Positions 1 through 64,000 of a stretch of 64,000 bases of DNA are shown piece by piece (positions within the stretch are counted from its first letter, which is position 1; each line of letters begins with the position of its first letter). The notes under the pieces were generated by a model. That model had not been told where the DNA came from, made no database searches, and saw only the letters and a program-made list of their open reading frames with translations. The translations under genes and the position numbers were made by a program. Source of the stretch: Caldimicrobium sp. (GTDB lineage Bacteria > Desulfobacterota > Thermodesulfobacteria > Thermodesulfobacteriales > Thermodesulfobacteriaceae); NCBI GenBank assembly GCA_025059715.1, contig JANXCE010000008.1, positions 488 to 64,487 on the forward strand, in the 5' to 3' direction.

Positions 1-215
1 ATTCAGAATCCAATACAGAAATACATAAAGATTCCATACTTACCTGGTTTCTCCCTTTTTCACTAAGAGGCCTGCTTAAGATTAATTTTTTGATTTCCAA
101 TTTCCCCCTTTTCCAGCATTCCCCTAAGGGGTTTAAATTTTTTATTATCCAATACCAAATTTTCCACTTTCAGGCTTAAGTCTTAAATGTATTTCTTTTG
201 TGAAATATATTTCTC

Positions 216-243
216 TTGTAAAGTTTTCTATTTGTCTTAAATT
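216..243 (+). promoter_or_regulatory. Candidate sigma70 promoter TTGTAA-N16-TAAATT
   Basis: Hexamers at 216-221 and 238-243, upstream of GGAGG RBS and ATG 274. Confidence 0.45.
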
Positions 244-273
244 TATGGAAGATCGATTCAAAAGGAGGGTATT

Positions 274-3200
274 ATGCTTTATGTAGGGCTTGATGTTGGT
301 TCAGGAACTGCAAAAGTGGCGGTATTAAATGAAGAAAGAGATCTACTTTTTTCTAACTATATCAAGACCCATGGTCAGCCCATAGAGACAGCGGAAAGAC
401 TCCTCTCCGAGGTAGAGGGTTTCTTTGGAGACAGGCTTTCCGGGATCACTTGCACAGGCACTGCAGGGAAGACCCTTTCTAAGATTTTAGGTTGTGCCTT
501 TGTAAATGAAGTCATGGCTCATGCCAAGGCAGCTACTTTTTATCATCCAGAGGTAAAGACTATAATTGATATTGGTGGCGAGGATTCCAAATTAATATTC
601 ATAACCCATGAAAGAGGCGCTCCAGAGATTGAAGAATTTGCCTTGAACACCCTTTGTGCAGCAGGCACAGGGTCTTTTCTCGAGCAACAGGCTGTAAGAC
701 TTGGTTACACCATAGAGGAGTTTTCGCAAAAGGCGTTACTTGCTAAGAATGTTCCTCGTATTGCGGGAAGATGCACTGTATTTGCTAAATCGGATATGAT
801 TCATTTGCAACAAGCAGCAGTGCCTGATGAGGAGATTATTGCTGGGCTATGCTATGCAATAATTAGGAATCTTAAAAGTAATTTAGCCAAGGGCAAACCT
901 ATTTTACCACCCTTGGTTTTTCAAGGAGGGGTGGCAGCAAATTTAGGGGTAAGGCGTGCTATAAAAGATGTGTTCAATTTGAAAGAGGAAGAGCTGATTA
1001 TTCCTGAACATTATAGAATAATGGGAGCGATTGGTGCGGCTTTATATGGTCTTGAAGGTAAGGCCACCTCTTCCTACAAAGGCTCAGAGCTACTAAGGGC
1101 CTATCTCAAAGAAAGAGCCTATGATCCCCCGAGATACCCCGTGTTATATCCCTACGAGTCTGCAGAATTATCTAGGAAAATCAGGGAAAAACTCCAGAAA
1201 TTTATTACGCGAAGCTATCCTCCAGAAAGGGAGATTAATGTCTATCTGGGGGTGGATGTAGGTTCGGTGAGCACAAAGCTGGTTGCTATTGATGAGGATG
1301 GCAATCTCCTTGCTAAGGTCTACATGTTCCATCATGGTAAACCTTTAGAAAGTATTAAAAGGGGTTTAAGGGAATTAGGGGAGAAACTTCCTGCTAAGGT
1401 AAAGGTGAAGGGAGTGGGAACCACTGGTTCAGGAAGATATTTGGTGGGAGATTTTATTGGAGCGGATGTAATTAGAAATGAAATCACTGCTCAGGCTTAT
1501 GGAGCATTATATCTTGATCCAGAGGTAGACACTATTTTTGAGATTGGTGGTCAAGATTCAAAATACATCTTTCTTGATAATGGGAGTATTGCGGATTTCA
1601 CTATGAACAAGGCCTGTGCTGCAGGAACTGGCTCTTTTTTACAAGAGCAAGGTGTCAAACTGGGAGTTCCCATAGAGAAATTTGGGGAAATAGCACTAAG
1701 GAGTAAGGCACCACTAAAGATGGGCGAAAGATGCACGGTGTTTATGCAATCGGATTTACTCCATTATCAACAACAGGGGCTTCCCAAGGAAGATCTCATT
1801 GCTGGGCTTTGCTATTCTATAGTTTATAATTATCTAAATAAGGTAGTTGAAGGAAGAAAGATTGGAAAAAAAATCTTTTTTCAAGGAGCAGTTGCGTTCA
1901 ATGAAGGCGTAGTTTCCGCCTTTGAAAAGGTTTTAGGGAAACCAATTATCGTTCCTCCAAACAATGAGGTCACTGGGGCAATAGGGGTTGCGCTATTAGC
2001 CCGAGCGGAAACCAAAGGAGAATCAAGATTTAAGGGGTTTGATTTAGCTAAGACCAGTTATCTTATCACAACCTTTGAATGTAAGCACTGTCCTAATCAG
2101 TGTGAAATTCAAAAGGTGGTCTTAGATAAAACCCAAAGTTATTTTTACGGCGGAAGATGTGATCGATATGAACTTGATCACCGAAAACCTGATGAGAGAC
2201 TTCCCAATCCAACCTTAGAGAGAGAGGCTAAGCTTCTTTCTTATTTGAGGCCTCTACCAGAGGGTGTAGATTTTGCCACAGATAATCTCATAGGAGTTCC
2301 GCGATGCCTTCAGTTTTTTGAATATCTGCCCCTCTTTGCTACCTTTTTTCAAGAATTAGGTTATCATGTATTCCTTTCTCCACCAACTTCTAAGGAGATC
2401 ATAAAGAAAGGATGTGAACTTGCTCCGGCGGAGCCCTGTTTTCCTGTAAAGATTGCTTTAGGTCAGGTAAAAACCTTGGTAGATTTGGGAGTTAAGAGAA
2501 TCTTTCTTCCTCAAATTACCGATTTACCTCCTGAGGTGCCAGAATTAAAGCTTGGCAAGATATGCCCTTGGGTGCAGAGCCTTCCTTGGATTGCTCCCGC
2601 AAGTATTCCCTTTGGAGAAAGGGGAGTTGAGGTTATCTCTCCAGTATTTCATCTTGGTAGACCCGGTTTTGTGCTAAATGAGGAGATTAAGAGATTGGCC
2701 AAGATGCTTGATGAACCTGTGGAGAAGGTAAAGAAGGCCTGGAGGGTTGCAGAAGAGGCCCAAAGGGAATTTCATCTTTGGCTCAAAAGGCGAGGCAAGG
2801 AGTTGTTAGAGGAATTTAAAGATGAGCTCGTCCTCGTGATTGTGGGAAGACCCTATAACGCCTTTGACACTGGGGCAAACTTAGCTTTACATCATAAAAT
2901 AAGGAAACTAGGACTTCTGGGCTTACCTGTAGACATGCTCCCTTTAGAGGAAGTTAAAGAATTGGAAACTTTGGAAGGGATGTATTGGGAATATGGTCAG
3001 AGGTTTCTTTTAGCTGCCCATTATCTTAGAAAAACTTCCAACTTATTTCCCATTTACTTTACTAACTTTTCCTGTGGACCCGATTCCTTTATTGCTCACT
3101 TCTTTGGAGAGTTTTTGGCAGGAAAACCCTTTATAGAGATAGAAGTAGATGAGCATAGTGCGGAAGCAGGTGTGGTTACCAGATTAGAAGCCTTTGTAGA

Positions 3201-4500
3201 TAGTCTGAAGGGTAAAAAAAGGCCCTTTGAACTTAGGAGAACCTTTAACATTCAAAGAATTCATCCTACGGAGGGAAGGACCATTTACATACCCTATATG
3301 GCGGATCATGCTCGAGCTCTGGCCGCAGCCTTTAGAGCCTGTGGAGTAAGAGCGGAGGTTTTACCAGAGCCAGATGAGGAGGCACTAGAGTTGGGTAGAA
3401 AGTGGACCTCGGGTAAAGAGTGCTATCCCACTATTCTTACCACCGGAGATTTAGTGAAATTGATTAAGAGACCGGATTTTGTTCCTGAAAGAAGCGTTTT
3501 CTTTATGCCTGATGGCTCAGGGCCCTGTAGATTTGGACAATATAATCGCCTCCATCGAAAAATTTTGAGAGACTTAGGAATTACTAATCTACCTGTTTAT
3601 TCTCCTCAGCAGGATGTGGAATTCTATGATGATTTAGGGATTGCGGGAAGAGAATTTACAAAGATCGCTTGGCGAGGAGTTGTAGCGGTAGATATTTTGG
3701 ATAAGCTTTTAAGAAGGATAAGACCCTATGCCATTGACAAAGAGGAGGTAGAAAGGCTTTACTGGGAATCCTTGGAAAAAATAGAGAAGACCATTGAAAA
3801 TAAAGGAAATTTGGCAGAAGTTCTTATAGAAATCAAAAACAAATTTGCCAGCCTTCCCTTGATAGAAGAGGAGCTCCCTGTTGTGGGAGTGGTGGGAGAA
3901 ATATATGTGAGATCTAATCGCTTTGCTAACGAGAATCTCTATCGCAATTTGGAGGATATGGGGCTTGAAGTGCTTTTACCTCCAATAGGAGAATGGATCT
4001 ACTTTATAAACTATATCTCTAAGAAATGGGCTAAAAGAATGGGGGCTATAGGCACTACTCTAAAATTCATTATTGAAAACCAGTTTCAACACAAGGAAGA
4101 AGATCATTTCGTTCAACTAGTGAGCGATCTCTTAGATGATAGAGCAAAAGAGCCCACAATCGAAGAGTTAGAAAGGCTTGCTAAGAGATTTGTGCATCCC
4201 GATTACGAAGGTGGTGAAGTGATGCTTTCTATTGGTAAGGCTGTGGAATATCTCCATAAAGGAGTTGCGGGAATAGTTAATGTTATACCCTTTGCCTGTA
4301 TGCCCGGAAATGTGCAAGCAGCTATTTTAAAGAGATTAAGAGAAGAGGTTGGTGAAAGAATTCCCCTATTAACAGTTCCCTGTGATGGGCAAAAGTCCAT
4401 GGGAGTAAGAATGCGTTTGGAGGCCTTTGTAGAACAAGTTAAGGAATTTCATAGGGCTAAAAGAAAAGAAAATATGCAAAAAAAAGCGGTAAATTTTTAA
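274..4500 (+). CDS. Fused acyl-CoA dehydratase activase protein (two BadF/BcrA-type ATPase domains + DUF2229/dehydratase-like domains); PlsA/Ger-like
   Basis: Two GxDVGS...K ATPase starts, two IGG(E/Q)DSK motifs, two CAAGTGSFL and RCTVF cluster motifs, CKHCPNQC linker, PCFPVK, FSCGPD, ECYP and PFACMP motifs; 1408 aa with RBS. Confidence 0.9.
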   Translation: MLYVGLDVGSGTAKVAVLNEERDLLFSNYIKTHGQPIETAERLLSEVEGFFGDRLSGITCTGTAGKTLSKILGCAFVNEVMAHAKAATFYHPEVKTIIDIGGEDSKLIFITHERGAPEIEEFALNTLCAAGTGSFLEQQAVRLGYTIEEFSQKALLAKNVPRIAGRCTVFAKSDMIHLQQAAVPDEEIIAGLCYAIIRNLKSNLAKGKPILPPLVFQGGVAANLGVRRAIKDVFNLKEEELIIPEHYRIMGAIGAALYGLEGKATSSYKGSELLRAYLKERAYDPPRYPVLYPYESAELSRKIREKLQKFITRSYPPEREINVYLGVDVGSVSTKLVAIDEDGNLLAKVYMFHHGKPLESIKRGLRELGEKLPAKVKVKGVGTTGSGRYLVGDFIGADVIRNEITAQAYGALYLDPEVDTIFEIGGQDSKYIFLDNGSIADFTMNKACAAGTGSFLQEQGVKLGVPIEKFGEIALRSKAPLKMGERCTVFMQSDLLHYQQQGLPKEDLIAGLCYSIVYNYLNKVVEGRKIGKKIFFQGAVAFNEGVVSAFEKVLGKPIIVPPNNEVTGAIGVALLARAETKGESRFKGFDLAKTSYLITTFECKHCPNQCEIQKVVLDKTQSYFYGGRCDRYELDHRKPDERLPNPTLEREAKLLSYLRPLPEGVDFATDNLIGVPRCLQFFEYLPLFATFFQELGYHVFLSPPTSKEIIKKGCELAPAEPCFPVKIALGQVKTLVDLGVKRIFLPQITDLPPEVPELKLGKICPWVQSLPWIAPASIPFGERGVEVISPVFHLGRPGFVLNEEIKRLAKMLDEPVEKVKKAWRVAEEAQREFHLWLKRRGKELLEEFKDELVLVIVGRPYNAFDTGANLALHHKIRKLGLLGLPVDMLPLEEVKELETLEGMYWEYGQRFLLAAHYLRKTSNLFPIYFTNFSCGPDSFIAHFFGEFLAGKPFIEIEVDEHSAEAGVVTRLEAFVDSLKGKKRPFELRRTFNIQRIHPTEGRTIYIPYMADHARALAAAFRACGVRAEVLPEPDEEALELGRKWTSGKECYPTILTTGDLVKLIKRPDFVPERSVFFMPDGSGPCRFGQYNRLHRKILRDLGITNLPVYSPQQDVEFYDDLGIAGREFTKIAWRGVVAVDILDKLLRRIRPYAIDKEEVERLYWESLEKIEKTIENKGNLAEVLIEIKNKFASLPLIEEELPVVGVVGEIYVRSNRFANENLYRNLEDMGLEVLLPPIGEWIYFINYISKKWAKRMGAIGTTLKFIIENQFQHKEEDHFVQLVSDLLDDRAKEPTIEELERLAKRFVHPDYEGGEVMLSIGKAVEYLHKGVAGIVNVIPFACMPGNVQAAILKRLREEVGERIPLLTVPCDGQKSMGVRMRLEAFVEQVKEFHRAKRKENMQKKAVNF

Positions 4501-4549
4501 AAGTTCCTATAAAATTTTTAAAATCTGGGGTTAATTTTAATAACCGAGT

Positions 4550-4578
4550 TTGATTAATTATCTGGCGTTTTATAAAAT
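4550..4578 (+). promoter_or_regulatory. Candidate sigma70 promoter TTGATT-N17-TAAAAT for the atp Fo operon
   Basis: Hexamers at 4550-4555 and 4573-4578; only 8 nt before the TTG at 4587. Confidence 0.45.
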
Positions 4579-4586
4579 AGCTTAAA

Positions 4587-4856
4587 TTGGAAGAAAAAAA
4601 GGAAGGTTCTTTTAAATTTTTATTAAGAGTTTTAGGAGAGAGTATAACCATAGGTATTGCGGTTATGGGATCAATTTTAGCTGGAGCTATCACAGGGTGG
4701 TTTGTAGAGGAAAAACTTCTCAAAGGGAAAACCTCTCCATGGATAACTACCCTATTTATAATTCTTGGAGCTATAGGAGGAATCAAAAATCTTATATATT
4801 ATAGCAAAAGGAGAATGAGAGATATAGAAGGTCCTCGCGATGAGAGGAGAAACTGA
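4587..4856 (+). CDS. AtpZ/AtpI-family small membrane protein (ATP synthase gene 1)
   Basis: Two hydrophobic helices with G-rich pattern (IGIAVMGSILAGAITGWFVEE...PWITTLFIILGAIGG); first gene of atp cluster. Confidence 0.8.
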   Translation: MEEKKEGSFKFLLRVLGESITIGIAVMGSILAGAITGWFVEEKLLKGKTSPWITTLFIILGAIGGIKNLIYYSKRRMRDIEGPRDERRN

Positions 4857-5259
4857 GAGAATTTTTAGAGAACTCAGTATTCTTATGCTGCTGAGTATGG
4901 TAACAGGTTCATTGGTTATCTTAATGTTCTTTCAAGCCTTAATACCTCTTTTATCCTTCTTTGCAGGTGCCCTTTTGGCTTATATAAATTTTTCTACTTT
5001 ACGCAAAGAGGGACAAGAGTTGCTTTTCAAGGTTTATAAAAATGTTATGGCATGTATGGAGAGGCCCTACCAAAGGGAGAGAACTCTCTTTCTAATAAAG
5101 GTTTACTTGAGACTTCTTGCCCTGGGTATTATTTTCTATTTTCTTATAGCCAAATTGTCCTTTCATCCAGTTTTTCTACTTCTCGGTTTTAGCTTGGTGT
5201 ATCTGCAAATTTTTGTAGTGATGTTTAGGTTTTGGCTTAAGAAAAGAGAAAGTTTTTAA
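4840..5259 (+). CDS. atpI: ATP synthase subunit I-like membrane protein
   Basis: Four TM segments, GALLAYINF motif, position directly before atpB. Confidence 0.75.
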   Translation: MRGETERIFRELSILMLLSMVTGSLVILMFFQALIPLLSFFAGALLAYINFSTLRKEGQELLFKVYKNVMACMERPYQRERTLFLIKVYLRLLALGIIFYFLIAKLSFHPVFLLLGFSLVYLQIFVVMFRFWLKKRESF

Positions 5260-5275
5260 GGGGAGGTAAGGAACA

Positions 5276-6022
5276 ATGGAGCATCCTATCCTCTTTTTAT
5301 GTTTGCTCTTAGAGAAATTGGGTCTTCCCTCGGGTTGGCACTACTATGAGGAGGCGGAAAAATATGGAATCCTTGCCCAACTTTTGGCTCCCCATATGGT
5401 TCACAGCTATTTAGTGGTGAGCTTAATCATTGTGCTATCCCTTTTAGCCCGGAGTAAGAGGGATTTTCTACCTGGAGCCTTTCAAAATGTCTGGGAATTT
5501 TTAGTAGAGAGTTTATACAATTTTACGAAAAGCAATCTCCCTCAGGATAAACTTGACCAACTTATGCCTACAGTATTTCCGCTAATTACCACCTATGCCC
5601 TTTATATCCTCTTTTCCAATCTTTTGGGACTTATTCCAGGATTTATGTCTCCTACAGCTAATATTAATGTAACCATGGGCTTAACCCTTATAACCATTGT
5701 GTATTATCATTACTTGGGTATTAAATACAAAGGTTTGGCCTACTTTAAGGACTTTTTAGGTCCTATTCCCTGGCTCATACCTCTTATGCTTCCTGCGGAG
5801 ATCTTTAGCCATGTAGGAAGGATTCTCTCTCTCTCTTTTCGGTTGTTTGGAAATCTGCTCTCTAAGGAGATCCTTCTGGGAATACTTACCATGCTTGGAG
5901 GAAAATTCTTTGCCCCATTACCAGTTATGATACTTGGAGTTGCGGTAGGCTTTATACAGACTTTTATTTTTGTTCTTCTGAGTCTGGTATACTTTGCGGG
6001 TGCAGTAGAGGAACATCATTAG
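5276..6022 (+). CDS. atpB: F0F1 ATP synthase subunit a
   Basis: NLLGLIPG, PTANIN, LSLSFRLFGN (essential Arg), IQTFIFVLLSLVY. Confidence 0.97.
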   Translation: MEHPILFLCLLLEKLGLPSGWHYYEEAEKYGILAQLLAPHMVHSYLVVSLIIVLSLLARSKRDFLPGAFQNVWEFLVESLYNFTKSNLPQDKLDQLMPTVFPLITTYALYILFSNLLGLIPGFMSPTANINVTMGLTLITIVYYHYLGIKYKGLAYFKDFLGPIPWLIPLMLPAEIFSHVGRILSLSFRLFGNLLSKEILLGILTMLGGKFFAPLPVMILGVAVGFIQTFIFVLLSLVYFAGAVEEHH

Positions 6023-6040
6023 AATTTTATCAAGGGGTAA

Positions 6041-6472
<432 letters not shown>

Positions 6473-6496
6473 AATAAGTTTATAGTTTCTGAGTAG

Positions 6497-6537
6497 GGGA
6501 GAACTTGAGGTTTAAAGGCTTTAAGTTCTCCCTTTTT
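6497..6537 (+). terminator. Rho-independent terminator after atpE
   Basis: GGGAGAACTT (6497-6506) pairs with AAGTTCTCCC (6523-6532), followed by a T run. Confidence 0.8.
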
Positions 6538-6555
6538 GTTGTTTTAATTCTATAA

Positions 6556-8085
6556 ATGCTTTGTAAAATTATCAGTTTTTACATCCTTGGTCTTGAGGCC
6601 TTACCAATTGAAGTGGAGGTAGATTTAGGTAGAGGGCTACCTGGAACTACTATTGTAGGGCTTCCTGATAGCAGTATCAAGGAAAGTCGTGAAAGGATAC
6701 GCACCGCCATTATCAATTCAGGTTTTGAATTTCCTCTCCAAAGAATAACTATTAATTTGTCTCCAGCAGATCTTAAAAAGGAAGGCACAGGCTTTGATTT
6801 GGCTATTGCCCTGGGTATACTTGCGGGAAGTAAACTCTTGGCAAGTGATAAATTAAAGGATATTGGAGTAATGGGTGAATTATCCCTTGATGGGTCAATT
6901 CGGGGAGTAAGAGGTATACTTTCCGCAGTAATTAAAGCTAAGGAGTTGGGATTAAGGGAAATCCTTATTCCCTATGAAAATCTACGGGAAGCATCTCTAA
7001 TTGGGGATTATTCTTTTAAACCATTTAGACATTTAAGAGAGGTAGTAGATTATTTGAGGGATGAGAGGGAACCAGTTTGGGAGAGGGTTCCTTTAAATAA
7101 TCTTGAGGAAGCGGATATCTCGGAGGATTTTAGTGAAGTCCGAGGGCAGAACTTGGCTAAGAGGGCCTTTGAAATTGCAGCGGCGGGAGGACATAACATC
7201 TTGATAATTGGACCGCCTGGTGCTGGTAAAACCATGTTAGCCCAAAGGATGCCAGGAATTTTACCCCCCATGTCTTACGAAGAAGCTATAGAGACAACCA
7301 AAATATATTCCGTGGCTGGGCTTTTAAACTCTGAAAAGCCCCTCATAAAAAGGAGACCCTTCAGAAATCCTCATTTTACCATATCTGAAGCAGGATTAAT
7401 TGGTGGAGGCACCATTCCAAAACCAGGAGAGGTTAGTCTTGCCCATCATGGTGTGCTCTTTTTGGATGAGTTCCCCGAGTTTCGCAGGGATGTAATTGAA
7501 GCTCTAAGGCAGCCCCTGGAAGATGGGTATGTAACTATTACCAGAGCTACATACACTGTGACCTATCCCGCTCAGTTTCTCCTCCTGGTTGCCATGAATC
7601 CCTGTAAGTGTGGGTTTTTAGGCCATCCTTTAAGGAGTTGCACCTGTTCCTTTCAGGAAGTTAAAAAGTATCGCTCTAAATTATCTGGCCCCATAATTGA
7701 TAGGATAGACATCCACTTAGAAGTGCCCCCAGTAGATGTCAAAGATTTACTTTATGATAGTGACGGCCCTCGGGAGAGCTCTGAAGAGATTAGAGCCAGA
7801 GTAGTAAAGGCCAGAAAATTTCAGGAAAAGAGATATGGAACTTGCAGAAAATTGAACGCTCGCCTAAAGCCAAAGGAAATAAAAAGATATTTAAAATATG
7901 AGCCTGGGGCTCTGGAGTTTTTAGAAAAGGCAGTGGAAAAATTGGGGTTTTCCGCAAGAGCTATTCATAAGGTGCTAAAAGTAGCCCGAACTATAGCAGA
8001 TTTAGAGGAGTGTGATATTATTAAAAAAGTTCACTTAAGTGAGGCCTTACAATATAGAGTTTTAGAGAGAAAGGCCTATGAGTAA
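6556..8085 (+). CDS. comM: YifB/ComM family Mg-chelatase-like AAA+ ATPase
   Basis: IVGLPD...ESRERIR, NLSPADLKKEG, GPPGAGKT, GEVSLAHHGVLFLDE, SGPIIDRID. Confidence 0.92.
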   Translation: MLCKIISFYILGLEALPIEVEVDLGRGLPGTTIVGLPDSSIKESRERIRTAIINSGFEFPLQRITINLSPADLKKEGTGFDLAIALGILAGSKLLASDKLKDIGVMGELSLDGSIRGVRGILSAVIKAKELGLREILIPYENLREASLIGDYSFKPFRHLREVVDYLRDEREPVWERVPLNNLEEADISEDFSEVRGQNLAKRAFEIAAAGGHNILIIGPPGAGKTMLAQRMPGILPPMSYEEAIETTKIYSVAGLLNSEKPLIKRRPFRNPHFTISEAGLIGGGTIPKPGEVSLAHHGVLFLDEFPEFRRDVIEALRQPLEDGYVTITRATYTVTYPAQFLLLVAMNPCKCGFLGHPLRSCTCSFQEVKKYRSKLSGPIIDRIDIHLEVPPVDVKDLLYDSDGPRESSEEIRARVVKARKFQEKRYGTCRKLNARLKPKEIKRYLKYEPGALEFLEKAVEKLGFSARAIHKVLKVARTIADLEECDIIKKVHLSEALQYRVLERKAYE

Positions 8086-8094
8086 GCATAGTTT

Positions 8095-8700
8095 ATGAGT
8101 AAGGTTAGTTTATCTGAAAAAATAAAGGTAACAACTGAACCTTGGCTTATGCCTGTAGTGAGGGTGCTTATACAATGTAGAGTTCATCCCAACGTGGTGA
8201 CCCTACTTTGTTTTTTAGGGTTTTTGGTTAGTGCTTTTTTTATAGCTCAAGGAAAATTTTTCTTGGCTGGGTTACTGCTCATCTTCTTTGCACCACTTGA
8301 TGCTATTGATGGTCTGCTTGCTCGTGCTTCAAACAGAGTCTCTTCTTTTGGTGCCTTTTTGGACTCCACCATGGATCGCTATGGAGAAATCGTCATATTT
8401 TTAAGTCTTACCTATTATTTCATACTAAAAGGTTCAATCTCTGGAATAATTCTTTGTTTTTTAGGGATTACCGGCTCTCTCATGGTGAGTTACACTCGAG
8501 CCCGAGCGGAAGGATTGGGTTTTGAATGTAAAATTGGCTTACTTACTCGATTAGAACGAATTACTCTTTTAATAATTTCCCTTATTCTGGATACAATTTT
8601 TATCTTTTTGATATTGCTCTCCCTTTTCACCCACTTAACAGCCCTTCAAAGAATATGGCACGTCTATAGGACTTCAAAGGTATATTCTGTTAATTCCTGA
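8095..8700 (+). CDS. CDP-alcohol phosphatidyltransferase (PIP/AIP-synthase-like)
   Basis: DAIDGLLAR...GAFLDSTMDRYGE signature; SYTRARAEGLG; RLER. Confidence 0.9.
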   Translation: MSKVSLSEKIKVTTEPWLMPVVRVLIQCRVHPNVVTLLCFLGFLVSAFFIAQGKFFLAGLLLIFFAPLDAIDGLLARASNRVSSFGAFLDSTMDRYGEIVIFLSLTYYFILKGSISGIILCFLGITGSLMVSYTRARAEGLGFECKIGLLTRLERITLLIISLILDTIFIFLILLSLFTHLTALQRIWHVYRTSKVYSVNS

Positions 8701-8701
8701 T

Positions 8702-8935
8702 ATGTGTCTTGCATACCCCTATCAAATCGTAGAAATTATTAATCCCTATGTTGCTAAGGCTTCCATTGATGGAGTTTCTAAGGAAATATATATATCCCTT
8801 TTAGCAGAAGAGGTTAAACCAGGAGATTGGGTTTTAGTGCATGTGGGATTTGCTATACAAAAAATAAGAGAGGAAGAGGCTATAGAAGCCCTAAATTTTT
8901 ATCGTCAACTTCTAAGTGATGAAACAGGTTTTTAA
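8702..8935 (+). CDS. hypC: Hydrogenase maturation chaperone HypC
   Basis: MCLAYP N-terminus, GDWVLVHVGFAI. Confidence 0.95.
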   Translation: MCLAYPYQIVEIINPYVAKASIDGVSKEIYISLLAEEVKPGDWVLVHVGFAIQKIREEEAIEALNFYRQLLSDETGF

Positions 8936-10025
8936 CGATATCAGGGATTCTGGGCTTTTAAAAGGCCTAATCAAACACCTTAAGACTAAACTAAAGTCAA
9001 TGGATAGACCCCTAAGGATAATGGAGTTTTGTGGTGGCCATACCCATAGTCTTTTAAGATTTGGACTCGATGAACTCCTTAGCCCTGAGGTTGAGTTTCT
9101 TCATGGTCCGGGCTGTCCTGTTTGTGTGCTTAGCGAAAGTTTATTAGAGTATGCTTTGGGGCTGGCAAAGTCTGAAAAGGTCCTCTTTGTGACCTATGGC
9201 GACCTTCTAAGAGTGCCCAATTCAAAGGGGCAATCCCTCTTGAGTTTAAGAGCGCAAGGTTATGAGATTAAAATCCTCTCCCATGCTATGGAGGCTTTTA
9301 CTTTAGCCAAGATTAATCCTCAAAAGACAATTCTCTTCTTTGCCATAGGCTTTGAAACTACAGCTCCAGCTACTGCCTTCCTCATACAAAAAGCCCATCA
9401 AGAGAACCTTAGAAATCTTCTCGTTGTCTCCAATCATCTTTTAAGCACCGCCGTGCTCGAATTTCTTCTATCCAAAGAAACACCTCCCTGGATGGATGGA
9501 ATAATCGGACCAGGTCATGTTTCCACAGTAATTGGAAGTGATAGTTTCCAAGGTATAGCTGAAAGATTTAAACTCCCAATTGTAATTGCAGGCTTTGAGC
9601 CCCTGGATCTGGTCGTAGCAGTGCATCAATTGGTTGATCTTTGCTTAAAAGGAAAGAAAGGAGTTTATAATGCTTACCAGAGGGCAGTTACACCTGAGGG
9701 TAATCTAAAAGCTAAAGCTCTCTTAGAAGAGGTATTTGTAGTGAGGGAGATATTTCCTTGGAGAGGATTAGGAGATGTCCCCAACAGTGCCTTGGCTATT
9801 AGTGAGAGATATAGTGAATATGATGGAGAAAGGATCTACCCTAAACCTACAATTATTGATACTCCTAAGGGCTGCATTTGCAACCTAATCCTTCAGGCAA
9901 AAGCTAAGCCCATAGATTGTTCTCTCTTTGGTAGGGTTTGCACTCCCTCCAAACCAATAGGGCCCTGTATGGTCTCTTCTGAAGGGGCTTGCTTAGCCTA
10001 TCACAAATTCAAAAGTATTTCTTAA
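8919..10025 (+). CDS. hypD: Hydrogenase maturation protein HypD
   Basis: MEFCGGHTH, GPGCPVC, GFETT, PGHVS, C-terminal PIGPCMVSSEGAC. Confidence 0.95.
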   Translation: MKQVFNDIRDSGLLKGLIKHLKTKLKSMDRPLRIMEFCGGHTHSLLRFGLDELLSPEVEFLHGPGCPVCVLSESLLEYALGLAKSEKVLFVTYGDLLRVPNSKGQSLLSLRAQGYEIKILSHAMEAFTLAKINPQKTILFFAIGFETTAPATAFLIQKAHQENLRNLLVVSNHLLSTAVLEFLLSKETPPWMDGIIGPGHVSTVIGSDSFQGIAERFKLPIVIAGFEPLDLVVAVHQLVDLCLKGKKGVYNAYQRAVTPEGNLKAKALLEEVFVVREIFPWRGLGDVPNSALAISERYSEYDGERIYPKPTIIDTPKGCICNLILQAKAKPIDCSLFGRVCTPSKPIGPCMVSSEGACLAYHKFKSIS

Positions 10026-10717
10026 TTAATATCACTGCTGTTAACTTCTTTTTCTTTAATCGGAATATATTTGGATCCTGAGATCATTGAAGAAATTACT
10101 CCTAGTGCATCCTTTATCTCGTTCCATATCGCCATGTAGAGATGAACTAAAATAAAGATACAAAAAACCCACAACATTAAGTAATGGATGAGGCGAGCCA
10201 GTTGGGGTGTTCCAAAGAGAGTAGTGCCGAAGGTTTTGAAAAAGGGATTTTCAGGATAAAGCATATATAGACCAGTGATAGCCATGATTATGGAAATTAT
10301 GAAGACTATTGTGTAAGTTATACCTGCAGTTTGAGTATGTCCCAACACTTTTGCCTTCTTGGAAGATAAATAGAAATAATACTTAATTTCACTTTTTAAA
10401 AGTTCAAAATTTGCTTTCCTAAGGGGTAGAAAGGATGTGGCTTTTTCCTGAAGATTACCAAAAAAGAGTAGATAGATGCGAAGTATCAGAGTGGAGATAA
10501 AGAAAAATCCCGCTATAAAATGAAGATGTCTCATAGTGGTCATGAGATAAGAAGGGCTAAACTCAGACCAAGAGGTAGTTGTAGGTGGGTTATTAATGTA
10601 GAGTCCCGTTATGATAAGAGTGATAGTTGCCAAGGCAAACAACCAGTGAAAGATCCGTAAGGACCAACTCCAAAAAGGAATTTTCTGATAGCCCTTTTCG
10701 TTTATGTTCATATCCAA
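10022..10717 (-). CDS. Ni/Fe-hydrogenase b-type cytochrome subunit (HyaC/HydC-like)
   Basis: RIFHW, RHLHF, RLIHY, VHLY heme-ligand His pattern; four TM helices; follows large subunit. Confidence 0.9.
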   Translation of the reverse strand: MDMNINEKGYQKIPFWSWSLRIFHWLFALATITLIITGLYINNPPTTTSWSEFSPSYLMTTMRHLHFIAGFFFISTLILRIYLLFFGNLQEKATSFLPLRKANFELLKSEIKYYFYLSSKKAKVLGHTQTAGITYTIVFIISIIMAITGLYMLYPENPFFKTFGTTLFGTPQLARLIHYLMLWVFCIFILVHLYMAIWNEIKDALGVISSMISGSKYIPIKEKEVNSSDIN

Positions 10718-10734
10718 GCCTCCCTATGATCTTT

Positions 10735-12444
10735 CTATAATACTTTCACTCTGGCAATTTCTTTTTTTTCTTTGTCTATGAGATGCACCGCACAGGCAAT
10801 ACAGGGATCAAAGGAGTGAATAGTTCTTAAAACTTCTAGGGGTTTTTCTGGATTCACAACAGGATTGTTAATTAAGGCTTCTTCATAGGGACCTCTTTTA
10901 CCCTTTTCATCCCTTGGGCTCACATTCCAGGTAGAGGGCACTACAGCCTGGTAGTTTTTGATCCTTCCCCCTTCAATAACTACCCAGTGTGAGAGGGTTC
11001 CTCTGGGTGCCTCATGAAAACCAAAGCCCTTTATCTCTCCCTTTGGAAATTGAATGCCCCTTTTGTAAGGATAAATCTCGTAATCTCCCTTAGCTATGTT
11101 TTCCTCTAAGAGGCTTAGATGTTTAAGGGCTAAATCCGCAAGCATTGCCGCTCTTACCGCTCGAGCTAAGTGTCTGCCCATAGTGGAATGCAGATCGTCT
11201 ATAGTAATTTTTTTCTTGGCAAGAGTGGAGACCCTATCTAAGGCATAATTGAGCCATTTAAGTGTTAATTCGTGTTTACTTGCTACGCCCATAAGGACCT
11301 GGGCTAAGGGACCAACTTGCATGGGTTCACCCTTGAAGCGGGGTCCTTTGGACCAGCTATATTTACCCCTTTCATTATAGCCTGTGTATTCTGGAATGGT
11401 GTCTCCCTCCCAAGGATGCTTGGCACCAATATCTTTGTACCAAGAGTGGGTTAGGACCTCGCTTACGTTATCCCTAAAATAGGGGTCTCCAAAATTAGAT
11501 ATAGGCTGATAAGTAGAGAGAGCGCCATTGAAAATAGTTCCGCCTGGTAAGTCAAAGGTAGTTCCCTTTGAATCTAAGGGTAAATCTGGAACTGCGAGAT
11601 AATTGGTTACTCCCTTACCAATATTAAACCAATCCGCATATAGGGCAGATAGCGCTATGGCGTCTGAGAGATAGACCTTTTGGACGAATTCCTTTACCTC
11701 AAGAAGAAGTTCTCTTGCATAGGCTAATCTCTCTAAGTTAAAAGTAGAGGGATTGTCTGGATTGATAGCTAAAGCCACACCACCGACGATGACAGTTTGA
11801 ATGTGGGGAGTTTTAGAGCCAAAGATGGCTACTACTTGATTGGCTTTATATTGATAGTCAAGGGCTGTTAAGTAATGTGCTACTGCCAATAAGTTCACTT
11901 CTGGTGAAAGCTTCATTTGAGGATGCCCCCAATAGCCAGTGGCAAAGGGCCCAAGCTGGCCACTGGCTACGAAATTGGTTAATTTCTCTTTTATACTTCT
12001 GAAATAGCTTTCACTATTTCCCTCCCAATCGGAGAGACTCTGAGCAAGTTGAGCTGTTTTCTTAGGATCTGCCTTAAGAGCTGATACTACATCTACCCAG
12101 TCAAGGGCGGAGAGATGGTAAAAATGCACAATATGGTCATGCAATGCGTGAGCACAGAGAATAATGTTTCTTACATATTGGGCATTTAAGGGGATAGCGA
12201 TATCCAGAGCATTCTCCACCGCTCTTACTGAGGCAATAGCATGAACTGTGGTGCATACACCACAAAATCTTTGGGTAAACATCCAAGCATCCCGGGGATC
12301 TCTATTCTTGAGGATAATTTCAATACCTCTCCACATCTGGGCAGATGCCCAGGCTTCAGTCACTCTTCCTCCATCTACCTCCACATCTATTCTTAGATGT
12401 CCCTCAATTCTGGTGATGGGATCAATGGTGATTTTCTTAGCCAT
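10735..12444 (-). CDS. hybC: [NiFe]-hydrogenase large subunit, HybC-like
   Basis: IDPITRIEGH, RFCGVC, DPCIACAVH plus 15-aa cleavable tail. Confidence 0.93.
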   Translation of the reverse strand: MAKKITIDPITRIEGHLRIDVEVDGGRVTEAWASAQMWRGIEIILKNRDPRDAWMFTQRFCGVCTTVHAIASVRAVENALDIAIPLNAQYVRNIILCAHALHDHIVHFYHLSALDWVDVVSALKADPKKTAQLAQSLSDWEGNSESYFRSIKEKLTNFVASGQLGPFATGYWGHPQMKLSPEVNLLAVAHYLTALDYQYKANQVVAIFGSKTPHIQTVIVGGVALAINPDNPSTFNLERLAYARELLLEVKEFVQKVYLSDAIALSALYADWFNIGKGVTNYLAVPDLPLDSKGTTFDLPGGTIFNGALSTYQPISNFGDPYFRDNVSEVLTHSWYKDIGAKHPWEGDTIPEYTGYNERGKYSWSKGPRFKGEPMQVGPLAQVLMGVASKHELTLKWLNYALDRVSTLAKKKITIDDLHSTMGRHLARAVRAAMLADLALKHLSLLEENIAKGDYEIYPYKRGIQFPKGEIKGFGFHEAPRGTLSHWVVIEGGRIKNYQAVVPSTWNVSPRDEKGKRGPYEEALINNPVVNPEKPLEVLRTIHSFDPCIACAVHLIDKEKKEIARVKVL

Positions 12445-13540
12445 GTTTCTCCTCCTTTGTCTCTGTTGGAGTGTCTACATTGTTTGTTTTAGAAGATTTA
12501 AATACTCTTTTTAATATCCCCGCACCAGCATGAACCGCTATAGCTGCTCCTGCTCCAAGAAGGGCCACTTTTCCAATGTCTTCCGCATCAGCAATGATTC
12601 CCTTGCCACCTGGTATCTTTATATCTGGCAAGTGTTTATAAAAGGGAGTCATTCTATCCCAGAAATTGGGTTCTGTGCATCCGAGACAGGGGTGACCAGC
12701 CCCTATAGGCCAGGCACCTATGTCGCAAAACTTGAGGGTCATACAATTGGCATAGGTTACAGGACCTTTGCATCCCACTTTATAGAGACAATATCCTCGC
12801 CGGTGTCCTTCATCTCCAAAGGACTCTACAAATCTACCTTCATCAAAGTGGGCCCTCCTTTCACAGTGATCGTGAATCTTTCTACCGTAGGCAAATACGG
12901 GCCTTTTGTGTTCATCCAATTCCGGAGGTCTATTAAAGGTAAGGAGATAAGCAACTGTAGCTAAGAGATTATAGGGATTTGGAGGACACCCGGAAATATT
13001 TATTAACTTAGAGGAACCTATTACTTCGGAAACTCCTACTGCCCCAGTGGGATTAGGAGCTGCCGCTTGAATGCCACCAAAGGTAGCACAAGTTCCAAAG
13101 GCTATTACCAATTTTGCCTCGCGTGAAACCTCCTTTAATATCTGCAGAGCAGGTTTACCACCAATTTGACAATAGATTCCTCCATCTTTAGTAGAGACAG
13201 CTCCTTCTACTACTAATATATATTGCCCCTTTGCCTCTTGTATAGCCCTTTTGAGGGCTTCTTCTGCTTGATGCCCTGCTCCAGCCATTAATGTCTCATG
13301 ATAGGCAAGATCTACTATTTCTAAAAGAAAGCGCCCTAAGGGTGGATGAGAGGCTCGTAACAAGGTCTCAGAACAACCAGTGCACTCCATAAAGTGCAAC
13401 CAAATAACCGTAGGTTTTCTTTTTGCTTTTACACTTGCTTCAACTTTTTTTACCAGGGCATGGGGAAGCCCCATAGTAGCTGTTAAAATAGTGCAAATTT
13501 TTAGGAAATCCCGGCGATTTATATTTGTTAAATTCTCCAT
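12437..13540 (-). CDS. hybO: [NiFe]-hydrogenase small subunit, HybO-like, Tat signal and C-terminal anchor
   Basis: RRDFLK Tat motif, ECTGCSE, GCPP, HCERR, CLYKVGCKGP, GHPCLGC, hydrophobic C-terminal helix. Confidence 0.93.
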   Translation of the reverse strand: MENLTNINRRDFLKICTILTATMGLPHALVKKVEASVKAKRKPTVIWLHFMECTGCSETLLRASHPPLGRFLLEIVDLAYHETLMAGAGHQAEEALKRAIQEAKGQYILVVEGAVSTKDGGIYCQIGGKPALQILKEVSREAKLVIAFGTCATFGGIQAAAPNPTGAVGVSEVIGSSKLINISGCPPNPYNLLATVAYLLTFNRPPELDEHKRPVFAYGRKIHDHCERRAHFDEGRFVESFGDEGHRRGYCLYKVGCKGPVTYANCMTLKFCDIGAWPIGAGHPCLGCTEPNFWDRMTPFYKHLPDIKIPGGKGIIADAEDIGKVALLGAGAAIAVHAGAGILKRVFKSSKTNNVDTPTETKEEKHG

Positions 13541-13594
13541 ATGCCCTCCCGAAAAGATATCGTGTCTGAAGAATATGGGGTTATATTTTACCTT

Positions 13595-13622
13595 AACTGG
13601 TTAAAAAGTCAAGGGAAATTTT
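13595..13622 (-). promoter_or_regulatory. Candidate sigma70 promoter TTGACT-N16-TAAAAT for the hydrogenase operon; palindrome TTAAC-TG-GTTAA in the spacer
   Basis: Minus-strand hexamers at 13622-13617 and 13600-13595; palindrome at 13603-13614. Confidence 0.6.
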
Positions 13623-13642
13623 TACTCAATTAAAAATTTACT

Positions 13643-15175
13643 TTAAAATTGCCCTTTAGAGTATTTTTGTATGCGATAGCTAAGTTGTCTTCTGGTTAAG
13701 CCTAAGAGTTTTGCCGCTTTGCTCTGATTGAAATTGCAATCCTTTAGAACTTGAAAAATTCTCTCTCTTTCTAAACTCTCCAGTTGTTTTTTAAGGTTGT
13801 AAGGGGAGTTGAGTTTTTCCTTGGAGTGAGTTGATGGGGGAAGACCCTTATCCAACATGTTTAGAGTAAAGGGAAGGTCACTGATTTCAATCCATTCTCT
13901 CTCGGTGAGCAATACCAATCTCTCCACTAAATTTTCAAGTTCCCTTACATTTCCTGGAAAGGTATAGTGCATTAGGTATTCTACAGTCTCAGGTTTGAAT
14001 TTAAGGCTTTTTCCGTAAAGTTGATTGTACTTTCGTAAGAAGTAGTCTACAAGTAAGGGGATATCCTCCTTTCTCTCCCTTAGGGGAGGAATAAATAGGG
14101 GAACAACGTTGAGTCTCCAGTAGAGATCCTCTCTAAATTCACCTCTTTTTACCATTTGCTCCAGAGGTCGATGAGTGGCAGCAATGATTCGAATGTCTAC
14201 TCGGATACTTCTATTGCTACCCAATCTTTCAAAGCTCTGTTCTTGAAGGACTCGTAAAAGTTTACCCTGTAAGGTAATAGGTAGATCTCCTACTTCATCT
14301 AAAAAGAGGGTTCCTCCATCCGCCAACTCAATTTTGCCTTTTTTGGAGGTATGGGCTCCAGTAAAGGCGCCCTTTTCAAAACCAAAGAGTTCTGCCTCAA
14401 GAAGGGTCTCGGGAATGGCAGCACAATTAATGGCCACAAAGGCCTTATCTCCTCGGGGAGAACTAAAATGAATAGCCTTAGCTAAAAGTTCTTTACCAGT
14501 GCCCGATTCCCCCCGAAGTAGCACTGTCGCTTTGGTAGGAGCTATCTTGATAGCGGTTTTTATAATCTCTCGCATAGCAGCACTTGTGTAAATTATGTTG
14601 TGAAAATGGTATCGTTCCATTAACTCCTTTTCCAATTCCTCTCGCTTGGTTTTTTCTTCAAAAAAGGCTCGGTAGAGTTTTAAAGTTTGCGCAATAAGAG
14701 AGGCAACAATTTCAAGAACTCTTAAGTCTTCTTCAAAGGATATACTTTCATCAAAGATTCGGTCCACAGAGAGCACACCAAGAATCTCCTCTTTAAACTT
14801 TATAGGCACACAAAGAAAAGAAATTTTATCCTTTTCTATCCTTGCTCCTGTTCTATTTAAAAACAGAGGTTCCTTTCCTATGTCAGGGACAACCATTGGA
14901 GATCCATATTCTACCACTCTACCCACTATACCCTCACCTATTTTATATCTCCCTTTGGCAATCTGTTCCTCTGTTAACCCATAGGCTACCTCAATCCGTA
15001 GTTCTCCTGTTTTTGGATCAAGGAGAGTTATAGTCCCTCTACGCATGTCTAAGTAGTCAGAAAGGAGTTTCATGGCCTGAAAGAGATTTTTTTTGAGTTC
15101 AAAGGAAGAGGTAAGAACCTTACTTACCTCAAAGAGGGCTAAAAGTTCTGCATTCTTACGCTCTAAAGGTTCCAT
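13643..15175 (-). CDS. NifA-like sigma54 activator (GAF-AAA+-HTH), divergent from glnA
   Basis: GAF (GEGIVGRV), GESGTGKE, GAFTGA, FLDEVG, FREDLYWRL, PGNVRELEN, Fis-type HTH; likely start ATG 15175 rather than 15229. Confidence 0.92.
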   Translation of the reverse strand: MEPLERKNAELLALFEVSKVLTSSFELKKNLFQAMKLLSDYLDMRRGTITLLDPKTGELRIEVAYGLTEEQIAKGRYKIGEGIVGRVVEYGSPMVVPDIGKEPLFLNRTGARIEKDKISFLCVPIKFKEEILGVLSVDRIFDESISFEEDLRVLEIVASLIAQTLKLYRAFFEEKTKREELEKELMERYHFHNIIYTSAAMREIIKTAIKIAPTKATVLLRGESGTGKELLAKAIHFSSPRGDKAFVAINCAAIPETLLEAELFGFEKGAFTGAHTSKKGKIELADGGTLFLDEVGDLPITLQGKLLRVLQEQSFERLGSNRSIRVDIRIIAATHRPLEQMVKRGEFREDLYWRLNVVPLFIPPLRERKEDIPLLVDYFLRKYNQLYGKSLKFKPETVEYLMHYTFPGNVRELENLVERLVLLTEREWIEISDLPFTLNMLDKGLPPSTHSKEKLNSPYNLKKQLESLERERIFQVLKDCNFNQSKAAKLLGLTRRQLSYRIQKYSKGQF

Positions 15176-15222
15176 AGTCTTAAGATTAACATTTTTACAT
15201 TTTTGTGCAACTCTGTCAAAAA

Positions 15223-15238
15223 TGAACAATTTTGTTCA
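15223..15238. promoter_or_regulatory. Perfect palindrome TGAACAA-TT-TTGTTCA; candidate upstream activator site
   Basis: Exact inverted repeat in the nifA-like/glnA intergenic region, about 65 nt upstream of a -24 element. Confidence 0.55.
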
Positions 15239-15302
15239 GTTTTTTTGTCTATGTTAATAGATTAGATGCCAGTGATATTTAGATTTAGGGAGATGATTTC
15301 AT

Positions 15303-15318
15303 TGGCATTTTTTTTGAG
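15303..15318 (+). promoter_or_regulatory. Candidate sigma54 -24/-12 promoter for glnA (TGGCA-T8-GA)
   Basis: GG at 15304-15305 with correct N10 spacing to G15316; GA instead of canonical GC; next to a GAFTGA activator. Confidence 0.6.
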
Positions 15319-15356
15319 ATAATTTTTTAAAAAAACTTTAAAGGGGGGTTAGGTTT

Positions 15357-16691
15357 ATGATGGAAAAGCCAAGAGATGTCAAAGATGTGATGGAGCTGGT
15401 TAAGGCTTATGATGTGAGGTTTGTGAGGCTTTGGTTTGTGGATATTTTGGGACAGCTCAAAAGTTTTGCCATTCATGTAGATGAGTTGGAGACTGCCTTT
15501 GAGGAGGGTATGGGTTTTGATGGCTCTTCTATTAAAGGTTTTGCCCGTATTGATGAATCTGACATGGTTGCCATTCCTGATCCTACAACCTTTACCATTC
15601 TTCCATGGAGACCAAAGGAAAAGGCGGTAGCCAGGATGTTTTGTGATATCTATAATCCCGATGGGACCCCCTATCAGGGCGACCCCCGATATGCCCTTAA
15701 GAGGGCCTTAGATAAAATGAAAAACATGGGTTTTACCAATTTTTATGTGGGTCCTGAGCTCGAATTCTTTTATTTCAAATCTCCCCAGAGTCCTGAAATA
15801 TTAGATGAAGCAGGTTATTTTGATTATCCTATGGATGCGGCTGAAGACTTAAGAAGAGATACTATTCTTGCGCTTGAGGCTATGGGAATTAGGGTGGAGT
15901 ATTCCCATCATGAAGTGGCCCCCTCTCAGCATGAAATTGACCTTCGCTATGCAGATGCCTTAGAAATGGCAGATATTGTTATGACTTATAAAGTAACTGT
16001 AAAAGAAATTGCAAGGAAATATGGTGTTTATGCCACTTTTATGCCGAAACCCATTTTTGGTGTAAACGGGTCGGGTATGCATACCCATCAAAGTCTTTTT
16101 ATAGGAAATAAGAATGCCTTTTTTGATCCCAATGATCCCTATCATCTCTCGGATATTGCTAAGCAATATACCGCAGGTTTGCTGACTCATATTAAAGAAA
16201 TAACCTTAGTGCTTAATCAATGGGTCAATTCCTATAAGAGGCTTGTTCCTGGATATGAGGCTCCCGTATATATTTGTTGGGCAAGGAGAAACCGCTCCGC
16301 TCTAATTAGAATTCCTATGTATAAACCTGGTAAAGAGAAGGCTACTCGTATTGAGCTAAGATCTCCAGATCCCGGCTGTAACCCTTATCTTGCCTTTGCA
16401 GCTATGCTAACCGCAGGTTTAAAGGGTATCGAGAGGAAGTATCAACTTCCTGACCCAGTAGAACAGGATGTTTACCATATGGCTCCTGAAGAGAGAGCTA
16501 AGCTGGGTATAGAGGAGCTACCAGGTAGTTTGATTGAGGCCATAGAGCATGCGGAAAAGAGTGACCTGCTCCGTGAAGCTCTGGGAGATCATATCTTTCA
16601 ACAGCTTATTTGTAATAAAAAAATAGAGTGGGACGATTACCGAATTAGAGTTACCGAATACGAGATTAGCAGGTATTTACCCATACTTTAA
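15357..16691 (+). CDS. glnA: Glutamine synthetase type I
   Basis: FDGSSI, GPELEF, HHEVAPSQHE, FMPKP, NGSGMHTH, KRLVPGYEAP, NRSALIR, ELRSPD. Confidence 0.98.
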   Translation: MMEKPRDVKDVMELVKAYDVRFVRLWFVDILGQLKSFAIHVDELETAFEEGMGFDGSSIKGFARIDESDMVAIPDPTTFTILPWRPKEKAVARMFCDIYNPDGTPYQGDPRYALKRALDKMKNMGFTNFYVGPELEFFYFKSPQSPEILDEAGYFDYPMDAAEDLRRDTILALEAMGIRVEYSHHEVAPSQHEIDLRYADALEMADIVMTYKVTVKEIARKYGVYATFMPKPIFGVNGSGMHTHQSLFIGNKNAFFDPNDPYHLSDIAKQYTAGLLTHIKEITLVLNQWVNSYKRLVPGYEAPVYICWARRNRSALIRIPMYKPGKEKATRIELRSPDPGCNPYLAFAAMLTAGLKGIERKYQLPDPVEQDVYHMAPEERAKLGIEELPGSLIEAIEHAEKSDLLREALGDHIFQQLICNKKIEWDDYRIRVTEYEISRYLPIL

Positions 16692-16699
16692 TTCCGAGT

Positions 16700-16721
16700 C
16701 CTCCCTCCATTGGGAGGGAGG
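16700..16721 (+). promoter_or_regulatory. GC-rich hairpin after glnA that covers the next gene's Shine-Dalgarno
   Basis: CCTCCCTCC-ATTG-GGAGGGAGG; GGAGGT at 16717-16722, ATG at 16730; no U tract. Confidence 0.65.
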
Positions 16722-16729
16722 TGCCTTTC

Positions 16730-17595
16730 ATGCATTTGATCTCAAAGATAGGTGAAATCTTAGTTAGTTATCCAGATTTTAGGACTTCTCTTTTCGAAGT
16801 TTTGAAGGTGCTTTATTCCTACTGGGAGGTCAACATCTCCTTTATCTCTTTTTTTATCCTCATACTGAAACCTTAAAGATTATGGCTTATTTTGGGCTTA
16901 AAGAGGAGGAAGCCAATAGGGCTATTTTTAGGAGTGGTGAGGGAATAGTGGGTAAAGTTTACAAGAATGGTATCCCTATGGTATTGAGGGATCTTAATGA
17001 AAGGGTTTATTTAAACCTGATGGGCCTACGGGAGCGCCTTGAAAGGGGAACTTCCTTTTTGGCAGTTCCTATTAAGAATAGAGGCGAAGTTATAGGGGTA
17101 TTAGCTATCTTTAGAAACCTTAGCCCTGAGGATTTCATTGAAAGGGCTATAGAACTTCTTCAAGAGGTAGCAGTTTTAATCAGTATGGCCTATCAGATGG
17201 AGAGAAAACTTACCTATGAGAGAATTACCTGGGATGAAGAGAGAAGGATTCTTACGGAAGCCTTAGAAGAGAGGGTGGAGTTGTCTAGCATCATAGGACA
17301 ATCAAAGATAATGCGTGATATAATGTATCTTGTAAAGAGGATTTCTCTCTCGGCGGCTAATGTTTTGATTACTGGAGAGTCAGGCACGGGAAAGACCCTC
17401 TTTGCAAAGATAATTCACCACTTAAGTTCCCGTTGGCAAAAACCCTTTGTGATCGTGAACTTGTTCTGTTATTCCTAAGATCCTCCATGAGGCAGAGCTC
17501 TTTGCTCATATGAGAAGGATACCTTCACACAAGTCCACACCTCAAAAAAAGAAAATTTGAACTTGCTCAGGGAGGAACAATTTTTCTTGATAAAA
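16730..17595 (+). pseudogene. Frameshifted, truncated NifA-like GAF-AAA+ paralogue
   Basis: Pieces in different frames: MHLISKIGEILVSY..., YPHTETLKIMAYFGL, GEGIVGKV, GESGTGKT, NCSVIPKILHEAELF, YEKDTFTQVHTSKK, KFELAQGGTIFLD, then the match ends. Confidence 0.85.
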
Positions 17596-17599
17596 AAGG

Positions 17600-17796
17600 A
17601 ACCTCTTTTTGGTAATCCCTCTCAGCTCTGGATTCAGCTACTCTCGGTGGTGGTAGTGCTGATCTACGATTTATTGGTGACAGCAATTATTCTCCTTGGT
17701 ATTAAAGTAACCATGGGACTGAGGTCCTATGAGGAAGAGGAAATAGCAGGGCTTGATCTCTCCCATCACGGCGAAAGAGCCTACGACTTAGAGTAG
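17600..17796 (+). pseudogene. amtB: C-terminal remnant of an Amt ammonium transporter
   Basis: LFGNPSQLWIQL...GLRSYEEEEIAGLDLSHHGERAY matches the last TM helix and cytoplasmic tail of AmtB-type proteins; no 5' part present. Confidence 0.85.
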
Positions 17797-17824
17797 CATC
17801 AAATATATTAAAGAAGGAATAGCC

Positions 17825-18925
17825 ATGGGTAAACTAAGAGCCATAATCCAAAGCTTAGGATTGTTGTTGATACCTTTAATGGAGGCTAGTTCCTGTGAGG
17901 TAAAAAGCGACCTCTTGAGAAAATTAGAGATTAATGGGGCACTTAGCGGTTATTTCATCACAGGAAAGAAAGTTGCTGAAGATGCAAGAAGAACAAGAAC
18001 AGATATTTCATCTGGACTGGTAAGTATTAGCAAAAAGGCAGAACCCATAGGATTTGTGCTCACCAGGGGAGTTTATGCTACTCCGGTCATAGGCATAGAC
18101 CACCTCAAAACAGCAGATTATACAGAACTCTTTAGCCCTTTTCCTATAGCCTATTTTGAGATAAACCCAGTCAAAAACCTATCTCTTATGATTGGAAGGA
18201 TGGGCACACTGGTTGGTTTTGAAGCTCCTTTTACCTATCAGAATAACTATATCCAAAGGGGTCTTGTTTGGAATATGCAACCCCTTTTACATTATGGAGT
18301 TAGACTTAGTTACAGCTTTGAAAAGATAAGCATAAAACTTGGATTGACTGATGGCTACTATTCTATGGGAGTAGATTCCTTTAAGTCAAGTGGTAAGGAA
18401 GTCAGAGAAACTTCCCTTGCCCTTGAAGGAAGTTTTTCCTACGCATTATCCTCTAATCTAAGCATAGCCTTTAATTATCTCATTCCAGAAAAGGATACCA
18501 AACCCAATGAAGCCTCTAATCCAGCAAATAAAAGGCAATATAATCTTGTTGCCTCTTATACCTTGGGAAATCTTACAGAGGGACTGGACTTACTTTATGT
18601 GGATTCCCCGAACTCTGACAAAGCACAGGTTTTGAAAAGAGCTTCAGCCTATGGTGGTGCTTTACATTTAGCCTTGGACAGAGCTCCCTTTAAGATTGCC
18701 GGCAGAGTAGAGTATGTAAGAGATAAAAATGATAAAGGAGACCTGGATCTTCTTGGTATTGGGGAGAAAAATAGCTCCTACACCCTCACCTTGAGCCCTG
18801 GCTATTACAAAGATCCTCTCTTTGTAAGGATAGACCTAAGTTACGTAAAGGCCAAGGATCCCTTTACCTATAACAATAAAACCAGTCAAAGTAAATTTGC
18901 CTTAGAGGTGGGATTTAAATTTTAG
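17825..18925 (+). CDS. Putative outer-membrane beta-barrel porin (type often found beside amt/glnK)
   Basis: N-terminal signal-like segment, alternating beta-strand pattern, C-terminal ALEVGFKF with terminal Phe. Confidence 0.7.
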   Translation: MGKLRAIIQSLGLLLIPLMEASSCEVKSDLLRKLEINGALSGYFITGKKVAEDARRTRTDISSGLVSISKKAEPIGFVLTRGVYATPVIGIDHLKTADYTELFSPFPIAYFEINPVKNLSLMIGRMGTLVGFEAPFTYQNNYIQRGLVWNMQPLLHYGVRLSYSFEKISIKLGLTDGYYSMGVDSFKSSGKEVRETSLALEGSFSYALSSNLSIAFNYLIPEKDTKPNEASNPANKRQYNLVASYTLGNLTEGLDLLYVDSPNSDKAQVLKRASAYGGALHLALDRAPFKIAGRVEYVRDKNDKGDLDLLGIGEKNSSYTLTLSPGYYKDPLFVRIDLSYVKAKDPFTYNNKTSQSKFALEVGFKF

Positions 18926-19008
18926 ACAAAAACCTCTTCTACAAAGCTTGACCCTATGTTAAACTTTGAAATGCCTACGGAAAGTGGATTGTTTATGAGT
19001 GGCTATCG

Positions 19009-20715
19009 GTGATGAGCTACCTTAACATTGGCCTTGCTCAGATTAATCCTAAGGTGGGAGACCTGGCGGGAAATTTTGAAAAGATTTTATCTGCGCTAAA
19101 GAGCCTTGGCTATCATGCTCATTTAGTGGTTTTCCCAGAGCTTTCCCTTTCAGGTTATCCTCCAAAGGATTTGTTATTAAGAAGGGATTTTTTAAGAGAT
19201 TGTGTCCAATACTTGGAGAAATTGAAGGAAGCCTCAAGGGAGATTCCCTCTCCCTTTATTGTGGGGCTTCCCCTTTGGCAAGAAACTCTTTTTGACAGCG
19301 CTGTGCTTATTCACCAAGGGGAAATAAGGGGCATGTATCACAAGGAACATCTGCCTCAGTATGGAGTCTTTGATAAGAAGAGGTATTTTGCTAAGGGTAA
19401 GGAGTCCTTACTTTTTGACATTAATGGTGTAAAGATTGGGGTAACTCTTTGTGAGGATATCTGGTATCCCTCAGGGCCTGAGAGGGCCTATGTCCTGTCA
19501 GGGGCTCAAATTATTTTGATTCTCAATGCCTCACCCTACACCTATGAAAAGTTTACCTTTAAGGAGAATTTCCTAAAGGCCAGAGCTCAGGACAACCAGT
19601 GCTATGTGGTTTATGTTAATTTAGTTGGGGCTCAGGATGATCTTGTCTTTGATGGGAGATCTCTGATAATTGACCCTCATGGAAAGGTTTTAGCACAAGC
19701 CAAGGCCTTTGAAGAGGATTTTCTTATCGTAAGTCTGCCCCTAAGTAAGGTCGAAAACTCAAGACTTTTGGAGCCAAGGCTCAAAGAGGAGAGTTTCAGC
19801 GATATTCCCCTTACAGCGGAGATCAAACTCCTTAACCCTTATCCTTACTATGAAGGGAAAATTGAGGAAAACCCTAAGGAAGAGGCTGAAATTTATTTGG
19901 CTATAAAGCTTGCGTTGAGAGATTACTTCTACAAAAATAACTTTAAAGGAGCAATTCTTGGGCTTTCTGGCGGTATTGATTCTGCTTTGACCTTGGTATT
20001 AGCCGTTGATGCTTTAGGAAAAGACAAGGTGAAAGCCCTTTTCATGCCAAGTAAATTCACATCCAAGGAATCCCGTGAGGATGTCCAGGCTTTAGCTAAA
20101 AATACAGGCATAGAACTCCTTGAGATTTCCATTGATCCTATCTTTGACACCTACTTAGAGGAGTTAAGAAAAGGGCTTCCTTACAGGGATTTTACCGTAG
20201 CTGAAGAAAATCTGCAGGCACGCATAAGGGCTAATTTGCTCTTCTATGTTTCAAACAGGGAGGGCTATTTGGTGCTTGCAACTTCAAACAAAAGTGAAGC
20301 CGCAACTGGCTACGGCACCATTTATGGAGATATGGCAGGAGGCTTTGCACCTCTTAAGGATGTTTATAAAACTTGGGTTTACAGGCTTGCCCGATATAGA
20401 AACTCGCTAAGTCCTGTGATTCCTGAGAGGATTTTCAGGAAGGCTCCCTCTGCAGAGCTTCGCCCTGGGCAAACTGATCAAGATACCCTTCCCCCCTATG
20501 AGCTACTCGATGAGATTTTAAGGCTTCACCTTGAGGAAGGATTAACCCCTAAGGAAATCGTGGAGAAAGGATTCTCACTGGAGATGGTAAAGAGAATTCT
20601 TAAAATGCTCAGAAATTCAGAATTCAAAAGACAGCAGACCCCACCTGGTCCCAAGATCACCAAAAGAACCCTTGGAAGTGATTACAAAATGCCCATAACC
20701 TGTGGGTATGTTTGA
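19009..20715 (+). CDS. nadE: Glutamine-dependent NAD+ synthetase
   Basis: Nitrilase domain (VFPELSLSGYPP, CEDIW) plus LGLSGGIDS, ENLQARIR, YGDMAG, KAPSAELRPGQTDQ. Confidence 0.96.
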   Translation: MMSYLNIGLAQINPKVGDLAGNFEKILSALKSLGYHAHLVVFPELSLSGYPPKDLLLRRDFLRDCVQYLEKLKEASREIPSPFIVGLPLWQETLFDSAVLIHQGEIRGMYHKEHLPQYGVFDKKRYFAKGKESLLFDINGVKIGVTLCEDIWYPSGPERAYVLSGAQIILILNASPYTYEKFTFKENFLKARAQDNQCYVVYVNLVGAQDDLVFDGRSLIIDPHGKVLAQAKAFEEDFLIVSLPLSKVENSRLLEPRLKEESFSDIPLTAEIKLLNPYPYYEGKIEENPKEEAEIYLAIKLALRDYFYKNNFKGAILGLSGGIDSALTLVLAVDALGKDKVKALFMPSKFTSKESREDVQALAKNTGIELLEISIDPIFDTYLEELRKGLPYRDFTVAEENLQARIRANLLFYVSNREGYLVLATSNKSEAATGYGTIYGDMAGGFAPLKDVYKTWVYRLARYRNSLSPVIPERIFRKAPSAELRPGQTDQDTLPPYELLDEILRLHLEEGLTPKEIVEKGFSLEMVKRILKMLRNSEFKRQQTPPGPKITKRTLGSDYKMPITCGYV

Positions 20716-20863
20716 GAAGTTAACTTGTGCTTCAAAAGAAAGAGAGAATACAGGTATATCCCATGGTGTTTATTTTGAAAATTCACACACATGGATTTCT
20801 CTGCTTTATGATCCTTAAAAAAATCCCCTCTAAGGTCAATGCAGAAGTAACAGTATATATCCT

Positions 20864-21547
20864 ATGAAGGTTTTAGCAGTAAGGCATGTGGAGATTGAAC
20901 ACTTAGGGGTATTGGAGAGGGTTTTACCAGAGCTTGGCTATACCTTTGAATATTTGGACACTCCAAAGGGGGAAAGGTTAAGAGGACCTTTGGAAGAATA
21001 CTCAGCCCTTATTGTGCTTGGTGGATACATGGGGGCCTATGAGGAGGCAAAATACGATTTTTTGAGTTATGGATTTAAACTCATTGAGGAGGCTTTAAAG
21101 GTGAACAAGCCCTTCTTAGGAATCTGTCTTGGAGCTCAGATGCTCGCCAAAGTTCTTGGGTCAAAGGTTTATCCAGGTGAGAAGGGAAAAGAGATTGGGT
21201 GGTTAGAGGTTTTTAAGGTAGCAGATCATCCCTATTTTGAGGCCTTTCCGCAAAAATTAAAGGTCTTTCAGTGGCATGGAGATACCTTTGAGCTTCCCCA
21301 GGGGGCAATTAGGGTTTTTTCTTCTGAGCTTTATGAAAACCAAGGCTTTGTATATGGAAGAGCGGTAGGGCTTCAATTTCACTTGGAGGTAGATAGGGAA
21401 ATTGCAGTCAAGTGGGCAAAACTTTATCGGGATGAAATAGAAGAGGAAGGGATTTCTATCTTAACTTTTGACGATATTACTCCAGAAGAGGGGAATCTTC
21501 TCTACGATCTAAGTAAAGATTTTCTTAGAAGATGGTTATTCAAGTGA
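20864..21547 (+). CDS. Class I glutamine amidotransferase (stand-alone)
   Basis: LGICLGAQ nucleophile Cys, FQWHGD, LQFHLE triad. Confidence 0.9.
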   Translation: MKVLAVRHVEIEHLGVLERVLPELGYTFEYLDTPKGERLRGPLEEYSALIVLGGYMGAYEEAKYDFLSYGFKLIEEALKVNKPFLGICLGAQMLAKVLGSKVYPGEKGKEIGWLEVFKVADHPYFEAFPQKLKVFQWHGDTFELPQGAIRVFSSELYENQGFVYGRAVGLQFHLEVDREIAVKWAKLYRDEIEEEGISILTFDDITPEEGNLLYDLSKDFLRRWLFK

Positions 21548-21572
21548 AGATAGTATAGAGTTTTCCAAAAGA

Positions 21573-21600
21573 TTGGTTTTTGTTAAAAGATGGTTATAAT
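21573..21600 (+). promoter_or_regulatory. Candidate sigma70 promoter TTGGTT-N16-TATAAT for the glutamate synthase genes
   Basis: Hexamers at 21573-21578 and 21595-21600; AAGGAGG RBS downstream. Confidence 0.55.
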
Positions 21601-21640
21601 ATTAGAACTTTGTTTTTACTAGTAAAGGAGGTTTGTTTAG

Positions 21641-23164
21641 ATGGCTACCCCTCAATGGTCAAAATTTTTTCCTGATTTTTATATCGAGAGGTTATGGGAT
21701 AAGTGTATAAAGTGTAGGCGATGTGTCAGCGAGTGCTCCTATGAGGCTCACATATGGGATAGCAAGAAAAAAACCTTACTTGAGGATCATAGCAAGTGTG
21801 TTGGTTGTCATCGCTGTGAGGCCTTCTGCCCAACAAAGGCTCTTATAATAAAGAGACATCCTTCAGATTTTAGAGAGCATGCCCTTTGGACCCCTTGGTT
21901 TATCAAAAACATTTACAAACAGGCGGATCAAGGTGGAGTTCTCCTGACTTCTACGGGTTGTGCTCTCCCTTATAAAAATTATTTTGACCATCTGGTGCTT
22001 GATGCCTGTCAAGTTACTAATCCCCCTATTGATCCACTAAGGGAACCCATGGAGCTAAGAACCTACATAGGTCCAAAACCGGAATCTTTAGAGATTGAGG
22101 AAGTTAACGGAAAATTTCGACTTAAAAAGAAACTTCCTCCCCTCATCCGAGTAGAAGCCCCAATTTTATTTGCCGCTATGTCTTATGGGGCTATAAGTTT
22201 ACATGTTCATCAGGGCTTAGCCCGAGCAGCACGAGATTTAGGAATACTGTATAATACTGGCGAGGGAGGACTTCACGCTTCTCTATATGAATATGGGCCA
22301 AATACCATTGTGCAATGTGCCTCTGGGAGATTTGGACTTCATGTGGATTATTTAAATGCGGGAGTAGCTATTGAGATCAAAATTGGCCAGGGAGCTAAAC
22401 CGGGTATTGGAGGGCATCTCCCTGGGGAAAAGGTCACCGAAGAGATTTCAAAGACCAGGATGATACCTGTGGGAAGTGATGCCCTCTCCCCCGCTCCTCA
22501 TCATGATATCTATTCTATAGAGGATCTTCGGGGCTTAATCTTTGCTTTGAAGGAGGCTACCGAGTACAAAAAGCTTGTATTTGTTAAAATTGCTGCGGTG
22601 CATAATGTGGCAGCTATAGCTTCAGGTATAGTTAGGGCAGGGGCGGATGCCGTGGTGATTGACGGGCTAAAAGGAGGCACGGGTGCAGCTCCTACTATGT
22701 TTAGAGATAATATTGGAATTCCCATTGAATTAGCTATATCCGCCGTAGATAAAAGACTTAGAGCGGAAGGTATTCGCCACAGAACAAGTATTATCGCTTC
22801 AGGTGGTATAAGATGTAGTGCGGATGTAGTGAAGGCTATTGCCCTTGGAGCTGATGCGGTTTATATTGGGACCGCAGCTCTCATAGCGGTTGGATGCACT
22901 ATGTGTCAAAGATGCTTTACTGGTAAGTGCCCTTGGGGTATAGCCACAAATAATCCCGAACTTATGAAGAGACTACCTCCAGAGGTAGCCTATGAAAAGA
23001 TCTACAATCTCGTTAAGGGTTGGACTCATGAAATAAAGGAAATGCTTGGAGCAATGGGAATAAATTCTATTGAGAGTCTTAAGGGTAATAGAGATAAACT
23101 TAGGGCGGTAGGCCTCACTAAAGAGGAAATGGAAATTCTTGAAGTAAAACATGCTGGGGAGTGA
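21641..23164 (+). CDS. Split (archaeal-type) glutamate synthase FMN subunit with N-terminal 2x[4Fe-4S] domain
   Basis: CIKCRRCVSEC and CVGCHRCEAFC; MSYGA, NTGEGG, EIKIGQGAKPG, PAPHHDIYSIEDL, CTMCQRCFTGKCPWG. Confidence 0.92.
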   Translation: MATPQWSKFFPDFYIERLWDKCIKCRRCVSECSYEAHIWDSKKKTLLEDHSKCVGCHRCEAFCPTKALIIKRHPSDFREHALWTPWFIKNIYKQADQGGVLLTSTGCALPYKNYFDHLVLDACQVTNPPIDPLREPMELRTYIGPKPESLEIEEVNGKFRLKKKLPPLIRVEAPILFAAMSYGAISLHVHQGLARAARDLGILYNTGEGGLHASLYEYGPNTIVQCASGRFGLHVDYLNAGVAIEIKIGQGAKPGIGGHLPGEKVTEEISKTRMIPVGSDALSPAPHHDIYSIEDLRGLIFALKEATEYKKLVFVKIAAVHNVAAIASGIVRAGADAVVIDGLKGGTGAAPTMFRDNIGIPIELAISAVDKRLRAEGIRHRTSIIASGGIRCSADVVKAIALGADAVYIGTAALIAVGCTMCQRCFTGKCPWGIATNNPELMKRLPPEVAYEKIYNLVKGWTHEIKEMLGAMGINSIESLKGNRDKLRAVGLTKEEMEILEVKHAGE

Positions 23165-23168
23165 GAAC

Positions 23169-24368
23169 ATGTGGAGGCTAACTTCAAATTATAAAGAAAT
23201 TTCAGGCTGTGGCATTACAGGAATCATCTCTCGTAAAGGAGAACTAATAACGGGTGAGATGATCATCAAGGCTATTTGTTGCCAGTATGAGAGAGGAAAT
23301 GGTCTTGGAGCAGGTTTTGCTGGATACGGGATTTATCCAGAATTCAAGGATTATTATGCTCTTCATGTAATGGCTCAATCAAGGGATGCCTTAGAAAAAG
23401 TGGAAGAGTATCTTCCCAAGAGGACCTTCGTTAGTTATCAAGAGTTCATACCTATAAGGCGTGTGCGGACCATTAAAAATCCCCCTATTTTTAAGAGATA
23501 CTTTGTAAAACCAAATTTAGAATGTGAATTAGTGGATGTCTGTAATATTGTGAGTGAAGAGGATTTCATGGTTCAACTTGTCATGGAGATAAACGAGAAA
23601 ATTGAAGGAGTGTATGTAATCTCCTCGGGGAAAAATATGGGAACCTTTAAAGGTGTGGGATTCCCCGATGAGATAGCGGAGTTCTTCCGAGTAGATGAGT
23701 ATAAGGCATACATATGGACCGCACATAACCGATTTCCCACTAATACCCCTGGCTGGTGGGGTGGTGCTCACCCCTTTACGCTTTTAGATTGGTCTATCGT
23801 GCACAATGGAGAGATTTCCAGCTATGGCACGAATAAAAGATACTTGGAATTATTTGGCTATAAGTGCACCCTTTTAACGGACACCGAGGTTGTGGCTTAC
23901 CTTTTGGATTTACTGATTCGCAAACATGGACTTCCCTTAGAGCTTGCCTGCAAAGCCATGGCACCTCCCTTTTGGGTAGAGATTGATGAGATGCCAGAAG
24001 AGGAAAGGGAGCTTTACACCGCTTTGCGGATCCTCTATGGAGGTGCGGTCTTGAATGGACCTTTTGCCATACTATTTGCCTACAACGGAGGTTTAGTAGG
24101 GTTGAACGACAGAGTTAAGTTACGCCCCTTAGTGTGCGCGCAAAAGGGAGATCTATTTTTTATGGCATCCGAAGAAGCAGCCTTGAGGCTAATTTGTCCC
24201 GATCCTGAAAGGGTTTGGGCACCAAAGGCTGGAGAGCCGGTTATTGTGGAAATGGAAGAAGGAACTATTCCTAACCAAAAAAGTTATCTCAAGCCCAGAC
24301 CAAAGGAGGAAAGAGAAGATGCCCTTAGAATTGGAAGTCTTCCCCTTTCATTACTCACAGGTAAATAA
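23169..24368 (+). CDS. Split glutamate synthase class II amidotransferase subunit
   Basis: Propeptide then CGITG, ERGNGLGAG, HNRFPTNT, AHPF, VHNGEI, TDTEV, DRVKLRP. Confidence 0.9.
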   Translation: MWRLTSNYKEISGCGITGIISRKGELITGEMIIKAICCQYERGNGLGAGFAGYGIYPEFKDYYALHVMAQSRDALEKVEEYLPKRTFVSYQEFIPIRRVRTIKNPPIFKRYFVKPNLECELVDVCNIVSEEDFMVQLVMEINEKIEGVYVISSGKNMGTFKGVGFPDEIAEFFRVDEYKAYIWTAHNRFPTNTPGWWGGAHPFTLLDWSIVHNGEISSYGTNKRYLELFGYKCTLLTDTEVVAYLLDLLIRKHGLPLELACKAMAPPFWVEIDEMPEEERELYTALRILYGGAVLNGPFAILFAYNGGLVGLNDRVKLRPLVCAQKGDLFFMASEEAALRLICPDPERVWAPKAGEPVIVEMEEGTIPNQKSYLKPRPKEEREDALRIGSLPLSLLTGK

Positions 24369-25062
24369 AATAATTAGAGAAAACCTTAAAAAAGGCGAGA
24401 GGGAATTCATCCTTCGGGGAGTCAATGGCCATCGCTATCTTTTGGCAGGAGTATCCGCAGACATTAAGGTCACTATCTATGGAACCCCGGGGTTAGATCT
24501 AGGAGCTTTTATGAGGGGTCCAGTAATAAGGGTCTTTGGAAATGTTCAAGACGGTGCAGGAAATACCATGGATGAGGGTAAAATTGTAATTCACGGAATG
24601 GCGGGAGATGTAGTAGGTTATGCAATGAGAGGGGGGAAGATCCATATTTATGGAGATGTAGGATATAGAGTGGGAATTCACATGAAGGCTTATATGGAAA
24701 AAATTCCTGTATTGATTATTGGAGGAAAAGCGGGAGATTTCCTTGGAGAATACATGGCCGGAGGAGTTATTATACTCTTAGGGATGCATACCCTATATCC
24801 AGAAAGGCCTATAGCAGGACTTTTTTTGGGCACCGGGATGCACGGAGGAGTTATTTATATAAGAGGTAAGATAAAGGAGTCTCAACTTGGCCTTGGGCTT
24901 AAACCCTATCCCTTAGATGGAAGCGATGAAAAACTCTTAGAGGGATATTTAAAAGAATACTGCGAAGACTTTGGCCTTGAGCTCTCCGAGGTTCTAAAGG
25001 AGGATTTTATTAAAATCATACCCTATACCCATAGACCCTATGGTAAGCTATACGCTTATTAA
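24319..25062 (+). CDS. Split glutamate synthase GXGXG beta-helix subunit
   Basis: Repeated GNxMxxGxIxxxG units (GAGNTMDEG, GYAMRGG, GEYMAGG, GTGMHGG); start ATG 24319 after AGGAGG, revised from 24244. Confidence 0.9.
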   Translation: MPLELEVFPFHYSQVNKIIRENLKKGEREFILRGVNGHRYLLAGVSADIKVTIYGTPGLDLGAFMRGPVIRVFGNVQDGAGNTMDEGKIVIHGMAGDVVGYAMRGGKIHIYGDVGYRVGIHMKAYMEKIPVLIIGGKAGDFLGEYMAGGVIILLGMHTLYPERPIAGLFLGTGMHGGVIYIRGKIKESQLGLGLKPYPLDGSDEKLLEGYLKEYCEDFGLELSEVLKEDFIKIIPYTHRPYGKLYAY

Positions 25063-25072
25063 GTCTCTAAAA

Positions 25073-25307
25073 TCAAGATGAGAAGGGACCAAGCCTTCCC
25101 CCCATTAGGGCACCCAAACAACCTCTTAGATAATGGTATTCTAAACCCCTTAATTTCAAAAACTCTTTGATAGCTCTCTTTGATAGCTTTCTAAAGTTCT
25201 TCAAAAGCATATTCAATCCTTTTGTAAGGATTTCCATTTGAAATTTAAAGCTAAAAAATTTCTAAGTGCTCTTTTAAGGCGCTTACAAGCTCTAAGAGCC
25301 TCTCCAC
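25073..25307 (-). pseudogene. Decayed HI0074-like nucleotidyltransferase substrate-binding (HEPN-fold) gene
   Basis: Reads KRIEYAFEEL*KAIKE/FLKLRGLEYHYLRGCL (compare family RFEYTFELxWK); in-frame stops and a 13-nt tandem duplication at 25163-25188. Confidence 0.7.
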
Positions 25308-25319
25308 AAATAGACCCTT

Positions 25320-25536
25320 TTAACTCAAAACTACCAAGTCCATTTTTCTCAAGAGAAGTAAGTTCTCTGAGGGTGCTTCAAGTGTAGGGGGATCTTAGGA
25401 GAAATTAGCTGTTCAGGAAAGATGGCAACCTCAATATCGGAGGACTAACTCCTAATATTTTTAACCAGGACTCCGAAAGATAATAAGAGAATTTTCAGGT
25501 AAATTTTTTCTCAAGGTAATCTCTAAAGATTTTCAT
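25320..25536 (-). pseudogene. Decayed minimal nucleotidyltransferase (MNT) gene
   Basis: Frameshifted pieces MKIFRDYLEKKF, ENSLIIFRS, SDIEVAIF, ELTSLEK, MDLVVL follow the MNT order IIFGS...SDID...VDLV. Confidence 0.65.
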
Positions 25537-25569
25537 AATCTCTACTTTATTAAACCTTTTGAAAAAAAT

Positions 25570-26037
25570 TCAGTGTTCTTTAATTTTATAATAAAGGATT
25601 AAAACACCCATGACTAAACCGATAGAGATTCCAAAGAAGAGTGTATCCAGCGCTCTATCCCATTGCACCACCCTTTTAGTGAAAGTTATCGCCAGAAGGA
25701 GAATAATCACACTGGCTAGTTTAGCCTTTAGTTGATCAATACCTTCAATTTTCAGCCATGGGGGCACATTCAGGGGCCCTATAAAAAGCTCATACAAACC
25801 AAGAGCAAAGATATAGAGAATCACTGCAAGGAGAAAATTGTCCATAATAGTTATCAATTTAGTTGACAATATGATGCTTTCTCGGTAATGGACGCTTTTA
25901 AAAAAGAGAAGAAAGATCTCTATCATCTGATAGGAACCATACAAAGATAAAAAAAGAGCCCCTATAAAGAGCGTAATTATAGGAATGTAAACCACCTTTC
26001 TACTAATTTCAGCTAAATATTTAAAGGATATTTTCAT
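25570..26037 (-). CDS. YqhA/UPF0114 family membrane protein
   Basis: IMDNFLLAVILYIFALGLYELFI, PPWLKIEGIDQLKAKL. Confidence 0.85.
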   Translation of the reverse strand: MKISFKYLAEISRKVVYIPIITLFIGALFLSLYGSYQMIEIFLLFFKSVHYRESIILSTKLITIMDNFLLAVILYIFALGLYELFIGPLNVPPWLKIEGIDQLKAKLASVIILLLAITFTKRVVQWDRALDTLFFGISIGLVMGVLILYYKIKEH

Positions 26038-26225
26038 TTAAAGTTTAAGTTTTTTAAAAAAATTTGAAATCTCTATTGTTAATATTGTATAACTTACTTT
26101 TTGAATTACAAGCTTAAATTACTGGTCTTAGCCATTTAATCTTAGAGTGAAATTTTTGTTTGGTATTTTCTTGAGTTTCATATATAATATATTTTTACTA
26201 CTTTTAAAAATTGAGGAGTAAAAAA

Positions 26226-27038
26226 ATGGAGTCCCTTCATAGAGTTAGGGGTTTTGAGAAGATTGTGGAACCCATTAGATTAACACCTCAATCTAAATTT
26301 GTTTTTCAGTGTTATCCCGGAGTTCCCTGTTTTAAACTGTGTTGTTCTGACCTTTATCTTCCACTTACTCCCTTCGATATAATTAGAATCAGAAACTTTC
26401 TTAACCTGGACACTGAGAGTTTCTTACTTTTGTATACCGAGCCCTTTAAACTTCCTAAATCTGAATTACCAATTGTATGTCTTAAAATGAGAGAAGATTT
26501 AGAGAAGACTTGTCCCTTCCTTGGAGAGGGAGGATGCACTATTTATGAAGTAAGACCTCTTGCTTGTAGGTATTATCCCTTAGGGTTTGGGCTCTTCAGA
26601 AATAGAGATGAGGGGAAAAACGAAGAATTCTATTACTTAGTAAAAGAGGGATTTTGTCAGGGGTTGGATTCCGGCAAAGAGATAACTGTAGAGGAATATC
26701 GGATTTCTCAGGGTATTCCAGACTCAGAAGAGCCTATCCTTGAGTGGGCGGAAATCATCATGAAAAAGGAATCCCTTGGTCCTATAGAAGTTCCAGAAAA
26801 AAGTTTAGAACTCTTCTTTATGGTCTCTACTAATCCTGAAAGATTTAGAGCCTTTATCTTTGAATCCAAATTTTTAGATATCTTTGAGGTCCCTCAAGAT
26901 CTCTTAGAAGAAATAAGGAATGACGATTTAGCACTATTGCAGTTTGGTTTTAGATGGCTTAAAACGGTTCTCTTTGGTGAAAACCTGGTCAAGAAAAAAA
27001 AGGATGCTCCATCAGTAAAAAAAGCTAAACCCTTTTAA
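26226..27038 (+). CDS. YkgJ-family Cys-cluster (Zn/Fe-chelating) protein
   Basis: CYPGVPCFKLCC, CPFL, GCTIYEVRPLACRYYP, FCQG; GAGGAG precedes ATG 26226; TTGGTA-N17-TATAAT at 26160-26188. Confidence 0.85.
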   Translation: MESLHRVRGFEKIVEPIRLTPQSKFVFQCYPGVPCFKLCCSDLYLPLTPFDIIRIRNFLNLDTESFLLLYTEPFKLPKSELPIVCLKMREDLEKTCPFLGEGGCTIYEVRPLACRYYPLGFGLFRNRDEGKNEEFYYLVKEGFCQGLDSGKEITVEEYRISQGIPDSEEPILEWAEIIMKKESLGPIEVPEKSLELFFMVSTNPERFRAFIFESKFLDIFEVPQDLLEEIRNDDLALLQFGFRWLKTVLFGENLVKKKKDAPSVKKAKPF

Positions 27039-27922
27039 AGGGAGACTCTTTGAAAGAATTGTAAAAACCTTTCACAAAGGGGAGTAAATACCCTTTGTTT
27101 TCTATAGACTAAGAAAAAGTTTCTTGTAATTTTGAGATTCTTTATTGATATGATCTTTAGGGCCTGAGAGGATATTTCCAGTTCAATAGCTCTCTTAGAG
27201 ACAAAGGAGAGGCCTAAGCCTTCCATAACCGCTCTTTTTACTGCCTCCGTTGAGCCCATCTCCCCTACAAAGTTTAAGCTTTTAAGTTCTATATGGGCAT
27301 TTTCGAGATAATGAGTGACTGTTTTCCATGTCCCTGAACCTTCTTCCCTCCTTATTAAAGGTAATTCATAAAGGGTGTTTAATTCTATTTCCCTTAAGGG
27401 AAAATCTTTCGGAGCAATAAGTACAATCTCATCTTCACACCAGGCTTCAAAGTTAAGATGGTCCTCTTTCATCTTCGCTCCTACTATTCCAAATTCCAAA
27501 CTACCCTCGAGAACTTCCTCTACTATTTCCCTTGTATCACCAACTATTAGATAGACCATGGTTTCTGGATAGCTCTCCTTAAAGAGTTTAATTACCTTTG
27601 GTAAGATATATTGCCCTGGAATGGTGCTTCCTCCAATTTCGAGAACACCCTTTTTTTCCTCTCTATATGGGAAAAGCTCCTTCTCCATATCTTTCAGAAG
27701 TTGAAGGATTTGCTTTCCATAGTGATAAACTATTTTACCTGCCTTGCTTGGGAGAACTGTTCTCGTAGAACGATCAAAGAGTTTTACCCCAAGGAAGGTT
27801 TCCAAATCCTTAATATGGGTAGTAACAGTGGGTTGGGATATATATAGTGATTTAGCAGTTTTAGAAAAACTCTTGGTTTCATAAAGTTTTATAAAGACTT
27901 CAAGTTTTCGCTGGTCAAACAC
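27035..27922 (-). CDS. LysR-family regulator (CysL/selenium-metabolism-associated type)
   Basis: HTH SFSKTAKSLYISQPTVTTHIKDLE, LFDRS, GGSTIPGQY, RREEGSGT, STEAVKRAV. Confidence 0.93.
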   Translation of the reverse strand: MFDQRKLEVFIKLYETKSFSKTAKSLYISQPTVTTHIKDLETFLGVKLFDRSTRTVLPSKAGKIVYHYGKQILQLLKDMEKELFPYREEKKGVLEIGGSTIPGQYILPKVIKLFKESYPETMVYLIVGDTREIVEEVLEGSLEFGIVGAKMKEDHLNFEAWCEDEIVLIAPKDFPLREIELNTLYELPLIRREEGSGTWKTVTHYLENAHIELKSLNFVGEMGSTEAVKRAVMEGLGLSFVSKRAIELEISSQALKIISIKNLKITRNFFLVYRKQRVFTPLCERFLQFFQRVSL

Positions 27923-27958
27923 TGGTCTAATCCCAAAATCTCTCTCTTTTTATTTAAC

Positions 27959-27986
27959 TTTATAAAAATTTATTTAAATTTGTCAA
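27959..27986 (-). promoter_or_regulatory. Candidate sigma70 promoter TTGACA-N16-TATAAA for the LysR gene
   Basis: Minus-strand hexamers at 27986-27981 and 27964-27959. Confidence 0.6.
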
Positions 27987-27991
27987 TAAAT

Positions 27992-28345
27992 TATATGAGT
28001 CTATATGATTTTGAACGGAGAGGAATTCTCGTCAAATTTATAATAAATTCACTCCAAAGGTGATGCATCTCCAAGATCACTTTGCTCCCTCTCCGCGTTA
28101 TACCATATCAAATACCTCATAGGCTCCCTATGCTCAATGACCTCCTCCTCCAAAGTCCTGTTAAACTTCTCTACATACCCATTCCCTCCCTCTTAAATTT
28201 TCCCCTCAACCTCACCTAAAAACTTAACTCCCATGTTCGTTTTGATAAACCCCTTATCTCAAAAAAGTTACATCTTTAAATTTCCTCCAAGAATCAATCC
28301 CACTTTCGCTGAATCAATAACCATACCCGTAGTAGTCTAAAGGCG
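27992..28345 (-). mobile_element. IS481-like remnant copy 1 (3' part of DDE domain plus right end)
   Basis: Frameshifted NGYVE.FNRTLEEE, MRYLIWYN; end TATATGAGTCTATATGATTTT resembles the ends of copies 2 and 3. Confidence 0.8.
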
Positions 28346-28454
28346 ACTTCTTTTCTATAGGATGTATCTTTTGCTTAAAGTTTTCACTGTAGATATGCAC
28401 CACCCTTATACTGATAAAGAGAGCACAAAAAACAATACTAAAAGGTGCTTTTGA

Positions 28455-28721
28455 TTAGGTTTCATTGACTCTATACCCAAATTGTTGGATTACTTCCATG
28501 GGGTTTGAAGTAAGAACAAGCTCTTTGAGAAGCCTCTTAAGTTTATCTCGGTCAGTTTCTGCCTTGATCTGCTCCTCAAGACCTTTTGGCACTCTCCCAA
28601 GCTTTACCTCCACCACCTCAAGCACCATCTCTTGAGCCTCCCTTAAGAGGCCCTGCTGTAACCCCTGCTGTATACCCTCTAAGTAAAAGGGGTCCCTACT
28701 CTTATCAATCACTAATGGCAT
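28455..28721 (-). CDS. Putative internally initiated C-terminal product (RpnS-like antitoxin, 88 aa)
   Basis: In-frame ATG at 28721 preceded at 7-nt spacing by AGGAGGT (28735-28729). Confidence 0.65.
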   Translation of the reverse strand: MPLVIDKSRDPFYLEGIQQGLQQGLLREAQEMVLEVVEVKLGRVPKGLEEQIKAETDRDKLKRLLKELVLTSNPMEVIQQFGYRVNET

Positions 28722-29315
28722 CTTCGTTACCTCCTCATATAGTCTTACTACTTCATTATAAGCATCCTTCCTCAGTCTTGCAAGCACTAAAAGCTTCATC
28801 AAAAAATCCCTTCTCTTTCCCTCCTCCAGCCTCTCAACCCGCTCCCTTAGCCTATCCCAAAAGTCCCTCTCCCTCTTACACAGAATAGCGAGCAACTGGT
28901 CCTCCTCCACCTCACTCTCAAGTAGCTCCCTACAACTAATCTTCCTCAGCTCCACAACCTTAACTCGGTGCTGAAGTCTTCCCAAACGATACCTTGTTCT
29001 ATAGGGACACTTCTTGTCTCCTACCCAAAGTAAAACCTGTAAAGGATATGCTCCGTATCTCTCGTAAATCCTTAAGTAAAGCTCAATAAGCCTTAGTGGC
29101 AAAGTGGGATCATAGGTGCTCTGAATTTCAAGATGAATAAGGGTGCCATTTTCAAGTCTTCCTACGAAGTCTGCCTTTCTTTCTTTGGTTGTGGGGAAGG
29201 TGCTTTCAAGGACTTCTGAGACCTTGGAGCCAAAGAGGATTTGAATGATCTTGAGAGGGAGCCTTTGTAGAACTTCTCTTAAGGTTCGGTCAAAGGGAAA
29301 GGAGGGCTGGGACAT
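28455..29315 (-). CDS. Rpn/YhgA-like PD-(D/E)XK nuclease family protein
   Basis: FDRTLRE, ERKADFV, IHLEIQS, LPLRL nuclease core; C-terminal EGIQQGLQQGL and helical DUF4351-like tail. Confidence 0.8.
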   Translation of the reverse strand: MSQPSFPFDRTLREVLQRLPLKIIQILFGSKVSEVLESTFPTTKERKADFVGRLENGTLIHLEIQSTYDPTLPLRLIELYLRIYERYGAYPLQVLLWVGDKKCPYRTRYRLGRLQHRVKVVELRKISCRELLESEVEEDQLLAILCKRERDFWDRLRERVERLEEGKRRDFLMKLLVLARLRKDAYNEVVRLYEEVTKMPLVIDKSRDPFYLEGIQQGLQQGLLREAQEMVLEVVEVKLGRVPKGLEEQIKAETDRDKLKRLLKELVLTSNPMEVIQQFGYRVNET

Positions 29316-29361
29316 GAAGATATTTTAGTATGTGTTTTGGGAATAGGCAATTTTTTGAGTG

Positions 29362-29466
29362 AAAGGGGATTGAAGCGGGGCGGTCCCTTTTTCAGCAAAT
29401 CCCTTTGAAGCGGGTCGGGTTGCCTTTTCCCCATGCAATCCCCTTTGAAGCGGGGCAGGTTGCAAC
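29362..29466 (-). CRISPR. Orphan degenerate CRISPR repeat cluster: one near-complete repeat, two decayed copies, no real spacers
   Basis: GTTGCAACCTGCCCCGCTTCAAAGGGGATTGCA (29466-29434); GCAACCCGACCCGCTTCAAAGGGATTTGC (29423-29395); ACCGCCCCGCTTCAA (29384-29370); CCCC/GGGG hairpin and GTTGCAA...AAGGGGATTG ends resemble type III-associated repeats. Confidence 0.65.
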
Positions 29467-29644
29467 ACCCCTAACCCCATACAAGCCTCATCAATCAATC
29501 CTTGTGATTGTTTAGAACAAACTATATTTTGCAAATTGACCCTCTGAAAGCCTCTATCCATCAGATCCAGCCGATGGTTGGAAATTAATCATAAAATCGT
29601 ATACTTTATATAGTTTTACGCAATTTCCTATTTTCTCTTGTCAA
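29467..29644 (-). promoter_or_regulatory. CRISPR-leader-like AT-rich non-coding region with candidate promoter TTGCGT-N16-TACGAT
   Basis: Abuts the 5' end of the best-conserved repeat; hexamers at 29623-29618 and 29601-29596. Confidence 0.5.
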
Positions 29645-29689
29645 AGATCGCAATACTTATTATTAAGTATAACCCATTTCTCAAAAAAG

Positions 29690-30590
29690 TGTATAAGTCC
29701 ATATGATTTTAGACTGAGGGGAATTCTCATCAAATTTGTAACAAATCCACTCCAAAGGCGATACATTCCCAAGACCACTATGCACCCTCTCCGTATTATA
29801 CCATATCAAATACCTCATAAGCACCCGGTTAAACTCCTCCAAATCATCCTTCAACATCCACTCCCTATACTCAATAAACTCCTCCTCCAATGTCCTGTTA
29901 AACCTCTCTACATACCCACTCCCTCTGGGATTCTAAGGATAATTAAAATAGTGCTCCAGTTTCTCCCTCTCAAGCTCCTTTGCAAATTTTTCTGAAAATT
30001 CACTCCCTTAGTCTTTCTCCACGTTCCTTATCTCAAAATCTCAAAAGGAGCTATCGCCTTCCTCTTTATATGCAAATCCAAATCTAAGGGAAACCGTAAA
30101 TGTTTAGAGGGTAGGGCATAGGTAGAATTCTAACGATATTTTCTTATTATGTCAACCACAAAGGACTACTCTTCATTGCCAATTCCAAACATACTAACTT
30201 CTTGCCCTCAATAAACTAACCCTCTTCACATAATGGCTAAGACCAATACTTTATGTTCCCTCCAATAGTTGAGACAAACACCAAAGGAGACAAACACTAA
30301 AGCTATGCCCCCCTCTCACAAAGTCAATTTACTAAGAGTTTAAGCCTCTACTTGCAAAAATATTCTCTCGTGTAATCCAGAACAAACTCTATTACCTCAT
30401 TCGCCACCTCTTTGAGCATTTCCTTTTTAGTAAACCATGCCCTCAGTGCCCATAGAGTTGTGAAAATTCGATGCCCCCTTAGTCTAAGAGCGAGCTCTCC
30501 TCTTTGGGATGCATCTTTGATTGCTTTAAGTCTTTGCGGTTTTTTAAGTCTTTGATGAGAGATGGGGTTAGTGAGAGGCTAAAAAGACCT
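29690..30590 (-). mobile_element. IS481-like remnant copy 2
   Basis: End TGTATAAGTCCATATG; intact C-terminal fragment 29681-29890 (FNRVLMRYLIWYNTERVHSGLG); 30360-30590 is homologous to 37490-37750. Confidence 0.85.
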
Positions 30591-30613
30591 GGGAGTTTTG
30601 CATTTTTTAAATT

Positions 30614-31366
30614 TCAGGTAGGGAACCTCGTTAAGAAAGAAAAGAGAGACATCAGGGATATTGAAGCGGTCTCAGCTCGAAGGATAAAGGGAGAGAGATT
30701 AAGAGAGAGAAAACCGCTTTTACTTGCAAGTTCAAGTTCCTCTGCACTTAAATCTCCCTCTGGACCCGAAAGGAGATAAATTTCCTTAGGTTTTTGCTTT
30801 AACTCCTCTAAAATTGAACCTAGCGCAGTTTTTCCGGTAGGATGGGCCAAAATTTTAAAAGTGGAAGTCTCCCTTAAGCTGAGGAGAAGCTCTGTAAGAG
30901 ATGGAGCAAAGTCTATTTGAGGGAAAATTAGCCTTCCTGATTGTTTGAGGGCATTTAGGGCTTTCTCTCTCAGCCTTTCCATTTTGATTTTAGTTATTTG
31001 GGGTAAGGTATGTTTGGATTGATAGACAATAAATTTACTAATACCCAATTCAGTCCCCTTCTCTATGAGGAACTCCGTTTTATCTCCCTTTAATACTGGG
31101 ATTAGGGCTGTTAAACTAACCTCTGGGAGTTCCTCAGATCTCACCAAATCTAAGAGTTTTATCTGAACTCTATATTCTCCCCTTTCTCTTAGAATCCTTA
31201 GAATCTCCGCTAAAAATTCCTTACCCTTTCCGTCAATTACAGTTATTCTCTCCCCTACCCTTTTTCTTAAAACCTTGACTACATGTGCTCCTTCTGTCGG
31301 AGGAAGCCAACCTTGCTCTCCCTTAAAATCAAAATAAAATCTTTGCCCTCCCCTCATGTTATACAT
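30614..31366 (-). CDS. rsmE: 16S rRNA m3U1498 methyltransferase
   Basis: HVVKVLRK, EKGTELGI, LKQSGR, SGPEGDLS, ILRAETA. Confidence 0.93.
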   Translation of the reverse strand: MYNMRGGQRFYFDFKGEQGWLPPTEGAHVVKVLRKRVGERITVIDGKGKEFLAEILRILRERGEYRVQIKLLDLVRSEELPEVSLTALIPVLKGDKTEFLIEKGTELGISKFIVYQSKHTLPQITKIKMERLREKALNALKQSGRLIFPQIDFAPSLTELLLSLRETSTFKILAHPTGKTALGSILEELKQKPKEIYLLSGPEGDLSAEELELASKSGFLSLNLSPFILRAETASISLMSLFSFLTRFPT

Positions 31367-31495
31367 AGTTATACATTCATTTTAGGTGAGTCTGTGCGAT
31401 ATTCAAGAGTGAGTGTATAGGCTGAGAAGTCCTTTGCTTGTTTTTTGTTTAAATCATATTATTATAACCATAGAGATGATCAATGGGAGCTTCCT

Positions 31496-32836
31496 ATGAA
31501 AAAGGGATTAATTCTTTTAGCGGATTGGGTTCTTTGCTCTGCGGAAATACCACCCCTTAAAGATGGAGCGCTTGCCATCGAGGGCTCTAAAATCATTGCG
31601 GTTGGAACGCACCAGGAAATACTTTCTAAGTTTCACAACTATCAAATTATTTCCTTAAAGAGAAAACTTGTTTTTCCAGGATTAGTAAATGCTCATACCC
31701 ATGCTCCTATGAGTATTCTCAGAGGGATTGCGGAGGATTTGCCCTTGATGACTTGGCTGACTAAATATATTTTCCCTATTGAGAGTCATCTGAAAAGAGA
31801 GTGGGTCTATTGGGGCACCAAGTTAGCTTTGATAGAAATGATTAAATCAGGCATCACTCTTTTCGGTGACATGTATCTTTTTGAATCAGAGGTGATTCGA
31901 GCTACAGAAGAAGCTGGCCTTAAAGCCCTTTTAGGGGAAGGGCTTTTTGATTTTCCCTCTCCAAGCTATGGTCCCTTAGAAAGGGGGCTTGAGTTAACCA
32001 AAGAGTTGTTAGAGGGTTTTCAAAACCATAAGAGGATAAAAATTGCCGTCTCACCTCATACTCTATATACCTGTTCTCCTGATACTATTAAAAAGTGTCT
32101 CAGGTTAGCGGAAAGACACTCGGCTCCTATACACATTCATTTATCAGAAAACAAAGAGGAGGTATCAGAGGTAGTTAGAAAGTATGGTAAAAGGCCTGTA
32201 GCTTTACTTGAGGAGCTTGGAGGTTTAAGGGAAAATCTCCTTGCGGTCCATTGTGTTAAATTAGAACCAAAAGAAATCTCCCTCCTTGCCCAAAGGGGGG
32301 TAAAAGTAGTCCATTGTCCTGAGAGTAACTTAAAATTAGGTTCAGGAATTGCCCCTTTACCGGAGATGCTTCAAGCAGGACTCACAGTGGGCTTAGGAAC
32401 AGATGGGCCGGCGAGCAATAATGATTTAGATATTTTTTCTGAGATGAGAACTGCTGCCCTTGTTCATAAGGGTTTACGGGAGGATCCCTCCATTATAACC
32501 GCAAGGGAGATTTTTTCCTTAGCTACAGAGCAGGGAGCAAAAGCCCTCTTCTTTAATGACACTGGTAAGCTTTTGCCAGGTTTTAAAGCGGATCTCTCTG
32601 TTTTAGATCTTCATCATCTTCCCTTGCAACCCGATTATAATCCCCTTACCCTTTTGGTCTACAGTGCAAAGGCAGGATATATCTCTGATCTTATGGTAGA
32701 TGGAGAGTTTGTAATGAAAAACTATCAGATTTTAACAATAAAGGAGGACCTTGTTCGAGAAAGAATTCAGGAAATAAAAGAGGAAATTTTACACATTTTA
32801 AAGAAAAATTTCTCACCTTCCCTTGACAATTCATAA
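31496..32836 (+). CDS. mtaD: Amidohydrolase, MTA/SAH deaminase-like
   Basis: PGLVNAHTH, HIHLSEN, HCPESNLKLGSG, LGTDGPASNNDLD; likely start ATG 31496. Confidence 0.85.
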   Translation: MKKGLILLADWVLCSAEIPPLKDGALAIEGSKIIAVGTHQEILSKFHNYQIISLKRKLVFPGLVNAHTHAPMSILRGIAEDLPLMTWLTKYIFPIESHLKREWVYWGTKLALIEMIKSGITLFGDMYLFESEVIRATEEAGLKALLGEGLFDFPSPSYGPLERGLELTKELLEGFQNHKRIKIAVSPHTLYTCSPDTIKKCLRLAERHSAPIHIHLSENKEEVSEVVRKYGKRPVALLEELGGLRENLLAVHCVKLEPKEISLLAQRGVKVVHCPESNLKLGSGIAPLPEMLQAGLTVGLGTDGPASNNDLDIFSEMRTAALVHKGLREDPSIITAREIFSLATEQGAKALFFNDTGKLLPGFKADLSVLDLHHLPLQPDYNPLTLLVYSAKAGYISDLMVDGEFVMKNYQILTIKEDLVRERIQEIKEEILHILKKNFSPSLDNS

Positions 32837-32884
32837 TTTTTTGATTTTTTAATTTATTAAAAAAATTTTTTTTGGAGGTGACCT

Positions 32885-34867
32885 ATGGCAGAAATTGAAG
32901 CCTTGCTCAAAGAAGAGCGAATTTTCTATCCTCCTCAGGAGGGCAAAGATCGGGCTTACATAAGCAGTAAATATCAGTATGAACAGATCTACGAATACTC
33001 TATTAAAGATCCTGATGGTTTTTGGTCTGAGAGAGCAAAAGAGCTTATTACCTGGTTTAAATACTGGGAGAAAACCTGTTATTGGGATTTTCACAAACCA
33101 GAAATAAGATTTTTTGAAGGAGGCAAGCTAAATGCCGCTTATAATTGTTTAGATAGACATCTCATGAATGGAGAGACCAAAAATAAGGCAGCCATAATTT
33201 GGCAAGGAGAACCAGATAAGGATTTGAGAGTTTACACCTATCAAATGCTCCATGATGAGGTGTGCAGATTTGCCAATATTTTGAAATCTCTTGGAGTTAA
33301 AAAGGGAGACAGAGTTGCAATCTACATGCCCATGATGCCTGAAGCAGTTGCGGCCATGCTTGCTTGCGCAAGAATTGGAGCTATTCATAGTGTGGTTTTT
33401 GGTGGATTTTCCGCCGAGGCTCTTAAATCAAGAATTCTTGATGCAGGCGCTAAGATCTTAATCACAGCAGACGGCACCTATCGTGGAGGAAGGAGAATAA
33501 ATCTTCTCAGTAATGCGGAAGCAGCAATAGCCGAGTGTGAATGCATTGAAAAATATATAGTTGTTAATCGTTTTGGCGAGGAAATTACTTTATCAGATGA
33601 AAGAGGATTGTTATACAGTGAACTAATTAAGAACAAAGAATTTGAAAAGTATTGTCCCTGCGAGGAGATGGATGCTGAGGACATACTCTTTATATTATAT
33701 ACCTCCGGTTCCACCGGTAAACCTAAAGGTATTTTTCATACCACAGGGGGATATTTAGTTTATGCGGCCCATACTACTCAATGGGTCTTTGATCTAAAAC
33801 CTGAGGATATCTTTTGGTGCACCGCAGATATTGGATGGATAACAGGACACTCCTATGTTGTGTATGGACCTTTAGCGCTGGGGGCCACAGTGTTTATGTA
33901 TGAAGGGATTCCTACTTATCCTGATCCAGGGAGATGGTGGGAGCTCGTAGATCGTTTTAAAGTAACCATTTTTTATACTGCGCCAACAGTCATTCGCGCC
34001 CTCATGAGAGAGGGAGAAGAATGGCCGGCCAAGTATGATCTCTCTACTCTAAGGATTTTAGGCACAGTGGGAGAGCCTATAAATCCAGAGGCTTGGATCT
34101 GGTATCACAAAAATATAGGTAAGGGAAGAATACCAGTAGTGGATACCTGGTGGCAAACGGAAACAGGTGGCCATTTGATCTCCCCCTTACCATATGCTAC
34201 CCCTCAAAAGCCTGGTTCCGCAACACTACCTTTACCAGGTATTGAACCTGTTATTCTTCGTGCAGATGGATCACCTGCGGATATCAACGAAGGTGGTCAT
34301 TTATGCATTAAGAGAGCCTGGCCAGGGATGGCAAGAGGTGTTTGGGGAGATCCTCAAAAATTTAAAGAGATTTACTTTAGCCGATTTCCTGGTTATTACT
34401 TAACAGGGGATGGAGCCCGAGTAGATGAAGATGGTTATTTCTGGATAATGGGAAGATTGGATGATGTTATCAATGTCTCAGGACATCGTATCGGCACCAT
34501 GGAACTTGAGTCCGCCTTTGTATCCCATCACGCAGTGGCAGAGGCAGCAGTGGTAGGTATGCCCCATGAAATAAAAGGAGAGGCTATCTATGCTTACATT
34601 GTATTAAAAGAGGGACATCAACCTTCAGAGGATCTAAGAAAGGAACTTATACAACATATAAGAAAAGTAATAGGACCCGTTGCTACTCCTGATGTGATTC
34701 AATTTGCCTCTGGGCTTCCCAAAACTAGATCCGGAAAAATTATGAGAAGAATTTTAAGAAAGGTAGCTGCTGGGATTTACGATGATTTAGGAGATGTCTC
34801 TACACTTGCTGACCCTTCGGTAGTTGAGGAAATCATTCAAGGAAGAAAGGCTCTATTCGGAAAATAA
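32885..34867 (+). CDS. acs: Acetyl-CoA synthetase (AMP-forming)
   Basis: YTSGSTGKPKG, DTWWQTETGG, GRLDDVINVSGHR, LPKTRSGKIMRR. Confidence 0.97.
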   Translation: MAEIEALLKEERIFYPPQEGKDRAYISSKYQYEQIYEYSIKDPDGFWSERAKELITWFKYWEKTCYWDFHKPEIRFFEGGKLNAAYNCLDRHLMNGETKNKAAIIWQGEPDKDLRVYTYQMLHDEVCRFANILKSLGVKKGDRVAIYMPMMPEAVAAMLACARIGAIHSVVFGGFSAEALKSRILDAGAKILITADGTYRGGRRINLLSNAEAAIAECECIEKYIVVNRFGEEITLSDERGLLYSELIKNKEFEKYCPCEEMDAEDILFILYTSGSTGKPKGIFHTTGGYLVYAAHTTQWVFDLKPEDIFWCTADIGWITGHSYVVYGPLALGATVFMYEGIPTYPDPGRWWELVDRFKVTIFYTAPTVIRALMREGEEWPAKYDLSTLRILGTVGEPINPEAWIWYHKNIGKGRIPVVDTWWQTETGGHLISPLPYATPQKPGSATLPLPGIEPVILRADGSPADINEGGHLCIKRAWPGMARGVWGDPQKFKEIYFSRFPGYYLTGDGARVDEDGYFWIMGRLDDVINVSGHRIGTMELESAFVSHHAVAEAAVVGMPHEIKGEAIYAYIVLKEGHQPSEDLRKELIQHIRKVIGPVATPDVIQFASGLPKTRSGKIMRRILRKVAAGIYDDLGDVSTLADPSVVEEIIQGRKALFGK

Positions 34868-34887
34868 GTTAAATTCTTCTTTTCTAT

Positions 34888-34915
34888 AGCCCCCTATCAT
34901 GGGGGCTTTATTTAT
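34888..34915 (+). terminator. Probable terminator after acs
   Basis: AGCCCCC-TATCAT-GGGGGCT followed by TTATTTAT. Confidence 0.65.
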
Positions 34916-34924
34916 CTTCACCAA

Positions 34925-36085
34925 ATGCAAGATTTTGAATTTTACCTTCCCACAAGGATTATCTTTGGTAGAGAAGCATTAAAGAGATTTCCTAAGGAGA
35001 TAATTCCCCTCGGAAGACGGATTCTTCTGATATATGGTCAAGGTTCAATAAAGAAAATTGGTCTTTACGAAAGGCTCATCTTAACTTTTAAGGAATTAAA
35101 TCTTCAATGGGAAGAATTTGGCGGAATAAAGAGTAACCCCACTCTTAAGCAAGTTAAAGAAGCAATACAGCTTACCCGATTCTTTAATCCAGATTATTTA
35201 TTAGCAGTGGGGGGTGGAAGTGTAATAGATGCTGCTAAAGGAGTTGCCTGTGGTTATTACTATGAGGGAGAGCTCTGGGATTTATATGAACGTAAGGACA
35301 CTCCCAAGCAAGCACTTCCCTTAGTTGTAATATCAACTATTGCAGGCTCAGGCTCAGAGGCTAATGATATCTCCGTCATAGCCAACGAAGAGAAGGGATT
35401 TAAACTAAGTCTTAGAAGTCCCCTACTATATCCTAAGCTTTCTTTCATAGATCCAAGACTGAGCTTCACTGTTCCCAAAGAATATATTGCTTATGGAGTA
35501 ATTGATGCCTTTTCCCATCTCTTTGAATATTTTATTTTTAGAGGTCACAAAGAGCCTTCAATAACTGAAGACTTGCTCGTGTTCTTAATGAAAAATATTC
35601 TAAAATGGGGATTAATAGCCTTTGAGGAACCGGAGAATTATGCTGCTCGGAGCCAACTTCACTGGGCTTCATTACTTGCCCTTTCCCCCTTAACCAGGGC
35701 AGGCTTGGGAAGTTATCGTTTCTTCTTGCACTCTTTAGAGCATCCCTTAAGTGGAAGTTATCCCTTAGCCCATGGTTTAGGCTTAGCCATACTTATCAGG
35801 GCCTTTCTTAAATTATATGGGGCCCATGATTGGGTAAAGAAATTTTATCAAAGGGTTTTCGAAATTGCTCCAGGGCCTCATTTGGCTAAAAGGGGGTTAA
35901 AGACTTACGAATCTATACTCTATAAATTCGGCTTACCTAAAACTCTAAGGGAAGTGGGTATACTAGAGGGAGCTTTAGAGAGCCTTGTAGAAAAGGCTTG
36001 GGAGATAATATATATCTGGAAAGCTGATAAAAATTTTAAAAAAACAGATCTGGAGATAATCTATAAAACTGCTATAGAAGGCTAA
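34925..36085 (+). CDS. Iron-containing alcohol dehydrogenase (BdhA/YqhD-like)
   Basis: SNPT, AVGGGSVIDAAK, GSGSE, DAFSH, HSLEH, LAHG metal ligands. Confidence 0.88.
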   Translation: MQDFEFYLPTRIIFGREALKRFPKEIIPLGRRILLIYGQGSIKKIGLYERLILTFKELNLQWEEFGGIKSNPTLKQVKEAIQLTRFFNPDYLLAVGGGSVIDAAKGVACGYYYEGELWDLYERKDTPKQALPLVVISTIAGSGSEANDISVIANEEKGFKLSLRSPLLYPKLSFIDPRLSFTVPKEYIAYGVIDAFSHLFEYFIFRGHKEPSITEDLLVFLMKNILKWGLIAFEEPENYAARSQLHWASLLALSPLTRAGLGSYRFFLHSLEHPLSGSYPLAHGLGLAILIRAFLKLYGAHDWVKKFYQRVFEIAPGPHLAKRGLKTYESILYKFGLPKTLREVGILEGALESLVEKAWEIIYIWKADKNFKKTDLEIIYKTAIEG

Positions 36086-36762
36086 TTTTTGCTCTTTGCT
36101 AAAGGTTTAACCTTCCATTCGGTGATAAGAAAGTTATCAATGACGAAGTGGTTGGTAATTTGAAAGTGAAGGATTTTTTTTAGACTTTTGAAACCTTCTC
36201 CACCAACTAAAGTGGGCACATTTTCTCCGCCCACAACCACTGGAAGGTGGATTATGTGCAGTTCATCAACAAATCCCAGTCTGATAAATTCCCAATTAAT
36301 AGAGGCTCCTCCCTCAACCATCAACTTTTTGATACCTCTTTGATGAAGAATTGGCAAAAGAACTTGGAAATCCACCAAATCTTCCCCTGCAATTAGAATC
36401 TCTGCTCCCAGTTCTTGAATTTTTTTAATCCTTTCTTCAGGAGCTCGTTGAGTAGTGACAATAATAGTTGGTGCATCTTTAGAAAAAATGTTAGCATTAT
36501 AGGGCACATTGGCGGTGGAACAGGGAATAATTCGCACCGGATTTTTTCCCTCCACATAGCGCACGGTAAGATTGGGATCATCGGTTCTAACAGTCTCACA
36601 CCCTACCATAATACCATCCACTTGAGCTCGCAGGCTGTGGAGGTATTTGTATACCTCCTTTGTCATTAAGCTCATTAATTCCTTTGAAGAGGCACCTCTA
36701 TACAGAGTAAGCTTTCCATCCAGGGTTACTTCTGAAACAATAATTACATAGGGTCTAATCAT
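36082..36762 (-). CDS. Stand-alone RibD C-terminal reductase domain (archaeal/fungal-type pyrimidine reductase-like)
   Basis: TLDGK, LHSLRAQVDGIMVG, DDPNLTVR, LMVEGGASI; no deaminase domain. Confidence 0.85.
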   Translation of the reverse strand: MIRPYVIIVSEVTLDGKLTLYRGASSKELMSLMTKEVYKYLHSLRAQVDGIMVGCETVRTDDPNLTVRYVEGKNPVRIIPCSTANVPYNANIFSKDAPTIIVTTQRAPEERIKKIQELGAEILIAGEDLVDFQVLLPILHQRGIKKLMVEGGASINWEFIRLGFVDELHIIHLPVVVGGENVPTLVGGEGFKSLKKILHFQITNHFVIDNFLITEWKVKPLAKSKN

Positions 36763-37381
36763 CTTTTACCTTCCCCAAGTTTTTATAAAGATAGAGAATT
36801 CTCTGTAGAAGGGATAAAGCGGTTAATATGGTAATTAATTTTATACCATAGTTTAAACCCAAAGGAAGGTGGCTTTTTTCAAAAATAGTAAAAATAATAA
36901 GAGTAAGATGGGTCTCGGGGCGCCCAAAGAATCCAAGGCCCTCCATGGGATCCCTTATCTTGCCATTGATCTTTGCTTCAAAACCTACTTCCGCATAAAC
37001 TACAGGTTTTACAAAGGAATGAAGCATAGAGAGGGTGACCACAAAGGTAGCCCAGGCAGGACCTGCATAGATGTAACCTATAATTCCTAATATCAGGCCA
37101 TCTACCCACTTATCCACTAACCAATCATATACCGCACCAAATTTAGTGGGATGGTCCCGAAAACGAGCCACTTCACCATCCAAGAGGTCTAAAAGTCCTG
37201 ATAATAGAAGGAGAAAAACCCCTGTTAGTAAATTTCCATAATAATAAGCTAAAGCAGAGGCAGAGCCAAAAATAAGAGAGAGTGAAGTAATAGTGTTGGG
37301 AGTGAATCTTAGCTTGAATAAAAAATAGGCAAAGGGATGATAGAACCTTCTAATTGATTCTCTTTTAGCAGTAAGGTTCAT
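36755..37381 (-). CDS. CDP-alcohol phosphatidyltransferase
   Basis: DLLDGEVAR...GAVYDWLVDKWVD signature; likely start ATG 37381. Confidence 0.88.
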   Translation of the reverse strand: MNLTAKRESIRRFYHPFAYFLFKLRFTPNTITSLSLIFGSASALAYYYGNLLTGVFLLLLSGLLDLLDGEVARFRDHPTKFGAVYDWLVDKWVDGLILGIIGYIYAGPAWATFVVTLSMLHSFVKPVVYAEVGFEAKINGKIRDPMEGLGFFGRPETHLTLIIFTIFEKSHLPLGLNYGIKLITILTALSLLQRILYLYKNLGKVKDD

Positions 37382-37484
37382 GAATTCTATTTTAAGAATT
37401 CTATAGGTCTTTGTCAAGATTAAAAGAAAGCATAAGTTCAAGGTCTTTTTGTAAGGAAAAAAGGCGTTAAAATTGTAAATCAAT

Positions 37485-38442
37485 TGTTTAGCTTCTCACT
37501 AAATTCTCACTAAACCTATCTCTCATCAAAGACTTAGAAATACTACAAAGACTTGAAGCAATCAAAGACGCCTCCTAAGGAAAAGAAGTTGCCTTTTGAC
37601 TAAAGGGCATCAAATTTCACAACACCTTTGGCACCAAGGCCACAGATTGGCCAAAAAGAAAATGCTCAAAACGGTGGCGAATGAGGTAATTGAGTCTATC
37701 CGTAGTTATAGGAGAGAACATCCTTGCCCACAGGGAAAAAAGCTTAAGCCTTTGGTGGATAGATCTTGTAGAAAAAGAAGGTTAAAGCATTGGTGTCCAC
37801 ATCTACGATTGGAAGAATTATAGAGTATTTGAAAGAAAAGGGGGTAAGCTTGATGAAGGGTAGTGAAGAAGCTTCAGCTTTTATGGCTTACGGGAAGGTT
37901 TATTGAGAGGGAGAAGAAGAGGAAGAAAAGGAAGCAGTATAGGGGCGGAGGGGATTACAGCCTGGAGACTTGGTGCAGATGGATGCAATTGTGTATTTTT
38001 GGGATGGGATTAGGAGGTATGTTTTGGTAGCAAAGGATGTGGCTAGTAGATTTGGATTGGCCCATGAGGAGTAGTCATTTATCGAGTAGCATTGGGAGGG
38101 ACTTTTGGAGTAAGTTTAAAGTGATAAGTCTCTTTTAAGATGCGGGGCGTGCAGAGCGACTTTGGGAGTGAGTTTTTAGGGGAATTTGCGAAGGAGCTAA
38201 AGAAGGAGGGAATGGGTATATAGAGAGGTTTAACAGGACATTGGAGGAAGAGTTTAATTGAGTATGAGGAGTGGATGTTGAAGGATGATTTGGAGGAGTT
38301 TAACCGGGTGCTTATGAGGTATTTGATATGGTATAATCCGGAGAGGGTGCATAGTGGACTTGGGAATGTATCGCCTTTGGAGTGGATTTGTTATAAATTT
38401 AACGAGAATTCCTCTCAGTCTAAAATCATATGGACTCATACA
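37485..38442 (+). mobile_element. IS481-like remnant copy 3 (near full length, multiply frameshifted)
   Basis: EVIESIRSYRREHP, GDLVQMDAIVYFWDGIRRYVLVAKDVASRF, FNRTLEEE, WYNPERVHSGLG; right end ...TGGACTCATACA at 38442; left boundary uncertain. Confidence 0.88.
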
Positions 38443-38485
38443 ATTTCTTGTGATTTTTAAAAAATTCCGTTAAAATAATTATTGT

Positions 38486-39142
38486 ATGTTTACGGGATTA
38501 GTAGAAGGCAAGGGCAGAATTAAAGCAATACAACCTCAAGGAAGTGGTTATCTTTTACAAGTAGAAAGTGAATTTCCCTTGACAAACACTAAGGTAGGAG
38601 ATAGTATAGCGGTTGATGGAGTTTGCCTAACAGCTATTTCTATCTCCTCTAAGAGCTTTACAGCCCATCTTTCTCCTGAAACAGTGTCTAAAACGACTCT
38701 TAAGCTCAAAAAACCTGGTGATTTAGTCAATATAGAACGTGCACTTAAGCTTGGAGACCCTGTTGGAGGACACTTAGTTTCTGGCCATGTAGATGGAATA
38801 GCAAAGATTCAAAAAATTACCTATCTGGAGGATTTTTATCTTTTCGAGATTGATATCCCTCAAGAGTTTTTGATCTATCTTATTCCAAAGGGCTCTATTG
38901 CTATAGATGGAATAAGTTTAACCATAAACGAGGTCAAAGATTCCCTAATTAAACTTATGATAATACCTCATACTTACAAAGTTACTACTCTTTGCTATAA
39001 AAAGGTAGGCGATTATGTAAATTTTGAAATTGATATGATAGCCAAAATGGTTTACAAATGGGTGAAGCCCTACATTGAGGAATCTTCTACAGTGGCCTCT
39101 ACCTTAACCATTGACTTTCTTAAGACCCACGGGTTTGCATGA
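38486..39142 (+). CDS. ribE: Riboflavin synthase (alpha type)
   Basis: MFTGLVE N-terminus, GDSIAVDGVCLT, GGHLVSGHVDG, KGSIAIDGISLT. Confidence 0.96.
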   Translation: MFTGLVEGKGRIKAIQPQGSGYLLQVESEFPLTNTKVGDSIAVDGVCLTAISISSKSFTAHLSPETVSKTTLKLKKPGDLVNIERALKLGDPVGGHLVSGHVDGIAKIQKITYLEDFYLFEIDIPQEFLIYLIPKGSIAIDGISLTINEVKDSLIKLMIIPHTYKVTTLCYKKVGDYVNFEIDMIAKMVYKWVKPYIEESSTVASTLTIDFLKTHGFA

Positions 39143-39261
39143 GAAGGTAAATGCATCTTGAAAATAGCCTCTGTTGGAAATAGCCTCTATGATAAAAGGC
39201 ACAGAATGTGGGTTTGAGAGTGTAAAATCTTATTAAAATCTTAAAAAAGGAGGATTGAAAT

Positions 39262-39807
39262 ATGCGACTTAATCCCGAAAAAGAGATAGTTGAACAACTT
39301 GCCTTAAAACTATTAGTGAGTGCCAGAACCGCTCCCAAAGCTCGGGGCCAAGATGATTTGGTTTTAGCCTTAGTTATGGAGCGAGATGAATTAGAGCAGA
39401 TAGCTCAGGAGATGGAGAGGATTGCGGAGCGGGGAGAGGCCTTTAGATTCTTTAAGAGAGATGCCAAAAATCTGAGGGATTCTGAAGCTCTGATCTTGAT
39501 TGCTCTTGATTTCAAAAGGCCAGTAGGCGTCAACTGTGGCGCCTGTGGTTTTACCTGTGATTCCATATTGCAGCAGGAAAAAAAAGTGGCAGACTATGAA
39601 GGCCCTGTATGTGCCATGCGACTAATTGATTTGGGAATTGCCATTGGTTCTGCGGTATCCCAAGCAAAAGATGCCTGTATAGATAATAGAGTAATGTATA
39701 CCATTGGGGTTGCAGTCAAACGCCTCGGGCTTATGCCTGGGCAGGTTATCTTGGGTATACCTCTAAGTGTGAAAGGCAAAAACATCTTTTTTGATCGGAG
39801 TCCATAA
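39262..39807 (+). CDS. DUF2148-like ferredoxin-domain protein
   Basis: ARTAPKARG, NCGACGFTC, GPVC, DLGIAIGSA, DNRVMYTIG, GIPLSVKGKNIFFDR. Confidence 0.75.
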   Translation: MRLNPEKEIVEQLALKLLVSARTAPKARGQDDLVLALVMERDELEQIAQEMERIAERGEAFRFFKRDAKNLRDSEALILIALDFKRPVGVNCGACGFTCDSILQQEKKVADYEGPVCAMRLIDLGIAIGSAVSQAKDACIDNRVMYTIGVAVKRLGLMPGQVILGIPLSVKGKNIFFDRSP

Positions 39808-39815
39808 ATACTTGG

Positions 39816-40454
39816 TTGAGATACTTGGTTAAGGTTAAAATCTGCGGAGTAACTAAAGTTGAAGATATAATTTTATTAGAGAATTTTTCGGTAGATTATC
39901 TCGGTTTCATCATGTATCCTCTCTCTCCGCGCTATGTGGGAGAAAAATTAAAAGAACTTTTGACCTTGGTAAAAAAGGCCAAGAAGGTCGTAGTTTTGGT
40001 AGATCCATCTGAAAAAGAAGCAAAAGAAGTCTTAGATTTGGGAGCAGATCTAATTCAGCTTCACGGTAATGAAAACTTAGAAATTGCAACAAAAATTGGA
40101 CTTCATAGGGTAATTAAAGCCTTTCGAGTAAAAGAGCCCTTTGATTTTAAGAGGTTAGAGCCGTGGAAACAAGTCTACGCCATATTGTTGGATACTTACC
40201 AAAAGGGGATTCCAGGGGGGACTGGGAAAACCTTTAACTGGGAAATAGCACGAAGAACAGTCTTAGAAGACTATAGGGTATTCTTAGCAGGAGGTTTAAA
40301 TCCAAATAATGTAATAGAGGCTATAAACATTGTCAGGCCCTATGCTATTGATATATCTTCAGGCTTGGAATCTGAACCGGGAATAAAAGATCCAGAAAAG
40401 GTAAAAGCTCTTTTCGAAGCCCTAAAAGAGAGAAGGGTGGAACCCCACCCCTGA
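39816..40454 (+). CDS. trpF: Phosphoribosylanthranilate isomerase
   Basis: VKICGVT, IQLHGNE, LLDT, GGTGKTFNW, LAGGLNP, DISSGLE. Confidence 0.95.
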   Translation: MRYLVKVKICGVTKVEDIILLENFSVDYLGFIMYPLSPRYVGEKLKELLTLVKKAKKVVVLVDPSEKEAKEVLDLGADLIQLHGNENLEIATKIGLHRVIKAFRVKEPFDFKRLEPWKQVYAILLDTYQKGIPGGTGKTFNWEIARRTVLEDYRVFLAGGLNPNNVIEAINIVRPYAIDISSGLESEPGIKDPEKVKALFEALKERRVEPHP

Positions 40455-40467
40455 GTTGATATTAAGC

Positions 40468-40674
40468 TCATCCAAAACCAAATCGGGATCCACCACAGGA
40501 ACTACCACCAAAACTAAAAGATTTATCCCAAGTGGTACAGAATGAGGAGAATTCCTTCTTTACATCTTTGGACCCACAATTAGGACATTTTACCGTCCTT
40601 TCATCCTCTTTTGAAACACAAAGAGTCTCAAAAATTTTTCCACATTGGGAACATTTAAATTCATAAATAGGCAT
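40468..40674 (-). CDS. FmdB-family zinc-ribbon protein
   Basis: MPIYEFKCSQCG...CPNCGS; TTGAAA-N16-TATAAT upstream at 40737-40710. Confidence 0.88.
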   Translation of the reverse strand: MPIYEFKCSQCGKIFETLCVSKEDERTVKCPNCGSKDVKKEFSSFCTTWDKSFSFGGSSCGGSRFGFG

Positions 40675-40777
40675 ATTAAGCACCCCCTCATCTATAATTA
40701 TTTACTAAAATTATAAACTTTTTTTAATTTTTTTCAAGGACTGACACCTGAAGACCTGGTTTTTATGTTATAATACG

Positions 40778-41965
40778 CTACAAGAAATATCCCGCTGAGG
40801 CTACACTGACAAAAGACCCCTTTCCGAAAGGCAAAGCCTCCTGATAGAAAATCTCTCCTCTACCTCTTAAGCCACCTTTTTCCAAAATTTTTGAAATAAC
40901 ATAAAGAGCGCTTGCTCCACAATTTTTTAACTGTTCACCTTCTTGGATCATTTTTTCTAAATCTTTGCTCTCTCCCTTAAAAGCGAGCTCCAGCATTCTT
41001 TTGTCTTTTTCTAAGGTATATTGTGCCAAAGATAAATCTGCAGGGAAGGGATCTCCATATCTCAACCCTCGATGACACATATCAATTCCTAAAACAAAAT
41101 AGGTTTTCTCATCTATTAGATCTGAAAGGCCCTCAACCAAGTCTTCTAAGAGTTCCTCATTTTCTTTTAAAATATAATAGGATCCAATTAGGAAGGGGAG
41201 AACTACCACTTCATCACCCAAAAGATATTTTATAAAAAGTGCTTGAAACTCAAGAGAGTGTTCCCTCTTATGAGCAATGTGATCGGGAAACAACTCCAGT
41301 TTCTTGGTTTTAGTAAGAAAAAGTAAGCCCCCACGGTCAACCCTTAAAATTCCAAAGGGAGTCGCTAAGTCTTTGGTTAAAACAGAGAATGGATAATCAA
41401 GATAATGACCCACTCCAAGTATTATAATTCTTGAACCAGAGGGAATTCTAAGTCTCTTATAGGCTTCTGCATAAGCTCTTGCTCCCGCTTCTATATCTAT
41501 GTGAGGAGCAATTAGAATTTTGGGGGCTATAGTGACCTCTTTCTGAACAAGATTTAATATCCTCTCACAAAAATTTCTGGCTTCTTCTGTATCAAGGGGA
41601 TAGGCTTGGTTTGCATGGGCCATTGGTCTAATATTAAGACCAAACCATTTCTCATAGACTCTTTCTTTAACCTCTTCAAATTTTTTGCTCCAAAGCAATC
41701 CCCTCTCATTTAAAAATTCCACTAACTTTATAATCTCCTCTAAAGGGACAATTTCTCCCGAAACTCTGGTAGCCTCAACCTGCAGGTCTCTAAGATCTCT
41801 TTTTCCATCCATCAAGGCAAGCAAATAGGCCACACTCTGGGGTAAAGCTATCAATTCCTCTACAAATCCTAAAGGATCCCTCAAATAGATTATAGGTTGT
41901 CCTTGATATTCCCCAGGAAAGGCATCCACCTGACGCAATATAGGCTTAAACGATGGATCCATCAC
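40778..41965 (-). CDS. MEMO1/AmmeMemo system protein B with N-terminal extension
   Basis: APHID, GVGHY, HKREHSLEFQ, DMCHRG, NCG; about 100-aa extra N-terminal domain. Confidence 0.82.
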   Translation of the reverse strand: MMDPSFKPILRQVDAFPGEYQGQPIIYLRDPLGFVEELIALPQSVAYLLALMDGKRDLRDLQVEATRVSGEIVPLEEIIKLVEFLNERGLLWSKKFEEVKERVYEKWFGLNIRPMAHANQAYPLDTEEARNFCERILNLVQKEVTIAPKILIAPHIDIEAGARAYAEAYKRLRIPSGSRIIILGVGHYLDYPFSVLTKDLATPFGILRVDRGGLLFLTKTKKLELFPDHIAHKREHSLEFQALFIKYLLGDEVVVLPFLIGSYYILKENEELLEDLVEGLSDLIDEKTYFVLGIDMCHRGLRYGDPFPADLSLAQYTLEKDKRMLELAFKGESKDLEKMIQEGEQLKNCGASALYVISKILEKGGLRGRGEIFYQEALPFGKGSFVSVASAGYFL

Positions 41966-42751
41966 CTACTCCTCCAAACCTTTAAAGTCTTCCACTGTTA
42001 GCTCTTGACAAGCTTCTTTTACTCTTTCAATTGCGGTAAAAAAATCCTCTCCAATTGTTCTTACCCTTAAACCATAGGCTCTTTGAATAGCCTTTCTTAC
42101 AATTTCACCTTTGAGTAAGGCATTCTCCCAACCAAATTCCCCATACTTCTCATTAACAACTCTATTGAGATCAATCAAAGCCTCCGCTCTCCTTCTCCTT
42201 TCCTCCACTGCCTCCTCAAGAGTTAACTCCAAAAACCCATCTATCTTAGCCAAAAAATTCTCATAAAAACTTGCCGGAAACCGACTGTCTTTCTCTTCTA
42301 TAGCGAAACCAAAGGTAATCAACATGGGTTCCTTTAGATAGGTAAACAGATCCTCTTCTTTAAGCTGAGGATCCTCGCGATAAAAATCCATATAAAGCCT
42401 ATAAGCCTGTTTTGACTTTTCTTTGACATTAGGGGGCTTCTCCGTATTAAATTCAAGAATGTAATGATAGAGACTTTCGTCCACTACAATAGCCAATATT
42501 TCTCTGGCTCCAAGATCACGCATTGCTTCCAAACGGTGTCTACCATCAACTACATAATACTTTCCATCCTTAGGAACTACTACAATGGGAGTTAAAAAAC
42601 CAAGTTTTTCTATAGCCATCTCTAAGTGTTTCTTTAAACTCTCAGAGATATCCCTTTGAAAGGGAGGAATAGAAATTTCCTCCAACCTGAAAATAGCTAA
42701 TTTTAGAGGCTGTCTCTTTACGGGATCTTCAAAGGAGGCTAAAACCTTCAT
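41966..42751 (-). CDS. ParB/Srx N-terminal-domain protein
   Basis: PFQRDIS, GFLTPIVV, YVVDGRHRLEA. Confidence 0.75.
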   Translation of the reverse strand: MKVLASFEDPVKRQPLKLAIFRLEEISIPPFQRDISESLKKHLEMAIEKLGFLTPIVVVPKDGKYYVVDGRHRLEAMRDLGAREILAIVVDESLYHYILEFNTEKPPNVKEKSKQAYRLYMDFYREDPQLKEEDLFTYLKEPMLITFGFAIEEKDSRFPASFYENFLAKIDGFLELTLEEAVEERRRRAEALIDLNRVVNEKYGEFGWENALLKGEIVRKAIQRAYGLRVRTIGEDFFTAIERVKEACQELTVEDFKGLEE

Positions 42752-42764
42752 AAAACCCTACCTC

Positions 42765-43880
42765 TTAGTCCGCACTTTTCCTAAGAATTGTTGGGATCTC
42801 TAATACATCTTCATTCAAAATCTCACGCCAATCTGCAGTCTTAATCTCCTCCCTTCTCTTGGTGATTCTCTCCATAGAAAGCACTTTCTCAGAGGGTTTG
42901 ACCTGCTCTTTTTCTAAACCCGTAGCAATAACAGTCAACCTAAGGGTTTCCCCCAAGGCTTCATCAAAGACTACCCCCAAGTAGACCCGAGCCTCGGGAT
43001 GTAATTCTTTAGATATAGTCCCGGTAATAATCTGGGTCTCTTGAAGGGTCAGAGTTTCTGGATGAACACTTATATTAAGAAGAAGTCCCTTGGCACCTCG
43101 AATGGAGAGATCCTCTAATAGAGGGCTTGAGATAGCCATTTGAGTAGCAATTTGAGCCCTATCTTCTCCTATCCCTTCTCCCATCCCCATAAGAGCAATT
43201 CCACCACTCTCCGTCATAACCGCCTTCACATCCGCAAAGTCCAGATTAATGTATCCAGGCGAAAGAATTAGATCAGAAATTCCCCTTACTGCATAATATA
43301 ATACATCATCTGCTTTTTTAAACATTTCATACAGCCTTTCCTGAGGCGCTCCTAATATAATTAATTTATCGTTTGGAATGGTAATCAAAGTATCTACATA
43401 TTTCTTCAATTCTTCTAAACCTTCCTCTGCCTGCCTGATACGGACCTTGCCTTCAAAAGTAAAAGGTTTAGTAACTACCGCTACAGTTAATATACCTAAT
43501 TCTTTACAGATTGACGCAATAACTGGAGTAGCCCCGGTTCCCGTTCCTCCTCCCATACCAGCAGCTAAAAAAACCATATCTGCATCTCTTAAACAGTCTC
43601 TTATATCCCTTTCTGATTCCTCTGCAGCTTTTCTGCCAATCTCAGGTTTACCACCTGCACCCAATCCCTTTGTTAAATTTTTACCTAACTGAATTTTAAC
43701 AGGTGCTGGGTTCAGAGAGAGAACCTTATAGTCTGTGTTGGCAGCAATAAACTCAACTCCCAATAGTCCCCTTTTGATCATATGAGCAACCGCATTCCCT
43801 CCAGCTCCTCCCACACCTATAACCTTAATATTAGGCTGATGTTTTATCTCTTCCTCCAATAGATCAAACGGTATAGCCAT
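42765..43880 (-). CDS. ftsZ: Cell division protein FtsZ
   Basis: IGVGGAGGNA, GMGGGTGTG, INLDFADV, C-terminal LEIPTILRK. Confidence 0.99.
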   Translation of the reverse strand: MAIPFDLLEEEIKHQPNIKVIGVGGAGGNAVAHMIKRGLLGVEFIAANTDYKVLSLNPAPVKIQLGKNLTKGLGAGGKPEIGRKAAEESERDIRDCLRDADMVFLAAGMGGGTGTGATPVIASICKELGILTVAVVTKPFTFEGKVRIRQAEEGLEELKKYVDTLITIPNDKLIILGAPQERLYEMFKKADDVLYYAVRGISDLILSPGYINLDFADVKAVMTESGGIALMGMGEGIGEDRAQIATQMAISSPLLEDLSIRGAKGLLLNISVHPETLTLQETQIITGTISKELHPEARVYLGVVFDEALGETLRLTVIATGLEKEQVKPSEKVLSMERITKRREEIKTADWREILNEDVLEIPTILRKSAD

Positions 43881-43892
43881 GGCAGCCTCCCT

Positions 43893-45098
43893 TTAGATTT
43901 TTAAAAATTGTTTTAATTTTCTCCACCATCCCTCTTTTTTTGACCGCTTTTGCATACTTTGAGCATAGTTCTGATAGGCATAAAGGAGCATTCCAACTGC
44001 AGTGGAATATCTAGGATGATAAATCTCCTCTGTTAATCCTGATAATCTTTCCGGATAACCAATCCTTGCAGGTAAATCCAATATTTGATCACAAAGATAA
44101 ATTAAACCAGGAAGAAGGACAGAACCTCCCGTCAAAACCACACCACTGGTGAGATAGGTCTTTGGAAAATTCTTAATTTCCGCATCAATCAAAACCAGTA
44201 ATTCTCTTACTCTTTCTTCTAATATCTCTGCTAAGATTTTTTTATTTATGCTTCTTGAGGGTCTATTACCAATTCCCGGAACCTCTATAAATTCCTCTTC
44301 GCCTACAAGTTCTCTTAAACAAACACCCTTTTCTATCTTTAATCTTTCCGCCTCCGCCTTAGTGGTCCTCAAACAAACCGCAAGGTCACCAGTTAGCAAT
44401 TCACCTCCAACAGGAACCGAGCCTGCAAATCTTAGTACTCCATCCTTATACACAACTAAATCGCTGGTTCCTCCACCAAAGTCTATAAGGAGCACTCCTA
44501 AGTCCTTTTCTTCAGGGGTTAATACAGCCTCCGCAGAGGCTAACCCCTGAAATATTACTCCATCTACTTCATACCCTATGTTCTCGAAACATCTGAGAAG
44601 ATTCTGCACATGGGACCTCTGAGCAGTAATAAGTAGAACATGAGCCTCTAATCTTATCCCAGTCATACCTACCGGTTGAGTGATACCTTTAGTTTGATCT
44701 ACTACAAACTCCTGAGGAATTACATGCAATAGGATTTTATCTTGGGATATATCTACCAACTGAGCAGAATTAAGGACTTCCTCTACATCTTGAGGTGTAA
44801 CCTCCTTTTCTCTAAGAGCCACCACACCCATACCCGATTGAATCTTAATATGGCTTCCCGCAATACTCGTAAAAACTAAATTTGGCATAACCTTTGCCTG
44901 TGTTTTTGCTCTTTCCACCGCATTTTTAATACTCTGAGTTGCCTCCTCAATGTTTACTACCCCTCCTCGCTTTAGACCCAAAGCTGGGGAAACTCCCATA
45001 CCAGTTACCCACAACTTACCATCTCTTTCCTCCCCTATTAAGGCACAAATCTTAGTTGTGCCCACATCTACTACTAATATTCCTCCATCCCTAACCAT
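43893..45098 (-). CDS. ftsA: Cell division protein FtsA
   Basis: DVGTTK, GMTGIRLE, DFGGGTSD, VLTGGS. Confidence 0.97.
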   Translation of the reverse strand: MVRDGGILVVDVGTTKICALIGEERDGKLWVTGMGVSPALGLKRGGVVNIEEATQSIKNAVERAKTQAKVMPNLVFTSIAGSHIKIQSGMGVVALREKEVTPQDVEEVLNSAQLVDISQDKILLHVIPQEFVVDQTKGITQPVGMTGIRLEAHVLLITAQRSHVQNLLRCFENIGYEVDGVIFQGLASAEAVLTPEEKDLGVLLIDFGGGTSDLVVYKDGVLRFAGSVPVGGELLTGDLAVCLRTTKAEAERLKIEKGVCLRELVGEEEFIEVPGIGNRPSRSINKKILAEILEERVRELLVLIDAEIKNFPKTYLTSGVVLTGGSVLLPGLIYLCDQILDLPARIGYPERLSGLTEEIYHPRYSTAVGMLLYAYQNYAQSMQKRSKKEGWWRKLKQFLKI

Positions 45099-45101
45099 AG
45101 T

Positions 45102-45827
45102 TTAACTCCTAAATTTAATCAATGCTTGCCCAAAAGGATAATCCATCCTTATTAAATCTATCTTCTCTATCTGCTTACTCTCATAGAGATATACCATAAT
45201 TCTATCAAGGTGTAGATAAAGTTTGGTTAGCTCCTCCGTCACACCCAAAGGAAAATAAATTTTTATATGATTTTTAGTTTGAAATATTATTTTATTTTTA
45301 TCCAAAGTTATCTTAGAATAATTTTCGTATACAGGAAGATACTTTTTATTAGTCTTTAACCATTCCAAAAAAGTCAAAAAGTTATCTTTCCAAGTCTCAT
45401 TCTTTATTTCTATCAGTGGATAATAAAGATAATCCTGAGGAAGAACCCCTCCTATAATTATCCCTTTTCTATCTATGAGATATCCCTTGTGCTCTTTAAT
45501 GAGAATGGCAAGGGCCTCCCGTTCTTTTATAATTATTTCAAGTAAGGAAGGAAGCCTCCGGATAATTACCACCTCTTCTATCAAAGGATGAGCCTTAAGT
45601 CTTTTCTCTAAATCCTTGAGATTTATTCGAAAAAGCCTTTCCTGACCCTTTAAATCTGTAAGCCTTTTCACTTCATCCGCTGAAATTTTTTTGTTGTTAA
45701 GAACCCTAATTTCTTTCAGTACAAAAAGATCCGTGAAATAAAGAACAAATACAACCATAAAGAGTAAAGTTTTAATTATCAAACCAGTAATAAGAAATAG
45801 CTTATATCTCGTCCAAAGGTTTCCCAT
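45102..45827 (-). CDS. ftsQ: Cell division protein FtsQ/DivIB
   Basis: Single TM, POTRA-like segment (RRLPSLLEIIIKERE), position before ftsA. Confidence 0.85.
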   Translation of the reverse strand: MGNLWTRYKLFLITGLIIKTLLFMVVFVLYFTDLFVLKEIRVLNNKKISADEVKRLTDLKGQERLFRINLKDLEKRLKAHPLIEEVVIIRRLPSLLEIIIKEREALAILIKEHKGYLIDRKGIIIGGVLPQDYLYYPLIEIKNETWKDNFLTFLEWLKTNKKYLPVYENYSKITLDKNKIIFQTKNHIKIYFPLGVTEELTKLYLHLDRIMVYLYESKQIEKIDLIRMDYPFGQALIKFRS

Positions 45828-46734
45828 TATCAAACCCCAAGAAATGGACCTCTGGTTCTAACCAAATACCAAAGGTTTCATAAACCCTCTTTCGCGCTAA
45901 TTTCATTAAAGCAAGAACATCCTCCGCCTTAGCTTTTCCAGTATTAACTATAAAATTAGCGTGCCTTTCAGATATCTTAGCCTCACCCCACTTGTATCCC
46001 TTCAAACCCACCTGTTCAATCATGGCCCCTGCAAATCCACCAGGGGGATTTTTAAAGGTGGATCCAAAGCTTTTCTCACCAAGGGGCTGGGTACTCCTCC
46101 TCTTTTTCCAAAGTTCCATAACTCTCTCCCTTAACCTGTGAGGCTCAACCTTAGAAAAATTTAATACCGCGGAAATAATGATCCCCTCTTGTTTAAAGGC
46201 TCTATAGGACCAAAAAGCTTCACTACTATCTATCTCCCTTAATCTACCCTTATCCCAGAGTTCAATCTTATTAACTATGGAGGAGGTCTCCTTTCCAAAG
46301 GCTCCCGCATTCATCCTTATAGCTCCCCCAAGGGTTGCGGGAACCCCTACCAAAAATTCAAATCCCTCATAGCCCTCTTGAATAGCTGTCCTTACAAGCT
46401 CTTTAATTCTTGTGCCTGAGAGCGCCTGAAGAATTAATTTTTCACCTCTGTAGAGCACCTCAATTCCCTTAAGATTCTTCATCGCTATTACCACTCCTTC
46501 ATAGCCCCTATCAGAGACAAGTATGTTACTCCCACCACCCAACACGAAATAAGGTATCGCCCTCTCTGATAAAAAGTTCAGGAGTTCTAAAAAAGTTGAT
46601 TTTTCCTGGGGAAAAACTACCCTTCGGGCTGGGCCTCCTATTCCAATAGTGGTATAGCGAGAAAGGGAAACCTCTCTCTCAAAGGGTATAGCTAATTTTT
46701 CTAAAAAAATATCCAGTTCTTTAAACCACCACAT
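45802..46734 (-). CDS. murB: UDP-N-acetylmuramate dehydrogenase
   Basis: LGGGSNILV, PATLGGAIRMNAGA, GSTFKNP, SERHANF. Confidence 0.96.
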   Translation of the reverse strand: MWWFKELDIFLEKLAIPFEREVSLSRYTTIGIGGPARRVVFPQEKSTFLELLNFLSERAIPYFVLGGGSNILVSDRGYEGVVIAMKNLKGIEVLYRGEKLILQALSGTRIKELVRTAIQEGYEGFEFLVGVPATLGGAIRMNAGAFGKETSSIVNKIELWDKGRLREIDSSEAFWSYRAFKQEGIIISAVLNFSKVEPHRLRERVMELWKKRRSTQPLGEKSFGSTFKNPPGGFAGAMIEQVGLKGYKWGEAKISERHANFIVNTGKAKAEDVLALMKLARKRVYETFGIWLEPEVHFLGFDNGKPLDEI

Positions 46735-48115
46735 AAGTGCTCTGCCCTATACTTCCTATTAACTCTTCATGAACTTTGTATATATTTCCTGCACCCATAG
46801 TGAGAATTATATTTTCTTCAGAAGCAAGCTCTCTAACAATAGCTAAAACTTCCTCTCTGGTTTTAGCAAAAAAGGTAGGCTTAGAACCTCGAATCTCCTT
46901 TGTAGCTTGATAAAAGGTCTCTCCAGTAATACCAGGTAGAGGTTCTTCATTTGCTGGATAAATCTCTGTTAAGACTAAAACCTCTGGCTCTCTAAGCACT
47001 AATAAGAAATCCTCCCAAAGTGCACGCGTTCTGGAATAACGATGGGGTTGAAAACATAAAATAAGTCTCTTATCGGGATAAAGCCCTCTCAGGGTTGATA
47101 GAGTAACTTGAATCTCTCGGGGATGATGGGCATAATCATCTATTAGAAGGGCTCCCTTATAGATTCCTTTACACTCTAATCTTCTCTTAACTCCCTTGAA
47201 TTGTTCTAAGACTCTAAAAACCCTTTTTAAAGGTAGCCCAAGAAACAAGGCCACTCCAATTGCTCCTAAGGCATTCAGGGCATTGTGTTTCCCTGGTATA
47301 CCAAGCCTATATCTTCCTAATTTCTTCTCACCATAATAGACTTCTACTAAGGGATGGGCACTCTCCTCGATTATTTTTCCACGGAGAGTAGCTTCAGGGG
47401 AAAATCCATAATAAAGAAAGGGACCAGAGAGCTCTGTCACCACCTCTCTAACACCTAAATCATCTATACACAAGATAACCTTTCCCTCCGGATGTGCCTT
47501 TAATATAAAACTCATAAAGGCTTTTTTAATAGCTTGAAAATCCGCATAAAAATCTAAATGCTCTCTATCAATATTAGTGATAACCTCTATAAAGGGCGAG
47601 TAAAGTAAGAAGGTGCCATCACTTTCGTCTGCTTCCGCAACTAAGTATTCACTTTTACCTAATAAAGAATTAGTTTTTATATTGTTTATAATACCTCCCA
47701 CAACAACGGTGGGATTCAGCCTCATGTTAAGCAGAATTTCCGCAATCAGCGATGTAGTGGTAGTTTTACCATGAGAGCCAGCTACTACAATACTTTTAGG
47801 ATAAGCTTGCATAACTTCCGAAAGCATTCTTGCTCTGGGCACAAGAAGAAGGCCTTTTTCTTTCGCGGTTCTTATCTCTATGTTTTCCCTTGGCACTGCA
47901 GAGGAATAAACTACAATCTCTGCATCCTCCAAATGAGTGGGATCATGTCCAAGATAAACATCAATCCCCGATGATATTAAAGGCTCTATATACTTAGTTC
48001 TACTCAAATCGCATCCTGTGACTCTGTGACCCAGGCGATTAAGGAGCAAGGCAAGTCCACTCATTCCCACACCACCAATGCCTATAAAGTGAATCTTTCT
48101 CTTTTTCTCTAACAC
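46721..48115 (-). CDS. murC: UDP-N-acetylmuramate-L-alanine ligase
   Basis: IGIGGVGMSG, GSHGKTTTT, EADESDG, DDYAHHP, FQPHRYSRT. Confidence 0.97.
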   Translation of the reverse strand: MLEKKRKIHFIGIGGVGMSGLALLLNRLGHRVTGCDLSRTKYIEPLISSGIDVYLGHDPTHLEDAEIVVYSSAVPRENIEIRTAKEKGLLLVPRARMLSEVMQAYPKSIVVAGSHGKTTTTSLIAEILLNMRLNPTVVVGGIINNIKTNSLLGKSEYLVAEADESDGTFLLYSPFIEVITNIDREHLDFYADFQAIKKAFMSFILKAHPEGKVILCIDDLGVREVVTELSGPFLYYGFSPEATLRGKIIEESAHPLVEVYYGEKKLGRYRLGIPGKHNALNALGAIGVALFLGLPLKRVFRVLEQFKGVKRRLECKGIYKGALLIDDYAHHPREIQVTLSTLRGLYPDKRLILCFQPHRYSRTRALWEDFLLVLREPEVLVLTEIYPANEEPLPGITGETFYQATKEIRGSKPTFFAKTREEVLAIVRELASEENIILTMGAGNIYKVHEELIGSIGQSTYVVV

Positions 48116-49203
48116 AATCTATCCCTACGAAAAAGCTTTAAAGTCTCTTCTATAATAATAGCCTTTGGCTCAAGGGGAATCAAACGAGAAAGATTTTCTC
48201 TCATAATTTGAAGCTTTCTTGGCTCTTCCAGTAGATTAGTTATAGTCTCAATTAAGTCTTCTTCACGAATCTCTTCTTGTCTAAACATCAGGGCACTTCC
48301 ACTTTTAGTCAAAACTAAGGCATTTCTTTCCTGATGATGATGCGTGGCGTAGGGATAAGGTATAAGAATAGCTGGTTTTTTCAAGGCTATTAGTTCCGCT
48401 ATAGTGGAAGCCCCGGCTCGTGAAATAACCAGATCCGCCTGAGCATAAGCCCAACCCATATCTTCAATAAAAGGATAAACTTTAAGTCGTTCCAGCTCCT
48501 GCTCACCAGTGAACTTCTCTTTATATTCGCTCCATACTCTTTCATAATCCTCATGGCCCGTTTGATGAAAGATATAGAGATTAGGGATCCTGAGAAGTAA
48601 CTCCTTAGCAATTTTAAGCATTAGGTTATTTAAAAAACGCGCTCCCAGACTTCCACCCAAAAGGAGAAGCCCTTTACCTTGATGAATCCTCTCTTTATAC
48701 TCAAGGAGCTCACTTCTAACAGGAGTCCCAGAGACTATCACCTTCTCCTTAGGAAAATAGTGAATACTATCTGCAAAGCCCACAAAAATTTTATCTACAA
48801 ATCTACTTAATAATAGATTAGCCCTTCCCGGATAAACATTTTGCTCCTGTAAAACCGCTTTCACACCCAGAATTTTCCCAGCTAACACCACTGGCACCGA
48901 TACATAACCTCCCTCGGCTACCATCACTGCGGGTTTAATTTCTTTAATCAATTTAAGAGATTTGAAAAAGGAGAGTATCAACTTGATTGTTGCTCTTAAT
49001 TTATCCTTAAGGGATCTTCCAATAAATCCCTCCACCTCCAGCTCAAAATGGGGAAAAGCACTTTTTTTGAGGATATGTCTCTCTATCTTTCTCGTGCCAG
49101 AGACAAAGTATACCTCTTCCCCTCTTTTGTGAAGTTCCTCCGCTATAGCTATTCCAGGAAAGAGATGGCCACCTGTGCCTCCTGCCACAATAAGCCACCT
49201 CAA
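48109..49203 (-). CDS. murG: MurG glycosyltransferase
   Basis: GGTGGHLFP, EQN, GGSLGA, SRAGASTIAE. Confidence 0.96.
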   Translation of the reverse strand: MRWLIVAGGTGGHLFPGIAIAEELHKRGEEVYFVSGTRKIERHILKKSAFPHFELEVEGFIGRSLKDKLRATIKLILSFFKSLKLIKEIKPAVMVAEGGYVSVPVVLAGKILGVKAVLQEQNVYPGRANLLLSRFVDKIFVGFADSIHYFPKEKVIVSGTPVRSELLEYKERIHQGKGLLLLGGSLGARFLNNLMLKIAKELLLRIPNLYIFHQTGHEDYERVWSEYKEKFTGEQELERLKVYPFIEDMGWAYAQADLVISRAGASTIAELIALKKPAILIPYPYATHHHQERNALVLTKSGSALMFRQEEIREEDLIETITNLLEEPRKLQIMRENLSRLIPLEPKAIIIEETLKLFRRDRLC

Positions 49204-50594
49204 TGGTAACTTCCCCTCTCTATGCTATTTCCTAAAAATTTAGGCGCATATTTTAAAACGATTTCTCTAAATACCTCTCCCCTTTCGTGATAATCTCTAA
49301 ACTGATCATAACTTGAGCAAGCAGGTGAGAGAAGCACAATGTCTCCGGGAATAGCTATTTCAAAGACTCTCTTCAAAGCTAAGTAAAGGTTCTCTTCCAG
49401 ATAAGTCTCAACAGTGCCTCCTAATTCCTCTAATATTATATATCTTGCCTCACCCATCAGAATAAGTATCCTAACCTTTTCCCTAATTAGCTCTTTGAGG
49501 GGAGCATAAGAACTTCCCTTGTGCCTTCCTCCAAGGATCAAAATGAGAGGCCCAGGAAGACCTTTTAGAGCTTGCAGAGTAGCATCTACATTAGTGGCTT
49601 TAGAATCATTGATAAAGGTGACCCCCCCAAAGGTTCCTACATATTCAAGTCTATGAGGAAATCCCACGAAGTTTCCTATCAACTTTTCACAGGCTTCTCT
49701 GTCAGCACCTGCAAGTCTTCCTACAAGTAGAGCACAGGCAAGATTGAGCCTATTATGCACCCCAAGAAGTCTAAAGGAACAGAGGGAATACCTTTCTTCT
49801 TCTTCAAGGGATAACACAATTTCCTCCCCCTCCAAATAAGCGGAGGCTTGCTCCTTTCTATCCTCCGCAAAAAAGAGGGGCTTACCTCTGACCAGTTCTC
49901 GAAAGAGTCTAAAAAAGGGTTCTTCAAGAGGTAAAACAGACCAATCTTGGTTATTCTGCCTTTCAAAAAGTCTGTATTTGAAATAGGCATATTCTTCTAT
50001 AGAATTATACCGATCTAAATGATCGGGAGTAATATTTAAAAGAAGACCTATTTTAGGAGAAAACTCCACTATGGTCTCCAATTGGAAACTGGATATCTCA
50101 AGCACTAATTTATCCACCTTTATACCTGACAACACAAATTCTGAGAGGGGAATTCCGTAGTTGCCCCCAGTGAAAACCCTAAATCCTGCTAACTTTAAAA
50201 GTTCTGAAACCATAGCCGTAGTGGTAGTTTTTCCGTTAGTTCCAGTGATGGCAATCAAGTTATCCCTTTCTTCTGTCTTTAATAGTTGATAGGCAAGCTC
50301 CAATTCTCCTAAGAGAGGAATCCCCTTTTTAAGAGCGGGAGCTACCACGCTTTGAGGAACACCTGGACTTATAACTATTAGATCCGCCTTCATAAAAGTG
50401 TCAGGATTGTGACCTCCAGTCTCAAAAATGACCCCTTGAACCTCCATAGAGGCTAAAAATGAGGGTGGAAGTGCCTCCCGCGGTCTAGCTTCAGAGACAA
50501 TAACCTCAGCACCCTTTACCAGCAAAAGCCTTGTAACCGCTTGCCCACTTTTTCCAAAACCCACAACCACTACTCTTTTTCCCCTTAACTCCAT
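49200..50594 (-). CDS. murD: UDP-N-acetylmuramoyl-L-alanine-D-glutamate ligase
   Basis: GTNGKTTTT, EISSFQLE, PDHLDRY, NDSKATN, LSPACSSYD. Confidence 0.97.
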   Translation of the reverse strand: MELRGKRVVVVGFGKSGQAVTRLLLVKGAEVIVSEARPREALPPSFLASMEVQGVIFETGGHNPDTFMKADLIVISPGVPQSVVAPALKKGIPLLGELELAYQLLKTEERDNLIAITGTNGKTTTTAMVSELLKLAGFRVFTGGNYGIPLSEFVLSGIKVDKLVLEISSFQLETIVEFSPKIGLLLNITPDHLDRYNSIEEYAYFKYRLFERQNNQDWSVLPLEEPFFRLFRELVRGKPLFFAEDRKEQASAYLEGEEIVLSLEEEERYSLCSFRLLGVHNRLNLACALLVGRLAGADREACEKLIGNFVGFPHRLEYVGTFGGVTFINDSKATNVDATLQALKGLPGPLILILGGRHKGSSYAPLKELIREKVRILILMGEARYIILEELGGTVETYLEENLYLALKRVFEIAIPGDIVLLSPACSSYDQFRDYHERGEVFREIVLKYAPKFLGNSIERGSYH

Positions 50595-50600
50595 ATCCTA

Positions 50601-51680
50601 TCACCTTATTTTCAAAGTGCTCAAAGCCAACAGGCCACAAATTATAGAAATGATCCAAAATCGCACTACGACTTTATTTTCCTTCCAGCCCTTCAATTCA
50701 AAATGGTGATGAAGGGGCGCCATGCGAAAGATCCGCTTACCACCAGTTAATTTAAAATAACTAACCTGAAGAATTACAGAAAGGGCCTCCATAACAAAAA
50801 CCGCTCCTGCCAGCACCAATAAAAACTCCTGCTTGATCATCACCGCAATTGCCCCCATGACCCCACCTAAAGAGAGGGATCCTACATCTCCCATAAAAAT
50901 CTCTGCGGGATGTGAATTATACCATAAAAAGCCAAGGCCAGCCCCTCCAAGGATTGCACATACTATGGAGAGCTCTCCTGCATAGGGCACATAGGGAATG
51001 AAAAGATAATTGGCAAACTTGACATGCCCTGCCACATAAGAAAGAACGGTATAAACTCCTGCCACAACACAGAAAGGCACTATAGCAAGCCCATCAAGCC
51101 CATCTGTGAGATTAACCCCGTTAGAACTTCCCATAATCACTATACTTGCAAATAAAAGGTAAAAAACCCCTAAATCAAGGATTACCTTTTTAAAAAAGGG
51201 TAAGTTTAGGGCAGAACTAAAGTTTAAATAGTGAAAGAGAAAATAGTAAAACACAAAAATTATTAAAAATTGTAAAAAGAGCTTTTCTCTGGCTCTTAGC
51301 CCTAGATTTTTACCCCTTTTGAGTTTAAGATAATCATCTAAAAAACCGATTAATCCAAAACCTAAGAAAATGAAAAGGGCTAACCATACGAAGGGATTGG
51401 TGAGATTACACCAGAGGAGAACCGATATAGTAACTCCCGCAATAATGACTACACCACCCATAGTAGGAGTGCCAGTTTTAGCCTGATGATGAACAGGCCC
51501 CTCTTCTCTCACAATTTGTCCAAACTGTCTTCTTTTCATGTATCTTATAAAGCGAGGCATCAGTAAATATACAATCAAAAAAGCGGTAATTGAGCCATAA
51601 ATCATGCGGAAGGTTATGTATTTAAAGATATTAAAAAAGGAAATCCACTCACTTAAAGGATATAAAATATGATAAAACAC
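50601..51680 (-). CDS. mraY: Phospho-MurNAc-pentapeptide transferase
   Basis: TPTMGG, NLTDGLDGL, FMGDVGS, MAPLHHHFE. Confidence 0.98.
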   Translation of the reverse strand: MFYHILYPLSEWISFFNIFKYITFRMIYGSITAFLIVYLLMPRFIRYMKRRQFGQIVREEGPVHHQAKTGTPTMGGVVIIAGVTISVLLWCNLTNPFVWLALFIFLGFGLIGFLDDYLKLKRGKNLGLRAREKLFLQFLIIFVFYYFLFHYLNFSSALNLPFFKKVILDLGVFYLLFASIVIMGSSNGVNLTDGLDGLAIVPFCVVAGVYTVLSYVAGHVKFANYLFIPYVPYAGELSIVCAILGGAGLGFLWYNSHPAEIFMGDVGSLSLGGVMGAIAVMIKQEFLLVLAGAVFVMEALSVILQVSYFKLTGGKRIFRMAPLHHHFELKGWKENKVVVRFWIISIICGLLALSTLKIR

Positions 51681-51681
51681 C

Positions 51682-53076
51682 TTACAGGTCCCCCTTTAAG
51701 AGCTTCTCTACAATTCTCTCCATTCTAAGAGACCGAGACCCCTTCACTAAAACTATGGCTCTATTTTTTGGCAAAGTTCCTCTCTGTAAAAATTCTTCTA
51801 CAGTAGTGTATACCTCGTAAGGTTTCCCTGAAGACTTATAGCCCTCAACATAATATTTAGCGGTATCCCCAATAAAAATGGCCCTATCTACCACTGAACC
51901 TGCCAATTCTCCAATTTCACGATGATACCTCGGAGCTTCCTGCCCAAGCTCTTTCATCTCACCTAAAATTACAATCTTCTCTCCTAAAGACGCCCTATGA
52001 TCAAAAAGCCAATAGAGAGCTGCAGATACCGAGCCAGGATTAGCATTATATGTATCATCAACAAGCAAGTAGGAACCTACTTCATAGATTTTACTTCTGG
52101 TTGGTAGAGGCTCTGACGAGGAAAGAACAGTTATTAGTTCTCTTATAGATAAACCTGTTCCAAGGCCCACACCTATAGCTCCCAGAAGGTTCAACAGATT
52201 GTGTTTTCCAAAAAGGGCTACCTCAAGCTCAAAGGTCTCCTGCTCATATTGGATAGTGAGTCTTGAAGTTTTATCTATGCTTTCCCACCTTAGCAATCTC
52301 AAATCCGCCCCCTCGCTTTCTCCATAGGCAATCTTTCTCTGAGAAAAGGCTTTAACCCTGTCGCGCAAAAGGGGTTGATCGTAAAAGTAAATCAAAACTC
52401 CTAAAGGATCCGTCCTTTCAAAAAGAGAAACCTTTTCCTCCAGGACTCCCTCAAGGGTCTCTAAGCCTTCCAAATGGGCAGGATATATGGATGTAATAAG
52501 GGAAATTTGAGGTTGCACTATGTCCGCAAGTCTCCCAATTTCTCCTTTAAAGCTTGTGCCTACTTCAAGTATGACCCACTGGGGCTTATCGGTAAAAGAA
52601 AGGATACTTAAGGGAACACCTATTAAATTGTTGTAATTAGCCTCATTTTTTCTAACTTTGTAGAATTTAGACAGAAGAACCCAGGTGAGCTCCTTAGTAG
52701 TAGTTTTTCCACAAGACCCGGTTATGGCTATAACCTTAAAATCCTCTTTGACTCGAAAATATTGAGCTAAATCACCTAAAGCCTTAAGAGTATCTTTAAC
52801 TAAAATTATAGAAATCCCTTGGGGTAAAGTTTCCAGTTTGAGATCCCCTGGTAGATGATCTAAGACAAGCCCTTTTGCGCCCCGCTCTAAAGCCACCTTC
52901 CAAAAGTGGTGTCCATCGAATCTTTTACCTTTGAGCGCAAAGAAAAGGAATCCAGGTTCTAAGACTCTGGTGTCAGTGCAAATCCCCTTAAAGATAATTC
53001 CCATATCCCCATGAATAAGAACACCAGAGGTAGACCGTATTACTTCCTCAGTGCTCAACAAATTCTCTATTAACAT
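51682..53076 (-). CDS. murF: UDP-MurNAc-tripeptide-D-Ala-D-Ala ligase
   Basis: TGSCGKTTTKE, NNLIGVP, DDTYNANP, GEMKELG, VKGSR. Confidence 0.95.
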   Translation of the reverse strand: MLIENLLSTEEVIRSTSGVLIHGDMGIIFKGICTDTRVLEPGFLFFALKGKRFDGHHFWKVALERGAKGLVLDHLPGDLKLETLPQGISIILVKDTLKALGDLAQYFRVKEDFKVIAITGSCGKTTTKELTWVLLSKFYKVRKNEANYNNLIGVPLSILSFTDKPQWVILEVGTSFKGEIGRLADIVQPQISLITSIYPAHLEGLETLEGVLEEKVSLFERTDPLGVLIYFYDQPLLRDRVKAFSQRKIAYGESEGADLRLLRWESIDKTSRLTIQYEQETFELEVALFGKHNLLNLLGAIGVGLGTGLSIRELITVLSSSEPLPTRSKIYEVGSYLLVDDTYNANPGSVSAALYWLFDHRASLGEKIVILGEMKELGQEAPRYHREIGELAGSVVDRAIFIGDTAKYYVEGYKSSGKPYEVYTTVEEFLQRGTLPKNRAIVLVKGSRSLRMERIVEKLLKGDL

Positions 53077-54551
53077 TTAGTCTCTCCAAGGGTATTTAAG
53101 ACCCTTTTTATCTCTTCTTGATCTGAAAAGTAAATTTTCTTTCCCTCTATTTCTTGGTATCTTTCATGTCCCTTACCGGCTACAAGAAGAATATCTCCTT
53201 CTTGTAACATTTCCACTGCCGTAGCTATAGCTTCTCCTCTTTCTGGTATGCATAGATAGGGCTTAGTTCCATTGAGCCCTTCCTTTATATCCTCTATTAT
53301 TTTAAGTGGGTCCTCATAGCGAGGGTTATCTGAGGTGAGAATAATCACATCGCTTAGTTTCTGAGCCACTCTTCCCATAAGAGGCCTCTTCCCAGGGTCC
53401 CTGTTACCACCACATCCAAAGAGAAGAATAATTCTACCCCTTTTTAGAGGTAACAAACTTTTTAAGGCCTGTTCTAAGGCCTCAGGCGTATGGGCGTAAT
53501 CTACAAAGATTAGAGCATCTCCCTTTTTACCACAAAGCTCTAAACGACCTGGTGGATTAGGTAAATTCTTAAGGTTATTTATCACCTCCTCTAAGTTTAG
53601 ATTCAAAGCAACAGCACATCCCAACAAGGTTACTAAATTTTTGGCCTGATAATCACCAACCAACTGAGTCTCTACCCTATAGGACTTTTCTCTAATTTTA
53701 AGCTCTAATTTTAATCCAGGGTTTCTCTCAAGAATCTCCGCTTTTATGTCAAAATTATTCACGATGAGTAGTCTCTCCCTACTAAGAAGCCCCTCTCTAA
53801 GAAGTTCATCTGCAAGCCTTTTCCCAAACTCACTTTCAAGAGATACTACTGCCCAACCATCATCCTCAAGATAATGAGTAAAGAGCTTTTTCTTAGATAA
53901 ATAGTAATTTAACATATTTCCATGATAATCCAGATGATCTCGAGAAAGATTTGTAAAACCTGCCACCTTAAACTTTATACCTTTAATTCTATCTTGATCT
54001 AAGGCATGAGAGGAGACCTCCATAACCATGTATTTAATATTTTTTTCAACAGCTTTCTTCAGTAAAGGGCCAAGACGAAAAATAGAAGGAGTAGTCTCTT
54101 GGGCATCCTCTCTATCGCCTATTTCATAAAATAGTGTGCCCACATAACCTGTAGGATAACCTAATTTTTTAAGAAGTTCCTTGAGAAAAAAACTTACCGA
54201 AGATTTACCATTTGTCCCAGTTATACCAATAAAGGTGAAAGCTTTTTCTGGGTGATCATAAAACTTCAGCACAAGTTTATTTCCTACTTCCAAGGGATCT
54301 ATAACCTGTAGTTGAGAAACTTTAATGGCTGGATCGGGTGGGGTTTCACGAAGGATGGCTACAGCTCCCTTTTCCACAGCAAGGGGAATAAATTCTTCTC
54401 CATGGTGTTGAAGACCCCTTCTTGCAACAAAGAGATATCCGGGTTTTACCTCCTGAGCTCTATCGGTAATACCTGTAATTAAGAGCTCATCGCTAAGGTA
54501 AAGTTTATTTAAAACTTCCTGTCCCTCCAACAGAATCCCTAACCTTTTCAT
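53070..54551 (-). CDS. murE: UDP-MurNAc-dipeptide-DAP ligase
   Basis: TGTNGKSS, MEVSSH, DYAHTP, FGCGGNRD, DNPR (DAP-type), AGKGHE. Confidence 0.97.
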   Translation of the reverse strand: MKRLGILLEGQEVLNKLYLSDELLITGITDRAQEVKPGYLFVARRGLQHHGEEFIPLAVEKGAVAILRETPPDPAIKVSQLQVIDPLEVGNKLVLKFYDHPEKAFTFIGITGTNGKSSVSFFLKELLKKLGYPTGYVGTLFYEIGDREDAQETTPSIFRLGPLLKKAVEKNIKYMVMEVSSHALDQDRIKGIKFKVAGFTNLSRDHLDYHGNMLNYYLSKKKLFTHYLEDDGWAVVSLESEFGKRLADELLREGLLSRERLLIVNNFDIKAEILERNPGLKLELKIREKSYRVETQLVGDYQAKNLVTLLGCAVALNLNLEEVINNLKNLPNPPGRLELCGKKGDALIFVDYAHTPEALEQALKSLLPLKRGRIILLFGCGGNRDPGKRPLMGRVAQKLSDVIILTSDNPRYEDPLKIIEDIKEGLNGTKPYLCIPERGEAIATAVEMLQEGDILLVAGKGHERYQEIEGKKIYFSDQEEIKRVLNTLGETKC

Positions 54552-55561
54552 GAGTTAGTTATTAAATTTACAAGATATTTATGCCTCTTTTTAAGCACCT
54601 CCCAAAGGTTATCCTCCCCACTCTCCCCTGATTGAAAATAATCGGAGAATACAAATAAATAATCATCACTTACAATAAAAGCAAGCCACTGTCTTTTATG
54701 GGGTAAATAGAGATAAAGACTTTCTCCATCTTTCTCCTGATCAGTGATATCACAAAGTCTCTCTTTTACTGGAAGAAGGGTTGGTTTGACCTTGGTTCCA
54801 CAGGCTTGGGAAAGATAGGTTTGAACTATATTCAGAGGAGCTAAATAAATTAAATTCCCCTTTCTTTTAGCCTCAACTGAACCCAATTCCCACATAGTTT
54901 TTAAATCTTCATTAAAGAGATTATCTCTCACCAAAAAAGGCTCAGTGAGAAAATTTTTTTCTTCTTTACTGAAAAAGACTAACAGCTCACCAGTATCTCT
55001 CTTAAATACAGCCAGATGGGTGGGTAAAGGAGAAGCAAGGATTCGAAAATAATTATAAATCTTTTTTGAAAGATTTAAATCAAGGGAAACTCTCTTGCTT
55101 TCGCCTTCCTTTAGCTCCTTGTCAAAGATCTTTTCTAACCCTGTTATCCCATCCCCTGCTACACATAAACCGATAAGGCCTCTTAGTTCTGGATAGAGAA
55201 TCTCTCGTTTTATCTCCCCCCTTATAACCACATTTCTTACTTTCTTTAGTTTATCGATCTCTTCAAAGGTTAGTGATTCAGATATAAGAAATAGGCCCCT
55301 TTTAGGCAAGTCCAAACTTCTTATGAGATAAGGCCTAAGTTCCTCAGGCCAGTCTTTCCCCAAAAGAGAAGAGCCATCTATTAACAAGTAAGCCTCAAAT
55401 CTCTCCTTGTTTATTACCAAAGGCTCCCCTGCTCGATCTAATAGGTAGCCTCTTTTTCTTTCATGTTGAAAAGAACTGCCTCCCTCAGAGATATTTAAAA
55501 TAAAAGTAAAAGAAAGGAATAATACTGCCAAAAGAAGACAGAAATCTATTTTGAAGTTCAT
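54548..55561 (-). CDS. Shortened FtsI/PBP-like protein lacking transpeptidase catalytic motifs
   Basis: ftsI position between ftsL-like and murE; TM then RGYLLDRAGEPL, GITGLEKIFD, DTGELLVF, APLNIV; no SxxK anywhere in 337 aa. Confidence 0.75.
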   Translation of the reverse strand: MNFKIDFCLLLAVLFLSFTFILNISEGGSSFQHERKRGYLLDRAGEPLVINKERFEAYLLIDGSSLLGKDWPEELRPYLIRSLDLPKRGLFLISESLTFEEIDKLKKVRNVVIRGEIKREILYPELRGLIGLCVAGDGITGLEKIFDKELKEGESKRVSLDLNLSKKIYNYFRILASPLPTHLAVFKRDTGELLVFFSKEEKNFLTEPFLVRDNLFNEDLKTMWELGSVEAKRKGNLIYLAPLNIVQTYLSQACGTKVKPTLLPVKERLCDITDQEKDGESLYLYLPHKRQWLAFIVSDDYLFVFSDYFQSGESGEDNLWEVLKKRHKYLVNLITNS

Positions 55562-55564
55562 CCT

Positions 55565-55915
55565 TTACCTTAGCCTTATGATATCGTGTTCTTGAGGTTC
55601 TCTCAGACCCAAAGCCTTAGCTTTTTCTAAAACTACCTCTCTTGAAGTTAGACGGCTTAACTCCCTCTCCAATTGAACCTTTTCTGCATTTAAAGTTCTC
55701 TTTTCGAATTTTATTTTAAAATACACCAAGGCCTTATAGGCAATCGCAACAGTTATGATCAGGAAAAGCACTGCTAAAAGAATTAACAGAAAATTTCCTA
55801 ACCACTCTAAAAACCTCTCTTTCAAAGAAATTTCCTCAGTATTTTTATCCCTTTTAGTAGAATAGTTATAGTCTAATGAGGGCTTTAAGGTATAAACCCT
55901 ACCGCCCATATTCAA
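55565..55915 (-). CDS. ftsL: FtsL-like protein
   Basis: One TM followed by coiled coil ending AKALGL; position after rsmH. Confidence 0.75.
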   Translation of the reverse strand: MNMGGRVYTLKPSLDYNYSTKRDKNTEEISLKERFLEWLGNFLLILLAVLFLIITVAIAYKALVYFKIKFEKRTLNAEKVQLERELSRLTSREVVLEKAKALGLREPQEHDIIRLR

Positions 55916-56775
55916 ATCCTCCTTTCCGCTACTCTTAATTTAGCACTCCTTGCCCGAGGATTTTCCCTTACTTCCTCTTGAGAGGGTCTCACAGGTTTTT
56001 TGGTAAGTAGCGCCAATCTCTCATCCTTTTTGAAGAATCTTTTCACTAATCTATCCTCTAAGGAGTGAAAGGAGATCACCGCTATTCTCCCACCAGGTTT
56101 TAGAATATCTGGTAAATTCTTCAAGGCTAACTCTAAATTTTTTAATTCCTGATTAACTTCTATTCTTATTGCTTGAAAAACTAACGCAAAAAGATCCTTT
56201 TCTTTTTTCTTAGGAGGCTTATAAAATTCTCTTATCCTATCAACTAAATCAAAAGTTGTATTCAGCGGTTTTATCTTTCTCTTCTTACAAAGCCACTTTG
56301 CAAAGCATCTTGCCTTAGGCACTTCCCCTTTATAAAAAACATTGCCTAATTCTTCTTCAGATAACCTGTTGAGTAAATCCCTTGCCGTCAAGGTTAATTC
56401 TTGACTCATTCTCATATCTAAGGGCTCATTTTTTTGGAAGGTAAAACCTCTACCTGAGCCTTCTAACAAAAAAGAGGAAAGTCCTAAATCAAGCAACACA
56501 CCATCCGCATATACACCCTCCTTTTGAAGCACCTCTTTAATGTAAGTAAAATTATAAGGATATACCTTTATTCTCTCCCCATAACCCCTTAGTCTCTCCG
56601 TGGCAATTCTTAAGGATTCCTCATCCCATTCAAAGGCATAAACACTTGCTCCCTTTTCCAAGAAAACCTCTGTATGCCCACCCATCCCTAAGGTTCCATC
56701 TACGATTACGCTTCCAGGCTTAATAGGTAACCATTCTAAAATTTCTTTAACTAAAACCGGTTTATGAAGCAGCAG
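55912..56775 (-). CDS. rsmH: 16S rRNA m4C1402 methyltransferase; probable CTG start
   Basis: HKPVLVKE and DGTLGMGGH lie upstream of or around the ORF-track ATG (56685); PLDMRM, FQAIRIEVNQEL, ISFHSLEDR, NPRARSAKLR. Confidence 0.95.
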   Translation of the reverse strand: MLLHKPVLVKEILEWLPIKPGSVIVDGTLGMGGHTEVFLEKGASVYAFEWDEESLRIATERLRGYGERIKVYPYNFTYIKEVLQKEGVYADGVLLDLGLSSFLLEGSGRGFTFQKNEPLDMRMSQELTLTARDLLNRLSEEELGNVFYKGEVPKARCFAKWLCKKRKIKPLNTTFDLVDRIREFYKPPKKKEKDLFALVFQAIRIEVNQELKNLELALKNLPDILKPGGRIAVISFHSLEDRLVKRFFKKDERLALLTKKPVRPSQEEVRENPRARSAKLRVAERRI

Positions 56776-57226
56776 TTCTACCTTCCTCTAAATAGGGATT
56801 AATTGCCCCTAAAATTTCCTCAAAGGAAGCCTTAATGTCGTTAAAGCGCTCTTCAAGCCTCCGGGGATTCCAGATTTCAAAATAGTTAAGCATTCCAAGG
56901 AGGATAACCTCCCTATCTACCTCAATCTCTGACCTCAAAGATTGTGGTAAAAGAAGCCTTCCTTGCTTGTCTGGCTCAATCTCCTCTGCAGACCCAAGAA
57001 AGTATCTAAGAAAGTCTCGCCCAGCCTTAGCCGAAAAGGGAATCTTAAGTAAAGCCTCTTCAATTTTCTTCCACTCCACTATGGGATAAACAACTAAGCA
57101 CTCAGGAAGATTAGTTACCACTAACACCTCTGAGCCATATTTCACCCTTAAGATCTCTCTAAATTTAGAAGGAAGACTGATTCTTCCCTTCTCATCCAAC
57201 GAATGTTTGAACTTTCCCCTAAACAT
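56762..57226 (-). CDS. mraZ: Transcriptional regulator MraZ
   Basis: MFRGKFKHSLDEKGRISLP, DKQGRLLLP, FEIWN; start ATG 57226. Confidence 0.96.
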   Translation of the reverse strand: MFRGKFKHSLDEKGRISLPSKFREILRVKYGSEVLVVTNLPECLVVYPIVEWKKIEEALLKIPFSAKAGRDFLRYFLGSAEEIEPDKQGRLLLPQSLRSEIEVDREVILLGMLNYFEIWNPRRLEERFNDIKASFEEILGAINPYLEEGRTAAS

Positions 57227-57231
57227 TCCTT

Positions 57232-57256
57232 CCACTTTTTTCCACTTTATACCACT
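57232..57256 (-). promoter_or_regulatory. MraZ operator: three GTGG boxes at 10-bp period
   Basis: Minus strand AGTGGTATAA-AGTGGAAAAA-AGTGGAAGGA-ATG. Confidence 0.85.
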
Positions 57257-57258
57257 AA

Positions 57259-57286
57259 ATAATATTGGAGTAAATAAAAAAGTCAA
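57259..57286 (-). promoter_or_regulatory. Candidate dcw promoter TTGACT-N16-TATTAT
   Basis: Hexamers at 57286-57281 and 57264-57259, immediately upstream of the MraZ boxes. Confidence 0.6.
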
Positions 57287-57329
57287 GGGAAAAAAAGAAA
57301 TTAAAGCTTAGGTTTAAATGGAAAAAGGG

Positions 57330-58290
57330 AAGGAGTTTCTTGGATTAGAATTAAGAAGTAATATTTCCTTTAGTTTGGGCAGTCTCCCTTATCCTTTCAC
57401 TAACTCCCTCTGTATCCTAAAACAGGGCTATCAATTTTTCTGTCATATGCCTTATAAAATTGGCTTGCTCTTCACCAATTATCATCTTATCTTTTACTCA
57501 TAAAATTTAGTCAGACACTCTATTAACCATAGTTGTTTGCTCTGCTCCTCTCCCGTAATAGTGGTAAAGGCATTCTCCACTTTATTTATCAAGTTTATAT
57601 ATCAACCTAACAATGCTCTCTACACCCTGTGAAACCTCTTTACTACTCCCTTGTAATAAGTAAATTTTTTCAGAAATAATCTTAGTTGCATCCTGAGTCT
57701 GGCGAGCAGGCTCCTCCACTTCACTAGTAACTCCTGTAAAGCCCTTCCCTACCTCTCCAGCTCGTGGAGCCTCAACAGAGACATTTAATGCTAAGAGGTT
57801 AGTTTGGTCCCTTACATTGTTTATCAGGTTTACTACTTCGTCTATCTCTGAAGTTGTTTTAATAAAACCTACATCTTCCCTTGAGTGCCGGATACAGCCT
57901 CTATCGTGTCTCCAACCAAAAGGGTGCTCACCTTGGCACTTCTTGCTATTTCTGTTATCGCAGAGGATGACTCTTGAAGAGAGATATGACAATAAAATCT
58001 GCCTTTTCCTTAAATTCTTGACTCATTTCCTCAAATTGTGTTGTCTCCATAGTTAGAATCTCTGTTTCATTGAAAAAGACCTTTACCTAAGAACGCCTCC
58101 TCCCTTGGCTAAAGAAGCTCTTGCCTCCCTGGTTAAAGTTAAACTCTAAGAGTATCTATTAAAACTAAGTGTAAGGGCAAAAGTAAAAAGGATTAATAAA
58201 GGAGTGATTATTAATCAGCATAAACCATAGCTCAACTTTATCCCTAATCATCATTTCAAATTTTTCAAAATTTTTCCTATTTCTATCATT
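57330..58290 (-). pseudogene. Methyl-accepting chemotaxis protein pseudogene
   Basis: DQTNLLALNVSVEAPRAGEVGKGFTGV (decayed signalling hairpin); flanking TM-like and helical pieces broken by stops; outer boundaries approximate. Confidence 0.8.
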
Positions 58291-58568
58291 AACTATCCCT
58301 AAATCTCCTTCCTCCTTAAGTAAAAATAAATTATACCTCTTTTACCCTTGAATTATCAGCAAAAATTAAAAACCTCTAAAAGGGCAGTTCTTCCCTGTAG
58401 CTCTATACCTTCCTTTAAACCCAACTTGGATGCCCCAATTCTACTTTTTAAATTTCTTTTCTTGAAAGACACAATTAAGTATAAGAAGAAGATAATTATT
58501 AAATCTTCTATTTCCGTTAAATCCTCCCCAAATTTAAGAAATCTTTGTTCAGGACAGAGTTCTGCAAG

Positions 58569-59123
58569 CTAAATCACAATCACCAAAGCTACAGCTCCCA
58601 CTAAAGGTATCCAAAGATTATCTCTTTTAGTGAAAAGTTCCGTTAAAGTAATAATCACGGATACAACAATGGATTTTGAAATGTCAAGAGTTAACATAAC
58701 CCAAAGTAAAGCCAGCGAAGTTATGAAGAAAGCTAAGGCTCCCTCTAAAGACTTACCATTGAGAAGTCTTACTCGCCCATGGGTTCTTCCCACCATCTCA
58801 GCTATTAAATCCGCAAGCCCTAATATAAGAATTAAAACTCCTAATTCTTTTCCTTTGACTATAAAACTTGCTCCAAAAATTCCCAAAAGAAAGAAAGTTC
58901 CGTCACTGAGATTTCGCTCTTCCTCTTTTTTTAGAAGAGAGTTCCAAAAGGTCCTAAAGGGTAAATGTTGAGGTAATTTGAGTCTGAGTGCCTCCCAAAG
59001 CAATACAATAAAGAGAGCAATTATAATTGCTGTCCCCACAAAGGGGGACCAATAAACACACATCCAATAGAACACCAGAGAAGACAATACATGGATGGCC
59101 TTTCTCTTCCAATTTATTCCCAT
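58569..59123 (-). CDS. Polyprenol/phytol/diacylglycerol kinase-like membrane protein (CTP-dependent family)
   Basis: [32 protein letters not shown]...DNLWIP. Confidence 0.8.
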
Positions 59124-60661
59124 TCAATAGTGGCTGGAGGTTTAGAAGAAATGTCATATACTACCCTATTAACCCCTCTTACTTCATTAATGATGCGATT
59201 AGAGATTCTGGCAAGGAGATCATAGGGAAGTCTCACCCAATCCGCGGTCATGGCATCTTGGCTTTCCACAACTCTAATTGCTACCACGTATTCATATGTT
59301 CGCTCATCTCCCATCACACCCACAGTTTTCACGGGTAAAAGCACTGCAAAACTCTGCCAAACCCGATAATACCACTCAGAAGCAAGCATCTCCTCTGTAA
59401 CTATAGCATCTGCTTCTCTTAAAATAGCAAGCTTTTCTTCGGTAATTTCACCCAGAATTCTCACTGCAAGGCCAGGACCTGGAAAAGGCTGTCTCCAAAT
59501 AATCCTTTTAGGGAGTCCGAGAACTTCAGCGATCTTTCTTACTTCATCCTTGAAGAGCTCTCTTAGGGGCTCTATCAGTTGGAGATGCATCTTTTCGGGT
59601 AGTCCTCCCACATTGTGGTGGCTTTTAATTCTAGCAGAGGGTCCCTTAAAAGAAACACTCTCTATTACATCAGGATAGAGCGTCCCCTGAGCTAAATATC
59701 TGACTCCTTCATACTCCATGGCTTTCTTTTCAAAAACTTCAATAAAGGTCTCTCCTATAATCTTTCTCTTAAGCTCAGGATCCGAAATCCCTTTGAGTCT
59801 CTCTAAGAAAAGCTTACTTGCATCCACATAATCTAATTTTAAACCAAGCCCTTGCATAAGCTCAAGGACCTCGGTCCCTTCGCCCTTGCGCAAGAGCCCA
59901 TTGTCTACAAAAACCGAAATTAATCTATCTCCAATGGCTCTGTGCACTAATAGAGCAGTAACTGTGGAATCGATACCACCTGAAAGGGCACATATTACCC
60001 TCTCCTCGGGCTTCACTAAATTTCTAATCTCCTCAACTGTGGCTTCAATAAACGAGGGCATAGTCCAGGATTCTGAACATCCACAGATCTCAAAAACAAA
60101 GTTTCTCAAAAGCTCTTTTCCGATTTCTGTGTGCACTACCTCAGGATGGAATTGCACTCCATAAAGCGCCTTCTCCTCTTGAGCTATTACCGCATAGGGA
60201 GTGTTTGAGGTCCGGGCTAAAGTTTTGAAATCAGGAGGTAATTGCTCTATTCTATCACTGTGGCTCATCCAGACCTGATATTGCTTATTCAGAGATAATC
60301 CTTTAAAAAGTGGAGAATTGGCTATAATTTCCAGTTGAACGGGGCCAAATTCTCTTTTGATACTCCTTTCAACCTTTCCTCCTAAAACTTGGGCCATAAG
60401 TTGAGCACCGTAACAAATTCCTAAAACCGGAATACCTAACTCAAATAGTGCCCTATCAACCGTTGGAGCTCCCTCATCATACACGCTGGCTGGACCACCA
60501 GAGAGAATTATTCCCTTAGGATTGAAAGCCTCAATTTCTTCCAGGGTCACAAAACAGGGCTTAATTTCACTATAAACCGATAATTCCCTTATTCTTCTGG
60601 CTATGAGCTGAGTAGTCTGGGAACCAAAGTCAATAACAAGAATCTTCTCCGGATGTTCCAC
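59114..60661 (-). CDS. guaA: GMP synthase (glutamine-hydrolysing)
   Basis: [51 protein letters not shown]. Confidence 0.99.
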
Positions 60662-61131
60662 TATCTCTTACTCCTCCTAAATAGTATTATACCAACAATA
60701 AATAAAAGGATCAAAATACCAATAAGGGCCATTTCATATAAATAATATCGCATTCTATCGGCCACGAAAACTGTTGGATGAGAGATCTCAAAAGAAAGAA
60801 TAAGCAACCTTCTAACTAAAGCGGTTATCGCAACTAAAATAAAGGGCTCTACACACCTCACCGCGCTCTCCTCTGTTAAGGCAACAGTAACCGTATAGAA
60901 AATTTCCAAAAAAATAAGAGATATAAGAATTTTATCCAAGAACTTAATAGCCCCTTCTGAAAAATTAGAAGTTTTATAAAGACCAACAAGAACGACCAAT
61001 CCATCAATCATGACAATAATAAAACCTATAATGAGACCTAAGGCTACCAAATAATAGAGATACTCCTCCAAATTGTTAAGAAATTCTCTAACCTTAAAGC
61101 GAATCTTTTGTGATTTATCCTCTCTATTCAT
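60661..61131 (-). CDS. PsiE-family membrane protein
   Basis: [24 protein letters not shown]; four TM segments. Confidence 0.75.
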
Positions 61132-61691
61132 AGCTCCCTCAGGGAATTTATCCTGCTCATCGCTTTGCTAAAGCCTAAAAAAAGTATTTCCTCTAAAGCT
61201 TCTTGAGCTTTCTCGATAACTCGGTTCACAAAGGGAACTTCCTCCTCTCTAAAGGGAGATAACACATACTCTTTAACCTCTTGATCCTTAGGTCTACCTA
61301 TACCCAGTTTCATCCTTGGAAAGTCTTCTGAACCTAAGGCTTCTATTATAGAAATCACCCCTCTATGGCCCCCTGCACCTCCCTTGGGAACCACTTTAAT
61401 CCTCCCCAGAGGAAGATCTAAATCATCGTGAATAACCAAAAGATGTTGGGGTGAGATTTCAAAGTTTTTGAGTATCTTTACCACTGCTCTCCCAGATAGA
61501 TTCATATATGTTTGAGGCTTCACCAGCAGAGCTTTACTTCTATAAAAGGCTATATCCGCCTCCAAATGAGGTGAAAACTCAAAACTAAGTCCCTTTTTTT
61601 TAGCATAAGCATCTAACACCAAAAACCCAAAATTATGCCTGGTGTTTTGATACTCCTTGCCTGGATTTCCAAGACCGCAAAAAATCCACAC
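61128..61691 (-). CDS. pth: Peptidyl-tRNA hydrolase
   Basis: GLGNPG, TRHNFGF, KPQTYMNLSG, HDDLDL, GGHRG. Confidence 0.97.
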   Translation of the reverse strand: MWIFCGLGNPGKEYQNTRHNFGFLVLDAYAKKKGLSFEFSPHLEADIAFYRSKALLVKPQTYMNLSGRAVVKILKNFEISPQHLLVIHDDLDLPLGRIKVVPKGGAGGHRGVISIIEALGSEDFPRMKLGIGRPKDQEVKEYVLSPFREEEVPFVNRVIEKAQEALEEILFLGFSKAMSRINSLREL

Positions 61692-61708
61692 TGGTTAAAG
61701 GTATTCCT

Positions 61709-62302
61709 TTAAGAAGAGGTGCTCTCCGCAGTCTCCTCCTCTTCTTCGGCAACCACTGTAACCACCGTCTCTTCAGGATGATCCTTTATTTTAACATTTA
61801 AAGGAGCCTTTATGTCCTTTACATGGAGACTATCTCCAATATCAAGATGACTAATGTCTACCACTATTTTGTCGGGAATATCTTTAGGAAGACATTCCAC
61901 GGTAAGCTCATGAATCATAATTTCAAGAATTCCGCCTTTAGTTAATCCAACAGGTTTTCCAACAAACTCAATAGGAACCTCAAGTTCTATTGTCTCTCCC
62001 TCTTCAATAGCCTGAAAGTCAAGATGAATAAAACGGTCAGTGACAGGATGGCGTTGAAACTCCTTTAACACCGCTTGCCTCTTAAAGGTTTCTCCATCAG
62101 TAAATTCCAAGGTATAGACTATCGCCTCTCCTTTGTAGCGATTATATAACTTTTCAAATTCCGAATACAATACCGCAAAGGGTAGACTTTCGAGATCCTT
62201 CCCATACAAAATAGCGGGAATATAGCCCTTTTTTCTTAACTTTTTAGCGGTCTCCTTTCCAGTTTTCTCTCTTCTCTCCACCTTTAGGGTTACCTGTCTC
62301 AT
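61709..62302 (-). CDS. rplY: 50S ribosomal protein L25/Ctc
   Basis: GYIPAILYG, QRHPV, IHLDF, IGDSLHVKD. Confidence 0.95.
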   Translation of the reverse strand: MRQVTLKVERREKTGKETAKKLRKKGYIPAILYGKDLESLPFAVLYSEFEKLYNRYKGEAIVYTLEFTDGETFKRQAVLKEFQRHPVTDRFIHLDFQAIEEGETIELEVPIEFVGKPVGLTKGGILEIMIHELTVECLPKDIPDKIVVDISHLDIGDSLHVKDIKAPLNVKIKDHPEETVVTVVAEEEEETAESTSS

Positions 62303-62324
62303 AGAAAGCCTCCTCTTACTTAAT

Positions 62325-63272
62325 TTATATAAAAAGTGAACTTATAGAGTCATCGGTATGTATACGCCTAATTGCCTCTCCCAGAAGATTGGCCACACTC
62401 AATACCTTTATCTTCTCAAGTTTTTTGGCTTCCTCTCTCAAGGGAATGGTATCACTCACAATTAAGGCTTTAAGAGGAGAAGAGGCTATTTTCTCTATGG
62501 CATTTCCGGAGAGAACTGGATGAGTGGCTATTGCATAGACCTCCTTGGCTCCTCTGTCTAAAAGAGCTTCCGCAGCCTTACAAATGGTTCCCGCAGTATC
62601 CACCATATCATCAATAATCAGAGCCACTTTGTCTTTAACATCTCCTATAATATTCATAACTTCACTTTCGTTAGGGCGCGGTCTTCTCTTATCTACTATA
62701 GCCATACCCACGTTTAATCTTTTAGCATACTCTCTTGCTCTTTCTACCCCTCCAGCATCGGGTGAGACCACCAAAAGCTCCTCTTTGTAAAAATTATCCT
62801 TAATGTATTGAATAAAGACTGGCATAGCATAGAGGTGATCCACAGGAATATCAAAGAATCCCTGAATTTGACCCGCATGAAGATCCATAGTTAAAACTCT
62901 TCTTGCCCCAGCCACTACTATAAGGTTAGCCACCAATTTTGCAGAAATTGGGGTTCTTGGGGCAGTTTTTCGATCTTGCCTTGCATATCCATAGTAGGGT
63001 ATCACTGCAGTAATTCTTCTTGCAGAGGCCCGCCTTAACGCATCTATCATTATCAATAATTCCATCAGATTCTCATTAACAGGAGTGCATGTGGGTTGAA
63101 CAACAAAAACATCCGCACCCCGAACATTCTCTTCTATCTCTACAAAGAGTTCTCCGTCACTAAATCTTCTAAGAGTACTATGCCCTAAGGGAGTGGCTAA
63201 ATATTTACAAATTTTGGTGGCAAGTTCTATGTTTGCAGAACCCGAGAAGATCTTCAGGTGATTCAAAAACAT
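62325..63272 (-). CDS. prs: Ribose-phosphate pyrophosphokinase
   Basis: [43 protein letters not shown]. Confidence 0.99.
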
Positions 63273-63284
63273 CAATTTCCCTCC

Positions 63285-63998
63285 TTAGCATTCCAGGTTT
63301 TTCGCCAGATATATTTTAACATTTTTTAGGGAATTTTTTAGTCTGAGTAGACCTTCAAAGGGTGGATTTTCAAAAACCCCATAAATAGTAGAGCCTGTTC
63401 CAGAGAGACTAACCGCCTTAGCACCCTCCTCAAAGAGCAACCTTTCTATGTTATCATATAGGGGGTAGAACTTTTTATAAATAAGGTCTCTAAAATCATT
63501 AATTAGACCTTGAGGGGTTTCCCAAGGTGGTAAGGAGGTTTCATAATAAACAGGATTTTTAGATTTTGTCAAGTTCAAGTTTTGATAGGCCCAGGCAGTT
63601 TCAACCTTAAAGTTTGGATAGATTAGCACATAGTAGGCGTCAAAATTAGGAAAGGGTGTAAGAACTTCTCCAATACCAGTAGCCAAAGCACAGGGTAGAT
63701 CACTGAGAAAAAAAGGCACATCTGCTCCAAGCTTAAGGGCTAAGGCAAAGACTTCTTTTTCCTCAACTTCGTAAAATTTACTAAGAGCCCGCAATAGAGT
63801 TCCCGCATTACTGCTACCTCCACCAAGCCCTGCTCCTACAGGAATTCGCTTTCTTACCCATATCTTGATCTCTTCCTTCAGGGAAAATCTCTCTTTAAAA
63901 AGCCTCCAAGCCTTGTAGATGAGATTCCTCTCTAAAGGTATCTCCTCCTCACTCTCAAATTTTAAAGTAAATTCCCTCTGTTTAACTTTGAGTTCAAT
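63285..63998 (-). CDS. ispE: 4-diphosphocytidyl-2-C-methyl-D-erythritol kinase (5' end outside the window)
   Basis: Frame stays open from 63794 to the window edge and contains RKRIPVGAGLGGGSSNA; LGADVPFF and SLSGTGS downstream. Confidence 0.95.
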   Translation of the reverse strand: MELKVKQREFTLKFESEEEIPLERNLIYKAWRLFKERFSLKEEIKIWVRKRIPVGAGLGGGSSNAGTLLRALSKFYEVEEKEVFALALKLGADVPFFLSDLPCALATGIGEVLTPFPNFDAYYVLIYPNFKVETAWAYQNLNLTKSKNPVYYETSLPPWETPQGLINDFRDLIYKKFYPLYDNIERLLFEEGAKAVSLSGTGSTIYGVFENPPFEGLLRLKNSLKNVKIYLAKNLEC

Positions 63999-64000
63999 TT

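What the first reader, a model, noticed from the sequence alone, without database searches (positions are those of the whole stretch)
274..4500. Single-chain PlsA/Ger-type enzyme: candidate bacterial ether-lipid synthase
Seen: a 1408-aa fusion of two activase ATPase domains with DUF2229/dehydratase-like halves and many Fe-S Cys motifs, with its own promoter and no dehydratase subunit genes nearby. Established: this architecture is that of the anaerobic plasmalogen synthase PlsA/PlsR family, and a related glycerol ester reductase (Ger) has been implicated in ether-bond formation in Thermotoga and some sulfate reducers. Thermodesulfobacteriaceae are known to make non-isoprenoid glycerol ethers. 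Inference: this gene makes ether or vinyl-ether lipids in the host; an automatic pipeline would only call it an activase.
Basis: partly seen in the sequence, partly recalled or inferred. Interest (0 to 1): 0.6.

Follow-up and report, generated by a model that had tools for sequence, protein, structure and literature searches.

The report
Single-chain ester-to-ether lipid reductase gene
This hot-spring sulfur bacterium (Caldimicrobium-like) carries one large iron-sulfur enzyme gene of the PlsA/Ger family, which most likely turns ester bonds of its membrane lipids into ether bonds; the family and its presence in this bacterial group are already published, so the finding is sound but ordinary.

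Summary
ORF 274-4500 (+) encodes a 1408-aa protein: two BcrAD_BadFG activase ATPase domains, a four-Cys linker, then a duplicated DUF2229/HGD-D-like reductase part with three conserved Cys per half. It is the only such gene in a 99.6%-complete genome, and no separate dehydratase or benzoyl-CoA-reductase subunit exists.

It aligns collinearly over its full length with the experimentally verified glycerol ester reductase Ger of Desulfatibacillum alkenivorans (SHJ90043; 31% identity). It aligns likewise with the single-chain PlsA-type protein of Listeria monocytogenes (29%). All 14 family-conserved cysteines are present.

All 28 high-quality Thermodesulfobacteriales genomes searched have it, as one copy apart from one gene split across two contigs. 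PlsY and PlsC are present; ElbD- or Agps-type ether routes were not found.

Best reading (about 0.7): an ATP-driven Fe-S reductase converting glycerolipid esters into saturated alkyl ethers.

Caveats:
- It lies in a deep clade separate from both the D. alkenivorans Ger clade and the PlsA clade.
- The T. maritima Ger sequence could not be obtained.
- The two-activase architecture does not separate Ger from PlsA.

Novelty is low. A 'modified plsA' in Thermodesulfobacterium geofontis and Ger homologs in Thermodesulfobacteria are published, and this scan has flagged the family many times on other DNA.

The parts
263..268 (+). Shine-Dalgarno AGGAGG, 5 nt before the ATG
   Evidence: read directly from the sequence
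274..4500 (+). ger/plsA-family gene, 1408 aa, single chain
   Evidence: ORF list and translation; Pfam architecture
274..1050 (+). activase ATPase domain 1 (residues 1-259): GLDVGSGTAK, IGGEDSK, cluster Cys C128 and C167
   Evidence: PF01869/TIGR00241; invariant columns
1243..2001 (+). activase ATPase domain 2 (residues 324-576): GVDVGSVSTK, IGGQDSK, cluster Cys C448 and C487
   Evidence: PF01869 best stretch 325-576; PDB sequence matches to MbdQ, the HadI-type activator, HgdC and DCCP-R
2080..2160 (+). four-Cys linker CxxCxxxC...C (C603, C606, C610, C629), likely an extra Fe-S site
   Evidence: invariant or nearly invariant in 83-98 homologs; shared with Ger, Ger2 and PlsA
2188..3222 (+). reductase half 1 (residues 639-983, DUF2229) with C722, C764, C934
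   Evidence: AF2 model pLDDT 89.6; VIA Z 11-14.7 to HadB/C, BzdNO, MbdON and DCCP
3274..4449 (+). reductase half 2 (residues about 1001-1392) with C1050, C1085, C1342; an internal duplicate of half 1
   Evidence: hhalign half 1 vs half 2: probability 96.8%, E 2e-10, 293 columns, and the three Cys of each half align pairwise

Best explanation
The gene encodes a single-chain glycerol ester reductase of the PlsA/Ger family that makes the non-isoprenoid ether lipids of this Caldimicrobium-like bacterium. Shown: the domain layout, the conserved cysteines, the fold and the homology. Inferred mechanism: (1) The two fused activase domains form a pseudo-dimer holding one [4Fe-4S] cluster on C128/C167/C448/C487. 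(2) ATP hydrolysis pushes a low-potential electron, probably through the four-Cys linker site, into the Fe-S sites of the duplicated reductase part (three Cys per half), as in 2-hydroxyacyl-CoA dehydratases and class I benzoyl-CoA reductases. (3) There the sn-1 acyl ester carbonyl of a finished diacyl phospholipid, made by the PlsY/PlsC route, is reduced and dehydrated to an ether. (4) The sn-2 ester probably follows. The expected product is a saturated alkyl ether (Ger-type) rather than a vinyl ether. This rests on the lipid chemistry reported for Thermodesulfobacterium, not on sequence.
For: Architecture and Cys. Full-length homology to verified Ger SHJ90043 (31% over 1491 columns, 585 bits; accession confirmed) and to the Listeria PlsA-type protein (29%, 520 bits). 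Fold: AF2 pLDDT 89.6; top PDB matches are only HAD/BCR/DCCP catalytic subunits. Internal duplication with aligned Cys triads. It is the sole family member in a 99.6%-complete genome, and no separate HGD-D gene was found. All 28 high-quality genomes of the order have it (f1 22/22, f2 5/5, f3 1/1), as one copy except G090, where the gene is split across two contigs. The tree within the class follows taxonomy, suggesting vertical inheritance. PlsY and PlsC are present. No ElbD-like multidomain gene was found, and the only FAD-oxidase is GlcD-like. In the ML tree the PlsA trio is split from all others, including Ger and this protein, by a branch with 100% support. Literature: Ger converts ester to alkyl ether in E. 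coli only anaerobically (PMC13159169). D. alkenivorans Ger alone gives mono- and diethers (PMC11150832). T. commune membranes are mostly ether lipids (PMC5552659). T. geofontis carries a 'modified plsA' and makes ethers but not plasmalogens (PMC8788747).
Against: No member of this protein's own clade among the anchors I could obtain has been tested. It is about as far from verified Ger (31%) as from PlsA (29%), and the D. alkenivorans Ger sits on its own long branch in another part of the tree. Its paralogue Ger2, a family member, gave no ether lipids on expression (PMC11150832). The authors of Ger state that Ger and PlsA cannot yet be told apart from sequence, and that homologs occur in strains without detected ether lipids. 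No paper in the held library reports Caldimicrobium lipids. No lipid-synthesis gene is directly adjacent.
Confidence: 0.72

Rival explanations
1. It is a PlsA-type plasmalogen synthase: the same chemistry, stopping at the sn-1 vinyl ether.
For: It has the same architecture, including two intact activase domains, as the Listeria PlsA-type protein. All Cys are shared. Its first ATPase domain keeps the canonical GxDxGS and GGEDSK motifs, as PlsA does, whereas verified Ger has C in place of D7 and T in place of D104. No diagnostic motif is known (PMC13274423).
Against: The PlsA trio is separated from this protein by the longest fully supported internal branch of the tree. Thermodesulfobacterium is reported to make saturated alkyl ethers and no plasmalogens (PMC8788747; PMC5552659).
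Confidence: 0.12
2. It is a family member with another, non-lipid substrate: an ATP-driven Fe-S reductase or dehydratase of unknown specificity.
For: The clade is uncharacterised. Ger2 was inactive in the same assay. Homologs are very widespread (284 of 401 high-quality genomes in the phylum; 943 clusters at E<=1e-30), including in organisms with no reported ether lipids. Neighbouring genes are housekeeping.
Against: It is the only family member and the only candidate ether-forming enzyme found in a lineage known for ether lipids. No CoA-ester pathway genes lie around it.
Confidence: 0.13
3. It is only an activase, as annotated, that serves a separate dehydratase or benzoyl-CoA reductase.
For: Database names; NCBIfam domain hits.
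Against: About 800 further residues with the catalytic-subunit fold are fused to it. The genome holds no separate HGD-D or DUF2229 gene.
Confidence: 0.02

Closest known systems
Glycerol ester reductase Ger (D. alkenivorans SHJ90043; T. maritima Tmari_0479/AGL49404)
   Same: Single chain with two BcrAD_BadFG domains, DUF2229 and a second reductase half. All 14 conserved Cys. Collinear at 31% identity to SHJ90043. The host lineage makes saturated alkyl ethers.
   Different: It is not in the D. alkenivorans Ger clade. Its first ATPase domain is canonical, whereas in that Ger it is degenerate (D7 to C, D104 to T). The relation to T. maritima Ger is untested because that sequence could not be obtained.
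Anaerobic plasmalogen synthase PlsA/PlsR (C. perfringens two-gene form; single-chain form in E. faecalis and Listeria)
   Same: Same domain order, same Cys, 29% identity over the full length to the Listeria protein.
   Different: Separated by a long, fully supported branch. No TetR-type regulator lies upstream, unlike in Collinsella and E. faecalis (PMC9702350). The expected product is saturated, not vinyl.
'Modified plsA' of Thermodesulfobacterium geofontis OPF15 (PMC8788747)
   Same: Probable orthologue. A protein named T. geofontis (P0028, from a metagenome-assembled genome, not strain OPF15) is 72% identical overall (67% in the reductase part). It is single-copy with the same downstream synteny in a Thermodesulfobacterium-like genome.
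   Different: Different genus. Neither protein has been tested experimentally.
2-hydroxyacyl-CoA dehydratases, class I benzoyl-CoA reductases, double-cubane cluster protein with its reductase
   Same: Activase domains match HgdC, the HadI-type activator, MbdQ/P and DCCP-R at E 1e-22 to 1e-35. Reductase half 1 matches HadB/C, BzdNO, MbdON and DCCP at Z 11-14.7.
   Different: All parts are fused in one chain, with an extra four-Cys linker. Sequence identity to the catalytic subunits is only 10-17%. The substrate is a lipid ester rather than a CoA thioester (inferred).

Membership tests
PlsA/Ger family (anaerobic ester-to-ether lipid reductases) | Two N-terminal BcrAD_BadFG ATPase domains with the cluster-binding Cys pair in each | tested here: met
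   PF01869 x2; C128/C167 and C448/C487 invariant
PlsA/Ger family (anaerobic ester-to-ether lipid reductases) | DUF2229 reductase domain followed by a second, HGD-D-like half | tested here: met
   PF09989 and weak PF06050; duplication shown by hhalign; fold Z 11-14.7 to HAD/BCR/DCCP subunits
PlsA/Ger family (anaerobic ester-to-ether lipid reductases) | Full-length collinear homology to an experimentally verified member | tested here: met
   31% over 1491 columns to SHJ90043.1; 29% to the Listeria PlsA-type protein
PlsA/Ger family (anaerobic ester-to-ether lipid reductases) | Converts glycerolipid ester to ether under anoxic conditions | not testable with these tools
   needs expression and lipidomics
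Ger in the narrow sense (alkyl-ether forming) | Falls in the clade of a verified Ger | tested here: not met
   The D. alkenivorans Ger clade lies elsewhere in the tree on a long stem. T. maritima Ger was not tested because the sequence was not obtainable.
Ger in the narrow sense (alkyl-ether forming) | 'BBD' architecture, said to be conserved in alkyl-ether producers (PMC13159169, PMC13274423) | tested here: met
   but the Listeria and Collinsella PlsA-type proteins have the same architecture, so the feature does not discriminate
Ger in the narrow sense (alkyl-ether forming) | Host makes saturated alkyl glycerol ethers and no plasmalogens | not testable with these tools
   Reported for Thermodesulfobacterium. 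No Caldimicrobium lipid data in the held library.
PlsA in the narrow sense (plasmalogen synthase) | Falls in the clade of PlsA from plasmalogen producers | tested here: not met
   Listeria, Collinsella and Haliovirga form a clade split from all others by a branch of length 1.72 with 100% SH-aLRT
Stand-alone HAD/BCR activase (the database annotation) | ATPase of about 260 aa that serves separately encoded catalytic subunits | tested here: not met
   The ATPase is fused to its own catalytic part, and no other HGD-D or DUF2229 gene is in the genome

The most novel reading that the evidence does not exclude
The Thermodesulfobacteria-type clade is a third functional lineage of the family, beside the D. 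alkenivorans-type Ger and PlsA. It would be a less diverged enzyme with both ATPase domains intact that, as a single copy, converts both the sn-1 and sn-2 esters efficiently. That would account for membranes made mostly of diethers, and would give a thermostable model enzyme for the still unsolved mechanism of ester-to-alkyl-ether reduction.
Probability: 0.3. Interest if true: 0.45.

Novelty: new member of a known kind. Interest (0 to 1): 0.25.

Why it matters
Bacterial non-isoprenoid ether lipids are used as biomarkers and bear on the 'lipid divide' between bacteria and archaea. This gene is the obvious, already published kind of candidate for making them in Thermodesulfobacteria. Three points here are modestly useful:
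- The whole order, in the genomes searched, carries one copy and no other known ether route. This fits the recent claim that one Ger can make diethers.
- This clade is about as far from the verified D. alkenivorans Ger as from PlsA, so its activity should be tested rather than assumed.
- The published rule of thumb 'two activase domains means Ger, one means PlsA' fails for the Listeria and Collinsella proteins.

Tried and rejected
Getting the reference sequences took many calls.
- Two cluster-member runs on 20 cluster representatives gave almost no names.
- Picking Thermotoga-like candidates by amino-acid composition led to a clade of WOR-3, Aminicenantes and Acidobacteriota, not Thermotogota.
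- The look-up of encoding contigs gave only metagenome records.
- Naming a species as a search centre is not accepted.
- The search seeded with D. alkenivorans Ger returned only Desulfobacterales-type relatives.
- As a result, T. maritima Ger (AGL49404), C. perfringens PlsA/PlsR and E. faecalis PlsA were never obtained.

What did work:
- D. alkenivorans Ger and Ger2 were found through the phylum survey and confirmed by accession.
- PlsA-type anchors came from chromosome-sized records filed as plasmids in PLSDB.

Other dead ends:
- A local MAFFT run timed out.
- Jackson et al. 2021 and the supplements of the Ger paper are not held.
- The promoter scan found nothing upstream of the gene.
- Considered and rejected: ElbD/Agps-type ether synthesis, and a stand-alone activase role.
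Full report
**Observation.** The window holds an uninterrupted ORF at 274-4500 on the + strand. It encodes 1408 aa, starts at ATG, and has AGGAGG 5 nt upstream. Pfam finds two BcrAD_BadFG ATPase domains (about 4-259 and 325-576), DUF2229 (673-889 plus a second stretch) and a weak HGD-D stretch. NCBIfam recognises only the activase domain. Public names for close relatives are 'CoA activase' or 'acyl-CoA dehydratase activase'.

In alignments of 98 and 83 homologs, 14 cysteines are invariant or nearly so:
- C128/C167 and C448/C487, the pair that binds the bridging [4Fe-4S] cluster in HgdC-type activases (established knowledge of that family);
- C603/C606/C610/C629 in the linker;
- C722/C764/C934 and C1050/C1085/C1342 in the C-terminal part.

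GC content matches that of the neighbouring genes.

**Organism and copy number.** The best public hit is 87% identical and labelled Caldimicrobium sp. A protein named Thermodesulfobacterium geofontis is 67% identical in the reductase part and 72% overall. The assembly is 1.84 Mb and 99.6% complete. It contains no other DUF2229, BcrAD_BadFG or HGD-D gene, so the activase domains have no separate enzyme to serve.

The gene lies 760 nt from a contig end, and no ORF lies upstream of it. The consensus scan finds no sigma-70-like site there. In a complete genome of the same genus and in a Thermodesulfobacterium-like complete genome, the upstream genes are housekeeping genes. The one adjacent to this gene points the other way. 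The downstream order is conserved: atpI-like, atpB, atpE, comM-like, a CDP-alcohol phosphatidyltransferase, hypD.

**Anatomy of the C-terminal part.** An AlphaFold2 model of residues 600-1408, built on 36 aligned sequences, has mean pLDDT 89.6 and pTM 0.88. The only confident Foldseek matches in the PDB are catalytic subunits of class I benzoyl-CoA reductases (BzdNO, MbdON), the double-cubane cluster protein and 2-hydroxyisocaproyl-CoA dehydratase. VIA-align gives Z 11-14.7 over model residues 40-384. Unrelated rows score below 7.

A profile-profile comparison of the two halves gives 96.8% probability and E 2e-10 over 293 columns. The three conserved Cys of one half align with the three of the other. 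The protein is therefore a one-chain version of a complete HAD/BCR-type system: an activator pseudo-dimer, a four-Cys linker, and a pseudo-heterodimeric catalytic part.

**Relation to characterised enzymes.** The literature defines two functions in this family.
- PlsA/PlsR makes sn-1 vinyl ethers (plasmalogens) in Clostridium perfringens, with single-gene forms in facultative anaerobes.
- Ger of T. maritima and D. alkenivorans makes saturated 1-O-alkyl ethers in E. coli, only under anoxic conditions. D. alkenivorans Ger alone also gives diethers, while its paralogue Ger2 gave nothing.

I recovered D. alkenivorans Ger and Ger2 from the genome survey. Their identities were confirmed by exact look-up as SHJ90043.1 and SHK01260.1. 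PlsA-type proteins of Listeria monocytogenes and Collinsella aerofaciens came from chromosome-sized records filed as plasmids.

Pairwise comparisons, each collinear over the full length:

| Pair | Identity | Bits |
|---|---|---|
| this protein vs Ger | 31% | 585 |
| this protein vs Listeria PlsA-type | 29% | 520 |
| Ger vs Listeria PlsA-type | 26% | 316 |

All 14 Cys are shared by all of these proteins. The window protein departs from residues conserved in at least 85% of the other aligned homologs at only four positions, none of them a Cys or a nucleotide-binding residue. The Listeria and Collinsella proteins also carry two activase domains, and PMC12838417 draws Act1 and Act2 in its figure of the four PlsA enzymes it modelled. 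The suggested rule that two activation domains mark Ger therefore does not hold.

**Phylogeny.**
- A FastTree of 83 sequences and an IQ-TREE LG+C20 tree of 34 agree within the class: the window protein groups with Caldimicrobium, then Thermodesulfobacterium, then Thermosulfurimonas/Thermodesulfatator, then Thermosulfuriphilus.
- Next come proteins from Desulfobacterota and other metagenome-assembled genomes at 39-48% identity.
- A Brocadiia (anammox) protein lies in the same large group.
- In the mixture-model tree the three PlsA-type sequences are split from all the rest by a branch of length 1.72 with 100% SH-aLRT support.
- The rest falls into two groups. One holds the D. alkenivorans Ger clade (on a stem of 1.76) and the clade that contains Ger2. 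The other holds this protein.

The protein is therefore on the non-PlsA side, but not in the clade of the one verified Ger I could obtain. The position of T. maritima Ger is unknown because I could not retrieve it.

**Distribution and pathway context.** Among 401 genomes of the phylum at 99% completeness or better, 284 have a homolog. All 28 genomes of the window's order have it (22/22, 5/5 and 1/1 by family). Each has one copy, except one genome where the gene is split across two contigs. Many other families have either an orthologue at 42-48% identity or only distant paralogues. Desulfatibacillum belongs to the second kind.

The window's genome has PlsY and PlsC, so it makes ordinary acyl-ester phosphatidic acid. 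No ElbD-like multidomain reductase was found, and the single FAD-oxidase gene is GlcD-like rather than Agps-like. T. commune membranes are reported to be mostly ether lipids. T. geofontis is reported to make ethers but not plasmalogens and to carry a 'modified plsA'. The held library has no paper on Caldimicrobium lipids.

**Conclusion.** The most likely function is ATP-driven, Fe-S-mediated reduction of glycerolipid esters to saturated alkyl ethers, at sn-1 and probably also sn-2. The architecture, fold, homology, copy number and distribution are shown. The substrate, the product and the electron path are inferred. I put about 0.72 on this reading, 0.12 on a plasmalogen-type product, 0.13 on another substrate, and about 0.02 on a stand-alone activase role.

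The finding is correct but not new. The family, its role and its presence in Thermodesulfobacteria are published. This scan has already noted the same kind of gene on other DNA.

Noticed in passing
window 8095-8700 (+): A 201-aa CDP-alcohol phosphatidyltransferase lies 3.6 kb downstream. Its best matches are archaetidylinositol-phosphate and phosphatidylinositol-phosphate synthases, below their cut-offs (146 vs 180 bits; 124 vs 170 bits). It is 58% identical to the gene at the same position in a Thermodesulfobacterium-like genome. It is a candidate inositol-phospholipid head-group enzyme in conserved synteny with the ether-lipid gene.
   Followed up: partly
window 4587-6472 (+): An atpI-like gene (PF09527), a 139-aa membrane ORF, atpB and atpE sit directly after the gene, apart from any F1 genes. 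The listed atpE ORF is 140 aa from a TTG start. If that start is used, the N-terminal extension looks like a signal peptide ([23 protein letters not shown]).
   Followed up: no
contig C79 1-120, upstream of the window: The contig starts with CRISPR-like repeat copies (…CAATCCCCTTTGAAGCGGGAC…). This probably explains why the assembly breaks 760 nt upstream of the gene.
   Followed up: no
L108 5956-6363 (-), same-genus complete genome: A hemerythrin gene lies divergently upstream of the orthologue. In the window this region is missing because of the contig end.
   Followed up: partly
P0418 (D. alkenivorans Ger) N-terminus: The verified Ger has a degenerate first ATPase domain (LGLCLGAS in place of GxDxGS; GGETF in place of GGEDSK). 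The window protein and the Listeria PlsA-type protein keep both domains canonical.
   Followed up: partly
PLSDB records NZ_CP030101.1, NZ_LR134399.1, NZ_OY725717.1: Records filed as plasmids are chromosome-sized or chromosome pieces (Listeria 2.9 Mb; Collinsella 0.9 Mb). This is useful here, but they appear to be mislabelled.
   Followed up: no
window 10022-13540 (-): A NiFe hydrogenase large and small subunit with a cytochrome b-like membrane subunit lies next to hypD (8916-10025, +).
   Followed up: no

Follow-up and report, generated by a model that had tools for sequence, protein, structure and literature searches.

Do CRISPR repeats that lie directly ahead of a toxin-like nuclease gene belong to its message and control it, or do repeats and gene only share a block of DNA? 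The question is raised by a 64,000-nucleotide stretch (hereafter the window) of the genome of a hot-spring Caldimicrobium, which was assembled from short reads as a MAG of 80 contigs. At this locus the minus strand carries, in order, a leader of ~220 nt, an intact repeat (R1), two decaying copies (R' and R'') and an open reading frame starting at 29315. This order had been given in the preliminary description, and reading of the sequence, repeat finding and TRF all agree with it. That description had further read the repeats as the 5' UTR of the toxin gene, acting as a Cas6-gated switch or as an RNA decoy, and had named a collapsed dead array as the simpler alternative. The evidence set out below comes close to the latter: the locus is probably an empty or collapsed array cassette, co-duplicated with an Rpn-like toxin/antitoxin gene that uses its own promoter. 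The leader and repeats are the following.

29467 to 29689, minus strand: CRISPR leader of ~220 nt, with 15 further copies in the genome by blastn at 74-94% identity.
29434 to 29466, minus strand: R1, GTTGCAACCTGCCCCGCTTCAAAGGGGATTGCA, the only intact repeat and an exact single site in the window.
29424 to 29433, minus strand: linker between R1 and R', TGGGGAAAAG, 10 nt.
29395 to 29423, minus strand: R', GCAACCCGACCCGCTTCAAAGGGATTTGC, a decayed repeat with 86% identity to R1 over 29 nt.
Between R' and R'', minus strand: linker TGAAAAAGG.
29365 to 29387, minus strand: R'', GGGACCGCCCCGCTTCAATCCCC, a half repeat with its 5' half kept and its 3' half replaced by TCCCC...

The repeat belongs to a genuine CRISPR family. 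Each of the 15 further copies of the leader sits directly 5' of a family-1 repeat; the final ~95 nt are common to all copies, and the leader is found too in the sister species G009, G001 and G003. R1 occurs once in the window as an exact site, against 0 expected from 100 shuffles, and its 19-nt core is present 35 times genome-wide, whereas the reversed control is never found. Two positions separate R1 from the array consensus GTTGCAACCCGCCCCGCTTCAAAGGGGATTGCGAC, and its 3' end has the terminal-repeat form, ATTGCA-TG instead of ATTGCGAC. Rfam CRISPR-DR10 matches it weakly (20 bits, below the gathering score).

Downstream of R1 the array decays. Repeat finding returned the 29-nt pair at 86% identity and three copies of a 14-nt core spaced 35 and 40 nt (TTGAAGCGGGGCGG in R'' being the third), and TRF reported a period of 40 with 2.4 copies and a score of 105; the number of these 40-nt units could be mis-assembled in a short-read MAG. 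Unique spacers of ~30-40 nt are absent at the locus, where start-to-start distances of 40 and 35 nt leave linkers of 7-10 nt. The Cas6-type hairpin is kept in R1 and lost in both other copies: R1 folds as the canonical two-step hairpin at -11.0 kcal/mol (consensus repeat, -13.5), R' takes a different, non-canonical structure at -7.3 kcal/mol (z = -0.13), and R'' has a minimum free energy of -3.8 kcal/mol and an unpaired centroid. The entire repeat stretch is not more structured than its shuffles (z = 0.07).

The repeat had been rightly assigned to a Cas6-type family, and the genome holds arrays of the same family, a cas6 gene and a type III-B module at other sites. Family-1 repeats with bona fide spacers lie on contigs C15, C17, C21, C29, C13 and C4; the arrays on the first four have a period of 71-74 nt, 16 unique spacers and a consensus from which R1 differs at 2 positions. 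In all, there are ~16 paralogous leader-repeat cassettes with a spacer-less trailer. A cas6 gene is present on C56 (TIGR01877, 6e-24), with a second copy on C50 broken by a stop codon, and cmr2/cas10 with a GGDD motif lies inside a Cmr operon (type III-B) on C40. A weak cmr2 match on C80, considered as a second cas10, was rejected as a GGDEF-type cyclase, and cas1 was not found in the genome. Nearer the locus, searches for cas6, cas1 and cmr2 gave no match on the window's 65-kb contig, in keeping with the earlier statement that its 64 kb hold no cas gene.

A search for self-targeting spacers found none: of the 16 family-1 spacers, not one matches rpn or the rpn promoter, and neither spacers nor linkers can direct anything to rpn. 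This bears on CreTA, in which a crRNA-like antitoxin RNA and Cascade repress a toxin gene (Li et al. 2021). CreA is encoded within a type I cas operon, contains a spacer-like stretch with complementarity to the promoter of the toxin, and works through binding of Cascade. As in CreTA, the window's degenerate repeats adjoin a toxin-type gene. Unlike CreTA, they are separated by 7-10-nt linkers, show no complementarity to rpn and have no cas genes nearby, and their presumed cognate effector is type III-B. CreTA-like guided repression was rejected on two grounds: the lack of an rpn-complementary spacer or linker, and the lack of cas6, cas1 and cmr2 on the contig.

Spacer-less endings of this kind are not peculiar to rpn. 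In G001 and G011, arrays terminate in units of repeat and linker without spacers (linkers ATTGCA-TGRGRAAA) and are followed by genes other than rpn; units linked in the same way also stand mid-array or beside the leader (G000 C15, G009 C38). A degenerate spacer-less trailer is normal for the family-1 repeat in Caldimicrobium.

The gene downstream has two predicted products.

28455 to 29315, minus strand: type A Rpn-like gene of 286 aa; N-terminal domain divergent and putatively PD-(D/E)XK-like, C-terminal domain RpnS-like and bearing 4-aa repeats.
28455 to 28721, minus strand: predicted internal RpnS-like product of 88 aa, starting at M199 behind GGAGG (28734-28730) with an 8-nt gap.

The ORF had been called Rpn, and its nuclease-type, Rpn-like character stands, on a C-terminal domain and a weak motif; Pfam and NCBIfam give the type A protein no match, even at E <= 10. 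By comparison, the type B paralogue matches PF04754 at 2.4e-29. The C-terminal 65-70 aa of type A share 70-90% identity with PF04754 proteins of the same genome, hhalign of alignment A1 against A2 gave 99.8% probability and aligned the type A motif ADFVGRLENGTLIHLEIQS with D...LLEHKS of type B, and the homologue P0009 matches PDDEXK_2 at E = 0.037. The AF2 model of type A has a pLDDT of 74; its top local Foldseek matches in the PDB are the PD-(D/E)XK nucleases EndoMS/NucS, Can2, Card1 and BamHI, the best at E 0.27, which is not significant. When the family profile or the C-terminal domain was searched against PDB sequences, only chance or low-complexity matches (CutA and designed armadillo repeats) came back, and these were discarded. 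The window ORF is Rpn-like only through its C-terminal domain and a weak N-terminal motif.

In organization the gene resembles the RpnL/RpnS pairs of the Rpn family (YhgA-like, PF04754) (Zhong et al. 2023, PMC10400941; Kingston et al. 2017; PMC5350276). It has a three-helix-type C-terminal domain, variable 4-aa repeats, an internal Met with its own Shine-Dalgarno and an N-terminal D...E-x-Q-S motif, and it is multi-copy among defence elements. M199 is invariant in alignment A3, and the GIQQ/GLQQ 4-aa repeats, whose number varies among homologues, start 15 residues past it; the distance reported for RpnS is 8-20 residues (PMC10400941). Unlike RpnL/RpnS, the window gene has an N-terminal domain below every Pfam and NCBIfam threshold and a PD-(D/E)XK fold match without significance. 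From these sequence likenesses, it would presumably function as an RpnL/RpnS gene.

The relation of this gene to the repeats turns on the short stretch between them. The 46-nt gap to the ATG was correct in length (46-49 nt), but it is not an empty untranslated stretch, as a conserved promoter lies inside it.

29322 to 29350, minus strand: the gene's own sigma-70-type promoter, TTGCCT, 17 nt, TAAAAT, then 6 nt to the ATG.

A promoter scan scored 9 of 12 consensus matches. All type A copies have this promoter in near-invariant form. Positions -42 to -1 scarcely vary across 8 copies, among them those on C50 and C20, which lack repeats and in which homology begins at the -35 box. The TAA of the -10 box, an in-frame stop, leaves no possible start ahead of 29315, and since the promoter ends 6 nt from an ATG that no Shine-Dalgarno sequence precedes, the rpn mRNA is predicted to be leaderless, beginning at the ATG, 3' of the repeats. 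The genome holds at least 21 Rpn-like copies. Among the 21 with a visible 5' end, 10 have no repeats upstream, and these still keep the promoter block. The number of decayed repeat copies differs among paralogues and orthologues (in paralogues R' can be missing, truncated or intact), whereas the promoter does not change. Nor do repeats stand upstream of the type A homologues from a Desulfobulbus MAG and from a Campylobacterales MAG (the search for related type A loci used the narrower alignment A3 and comprised four loci). Because rpn keeps its own promoter, nothing indicates control by the repeats, and we infer that the two are not coupled; the placement of the repeats in the rpn 5' UTR is not supported.

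These observations make it very unlikely that leader transcripts run through the repeats into rpn, with Cas6 cuts at R1 or R' setting the stability or translation of the message and so reporting on CRISPR status. Such gating would draw on the common orientation of leader, repeats and rpn, and on the lack of any predicted intrinsic terminator between 28300 and 30300. The latter had been noted before and holds, so that read-through transcripts carrying R1 from the leader into rpn may exist. Cas6 and Cmr are encoded in the genome, the R1 hairpin is intact, and the adjacency of repeats and rpn is recurrent and common to G009. The anatomy agrees better with a variant of this idea: given that the long ORF lacks a Shine-Dalgarno and the internal RpnS start has a strong one (GGAGG), read-through would feed mainly the antitoxin, so that the toxin would gain the upper hand once CRISPR transcription was lost. 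However, beyond the promoter kept in repeat-less copies, about half of the Rpn-like copies do without repeats, R' and R'' are unstructured and variable, identical trailers exist without rpn, and the linkage is absent in the distant homologues. In addition, the C29 and G009 C30 cassettes hold 3 to 7 spacers and carry the same gene behind the full array, so this is no special single-site design. With the lost hairpins, the variable copy number and the trailers without rpn, the proposed Cas6-gated switch is not supported.

Of the findings named beforehand as refuting the regulatory idea, neither a lack of cognate repeats and cas6 nor an adjacency confined to this assembly was seen: repeats and rpn adjoin at 11 loci in this genome, and also in the second species G009. 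An Rpn-like gene follows 11 of the 13 cassettes whose trailer side is visible (5 type A, 6 type B), and a type B copy adjoins a family-2 array on C78; with two Rpn subfamilies at array trailers, the association exceeds one accident. All type A junctions are identical to one another, as are all type B junctions, and the hybrid junction of R'' at the window locus recurs in C7, C4, C29 and G009 C53/C30. Such uniformity suggests that the 11 linked copies go back to two founding events, after which the blocks were copied. Between G000 and G009, the cassettes are 82-95% alike at the nucleotide level, against 68-73% for flanking housekeeping genes, so the leader-repeat-rpn block appears to be exchanged or homogenised between the species by some process.

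At the window locus the copied block can be delimited against an empty site. The gap between rsmE and lysR is 70-93 nt in five sister species (G001, G003, G008, G009, G011) and 2,691 nt here, where the insert of ~2.7 kb runs in the order IS fragment, leader, repeats, rpn, IS fragment. The genes flanking the C7 block are not neighbours in the sister species, so synteny there gives no empty-site comparison.

27960 to 30608, no strand assigned: the whole inserted block, between lysR (27035-27922) and rsmE (30614-31366).
29690 to 30608, minus strand: degraded rve-family IS copy, whose 3' end (...TGGACTTATACA) abuts the leader.
27960 to 28387, minus strand: internally deleted fragment of the same IS in the orientation of the upstream copy, closing the inserted block.

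A remnant ORF of the upstream copy (29681-29890, 69 aa) matches rve_3 at 3.5e-7. By genome-wide blastn, the upstream IS stretch is repeated on dozens of contigs, most matches stopping at 29690, and the 3' end of the IS has 78 matches on 39 contigs. The downstream fragment matches the same IS copies, with a self-match of 29925-29676 to 28188-27978 (blastn), and in the entire genome only one transposase frame stays open over >200 aa. A composite transposon was considered and set aside, both flanking copies being fragments and a target-site duplication not having been identified. The inserted block contains no phage or plasmid genes.

The same findings bear on a tie at the DNA level, in which the Rpn-like nuclease promotes recombination or movement of the cassettes, or inserts preferentially at repeat DNA. 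The 11 of 13 visible trailers followed by an Rpn-like gene of either subfamily, the C78 copy beside a family-2 array, the insertion relative to five sister species and the greater similarity of cassettes than of flanking genes between species are all consistent with it, as are the Rpn-like genes noted beside nuclease-dead Cas12a and Cas3-less type I-E systems (10.1101/2021.08.16.456562). We nevertheless regard it as unlikely. With fragments of an IS that has 78 end copies on both sides of the block, homologous recombination or IS-mediated rearrangement is a simpler route; two founding junctions suffice for all 11 linked copies, rpn genes are regarded as not autonomously mobile (Zhong et al., PMC10400941), and neither terminal repeats nor target duplications were found for the inserted block. 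That leader-repeat "seeds" of a type III-associated CRISPR family and Rpn-like genes make up a unit moving within and between Caldimicrobium genomes, with the Rpn-like nuclease promoting its recombination, is likewise improbable.

Spacer-less repeats on an inserted, IS-flanked block also recall Racrs, RNA anti-CRISPRs in which a phage or plasmid carries solitary repeat units (Camara-Wilpert et al. 2023, PMC10651486). The window repeats share with Racrs the lack of spacers and a position on DNA that has moved; they differ in having a canonical leader, sister copies that hold spacers, a chromosomal location and no phage or plasmid genes in their block. That they act as a Racr-type decoy on a selfish block, soaking up Cas6 or Cmr subunits, is accordingly extremely improbable: in G001 and G011, ordinary arrays of the chromosome finish with the same trailers, and the decoy function once suggested for them accords poorly with a full leader, with real spacers in the sister cassettes and with folding kept in one of three copies only.

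Among the closest known systems are orphan or degenerate CRISPR arrays that end in a degenerate repeat, including the mini-arrays close to type III loci, which Shmakov et al. (2023, 10.1101/2023.03.03.530964) concluded to be repeats that have degraded and lost their function. The locus is like them in its conserved leader, its repeat of a functional family, its decay toward the trailer, and its lack of a nearby cas gene and of a detectable target. Unlike the mini-arrays of Shmakov et al., it holds no spacers at all, its conserved 7-10-nt purine-rich linkers make units of 35-40 nt that recur across species, and the whole window cassette is multi-copy (~16). Rpn-like genes have been found beside nuclease-dead Cas12a or Cas3-less type I-E systems, at loci with effector genes and arrays of self-targeting spacers (Rybarski et al. 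2021, 10.1101/2021.08.16.456562). Those loci resemble ours in linking an Rpn-family gene to CRISPR components, a linkage that suggests the two might share a mobile unit; unlike them, the window has a leader and type III-associated repeats only, and no effector genes.

Under the preferred reading of a collapsed cassette co-duplicated with its neighbour, the locus would be an array without spacers, with a conserved leader, R1 in terminal form and a degenerate spacer-less trailer, and this array would adjoin rpn because both were copied round the genome as one block. The gene would be a divergent gene-within-gene whose long product is a putative PD-(D/E)XK toxin and whose short C-terminal product is a putative antitoxin, and it would be transcribed from its own promoter into an mRNA beginning at the ATG. 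An ancestral junction of array trailer and rpn would have been copied as a block with IS fragments to many sites, the rsmE-lysR spacer being one recipient. If the leader is transcribed, Cas6 would presumably cut the RNA behind R1, giving guide-less 40-nt RNAs without a target.

Read in this way, the locus arose by nothing more unusual than the decay of an array and the duplication of a block, and it reveals no new regulatory circuit. The picture of CRISPR repeats in a toxin 5' UTR could be resolved from genome data alone, through a promoter conserved in repeat-less copies, trailers without rpn and an empty site. The genome itself interleaves ~16 small arrays with at least 21 Rpn-like genes and with dozens of IS fragments. 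Should the moving-unit reading be true, such blocks would offer a route for planting new CRISPR arrays at new chromosomal sites.

On the minus strand, sequence reading of 29689-29313 gave a leader, three repeat copies with two linkers, and then an ORF. The block in which these lie is an insertion between rsmE and lysR, the gap between the two genes being 70-93 nt in five sister species versus 2,691 nt in G000, the genome of the window.

Elements of the inserted block in window coordinates (leader, repeats and linkers from sequence reading; ORF from ORF reading).
29690-30608: degraded rve-family IS copy, first element of the block
Between the IS pieces: leader, repeats and rpn-like gene, the middle of the block, as follows
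From 29689, minus strand: AT-rich leader stretch of ~220 nt
29466-29434, minus strand: R1, the intact repeat, GTTGCAACCTGCCCCGCTTCAAAGGGGATTGCA
Between R1 and R', minus strand: linker TGGGGAAAAG
29423-29395, minus strand: R', the decayed repeat, a 29-nt copy 86% identical to R1
Between R' and R'', minus strand: linker TGAAAAAGG
29387-29365, minus strand: R'', a half copy, GGGACCGCCCCGCTTCAATCCCC
28455-29315, minus strand: ORF of 286 aa, its ATG 46-49 nt past R''
27960-28387: piece of the same IS with an internal deletion, oriented like the upstream copy, last element of the block

The layout of repeats, linkers and ORF is the one given in the preliminary description, and was confirmed by sequence reading, a repeat finder, TRF and shuffles: both the repeat finder and TRF (score 105) returned three copies, spaced 40 and 35 nt apart, and R1 has one exact site in the window and none in 100 shuffles. 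Only R1 is intact in the window, and its 3' end, ATTGCA-TG, has the terminal-repeat form and not ATTGCGAC. The collapsed dead array, earlier offered as the simpler alternative, lies close to the evidence. The terminal form of R1 would fit array collapse through recombination between the two outermost repeats, and just as well a block copied with the terminal repeat alone. The window copy also lacks ~10 nt (CCCTCTTGAC) just after the IS end (29681-29700, compared with the leaders on C17, C21, C29 and in sister species G009). In other leader copies a possible distal leader promoter, TTGACT-16/17-TATATT, takes its -35 box (TTGACT) from this stretch; transcription of the window array may therefore be weaker than that of its paralogues.

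The repeat found in the window counts among the true CRISPR repeats of G000. Its 19-nt core occurs at 35 sites in the 1.84-Mb assembly, against none for the reversed control, and mapping with mismatches, in which each site was read, gave the consensus GTTGCAACCCGCCCCGCTTCAAAGGGGATTGCGAC and periods of 71-74 nt for family-1, the repeat family to which R1 belongs, whose arrays on contigs C15, C17, C21, C29, C13 and C4 hold 16 unique spacers in total. The genome has an intact cas6 on C56 (TIGR01877, 6e-24), a second cas6 on C50 broken by a stop codon, and, on C40, a type III-B module whose 941-aa Cmr2/Cas10 retains GGDD and has Cmr3- and RAMP-type neighbours. No cas1 (PF01867) was found in the assembly, which is rated 99.6% complete; assembly gaps may hide the adaptation genes. 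G000 carries three CRISPR repeat families, and the two besides family-1 form large arrays, with 17-46 repeats, that lie on small contigs (C49, C51, C62, C58, C59 and others). At C21:22155-23057 (L019/L037), the second array spacer continues directly into ~800 nt of non-array DNA, in which 39 nt (C21:22577-22615) match a spacer of the G009 C30 array (L036) exactly. Judged by its sequence, the junction looks like an assembly join of an array with a mobile element targeted by that array; the match means that spacers against a co-occurring element are present in family-1 arrays.

Fifteen more copies of the 222-nt leader were found, 74-94% identical to it and every one adjoining a family-1 repeat. 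When all copies were read, a recurring cassette emerged: leader, at least one repeat with 0 to at least 7 spacers, a spacer-less trailer of one to three decaying copies with purine-rich linkers of the form ATTGCA-TGRGRAAA, and a downstream gene. Among the 13 cassettes whose trailer side is visible, five are followed by a gene of the window ORF's type (type A; C79, C7, C4, C29 and a diverged one on C1), six by a second Rpn-like type (type B; C33, C13, C27, C41, C6, C23) and two by unrelated sequence (C10, C15), so that the repeat-rpn adjacency, in 11 of 13 visible trailers, is not peculiar to one locus. Since type A junctions are all one hybrid, with the 5' half of the repeat fused to TCTCCCTTCAG..., and type B junctions are all identical among themselves, the 11 linked copies would be accounted for by two founding events, after each of which the composite was copied.

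A third conserved sequence of ~300 nt replaces rpn after the two remaining trailers (C10:11150-11400, C15:36600-36860); it is also found in G009 C55 (L042) and runs into a small ORF (MNGVEALTQSEFKEW...). At C78:1-500, a type B gene adjoins a second-family array (GTTTTAGCCGCCAAATGTGAGATTGAAAG, opposite strand), and an IS end runs directly into what resembles the leader-distal promoter fused with the rpn promoter (CTCTTGTCATTTAAAAAGATTTCCCTTATACTT). The small contig C50 (1-3033) is another site interleaving IS, cas and rpn elements, with the remnant end of the window's IS, the cas6 with its TAA stop and two tandem type A copies.

Comparison with arrays elsewhere indicates that the spacer-less trailer is part of the arrays and not of the rpn-like gene. 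In sister species G001 (L026, C1:1052800-1055914), an ordinary seven-spacer array has a trailer of eight tandem ~22-nt units (~2040-2250 in the locus), in each of which the repeat's last 12 nt (AAAGGGATTGCA) are joined to a purine-rich 10-mer. The units form a minisatellite made from the portion of the repeat that supplies the crRNA 5' handle. An array of sister species G011 terminates in the R-linker-R form too, and the downstream gene is not Rpn-like after either trailer. Spacer-less 40-nt units also occur mid-array at G000 C15:36969-37081 and directly after the leader on G009 C38 (L034, 1630-1760), in both cases followed by normal spacers, a layout attributable either to array-array recombination or to spacer addition downstream of spacer-less units. 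Once formed, an R-linker-R' pair could grow or shrink through unequal recombination between copies, which would fit the variable copy number.

The type A protein has no Pfam or NCBIfam match even at E <= 10, and its nearest homologues are 'hypothetical proteins' from hot-spring MAGs. Over its C-terminal 65-70 residues it shares 70-90% identity with the C-terminal ends of type B proteins, which belong to PF04754 (Transposase_31, YhgA/Rpn) at 2.4e-29. Profile-profile comparison of the two types gave 99.8% probability and aligned ADF...IHLEIQS of type A opposite the type B core D...LLEHKS. The AlphaFold model (pLDDT 74) shows a beta-sheet core followed by helices; Foldseek returned no significant match (best E-value 0.27), and the top matches, short and local, were the PD-(D/E)XK nucleases EndoMS/NucS, Can2, Card1 and BamHI. 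The C-terminal domain carries 4-aa repeats, GIQQ and GLQQ (GRLE in paralogues), whose number differs among homologues. They start 15 residues past an invariant internal M199 that has GGAGG 8 nt upstream, an arrangement matching the RpnL/RpnS toxin-antitoxin genes-within-genes, in which 8-20 residues separate the RpnS Met from the start of the repeats (PMC10400941). As the expected C-terminal features are present and the N-terminal nuclease domain is putative and weakly supported, we call the gene Rpn-like.

The 46 nt upstream of the ATG hold TTGCCT, 17 nt, TAAAAT and 6 nt (promoter scan); no Shine-Dalgarno sequence precedes the ATG of the 286-aa ORF, and the TAA within the -10 box is an in-frame stop. 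Taken together, these features predict a leaderless mRNA beginning at the ATG. The type B counterpart reads TTGCCT-17-TATACT-6-ATG. Among the Rpn-like copies of G000 whose 5' end is visible, at least 21 in number (8 type A, 13 type B), 10 have no repeats upstream; these keep the promoter block, and their homology to repeat-linked copies starts at the -35 box. In eight aligned type A upstream regions from two species, -42 to -1 is almost invariant, whereas R' is intact, shortened by 5 nt, mutated or absent. The canonical hairpin is kept by the consensus repeat (MFE -13.5 kcal/mol) and R1 (-11.0 kcal/mol), while R' (-7.3 kcal/mol) folds differently and no better than shuffled sequence, R'' (-3.8 kcal/mol) has an unpaired centroid, and the whole repeat stretch gives z = 0.07. 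This pattern of conservation therefore points to constraint on the promoter and none on the repeats. The preliminary description had cast the repeats as the 5' UTR of a toxin-like nuclease, a candidate Cas6-gated switch regulating the gene. Its parts were rightly named, and a cognate repeat family, Cas6 and a recurrent adjacency do exist. Five points nevertheless leave the regulatory claim unsupported: the gene has a conserved promoter of its own, some gene copies have no repeats, R' and R'' are decayed and vary, the identical trailer also occurs where there is no rpn, and no guide-like complementarity was found. With no terminator predicted between leader and gene, read-through may occur and, speculatively, would favour the internal, Shine-Dalgarno-led putative RpnS product.

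The 3' end of the rve-family IS has 78 matches on 39 contigs of G000, with only one open frame >200 aa left (C11); many copies are reduced by internal deletion to ~310-410 nt and look MITE-like. Between G000 and G009, leader plus rpn cassette DNA is 82-95% identical (L025, L030, L036) versus 68-73% for flanking lysR and rsmE (L051), which suggests exchange or homogenisation of cassettes, with recent exchange between co-occurring Caldimicrobium species. No repeats lie upstream of the distant type A homologues (37-38% identity; one Desulfobulbus MAG, one Campylobacterales MAG). The most interesting reading left is a link at the DNA level, in which the putative Rpn-like nuclease would help to move or recombine array seeds. 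In its favour are the presence of two Rpn-like subfamilies at array trailers, the inserted nature of the block and a degree of cassette similarity that is unusual between species, but IS fragments on both sides offer a simpler route, and rpn genes are held to be not autonomously mobile (PMC10400941). Published context agrees with the ordinary reading, as mini-arrays near type III loci have been judged degraded repeats (10.1101/2023.03.03.530964) and rpn genes are known defence-island residents, some beside CRISPR systems (PMC10400941; 10.1101/2021.08.16.456562). The locus consists of known kinds of element, a degenerate orphan array and a divergent Rpn-like gene.

Follow-up and report, generated by a model that had tools for sequence, protein, structure and literature searches.

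The window analysed here (a stretch of 64,000 nucleotides from a contig of Caldimicrobium sp., Thermodesulfobacteria) carries on its minus strand a dcw cluster (Table 1). At the position of ftsI, between ftsL and murE, lies an intact open reading frame whose product, of only 337 residues, descends from the class B PBP FtsI and is called here pseudo-FtsI. The stop of the gene overlaps the start of murE (ATGA), and the two genes are translationally coupled. Further along, the stop of murD overlaps the start of murG (TTGA) and, therefore, there is no room for ftsW in the cluster. Similarly, murB overlaps the longest frame of ftsQ and the cluster is therefore without ddl, which is merely relocated (C55:25880-26827). 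Both overlaps, and the missing genes, had been read from the sequence in an earlier note, and the coordinates bear them out. At the head of the cluster, the frame of rsmH stays open 5′ of the listed ATG.

Table 1. The dcw cluster of the window and the parts of pseudo-FtsI (positions in the window).
Feature	Position	Strand	Basis
mraZ, dcw head	56762-57286	-	dcw cluster
rsmH, dcw head	55912-56685 or further upstream	-	Pfam Methyltransf_5, 262 bits
ftsL (116 aa)	55565-55915	-	NCBIfam FtsL_Actino, E 5e-6; weak Pfam FtsL_2/DivIC; position
pseudo-FtsI (337-aa class B PBP FtsI descendant, catalytically dead)	54548-55561	-	intact ORF; no SxxK/K[ST]G; AF2; Foldseek; dN/dS
N-terminal TM helix, aa 7-23	55493-55543	-	AF2/DSSP helix, hydrophobic sequence
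pedestal (non-penicillin-binding module), aa 28-180	55022-55480	-	alignments, weak PBP_dimer match
EPFLVRD, aa 207-213, on EPGSTFK (SxxK active-site) columns	54923-54943	-	alignment A1
collapsed transpeptidase remnant, aa 181-337	54551-55021	-	canonical FtsI alignment, AF2 secondary structure
murE	53070-54551	-	ORF; orthologues in relatives
murF	51682-53076	-	ORF; orthologues in relatives
mraY	50601-51680	-	ORF; orthologues in relatives
murD	49200-50594	-	ORF; Pfam; orthologues in relatives
murD stop/murG start overlap (4 nt), empty ftsW slot	49200-49203	-	
murG	48109-49203	-	ORF; Pfam; orthologues in relatives
murC	46721-48115	-	ORF
murB	45802-46734	-	ORF
ftsQ (longest ORF)	45102-45833	-	ORF; Pfam POTRA_1, E 7e-13
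ftsA	43893-45098	-	ORF
ftsZ	42765-43880	-	ORF

The hydrophobic N-terminal helix of the AF2 model is that expected for the membrane anchor of a class B PBP. In the pedestal, the three motifs of class B PBPs are all kept (KRGYLLDRAGEPL at aa 36–48, KREILYPEL at aa 118–126, and GDGITGLEKIFDKELKEG at aa 136–153); they align with canonical FtsI and are invariant within the pseudo-FtsI family. Eighteen of the 21 columns invariant among the homologues fall within the pedestal (alignments A1 and A2), and, on average, identity to the window protein is higher there than in the C-terminal part (50% vs. 35%). The Pfam PBP_dimer match is below threshold (E 0.003, 18.4 bits vs. a cut-off of 24.4), and NCBIfam spoVD_pbp scores 14.8 bits.

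In the transpeptidase remnant, the β1–β2 hairpin persists (LAVFKRDTGELLVFFS), as do one helix (APLNIVQTYLSQACG), three strands of the core, and the helix at the C terminus; the all-alpha subdomain is deleted. The reference for the motif alignment (A1) is a canonical FtsI of the sister family (650 aa, with EPGSTFK, SSN, and KTGT). Relative to it, EPFLVRD occupies the SxxK columns, about 75–90 residues, SxN among them, are missing as a block, and no KTG strand remains. Neither SxxK nor K[ST]G occurs anywhere in the 337 residues (regular-expression scan), no SxN is present at the homologous columns, and Pfam Transpeptidase (PF00905) does not match the protein, which does not qualify as a class B PBP transpeptidase (SxxK, SxN, and KTG). 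The earlier note had described a protein of this length at the ftsI position, with transmembrane and pedestal landmarks, EPFLVRD at the site of EPGSTxK, no SxxK, and an intact frame, and it was right in all of this. On the other hand, its reading of KDG as an altered KTG holds for the string only (aa 277–279), which is present solely in the window protein and an 88%-identical relative and is not a conserved vestige. A repositioned nucleophile can also be rejected, since the family alignment contains no invariant Ser in the remnant; the only (nearly) invariant residues there are K324, W224, and T261.

The AF2 model of pseudo-FtsI (pLDDT 84.3, pTM 0.78) finds as best Foldseek matches the PBP3 proteins of E. 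coli and P. aeruginosa (E ~1e-11, prob 1.0). With these FtsI/PBP3 (PDB 7onw, 4kqo, and 8p1u chain B), it shares the ftsL–murE position, the N-terminal TM helix, the pedestal motifs RGxxxDRxG, RxxxYP, and GxxGxE, and, from the transpeptidase fold, both the β-sheet core and the C-terminal helix. It differs from them (~580 aa) by its shortness, by the absence of SxxK, SxN, and KTG, by the deleted all-alpha subdomain, and by having no FtsW to pair with in its genome. The gene descends vertically from ftsI and, as the sequence comparison establishes, its product has lost all the catalytic machinery and roughly half of the transpeptidase domain. Binding of β-lactams is not expected (a prediction, without labelling data).

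Homologues of 315–338 aa, with 30%–55% identity, occur in three genera of the family (g1, g2, and g6), and 19 of 41 relatives carry an intact frame. Between pseudo-FtsI and its 88%-identical homologue, dN/dS is 0.19 at a dS of 0.30; taken separately, the pedestal gives 0.16 and the transpeptidase remnant 0.22. Both halves are clearly under purifying selection, and pseudo-FtsI remains a functional protein. The ORF could be seen as a decaying relic without function, open by chance or through polar constraints in the operon, because every catalytic motif is lost, the protein shrinks progressively along the lineage, and its dN/dS exceeds that of the mur genes (0.04–0.10). We give this hardly any credit, considering the selection on both halves, the intact frames of similar length with common invariant columns in three genera, the confident fold, and the maintenance of a dead FtsI in every FtsW-less lineage examined. 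The selection on the remnant itself and its confident folding, as well as a PASTA domain kept by most relatives outside the genus group of the window, would also fit a newly acquired function in ligand binding or catalysis (sensing of the stem peptide or of lipid II, for instance) rather than a passive scaffold. Such a role is rather unlikely, since the remnant is the least conserved part of pseudo-FtsI, with only the three residues named above (nearly) invariant, and since PASTA is lost within the genus group.

The genome (99.6% complete, in 80 contigs) encodes exactly one SEDS protein and one catalytic class B PBP, both in an mreC–mreD–pbp2–rodA operon, together with one class A PBP (586 bits) and one MtgA (234 bits). 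FtsB, MreB, MreC, FtsQ, and FtsL are all found. PBP2 scores 632 bits with TIGR03423 (cut-off 455), and the motifs STYK, SCD, and KTG are visible; the synteny, a catalytic PBP2, and the presence of MreB are those of a Rod complex. With NCBIfam, the sole SEDS scores better as RodA than as FtsW (246.6 vs. 204.6 bits), although the match stays below the RodA equivalog cut-off (336.7), and in a SEDS tree it groups in the RodA clade, outside the FtsW clade. On the basis of synteny, NCBIfam, and tree, it is the RodA orthologue. With the murD/murG overlap and a single SEDS of the RodA clade, the cognate FtsW of a septal SEDS–bPBP synthase is missing.

The earlier note had left two possibilities, either FtsWI relocated elsewhere or a pseudo-enzyme FtsI kept alongside another synthase, and had proposed a genome-wide count, a structural comparison with PBP3, and dN/dS with the family distribution. 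The count rules out relocation, as there is one SEDS, of the RodA clade, and one catalytic class B PBP, and as phmmer (E ≤ 10, with RodA and canonical FtsW as queries) finds no second SEDS in the genome. This lineage has lost FtsW altogether. The PBP3-like fold, the pedestal motifs, the purifying selection, and the class-wide conservation support the pseudo-enzyme. One could object that FtsW and an active FtsI are present and were missed, through an assembly gap, extreme divergence, or replacement by a non-homologous polymerase: the assembly is fragmented into 80 contigs and, in another clade, a SEDS-like remnant escaped the sequence searches and emerged by folding. However, seven single-contig (finished) assemblies of relatives have one SEDS each, as do 42 of 42 Thermodesulfobacteria genomes at ≥90% completeness, the genome has only two genes with a Transpeptidase domain, the phmmer search at E ≤ 10 brings up nothing more, and the murD/murG slot hides nothing. 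We consider the objection very improbable.

The FtsW-less state with a dead FtsI, one of the two possibilities that the earlier note gave for this lineage, is confirmed in it but is not restricted to it and recurs in several related classes of sulfur bacteria. Besides Thermodesulfobacteria, ftsW is absent in Desulfobulbia, Dissulfuribacteria, Syntrophorhabdaceae, and two uncultured families. FtsI is dead in all of the FtsW-less genomes examined (27/27), and its motifs are intact at all of the FtsW-containing loci (50/50); these controls include loci of distant phyla, recovered by a contig scan with MraY alignment (universal patterns). A FastTree tree of four dcw genes, with SH-like support only, suggests at least two, and probably three, independent losses of ftsW.

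The dead FtsI is full-length in Desulfobulbia (607–656 aa), has 410–555 aa in Dissulfuribacteria, and goes in Thermodesulfobacteria from 522 aa down to ~315–338 aa, with the PASTA domain also lost in the shortest forms. The homology scores fall stepwise (529, 142, 52, 22, and 15 bits). From this comparison, an order of events may be inferred. The loss of FtsW would have removed the selection on FtsI catalysis; the catalytic residues would have died first, as in the full-length dead proteins of Desulfobulbia; and erosion of the domains would have come next, in Dissulfuribacteria and then in Thermodesulfobacteria. What remains of FtsI in the Syntrophorhabdaceae/f57 clade gives no match to Pfam PBP_dimer and, therefore, contact of the pedestal with a SEDS is not a universal reason for retention. 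In another clade (clade B), a 262-aa SEDS-like remnant, found only by folding, is present in the slot; hhalign against SEDS is not significant, and the support consists of the fold match only.

Two papers mention the missing gene in one line each: Leonard et al. (2022, PMC8871954) for Thermodesulfobacteria, where the dcw cluster has lost ftsW, and Geerlings et al. (2021, PMC7873302), who assume FtsI activity, for Desulfobulbus and cable bacteria, where ftsW is absent. Neither paper shows the class-wide genome absence of a second SEDS, notes the dead FtsI, or links the lineages. We did not find an earlier report of a dead FtsI in the literature (the dcw-evolution paper of Megrian et al. was not covered).

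In FtsW-less bacteria with a dead FtsI, septum formation at division must depart from the textbook scheme. Probably, FtsI survives as a non-catalytic subunit of the divisome, with its TM helix and pedestal, and the septal wall is made by RodA–PBP2, the class A PBP, or both; neither experiments nor interaction data back this, and the partner is only inferred. In solved SEDS–bPBP and FtsQLBWI structures, the TM helix and the pedestal touch the SEDS polymerase and FtsL/FtsB. In addition, a transpeptidase-dead division bPBP (PBP2B of B. subtilis) still supports division, with an essential structural role apart from catalysis. Those PBP2B variants are engineered point mutants in cells where FtsW and a back-up bPBP are still present, whereas the inactivation of pseudo-FtsI is natural and ancient and accompanied by the loss of FtsW and of half a domain. 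Pseudo-FtsI would most likely link FtsQ–FtsL–FtsB to whichever synthase builds the septum, the candidates being the one RodA–PBP2 pair of the genome, its one class A PBP, and MtgA. We slightly favor RodA, with or without PBP2, shared by elongation and division; pseudo-FtsI would then be a division-specific adaptor and activator, with the class A PBP assisting.

A more precise form of such sharing can be put forward only tentatively. RodA would work with the catalytic PBP2 in the MreBCD elongasome and, at division, would be captured and activated by the pseudo-FtsI/FtsQLB module, with PBP2 or the class A PBP providing the cross-links in trans. The module would have kept only those parts of FtsI that contact the SEDS and FtsL. 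A faster divergence of RodA in families f1 and f3, considered as a sign of a RodA/pseudo-FtsI partnership, is only suggestive; it is weakly specific because MurC diverged too.

It is also possible, without our being able to count on it, that the septum is synthesised, in the manner of C. difficile, by the class A PBP, perhaps together with MtgA, with pseudo-FtsI and FtsQLB only recruiting or regulating this PBP and RodA–PBP2 restricted to elongation. The class A PBP and MtgA are present, nearly all relatives carry a second transpeptidase match of class A size, and there is the precedent of the C. difficile divisome, which works without functional FtsW–FtsI (Shrestha et al. 2023, PMC10693644). 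As in C. difficile, a walled, FtsZ-using cell is without the canonical septal SEDS–bPBP synthase and has a class A PBP as alternative, although a septal role of the class A PBP is not shown here. The differences are marked. In C. difficile, SpoVE/SpoVD, the SEDS–bPBP pair encoded in the dcw cluster, is an active enzyme pair dedicated to sporulation (PMC10693644), whereas the window genome has deleted ftsW and keeps a dead, shrinking FtsI. C. difficile is monoderm, forms spores, and has had another history, whereas the present lineages are diderm and non-sporulating, and their state has arisen in several classes. Besides, the retained TM helix and pedestal are the canonical SEDS-contacting parts. 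Nothing in the present data separates the class A PBP from RodA as septal synthase.

To our knowledge, FtsW–FtsI is regarded as an essential and nearly universal synthase of septal peptidoglycan and as a prime β-lactam target, and C. difficile is the single well-studied exception, which prompted a revision of that universality. The present lineages form a large diderm block without FtsW and with FtsI only as a conserved pseudo-enzyme, and the cultured members include Thermodesulfobacterium, Caldimicrobium, Dissulfuribacter, Desulfobulbus, and Desulfurivibrio (and, according to the literature, cable bacteria). Among the genomes examined, the loss of FtsW and the death of the FtsI active site coincide without exception. 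The natural decay series, from full-length dead FtsI to minimal forms of 315 aa, dissects the parts of FtsI needed for its non-catalytic functions, namely the TM helix and the pedestal. It makes testable the regulation of SEDS by the bPBP pedestal and the service of one RodA in both elongation and division, and division in FtsW-less bacteria is predicted to be insensitive to PBP3-specific β-lactams. If RodA is indeed time-shared between elongasome and divisome, FtsI would be a natural “activator-only” bPBP, and its repeated origin (at least 2–3 times) with the loss of FtsW would show a regulatory role of the pedestal that outlives the enzymatic one.

The 337-aa product of the ORF between ftsL and murE (pseudo-FtsI) contains neither SxxK nor K[ST]G over its entire length and has no Pfam Transpeptidase match; PBP_dimer is matched only below threshold (E 0.003). 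In an alignment with its own relatives and a canonical FtsI from a sister family (G040; 650 aa, PASTA domain at the C-terminus, motifs EPGSTFK, SSN, and KTGT), the homology is apparent column by column. The pedestal motifs KRGYLLDRAGEPL, KREILYPEL, and GDGITGLEKIFDKELKEG are kept, as is the first transpeptidase hairpin LAVFKRDTGELLVFFS. EPFLVRD occupies the EPGSTFK columns, the SxN-bearing block (~75-90 residues) is deleted, and the KTG strand is missing; the shrunken FtsI without SxxK was accurately described in the earlier note. The AlphaFold2 model obtained with the alignment as input (pLDDT 84.3, pTM 0.78) contains a TM helix (aa 7-23), the pedestal, and a small sheet-plus-helices remnant of the transpeptidase part. 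Its best Foldseek matches in the PDB are PBP3/FtsI-type class B PBPs (E ~1e-11, probability 1.0).

The TM helix and the pedestal are the best-conserved parts. Among the 20 sequences of the short family, 21 columns are invariant, 18 of them within aa 28-180 and three at M1, G191, and E192, with no invariant Ser in the remnant; the pedestal averages 50% identity to the window protein, versus 35% for the remnant. A homologue named Caldimicrobium sp. at NCBI is 40% identical. Against an 88% identical homologue (locus L122), dN/dS is purifying: 0.19 for the whole gene (dS 0.30), 0.16 for the pedestal, and 0.22 for the remnant (ftsL, 0.14; mur genes, 0.04-0.10). From these values, pseudo-FtsI is a functional, non-catalytic descendant of FtsI, in the absence of biochemical data. 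FtsI is dead yet under selection, and its retention as a pseudo-enzyme, one of two alternatives previously proposed, is supported.

The dcw cluster of the window is compact, and the inspected junctions leave no hidden slots between its genes (see table). The murD stop and the murG start overlap (TTGA), so that ftsW is absent; ddl is absent since murB overlaps the longest ftsQ ORF, both as first read, and is relocated in the genome. The pseudo-FtsI stop overlaps the murE start (ATGA). The rsmH frame is open 5′ of the listed ATG and encodes there the conserved HKPVL...DGTLGMGGH N-terminus, in a stretch without ATG, GTG, or TTG; probably, translation begins at a rare CTG codon near the mraZ stop, rather than the gene being truncated. 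The 136-aa ORF resembles only the signaling-domain core of methyl-accepting chemotaxis proteins (LLALNVSVEAPRAGEVGKGF...) and may be a gene fragment. The 261-aa ORF contains a ParB/sulfiredoxin-like motif, VVDGRHRLEA.

Coordinates of the features discussed (window positions unless a contig or locus is named)
Feature	Coordinates	Strand	Remark
136-aa ORF	57582-57992	minus	upstream of mraZ
mraZ	56762-57286	minus	dcw
rsmH, open upstream frame	56686-56770	minus	
rsmH	55912-56685	minus	dcw
ftsL	55565-55915	minus	dcw
pseudo-FtsI	54548-55561	minus	dcw
murE, murF, mraY		minus	between pseudo-FtsI and murD
murD	49200-50594	minus	dcw
murG	48109-49203	minus	dcw
murC, murB, ftsQ, ftsA		minus	between murG and ftsZ
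ftsZ	42765-43880	minus	dcw
261-aa ORF	41966-42751	minus	just downstream of ftsZ
ddl	C55:25880-26827		own genome
mreB	C2:3289-4317		own genome
156-aa ORF	L027:12389-12859		own genome (C66), upstream of mreC
ftsW-slot protein	L037:9316-10107		G039, family f4 (includes Syntrophorhabdaceae)
ftsW-slot protein	L153:9413-10201		
ftsW-slot protein	L150:2798-3586		
ftsW-slot protein	L084:9904-10692		
ftsW-slot protein	L149:2885-3679		
ftsW-slot protein	L151:2907-3692		

In the window's own assembly (1.84 Mb, 80 contigs, 99.6% complete), the only SEDS protein (FtsW/RodA polymerase family) is encoded within mreC-mreD-pbp2-rodA; phmmer with RodA and canonical FtsW queries against all ORFs (E ≤ 10) gives no other. 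The count proposed in the earlier note is completed by PBP2 (above the NCBIfam cut-off, STYK/SCD/KTG visible), one class A PBP, one MtgA, and pseudo-FtsI, the only second PBP_dimer match. The FtsQLB proteins, FtsB included, and the Rod system, with MreB and MreC, are present. The SEDS tree, built with FastTree, separates the dcw-linked proteins from the PBP2-linked ones as two clades, and the sole SEDS of this genome falls with those of all FtsW-less relatives in the RodA clade (support 1.00). The other alternative, an FtsWI pair relocated elsewhere, is therefore excluded; FtsW has been lost in this lineage. The 156-aa ORF, which combines MNTRFEAxxKE-type repeats in tandem with a TM segment at the C-terminus, lies at a position frequently taken by mreB.

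Exactly one SEDS occurs in 42/42 Thermodesulfobacteria genomes at ≥90% completeness (nine genera, finished genomes included). In this class, the ftsI-slot protein shortens stepwise, from 522 aa (family f2) to 451-474 aa (f3) and 379-392 aa (genera g4/g5 of f1), all with PASTA, and to 315-338 aa without PASTA in g1/g2/g6, the family of pseudo-FtsI. NCBIfam class B PBP scores drop alongside (529 bits for canonical, then 142, 52, 22, 15). Most genomes of the phylum have two SEDS and several families one, some of these with ftsW in the dcw cluster, others with mreC-pbp2-rodA only. The latter (named by exact MraY look-up) are Dissulfuribacter, Dissulfurimicrobium, Dissulfurirhabdus, Desulfobulbus, Desulfurivibrio, Syntrophorhabdaceae, and two uncultured families. 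In each, the gene immediately after murD is either murG or one for a 262-aa membrane protein, and none of the three motifs remains at the homologous columns of the FtsI homologue, even in Desulfobulbia, where it still has 607-656 aa. One complete genome (G065, of family f15, which includes Desulfobulbus) has two SEDS matches despite an ftsW-less cluster and a dead FtsI. Fused murE-murF (single ORFs, 978-1048 aa) occurs at the FtsW-less loci L138, L141, L144, L146, L147, and L148 (Dissulfuribacterales, Dissulfurimicrobium, and Desulfobulbus relatives); MurE-MurF chimeras are already known from the literature (PMC10214165).

FtsI motifs are intact in 50 of 50 cases with FtsW (48 loci of diverse bacteria and two Desulfobacterota) and dead in 27 of 27 without, although the cases are not phylogenetically independent. 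In the MraY+MurD+MurG+MurC tree, three FtsW-less groups occur: Desulfobulbia, Dissulfuribacteria, and Thermodesulfobacteria in one clade (support 1.00); Syntrophorhabdaceae and family f57, sister to an FtsW-positive genome; and family f18, adjoining FtsW-positive Desulfobacterales. Such placements, from FastTree on few genes, imply that FtsW was lost independently at least twice and probably three times.

In the Syntrophorhabdaceae/f57 clade, the position of ftsW between murD and murG is taken by the gene for a conserved multi-pass membrane protein of 261-264 aa, accompanied by an FtsI remnant of 248-324 aa. Neither Pfam nor NCBIfam gives a match to this membrane protein, and no significant similarity to SEDS emerges with hhalign. 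Its AF2 model (pLDDT 83.9) is closest to FtsW and RodA structures (8p1u_A, 8tj3_B, 6pl6_A; TM-score ~0.6, prob 1.0, E 0.02); as modeled, it looks like a shrunken pseudo-FtsW without SEDS sequence motifs.

Leonard et al. (2022; PMC8871954) include "ftsW in Thermodesulfobacteria" in their list of dcw-cluster gene losses, and Desulfobulbus and cable bacteria lack ftsW in Geerlings et al. (2021; PMC7873302), with FtsI taken as active. We found no report, in the literature searched, of a naturally dead, shrinking FtsI tied to FtsW loss.

In solved complexes of SEDS and class B PBPs, the SEDS protein and regulators are contacted by the TM helix and pedestal of the PBP. Pseudo-FtsI may be a structural or regulatory divisome subunit, inferred without interaction, expression, or biochemical evidence, and would connect FtsQLB to the remaining synthases. 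Because the contacting parts are those conserved, a shared RodA with pseudo-FtsI as its division-specific partner is slightly favored over the main rival, a C. difficile-like class A PBP as septal synthase; C. difficile has no functional FtsW-FtsI (PMC10693644). In the families with the most eroded FtsI, RodA is only 0.35-0.40 identical to that of Dissulfurimicrobium, down from 0.61 (MraY, 0.63 to 0.55); this disproportionate divergence is only suggestive, since MurC dropped as well. The non-canonical divisome state is real, conserved, and evolutionarily recurrent.
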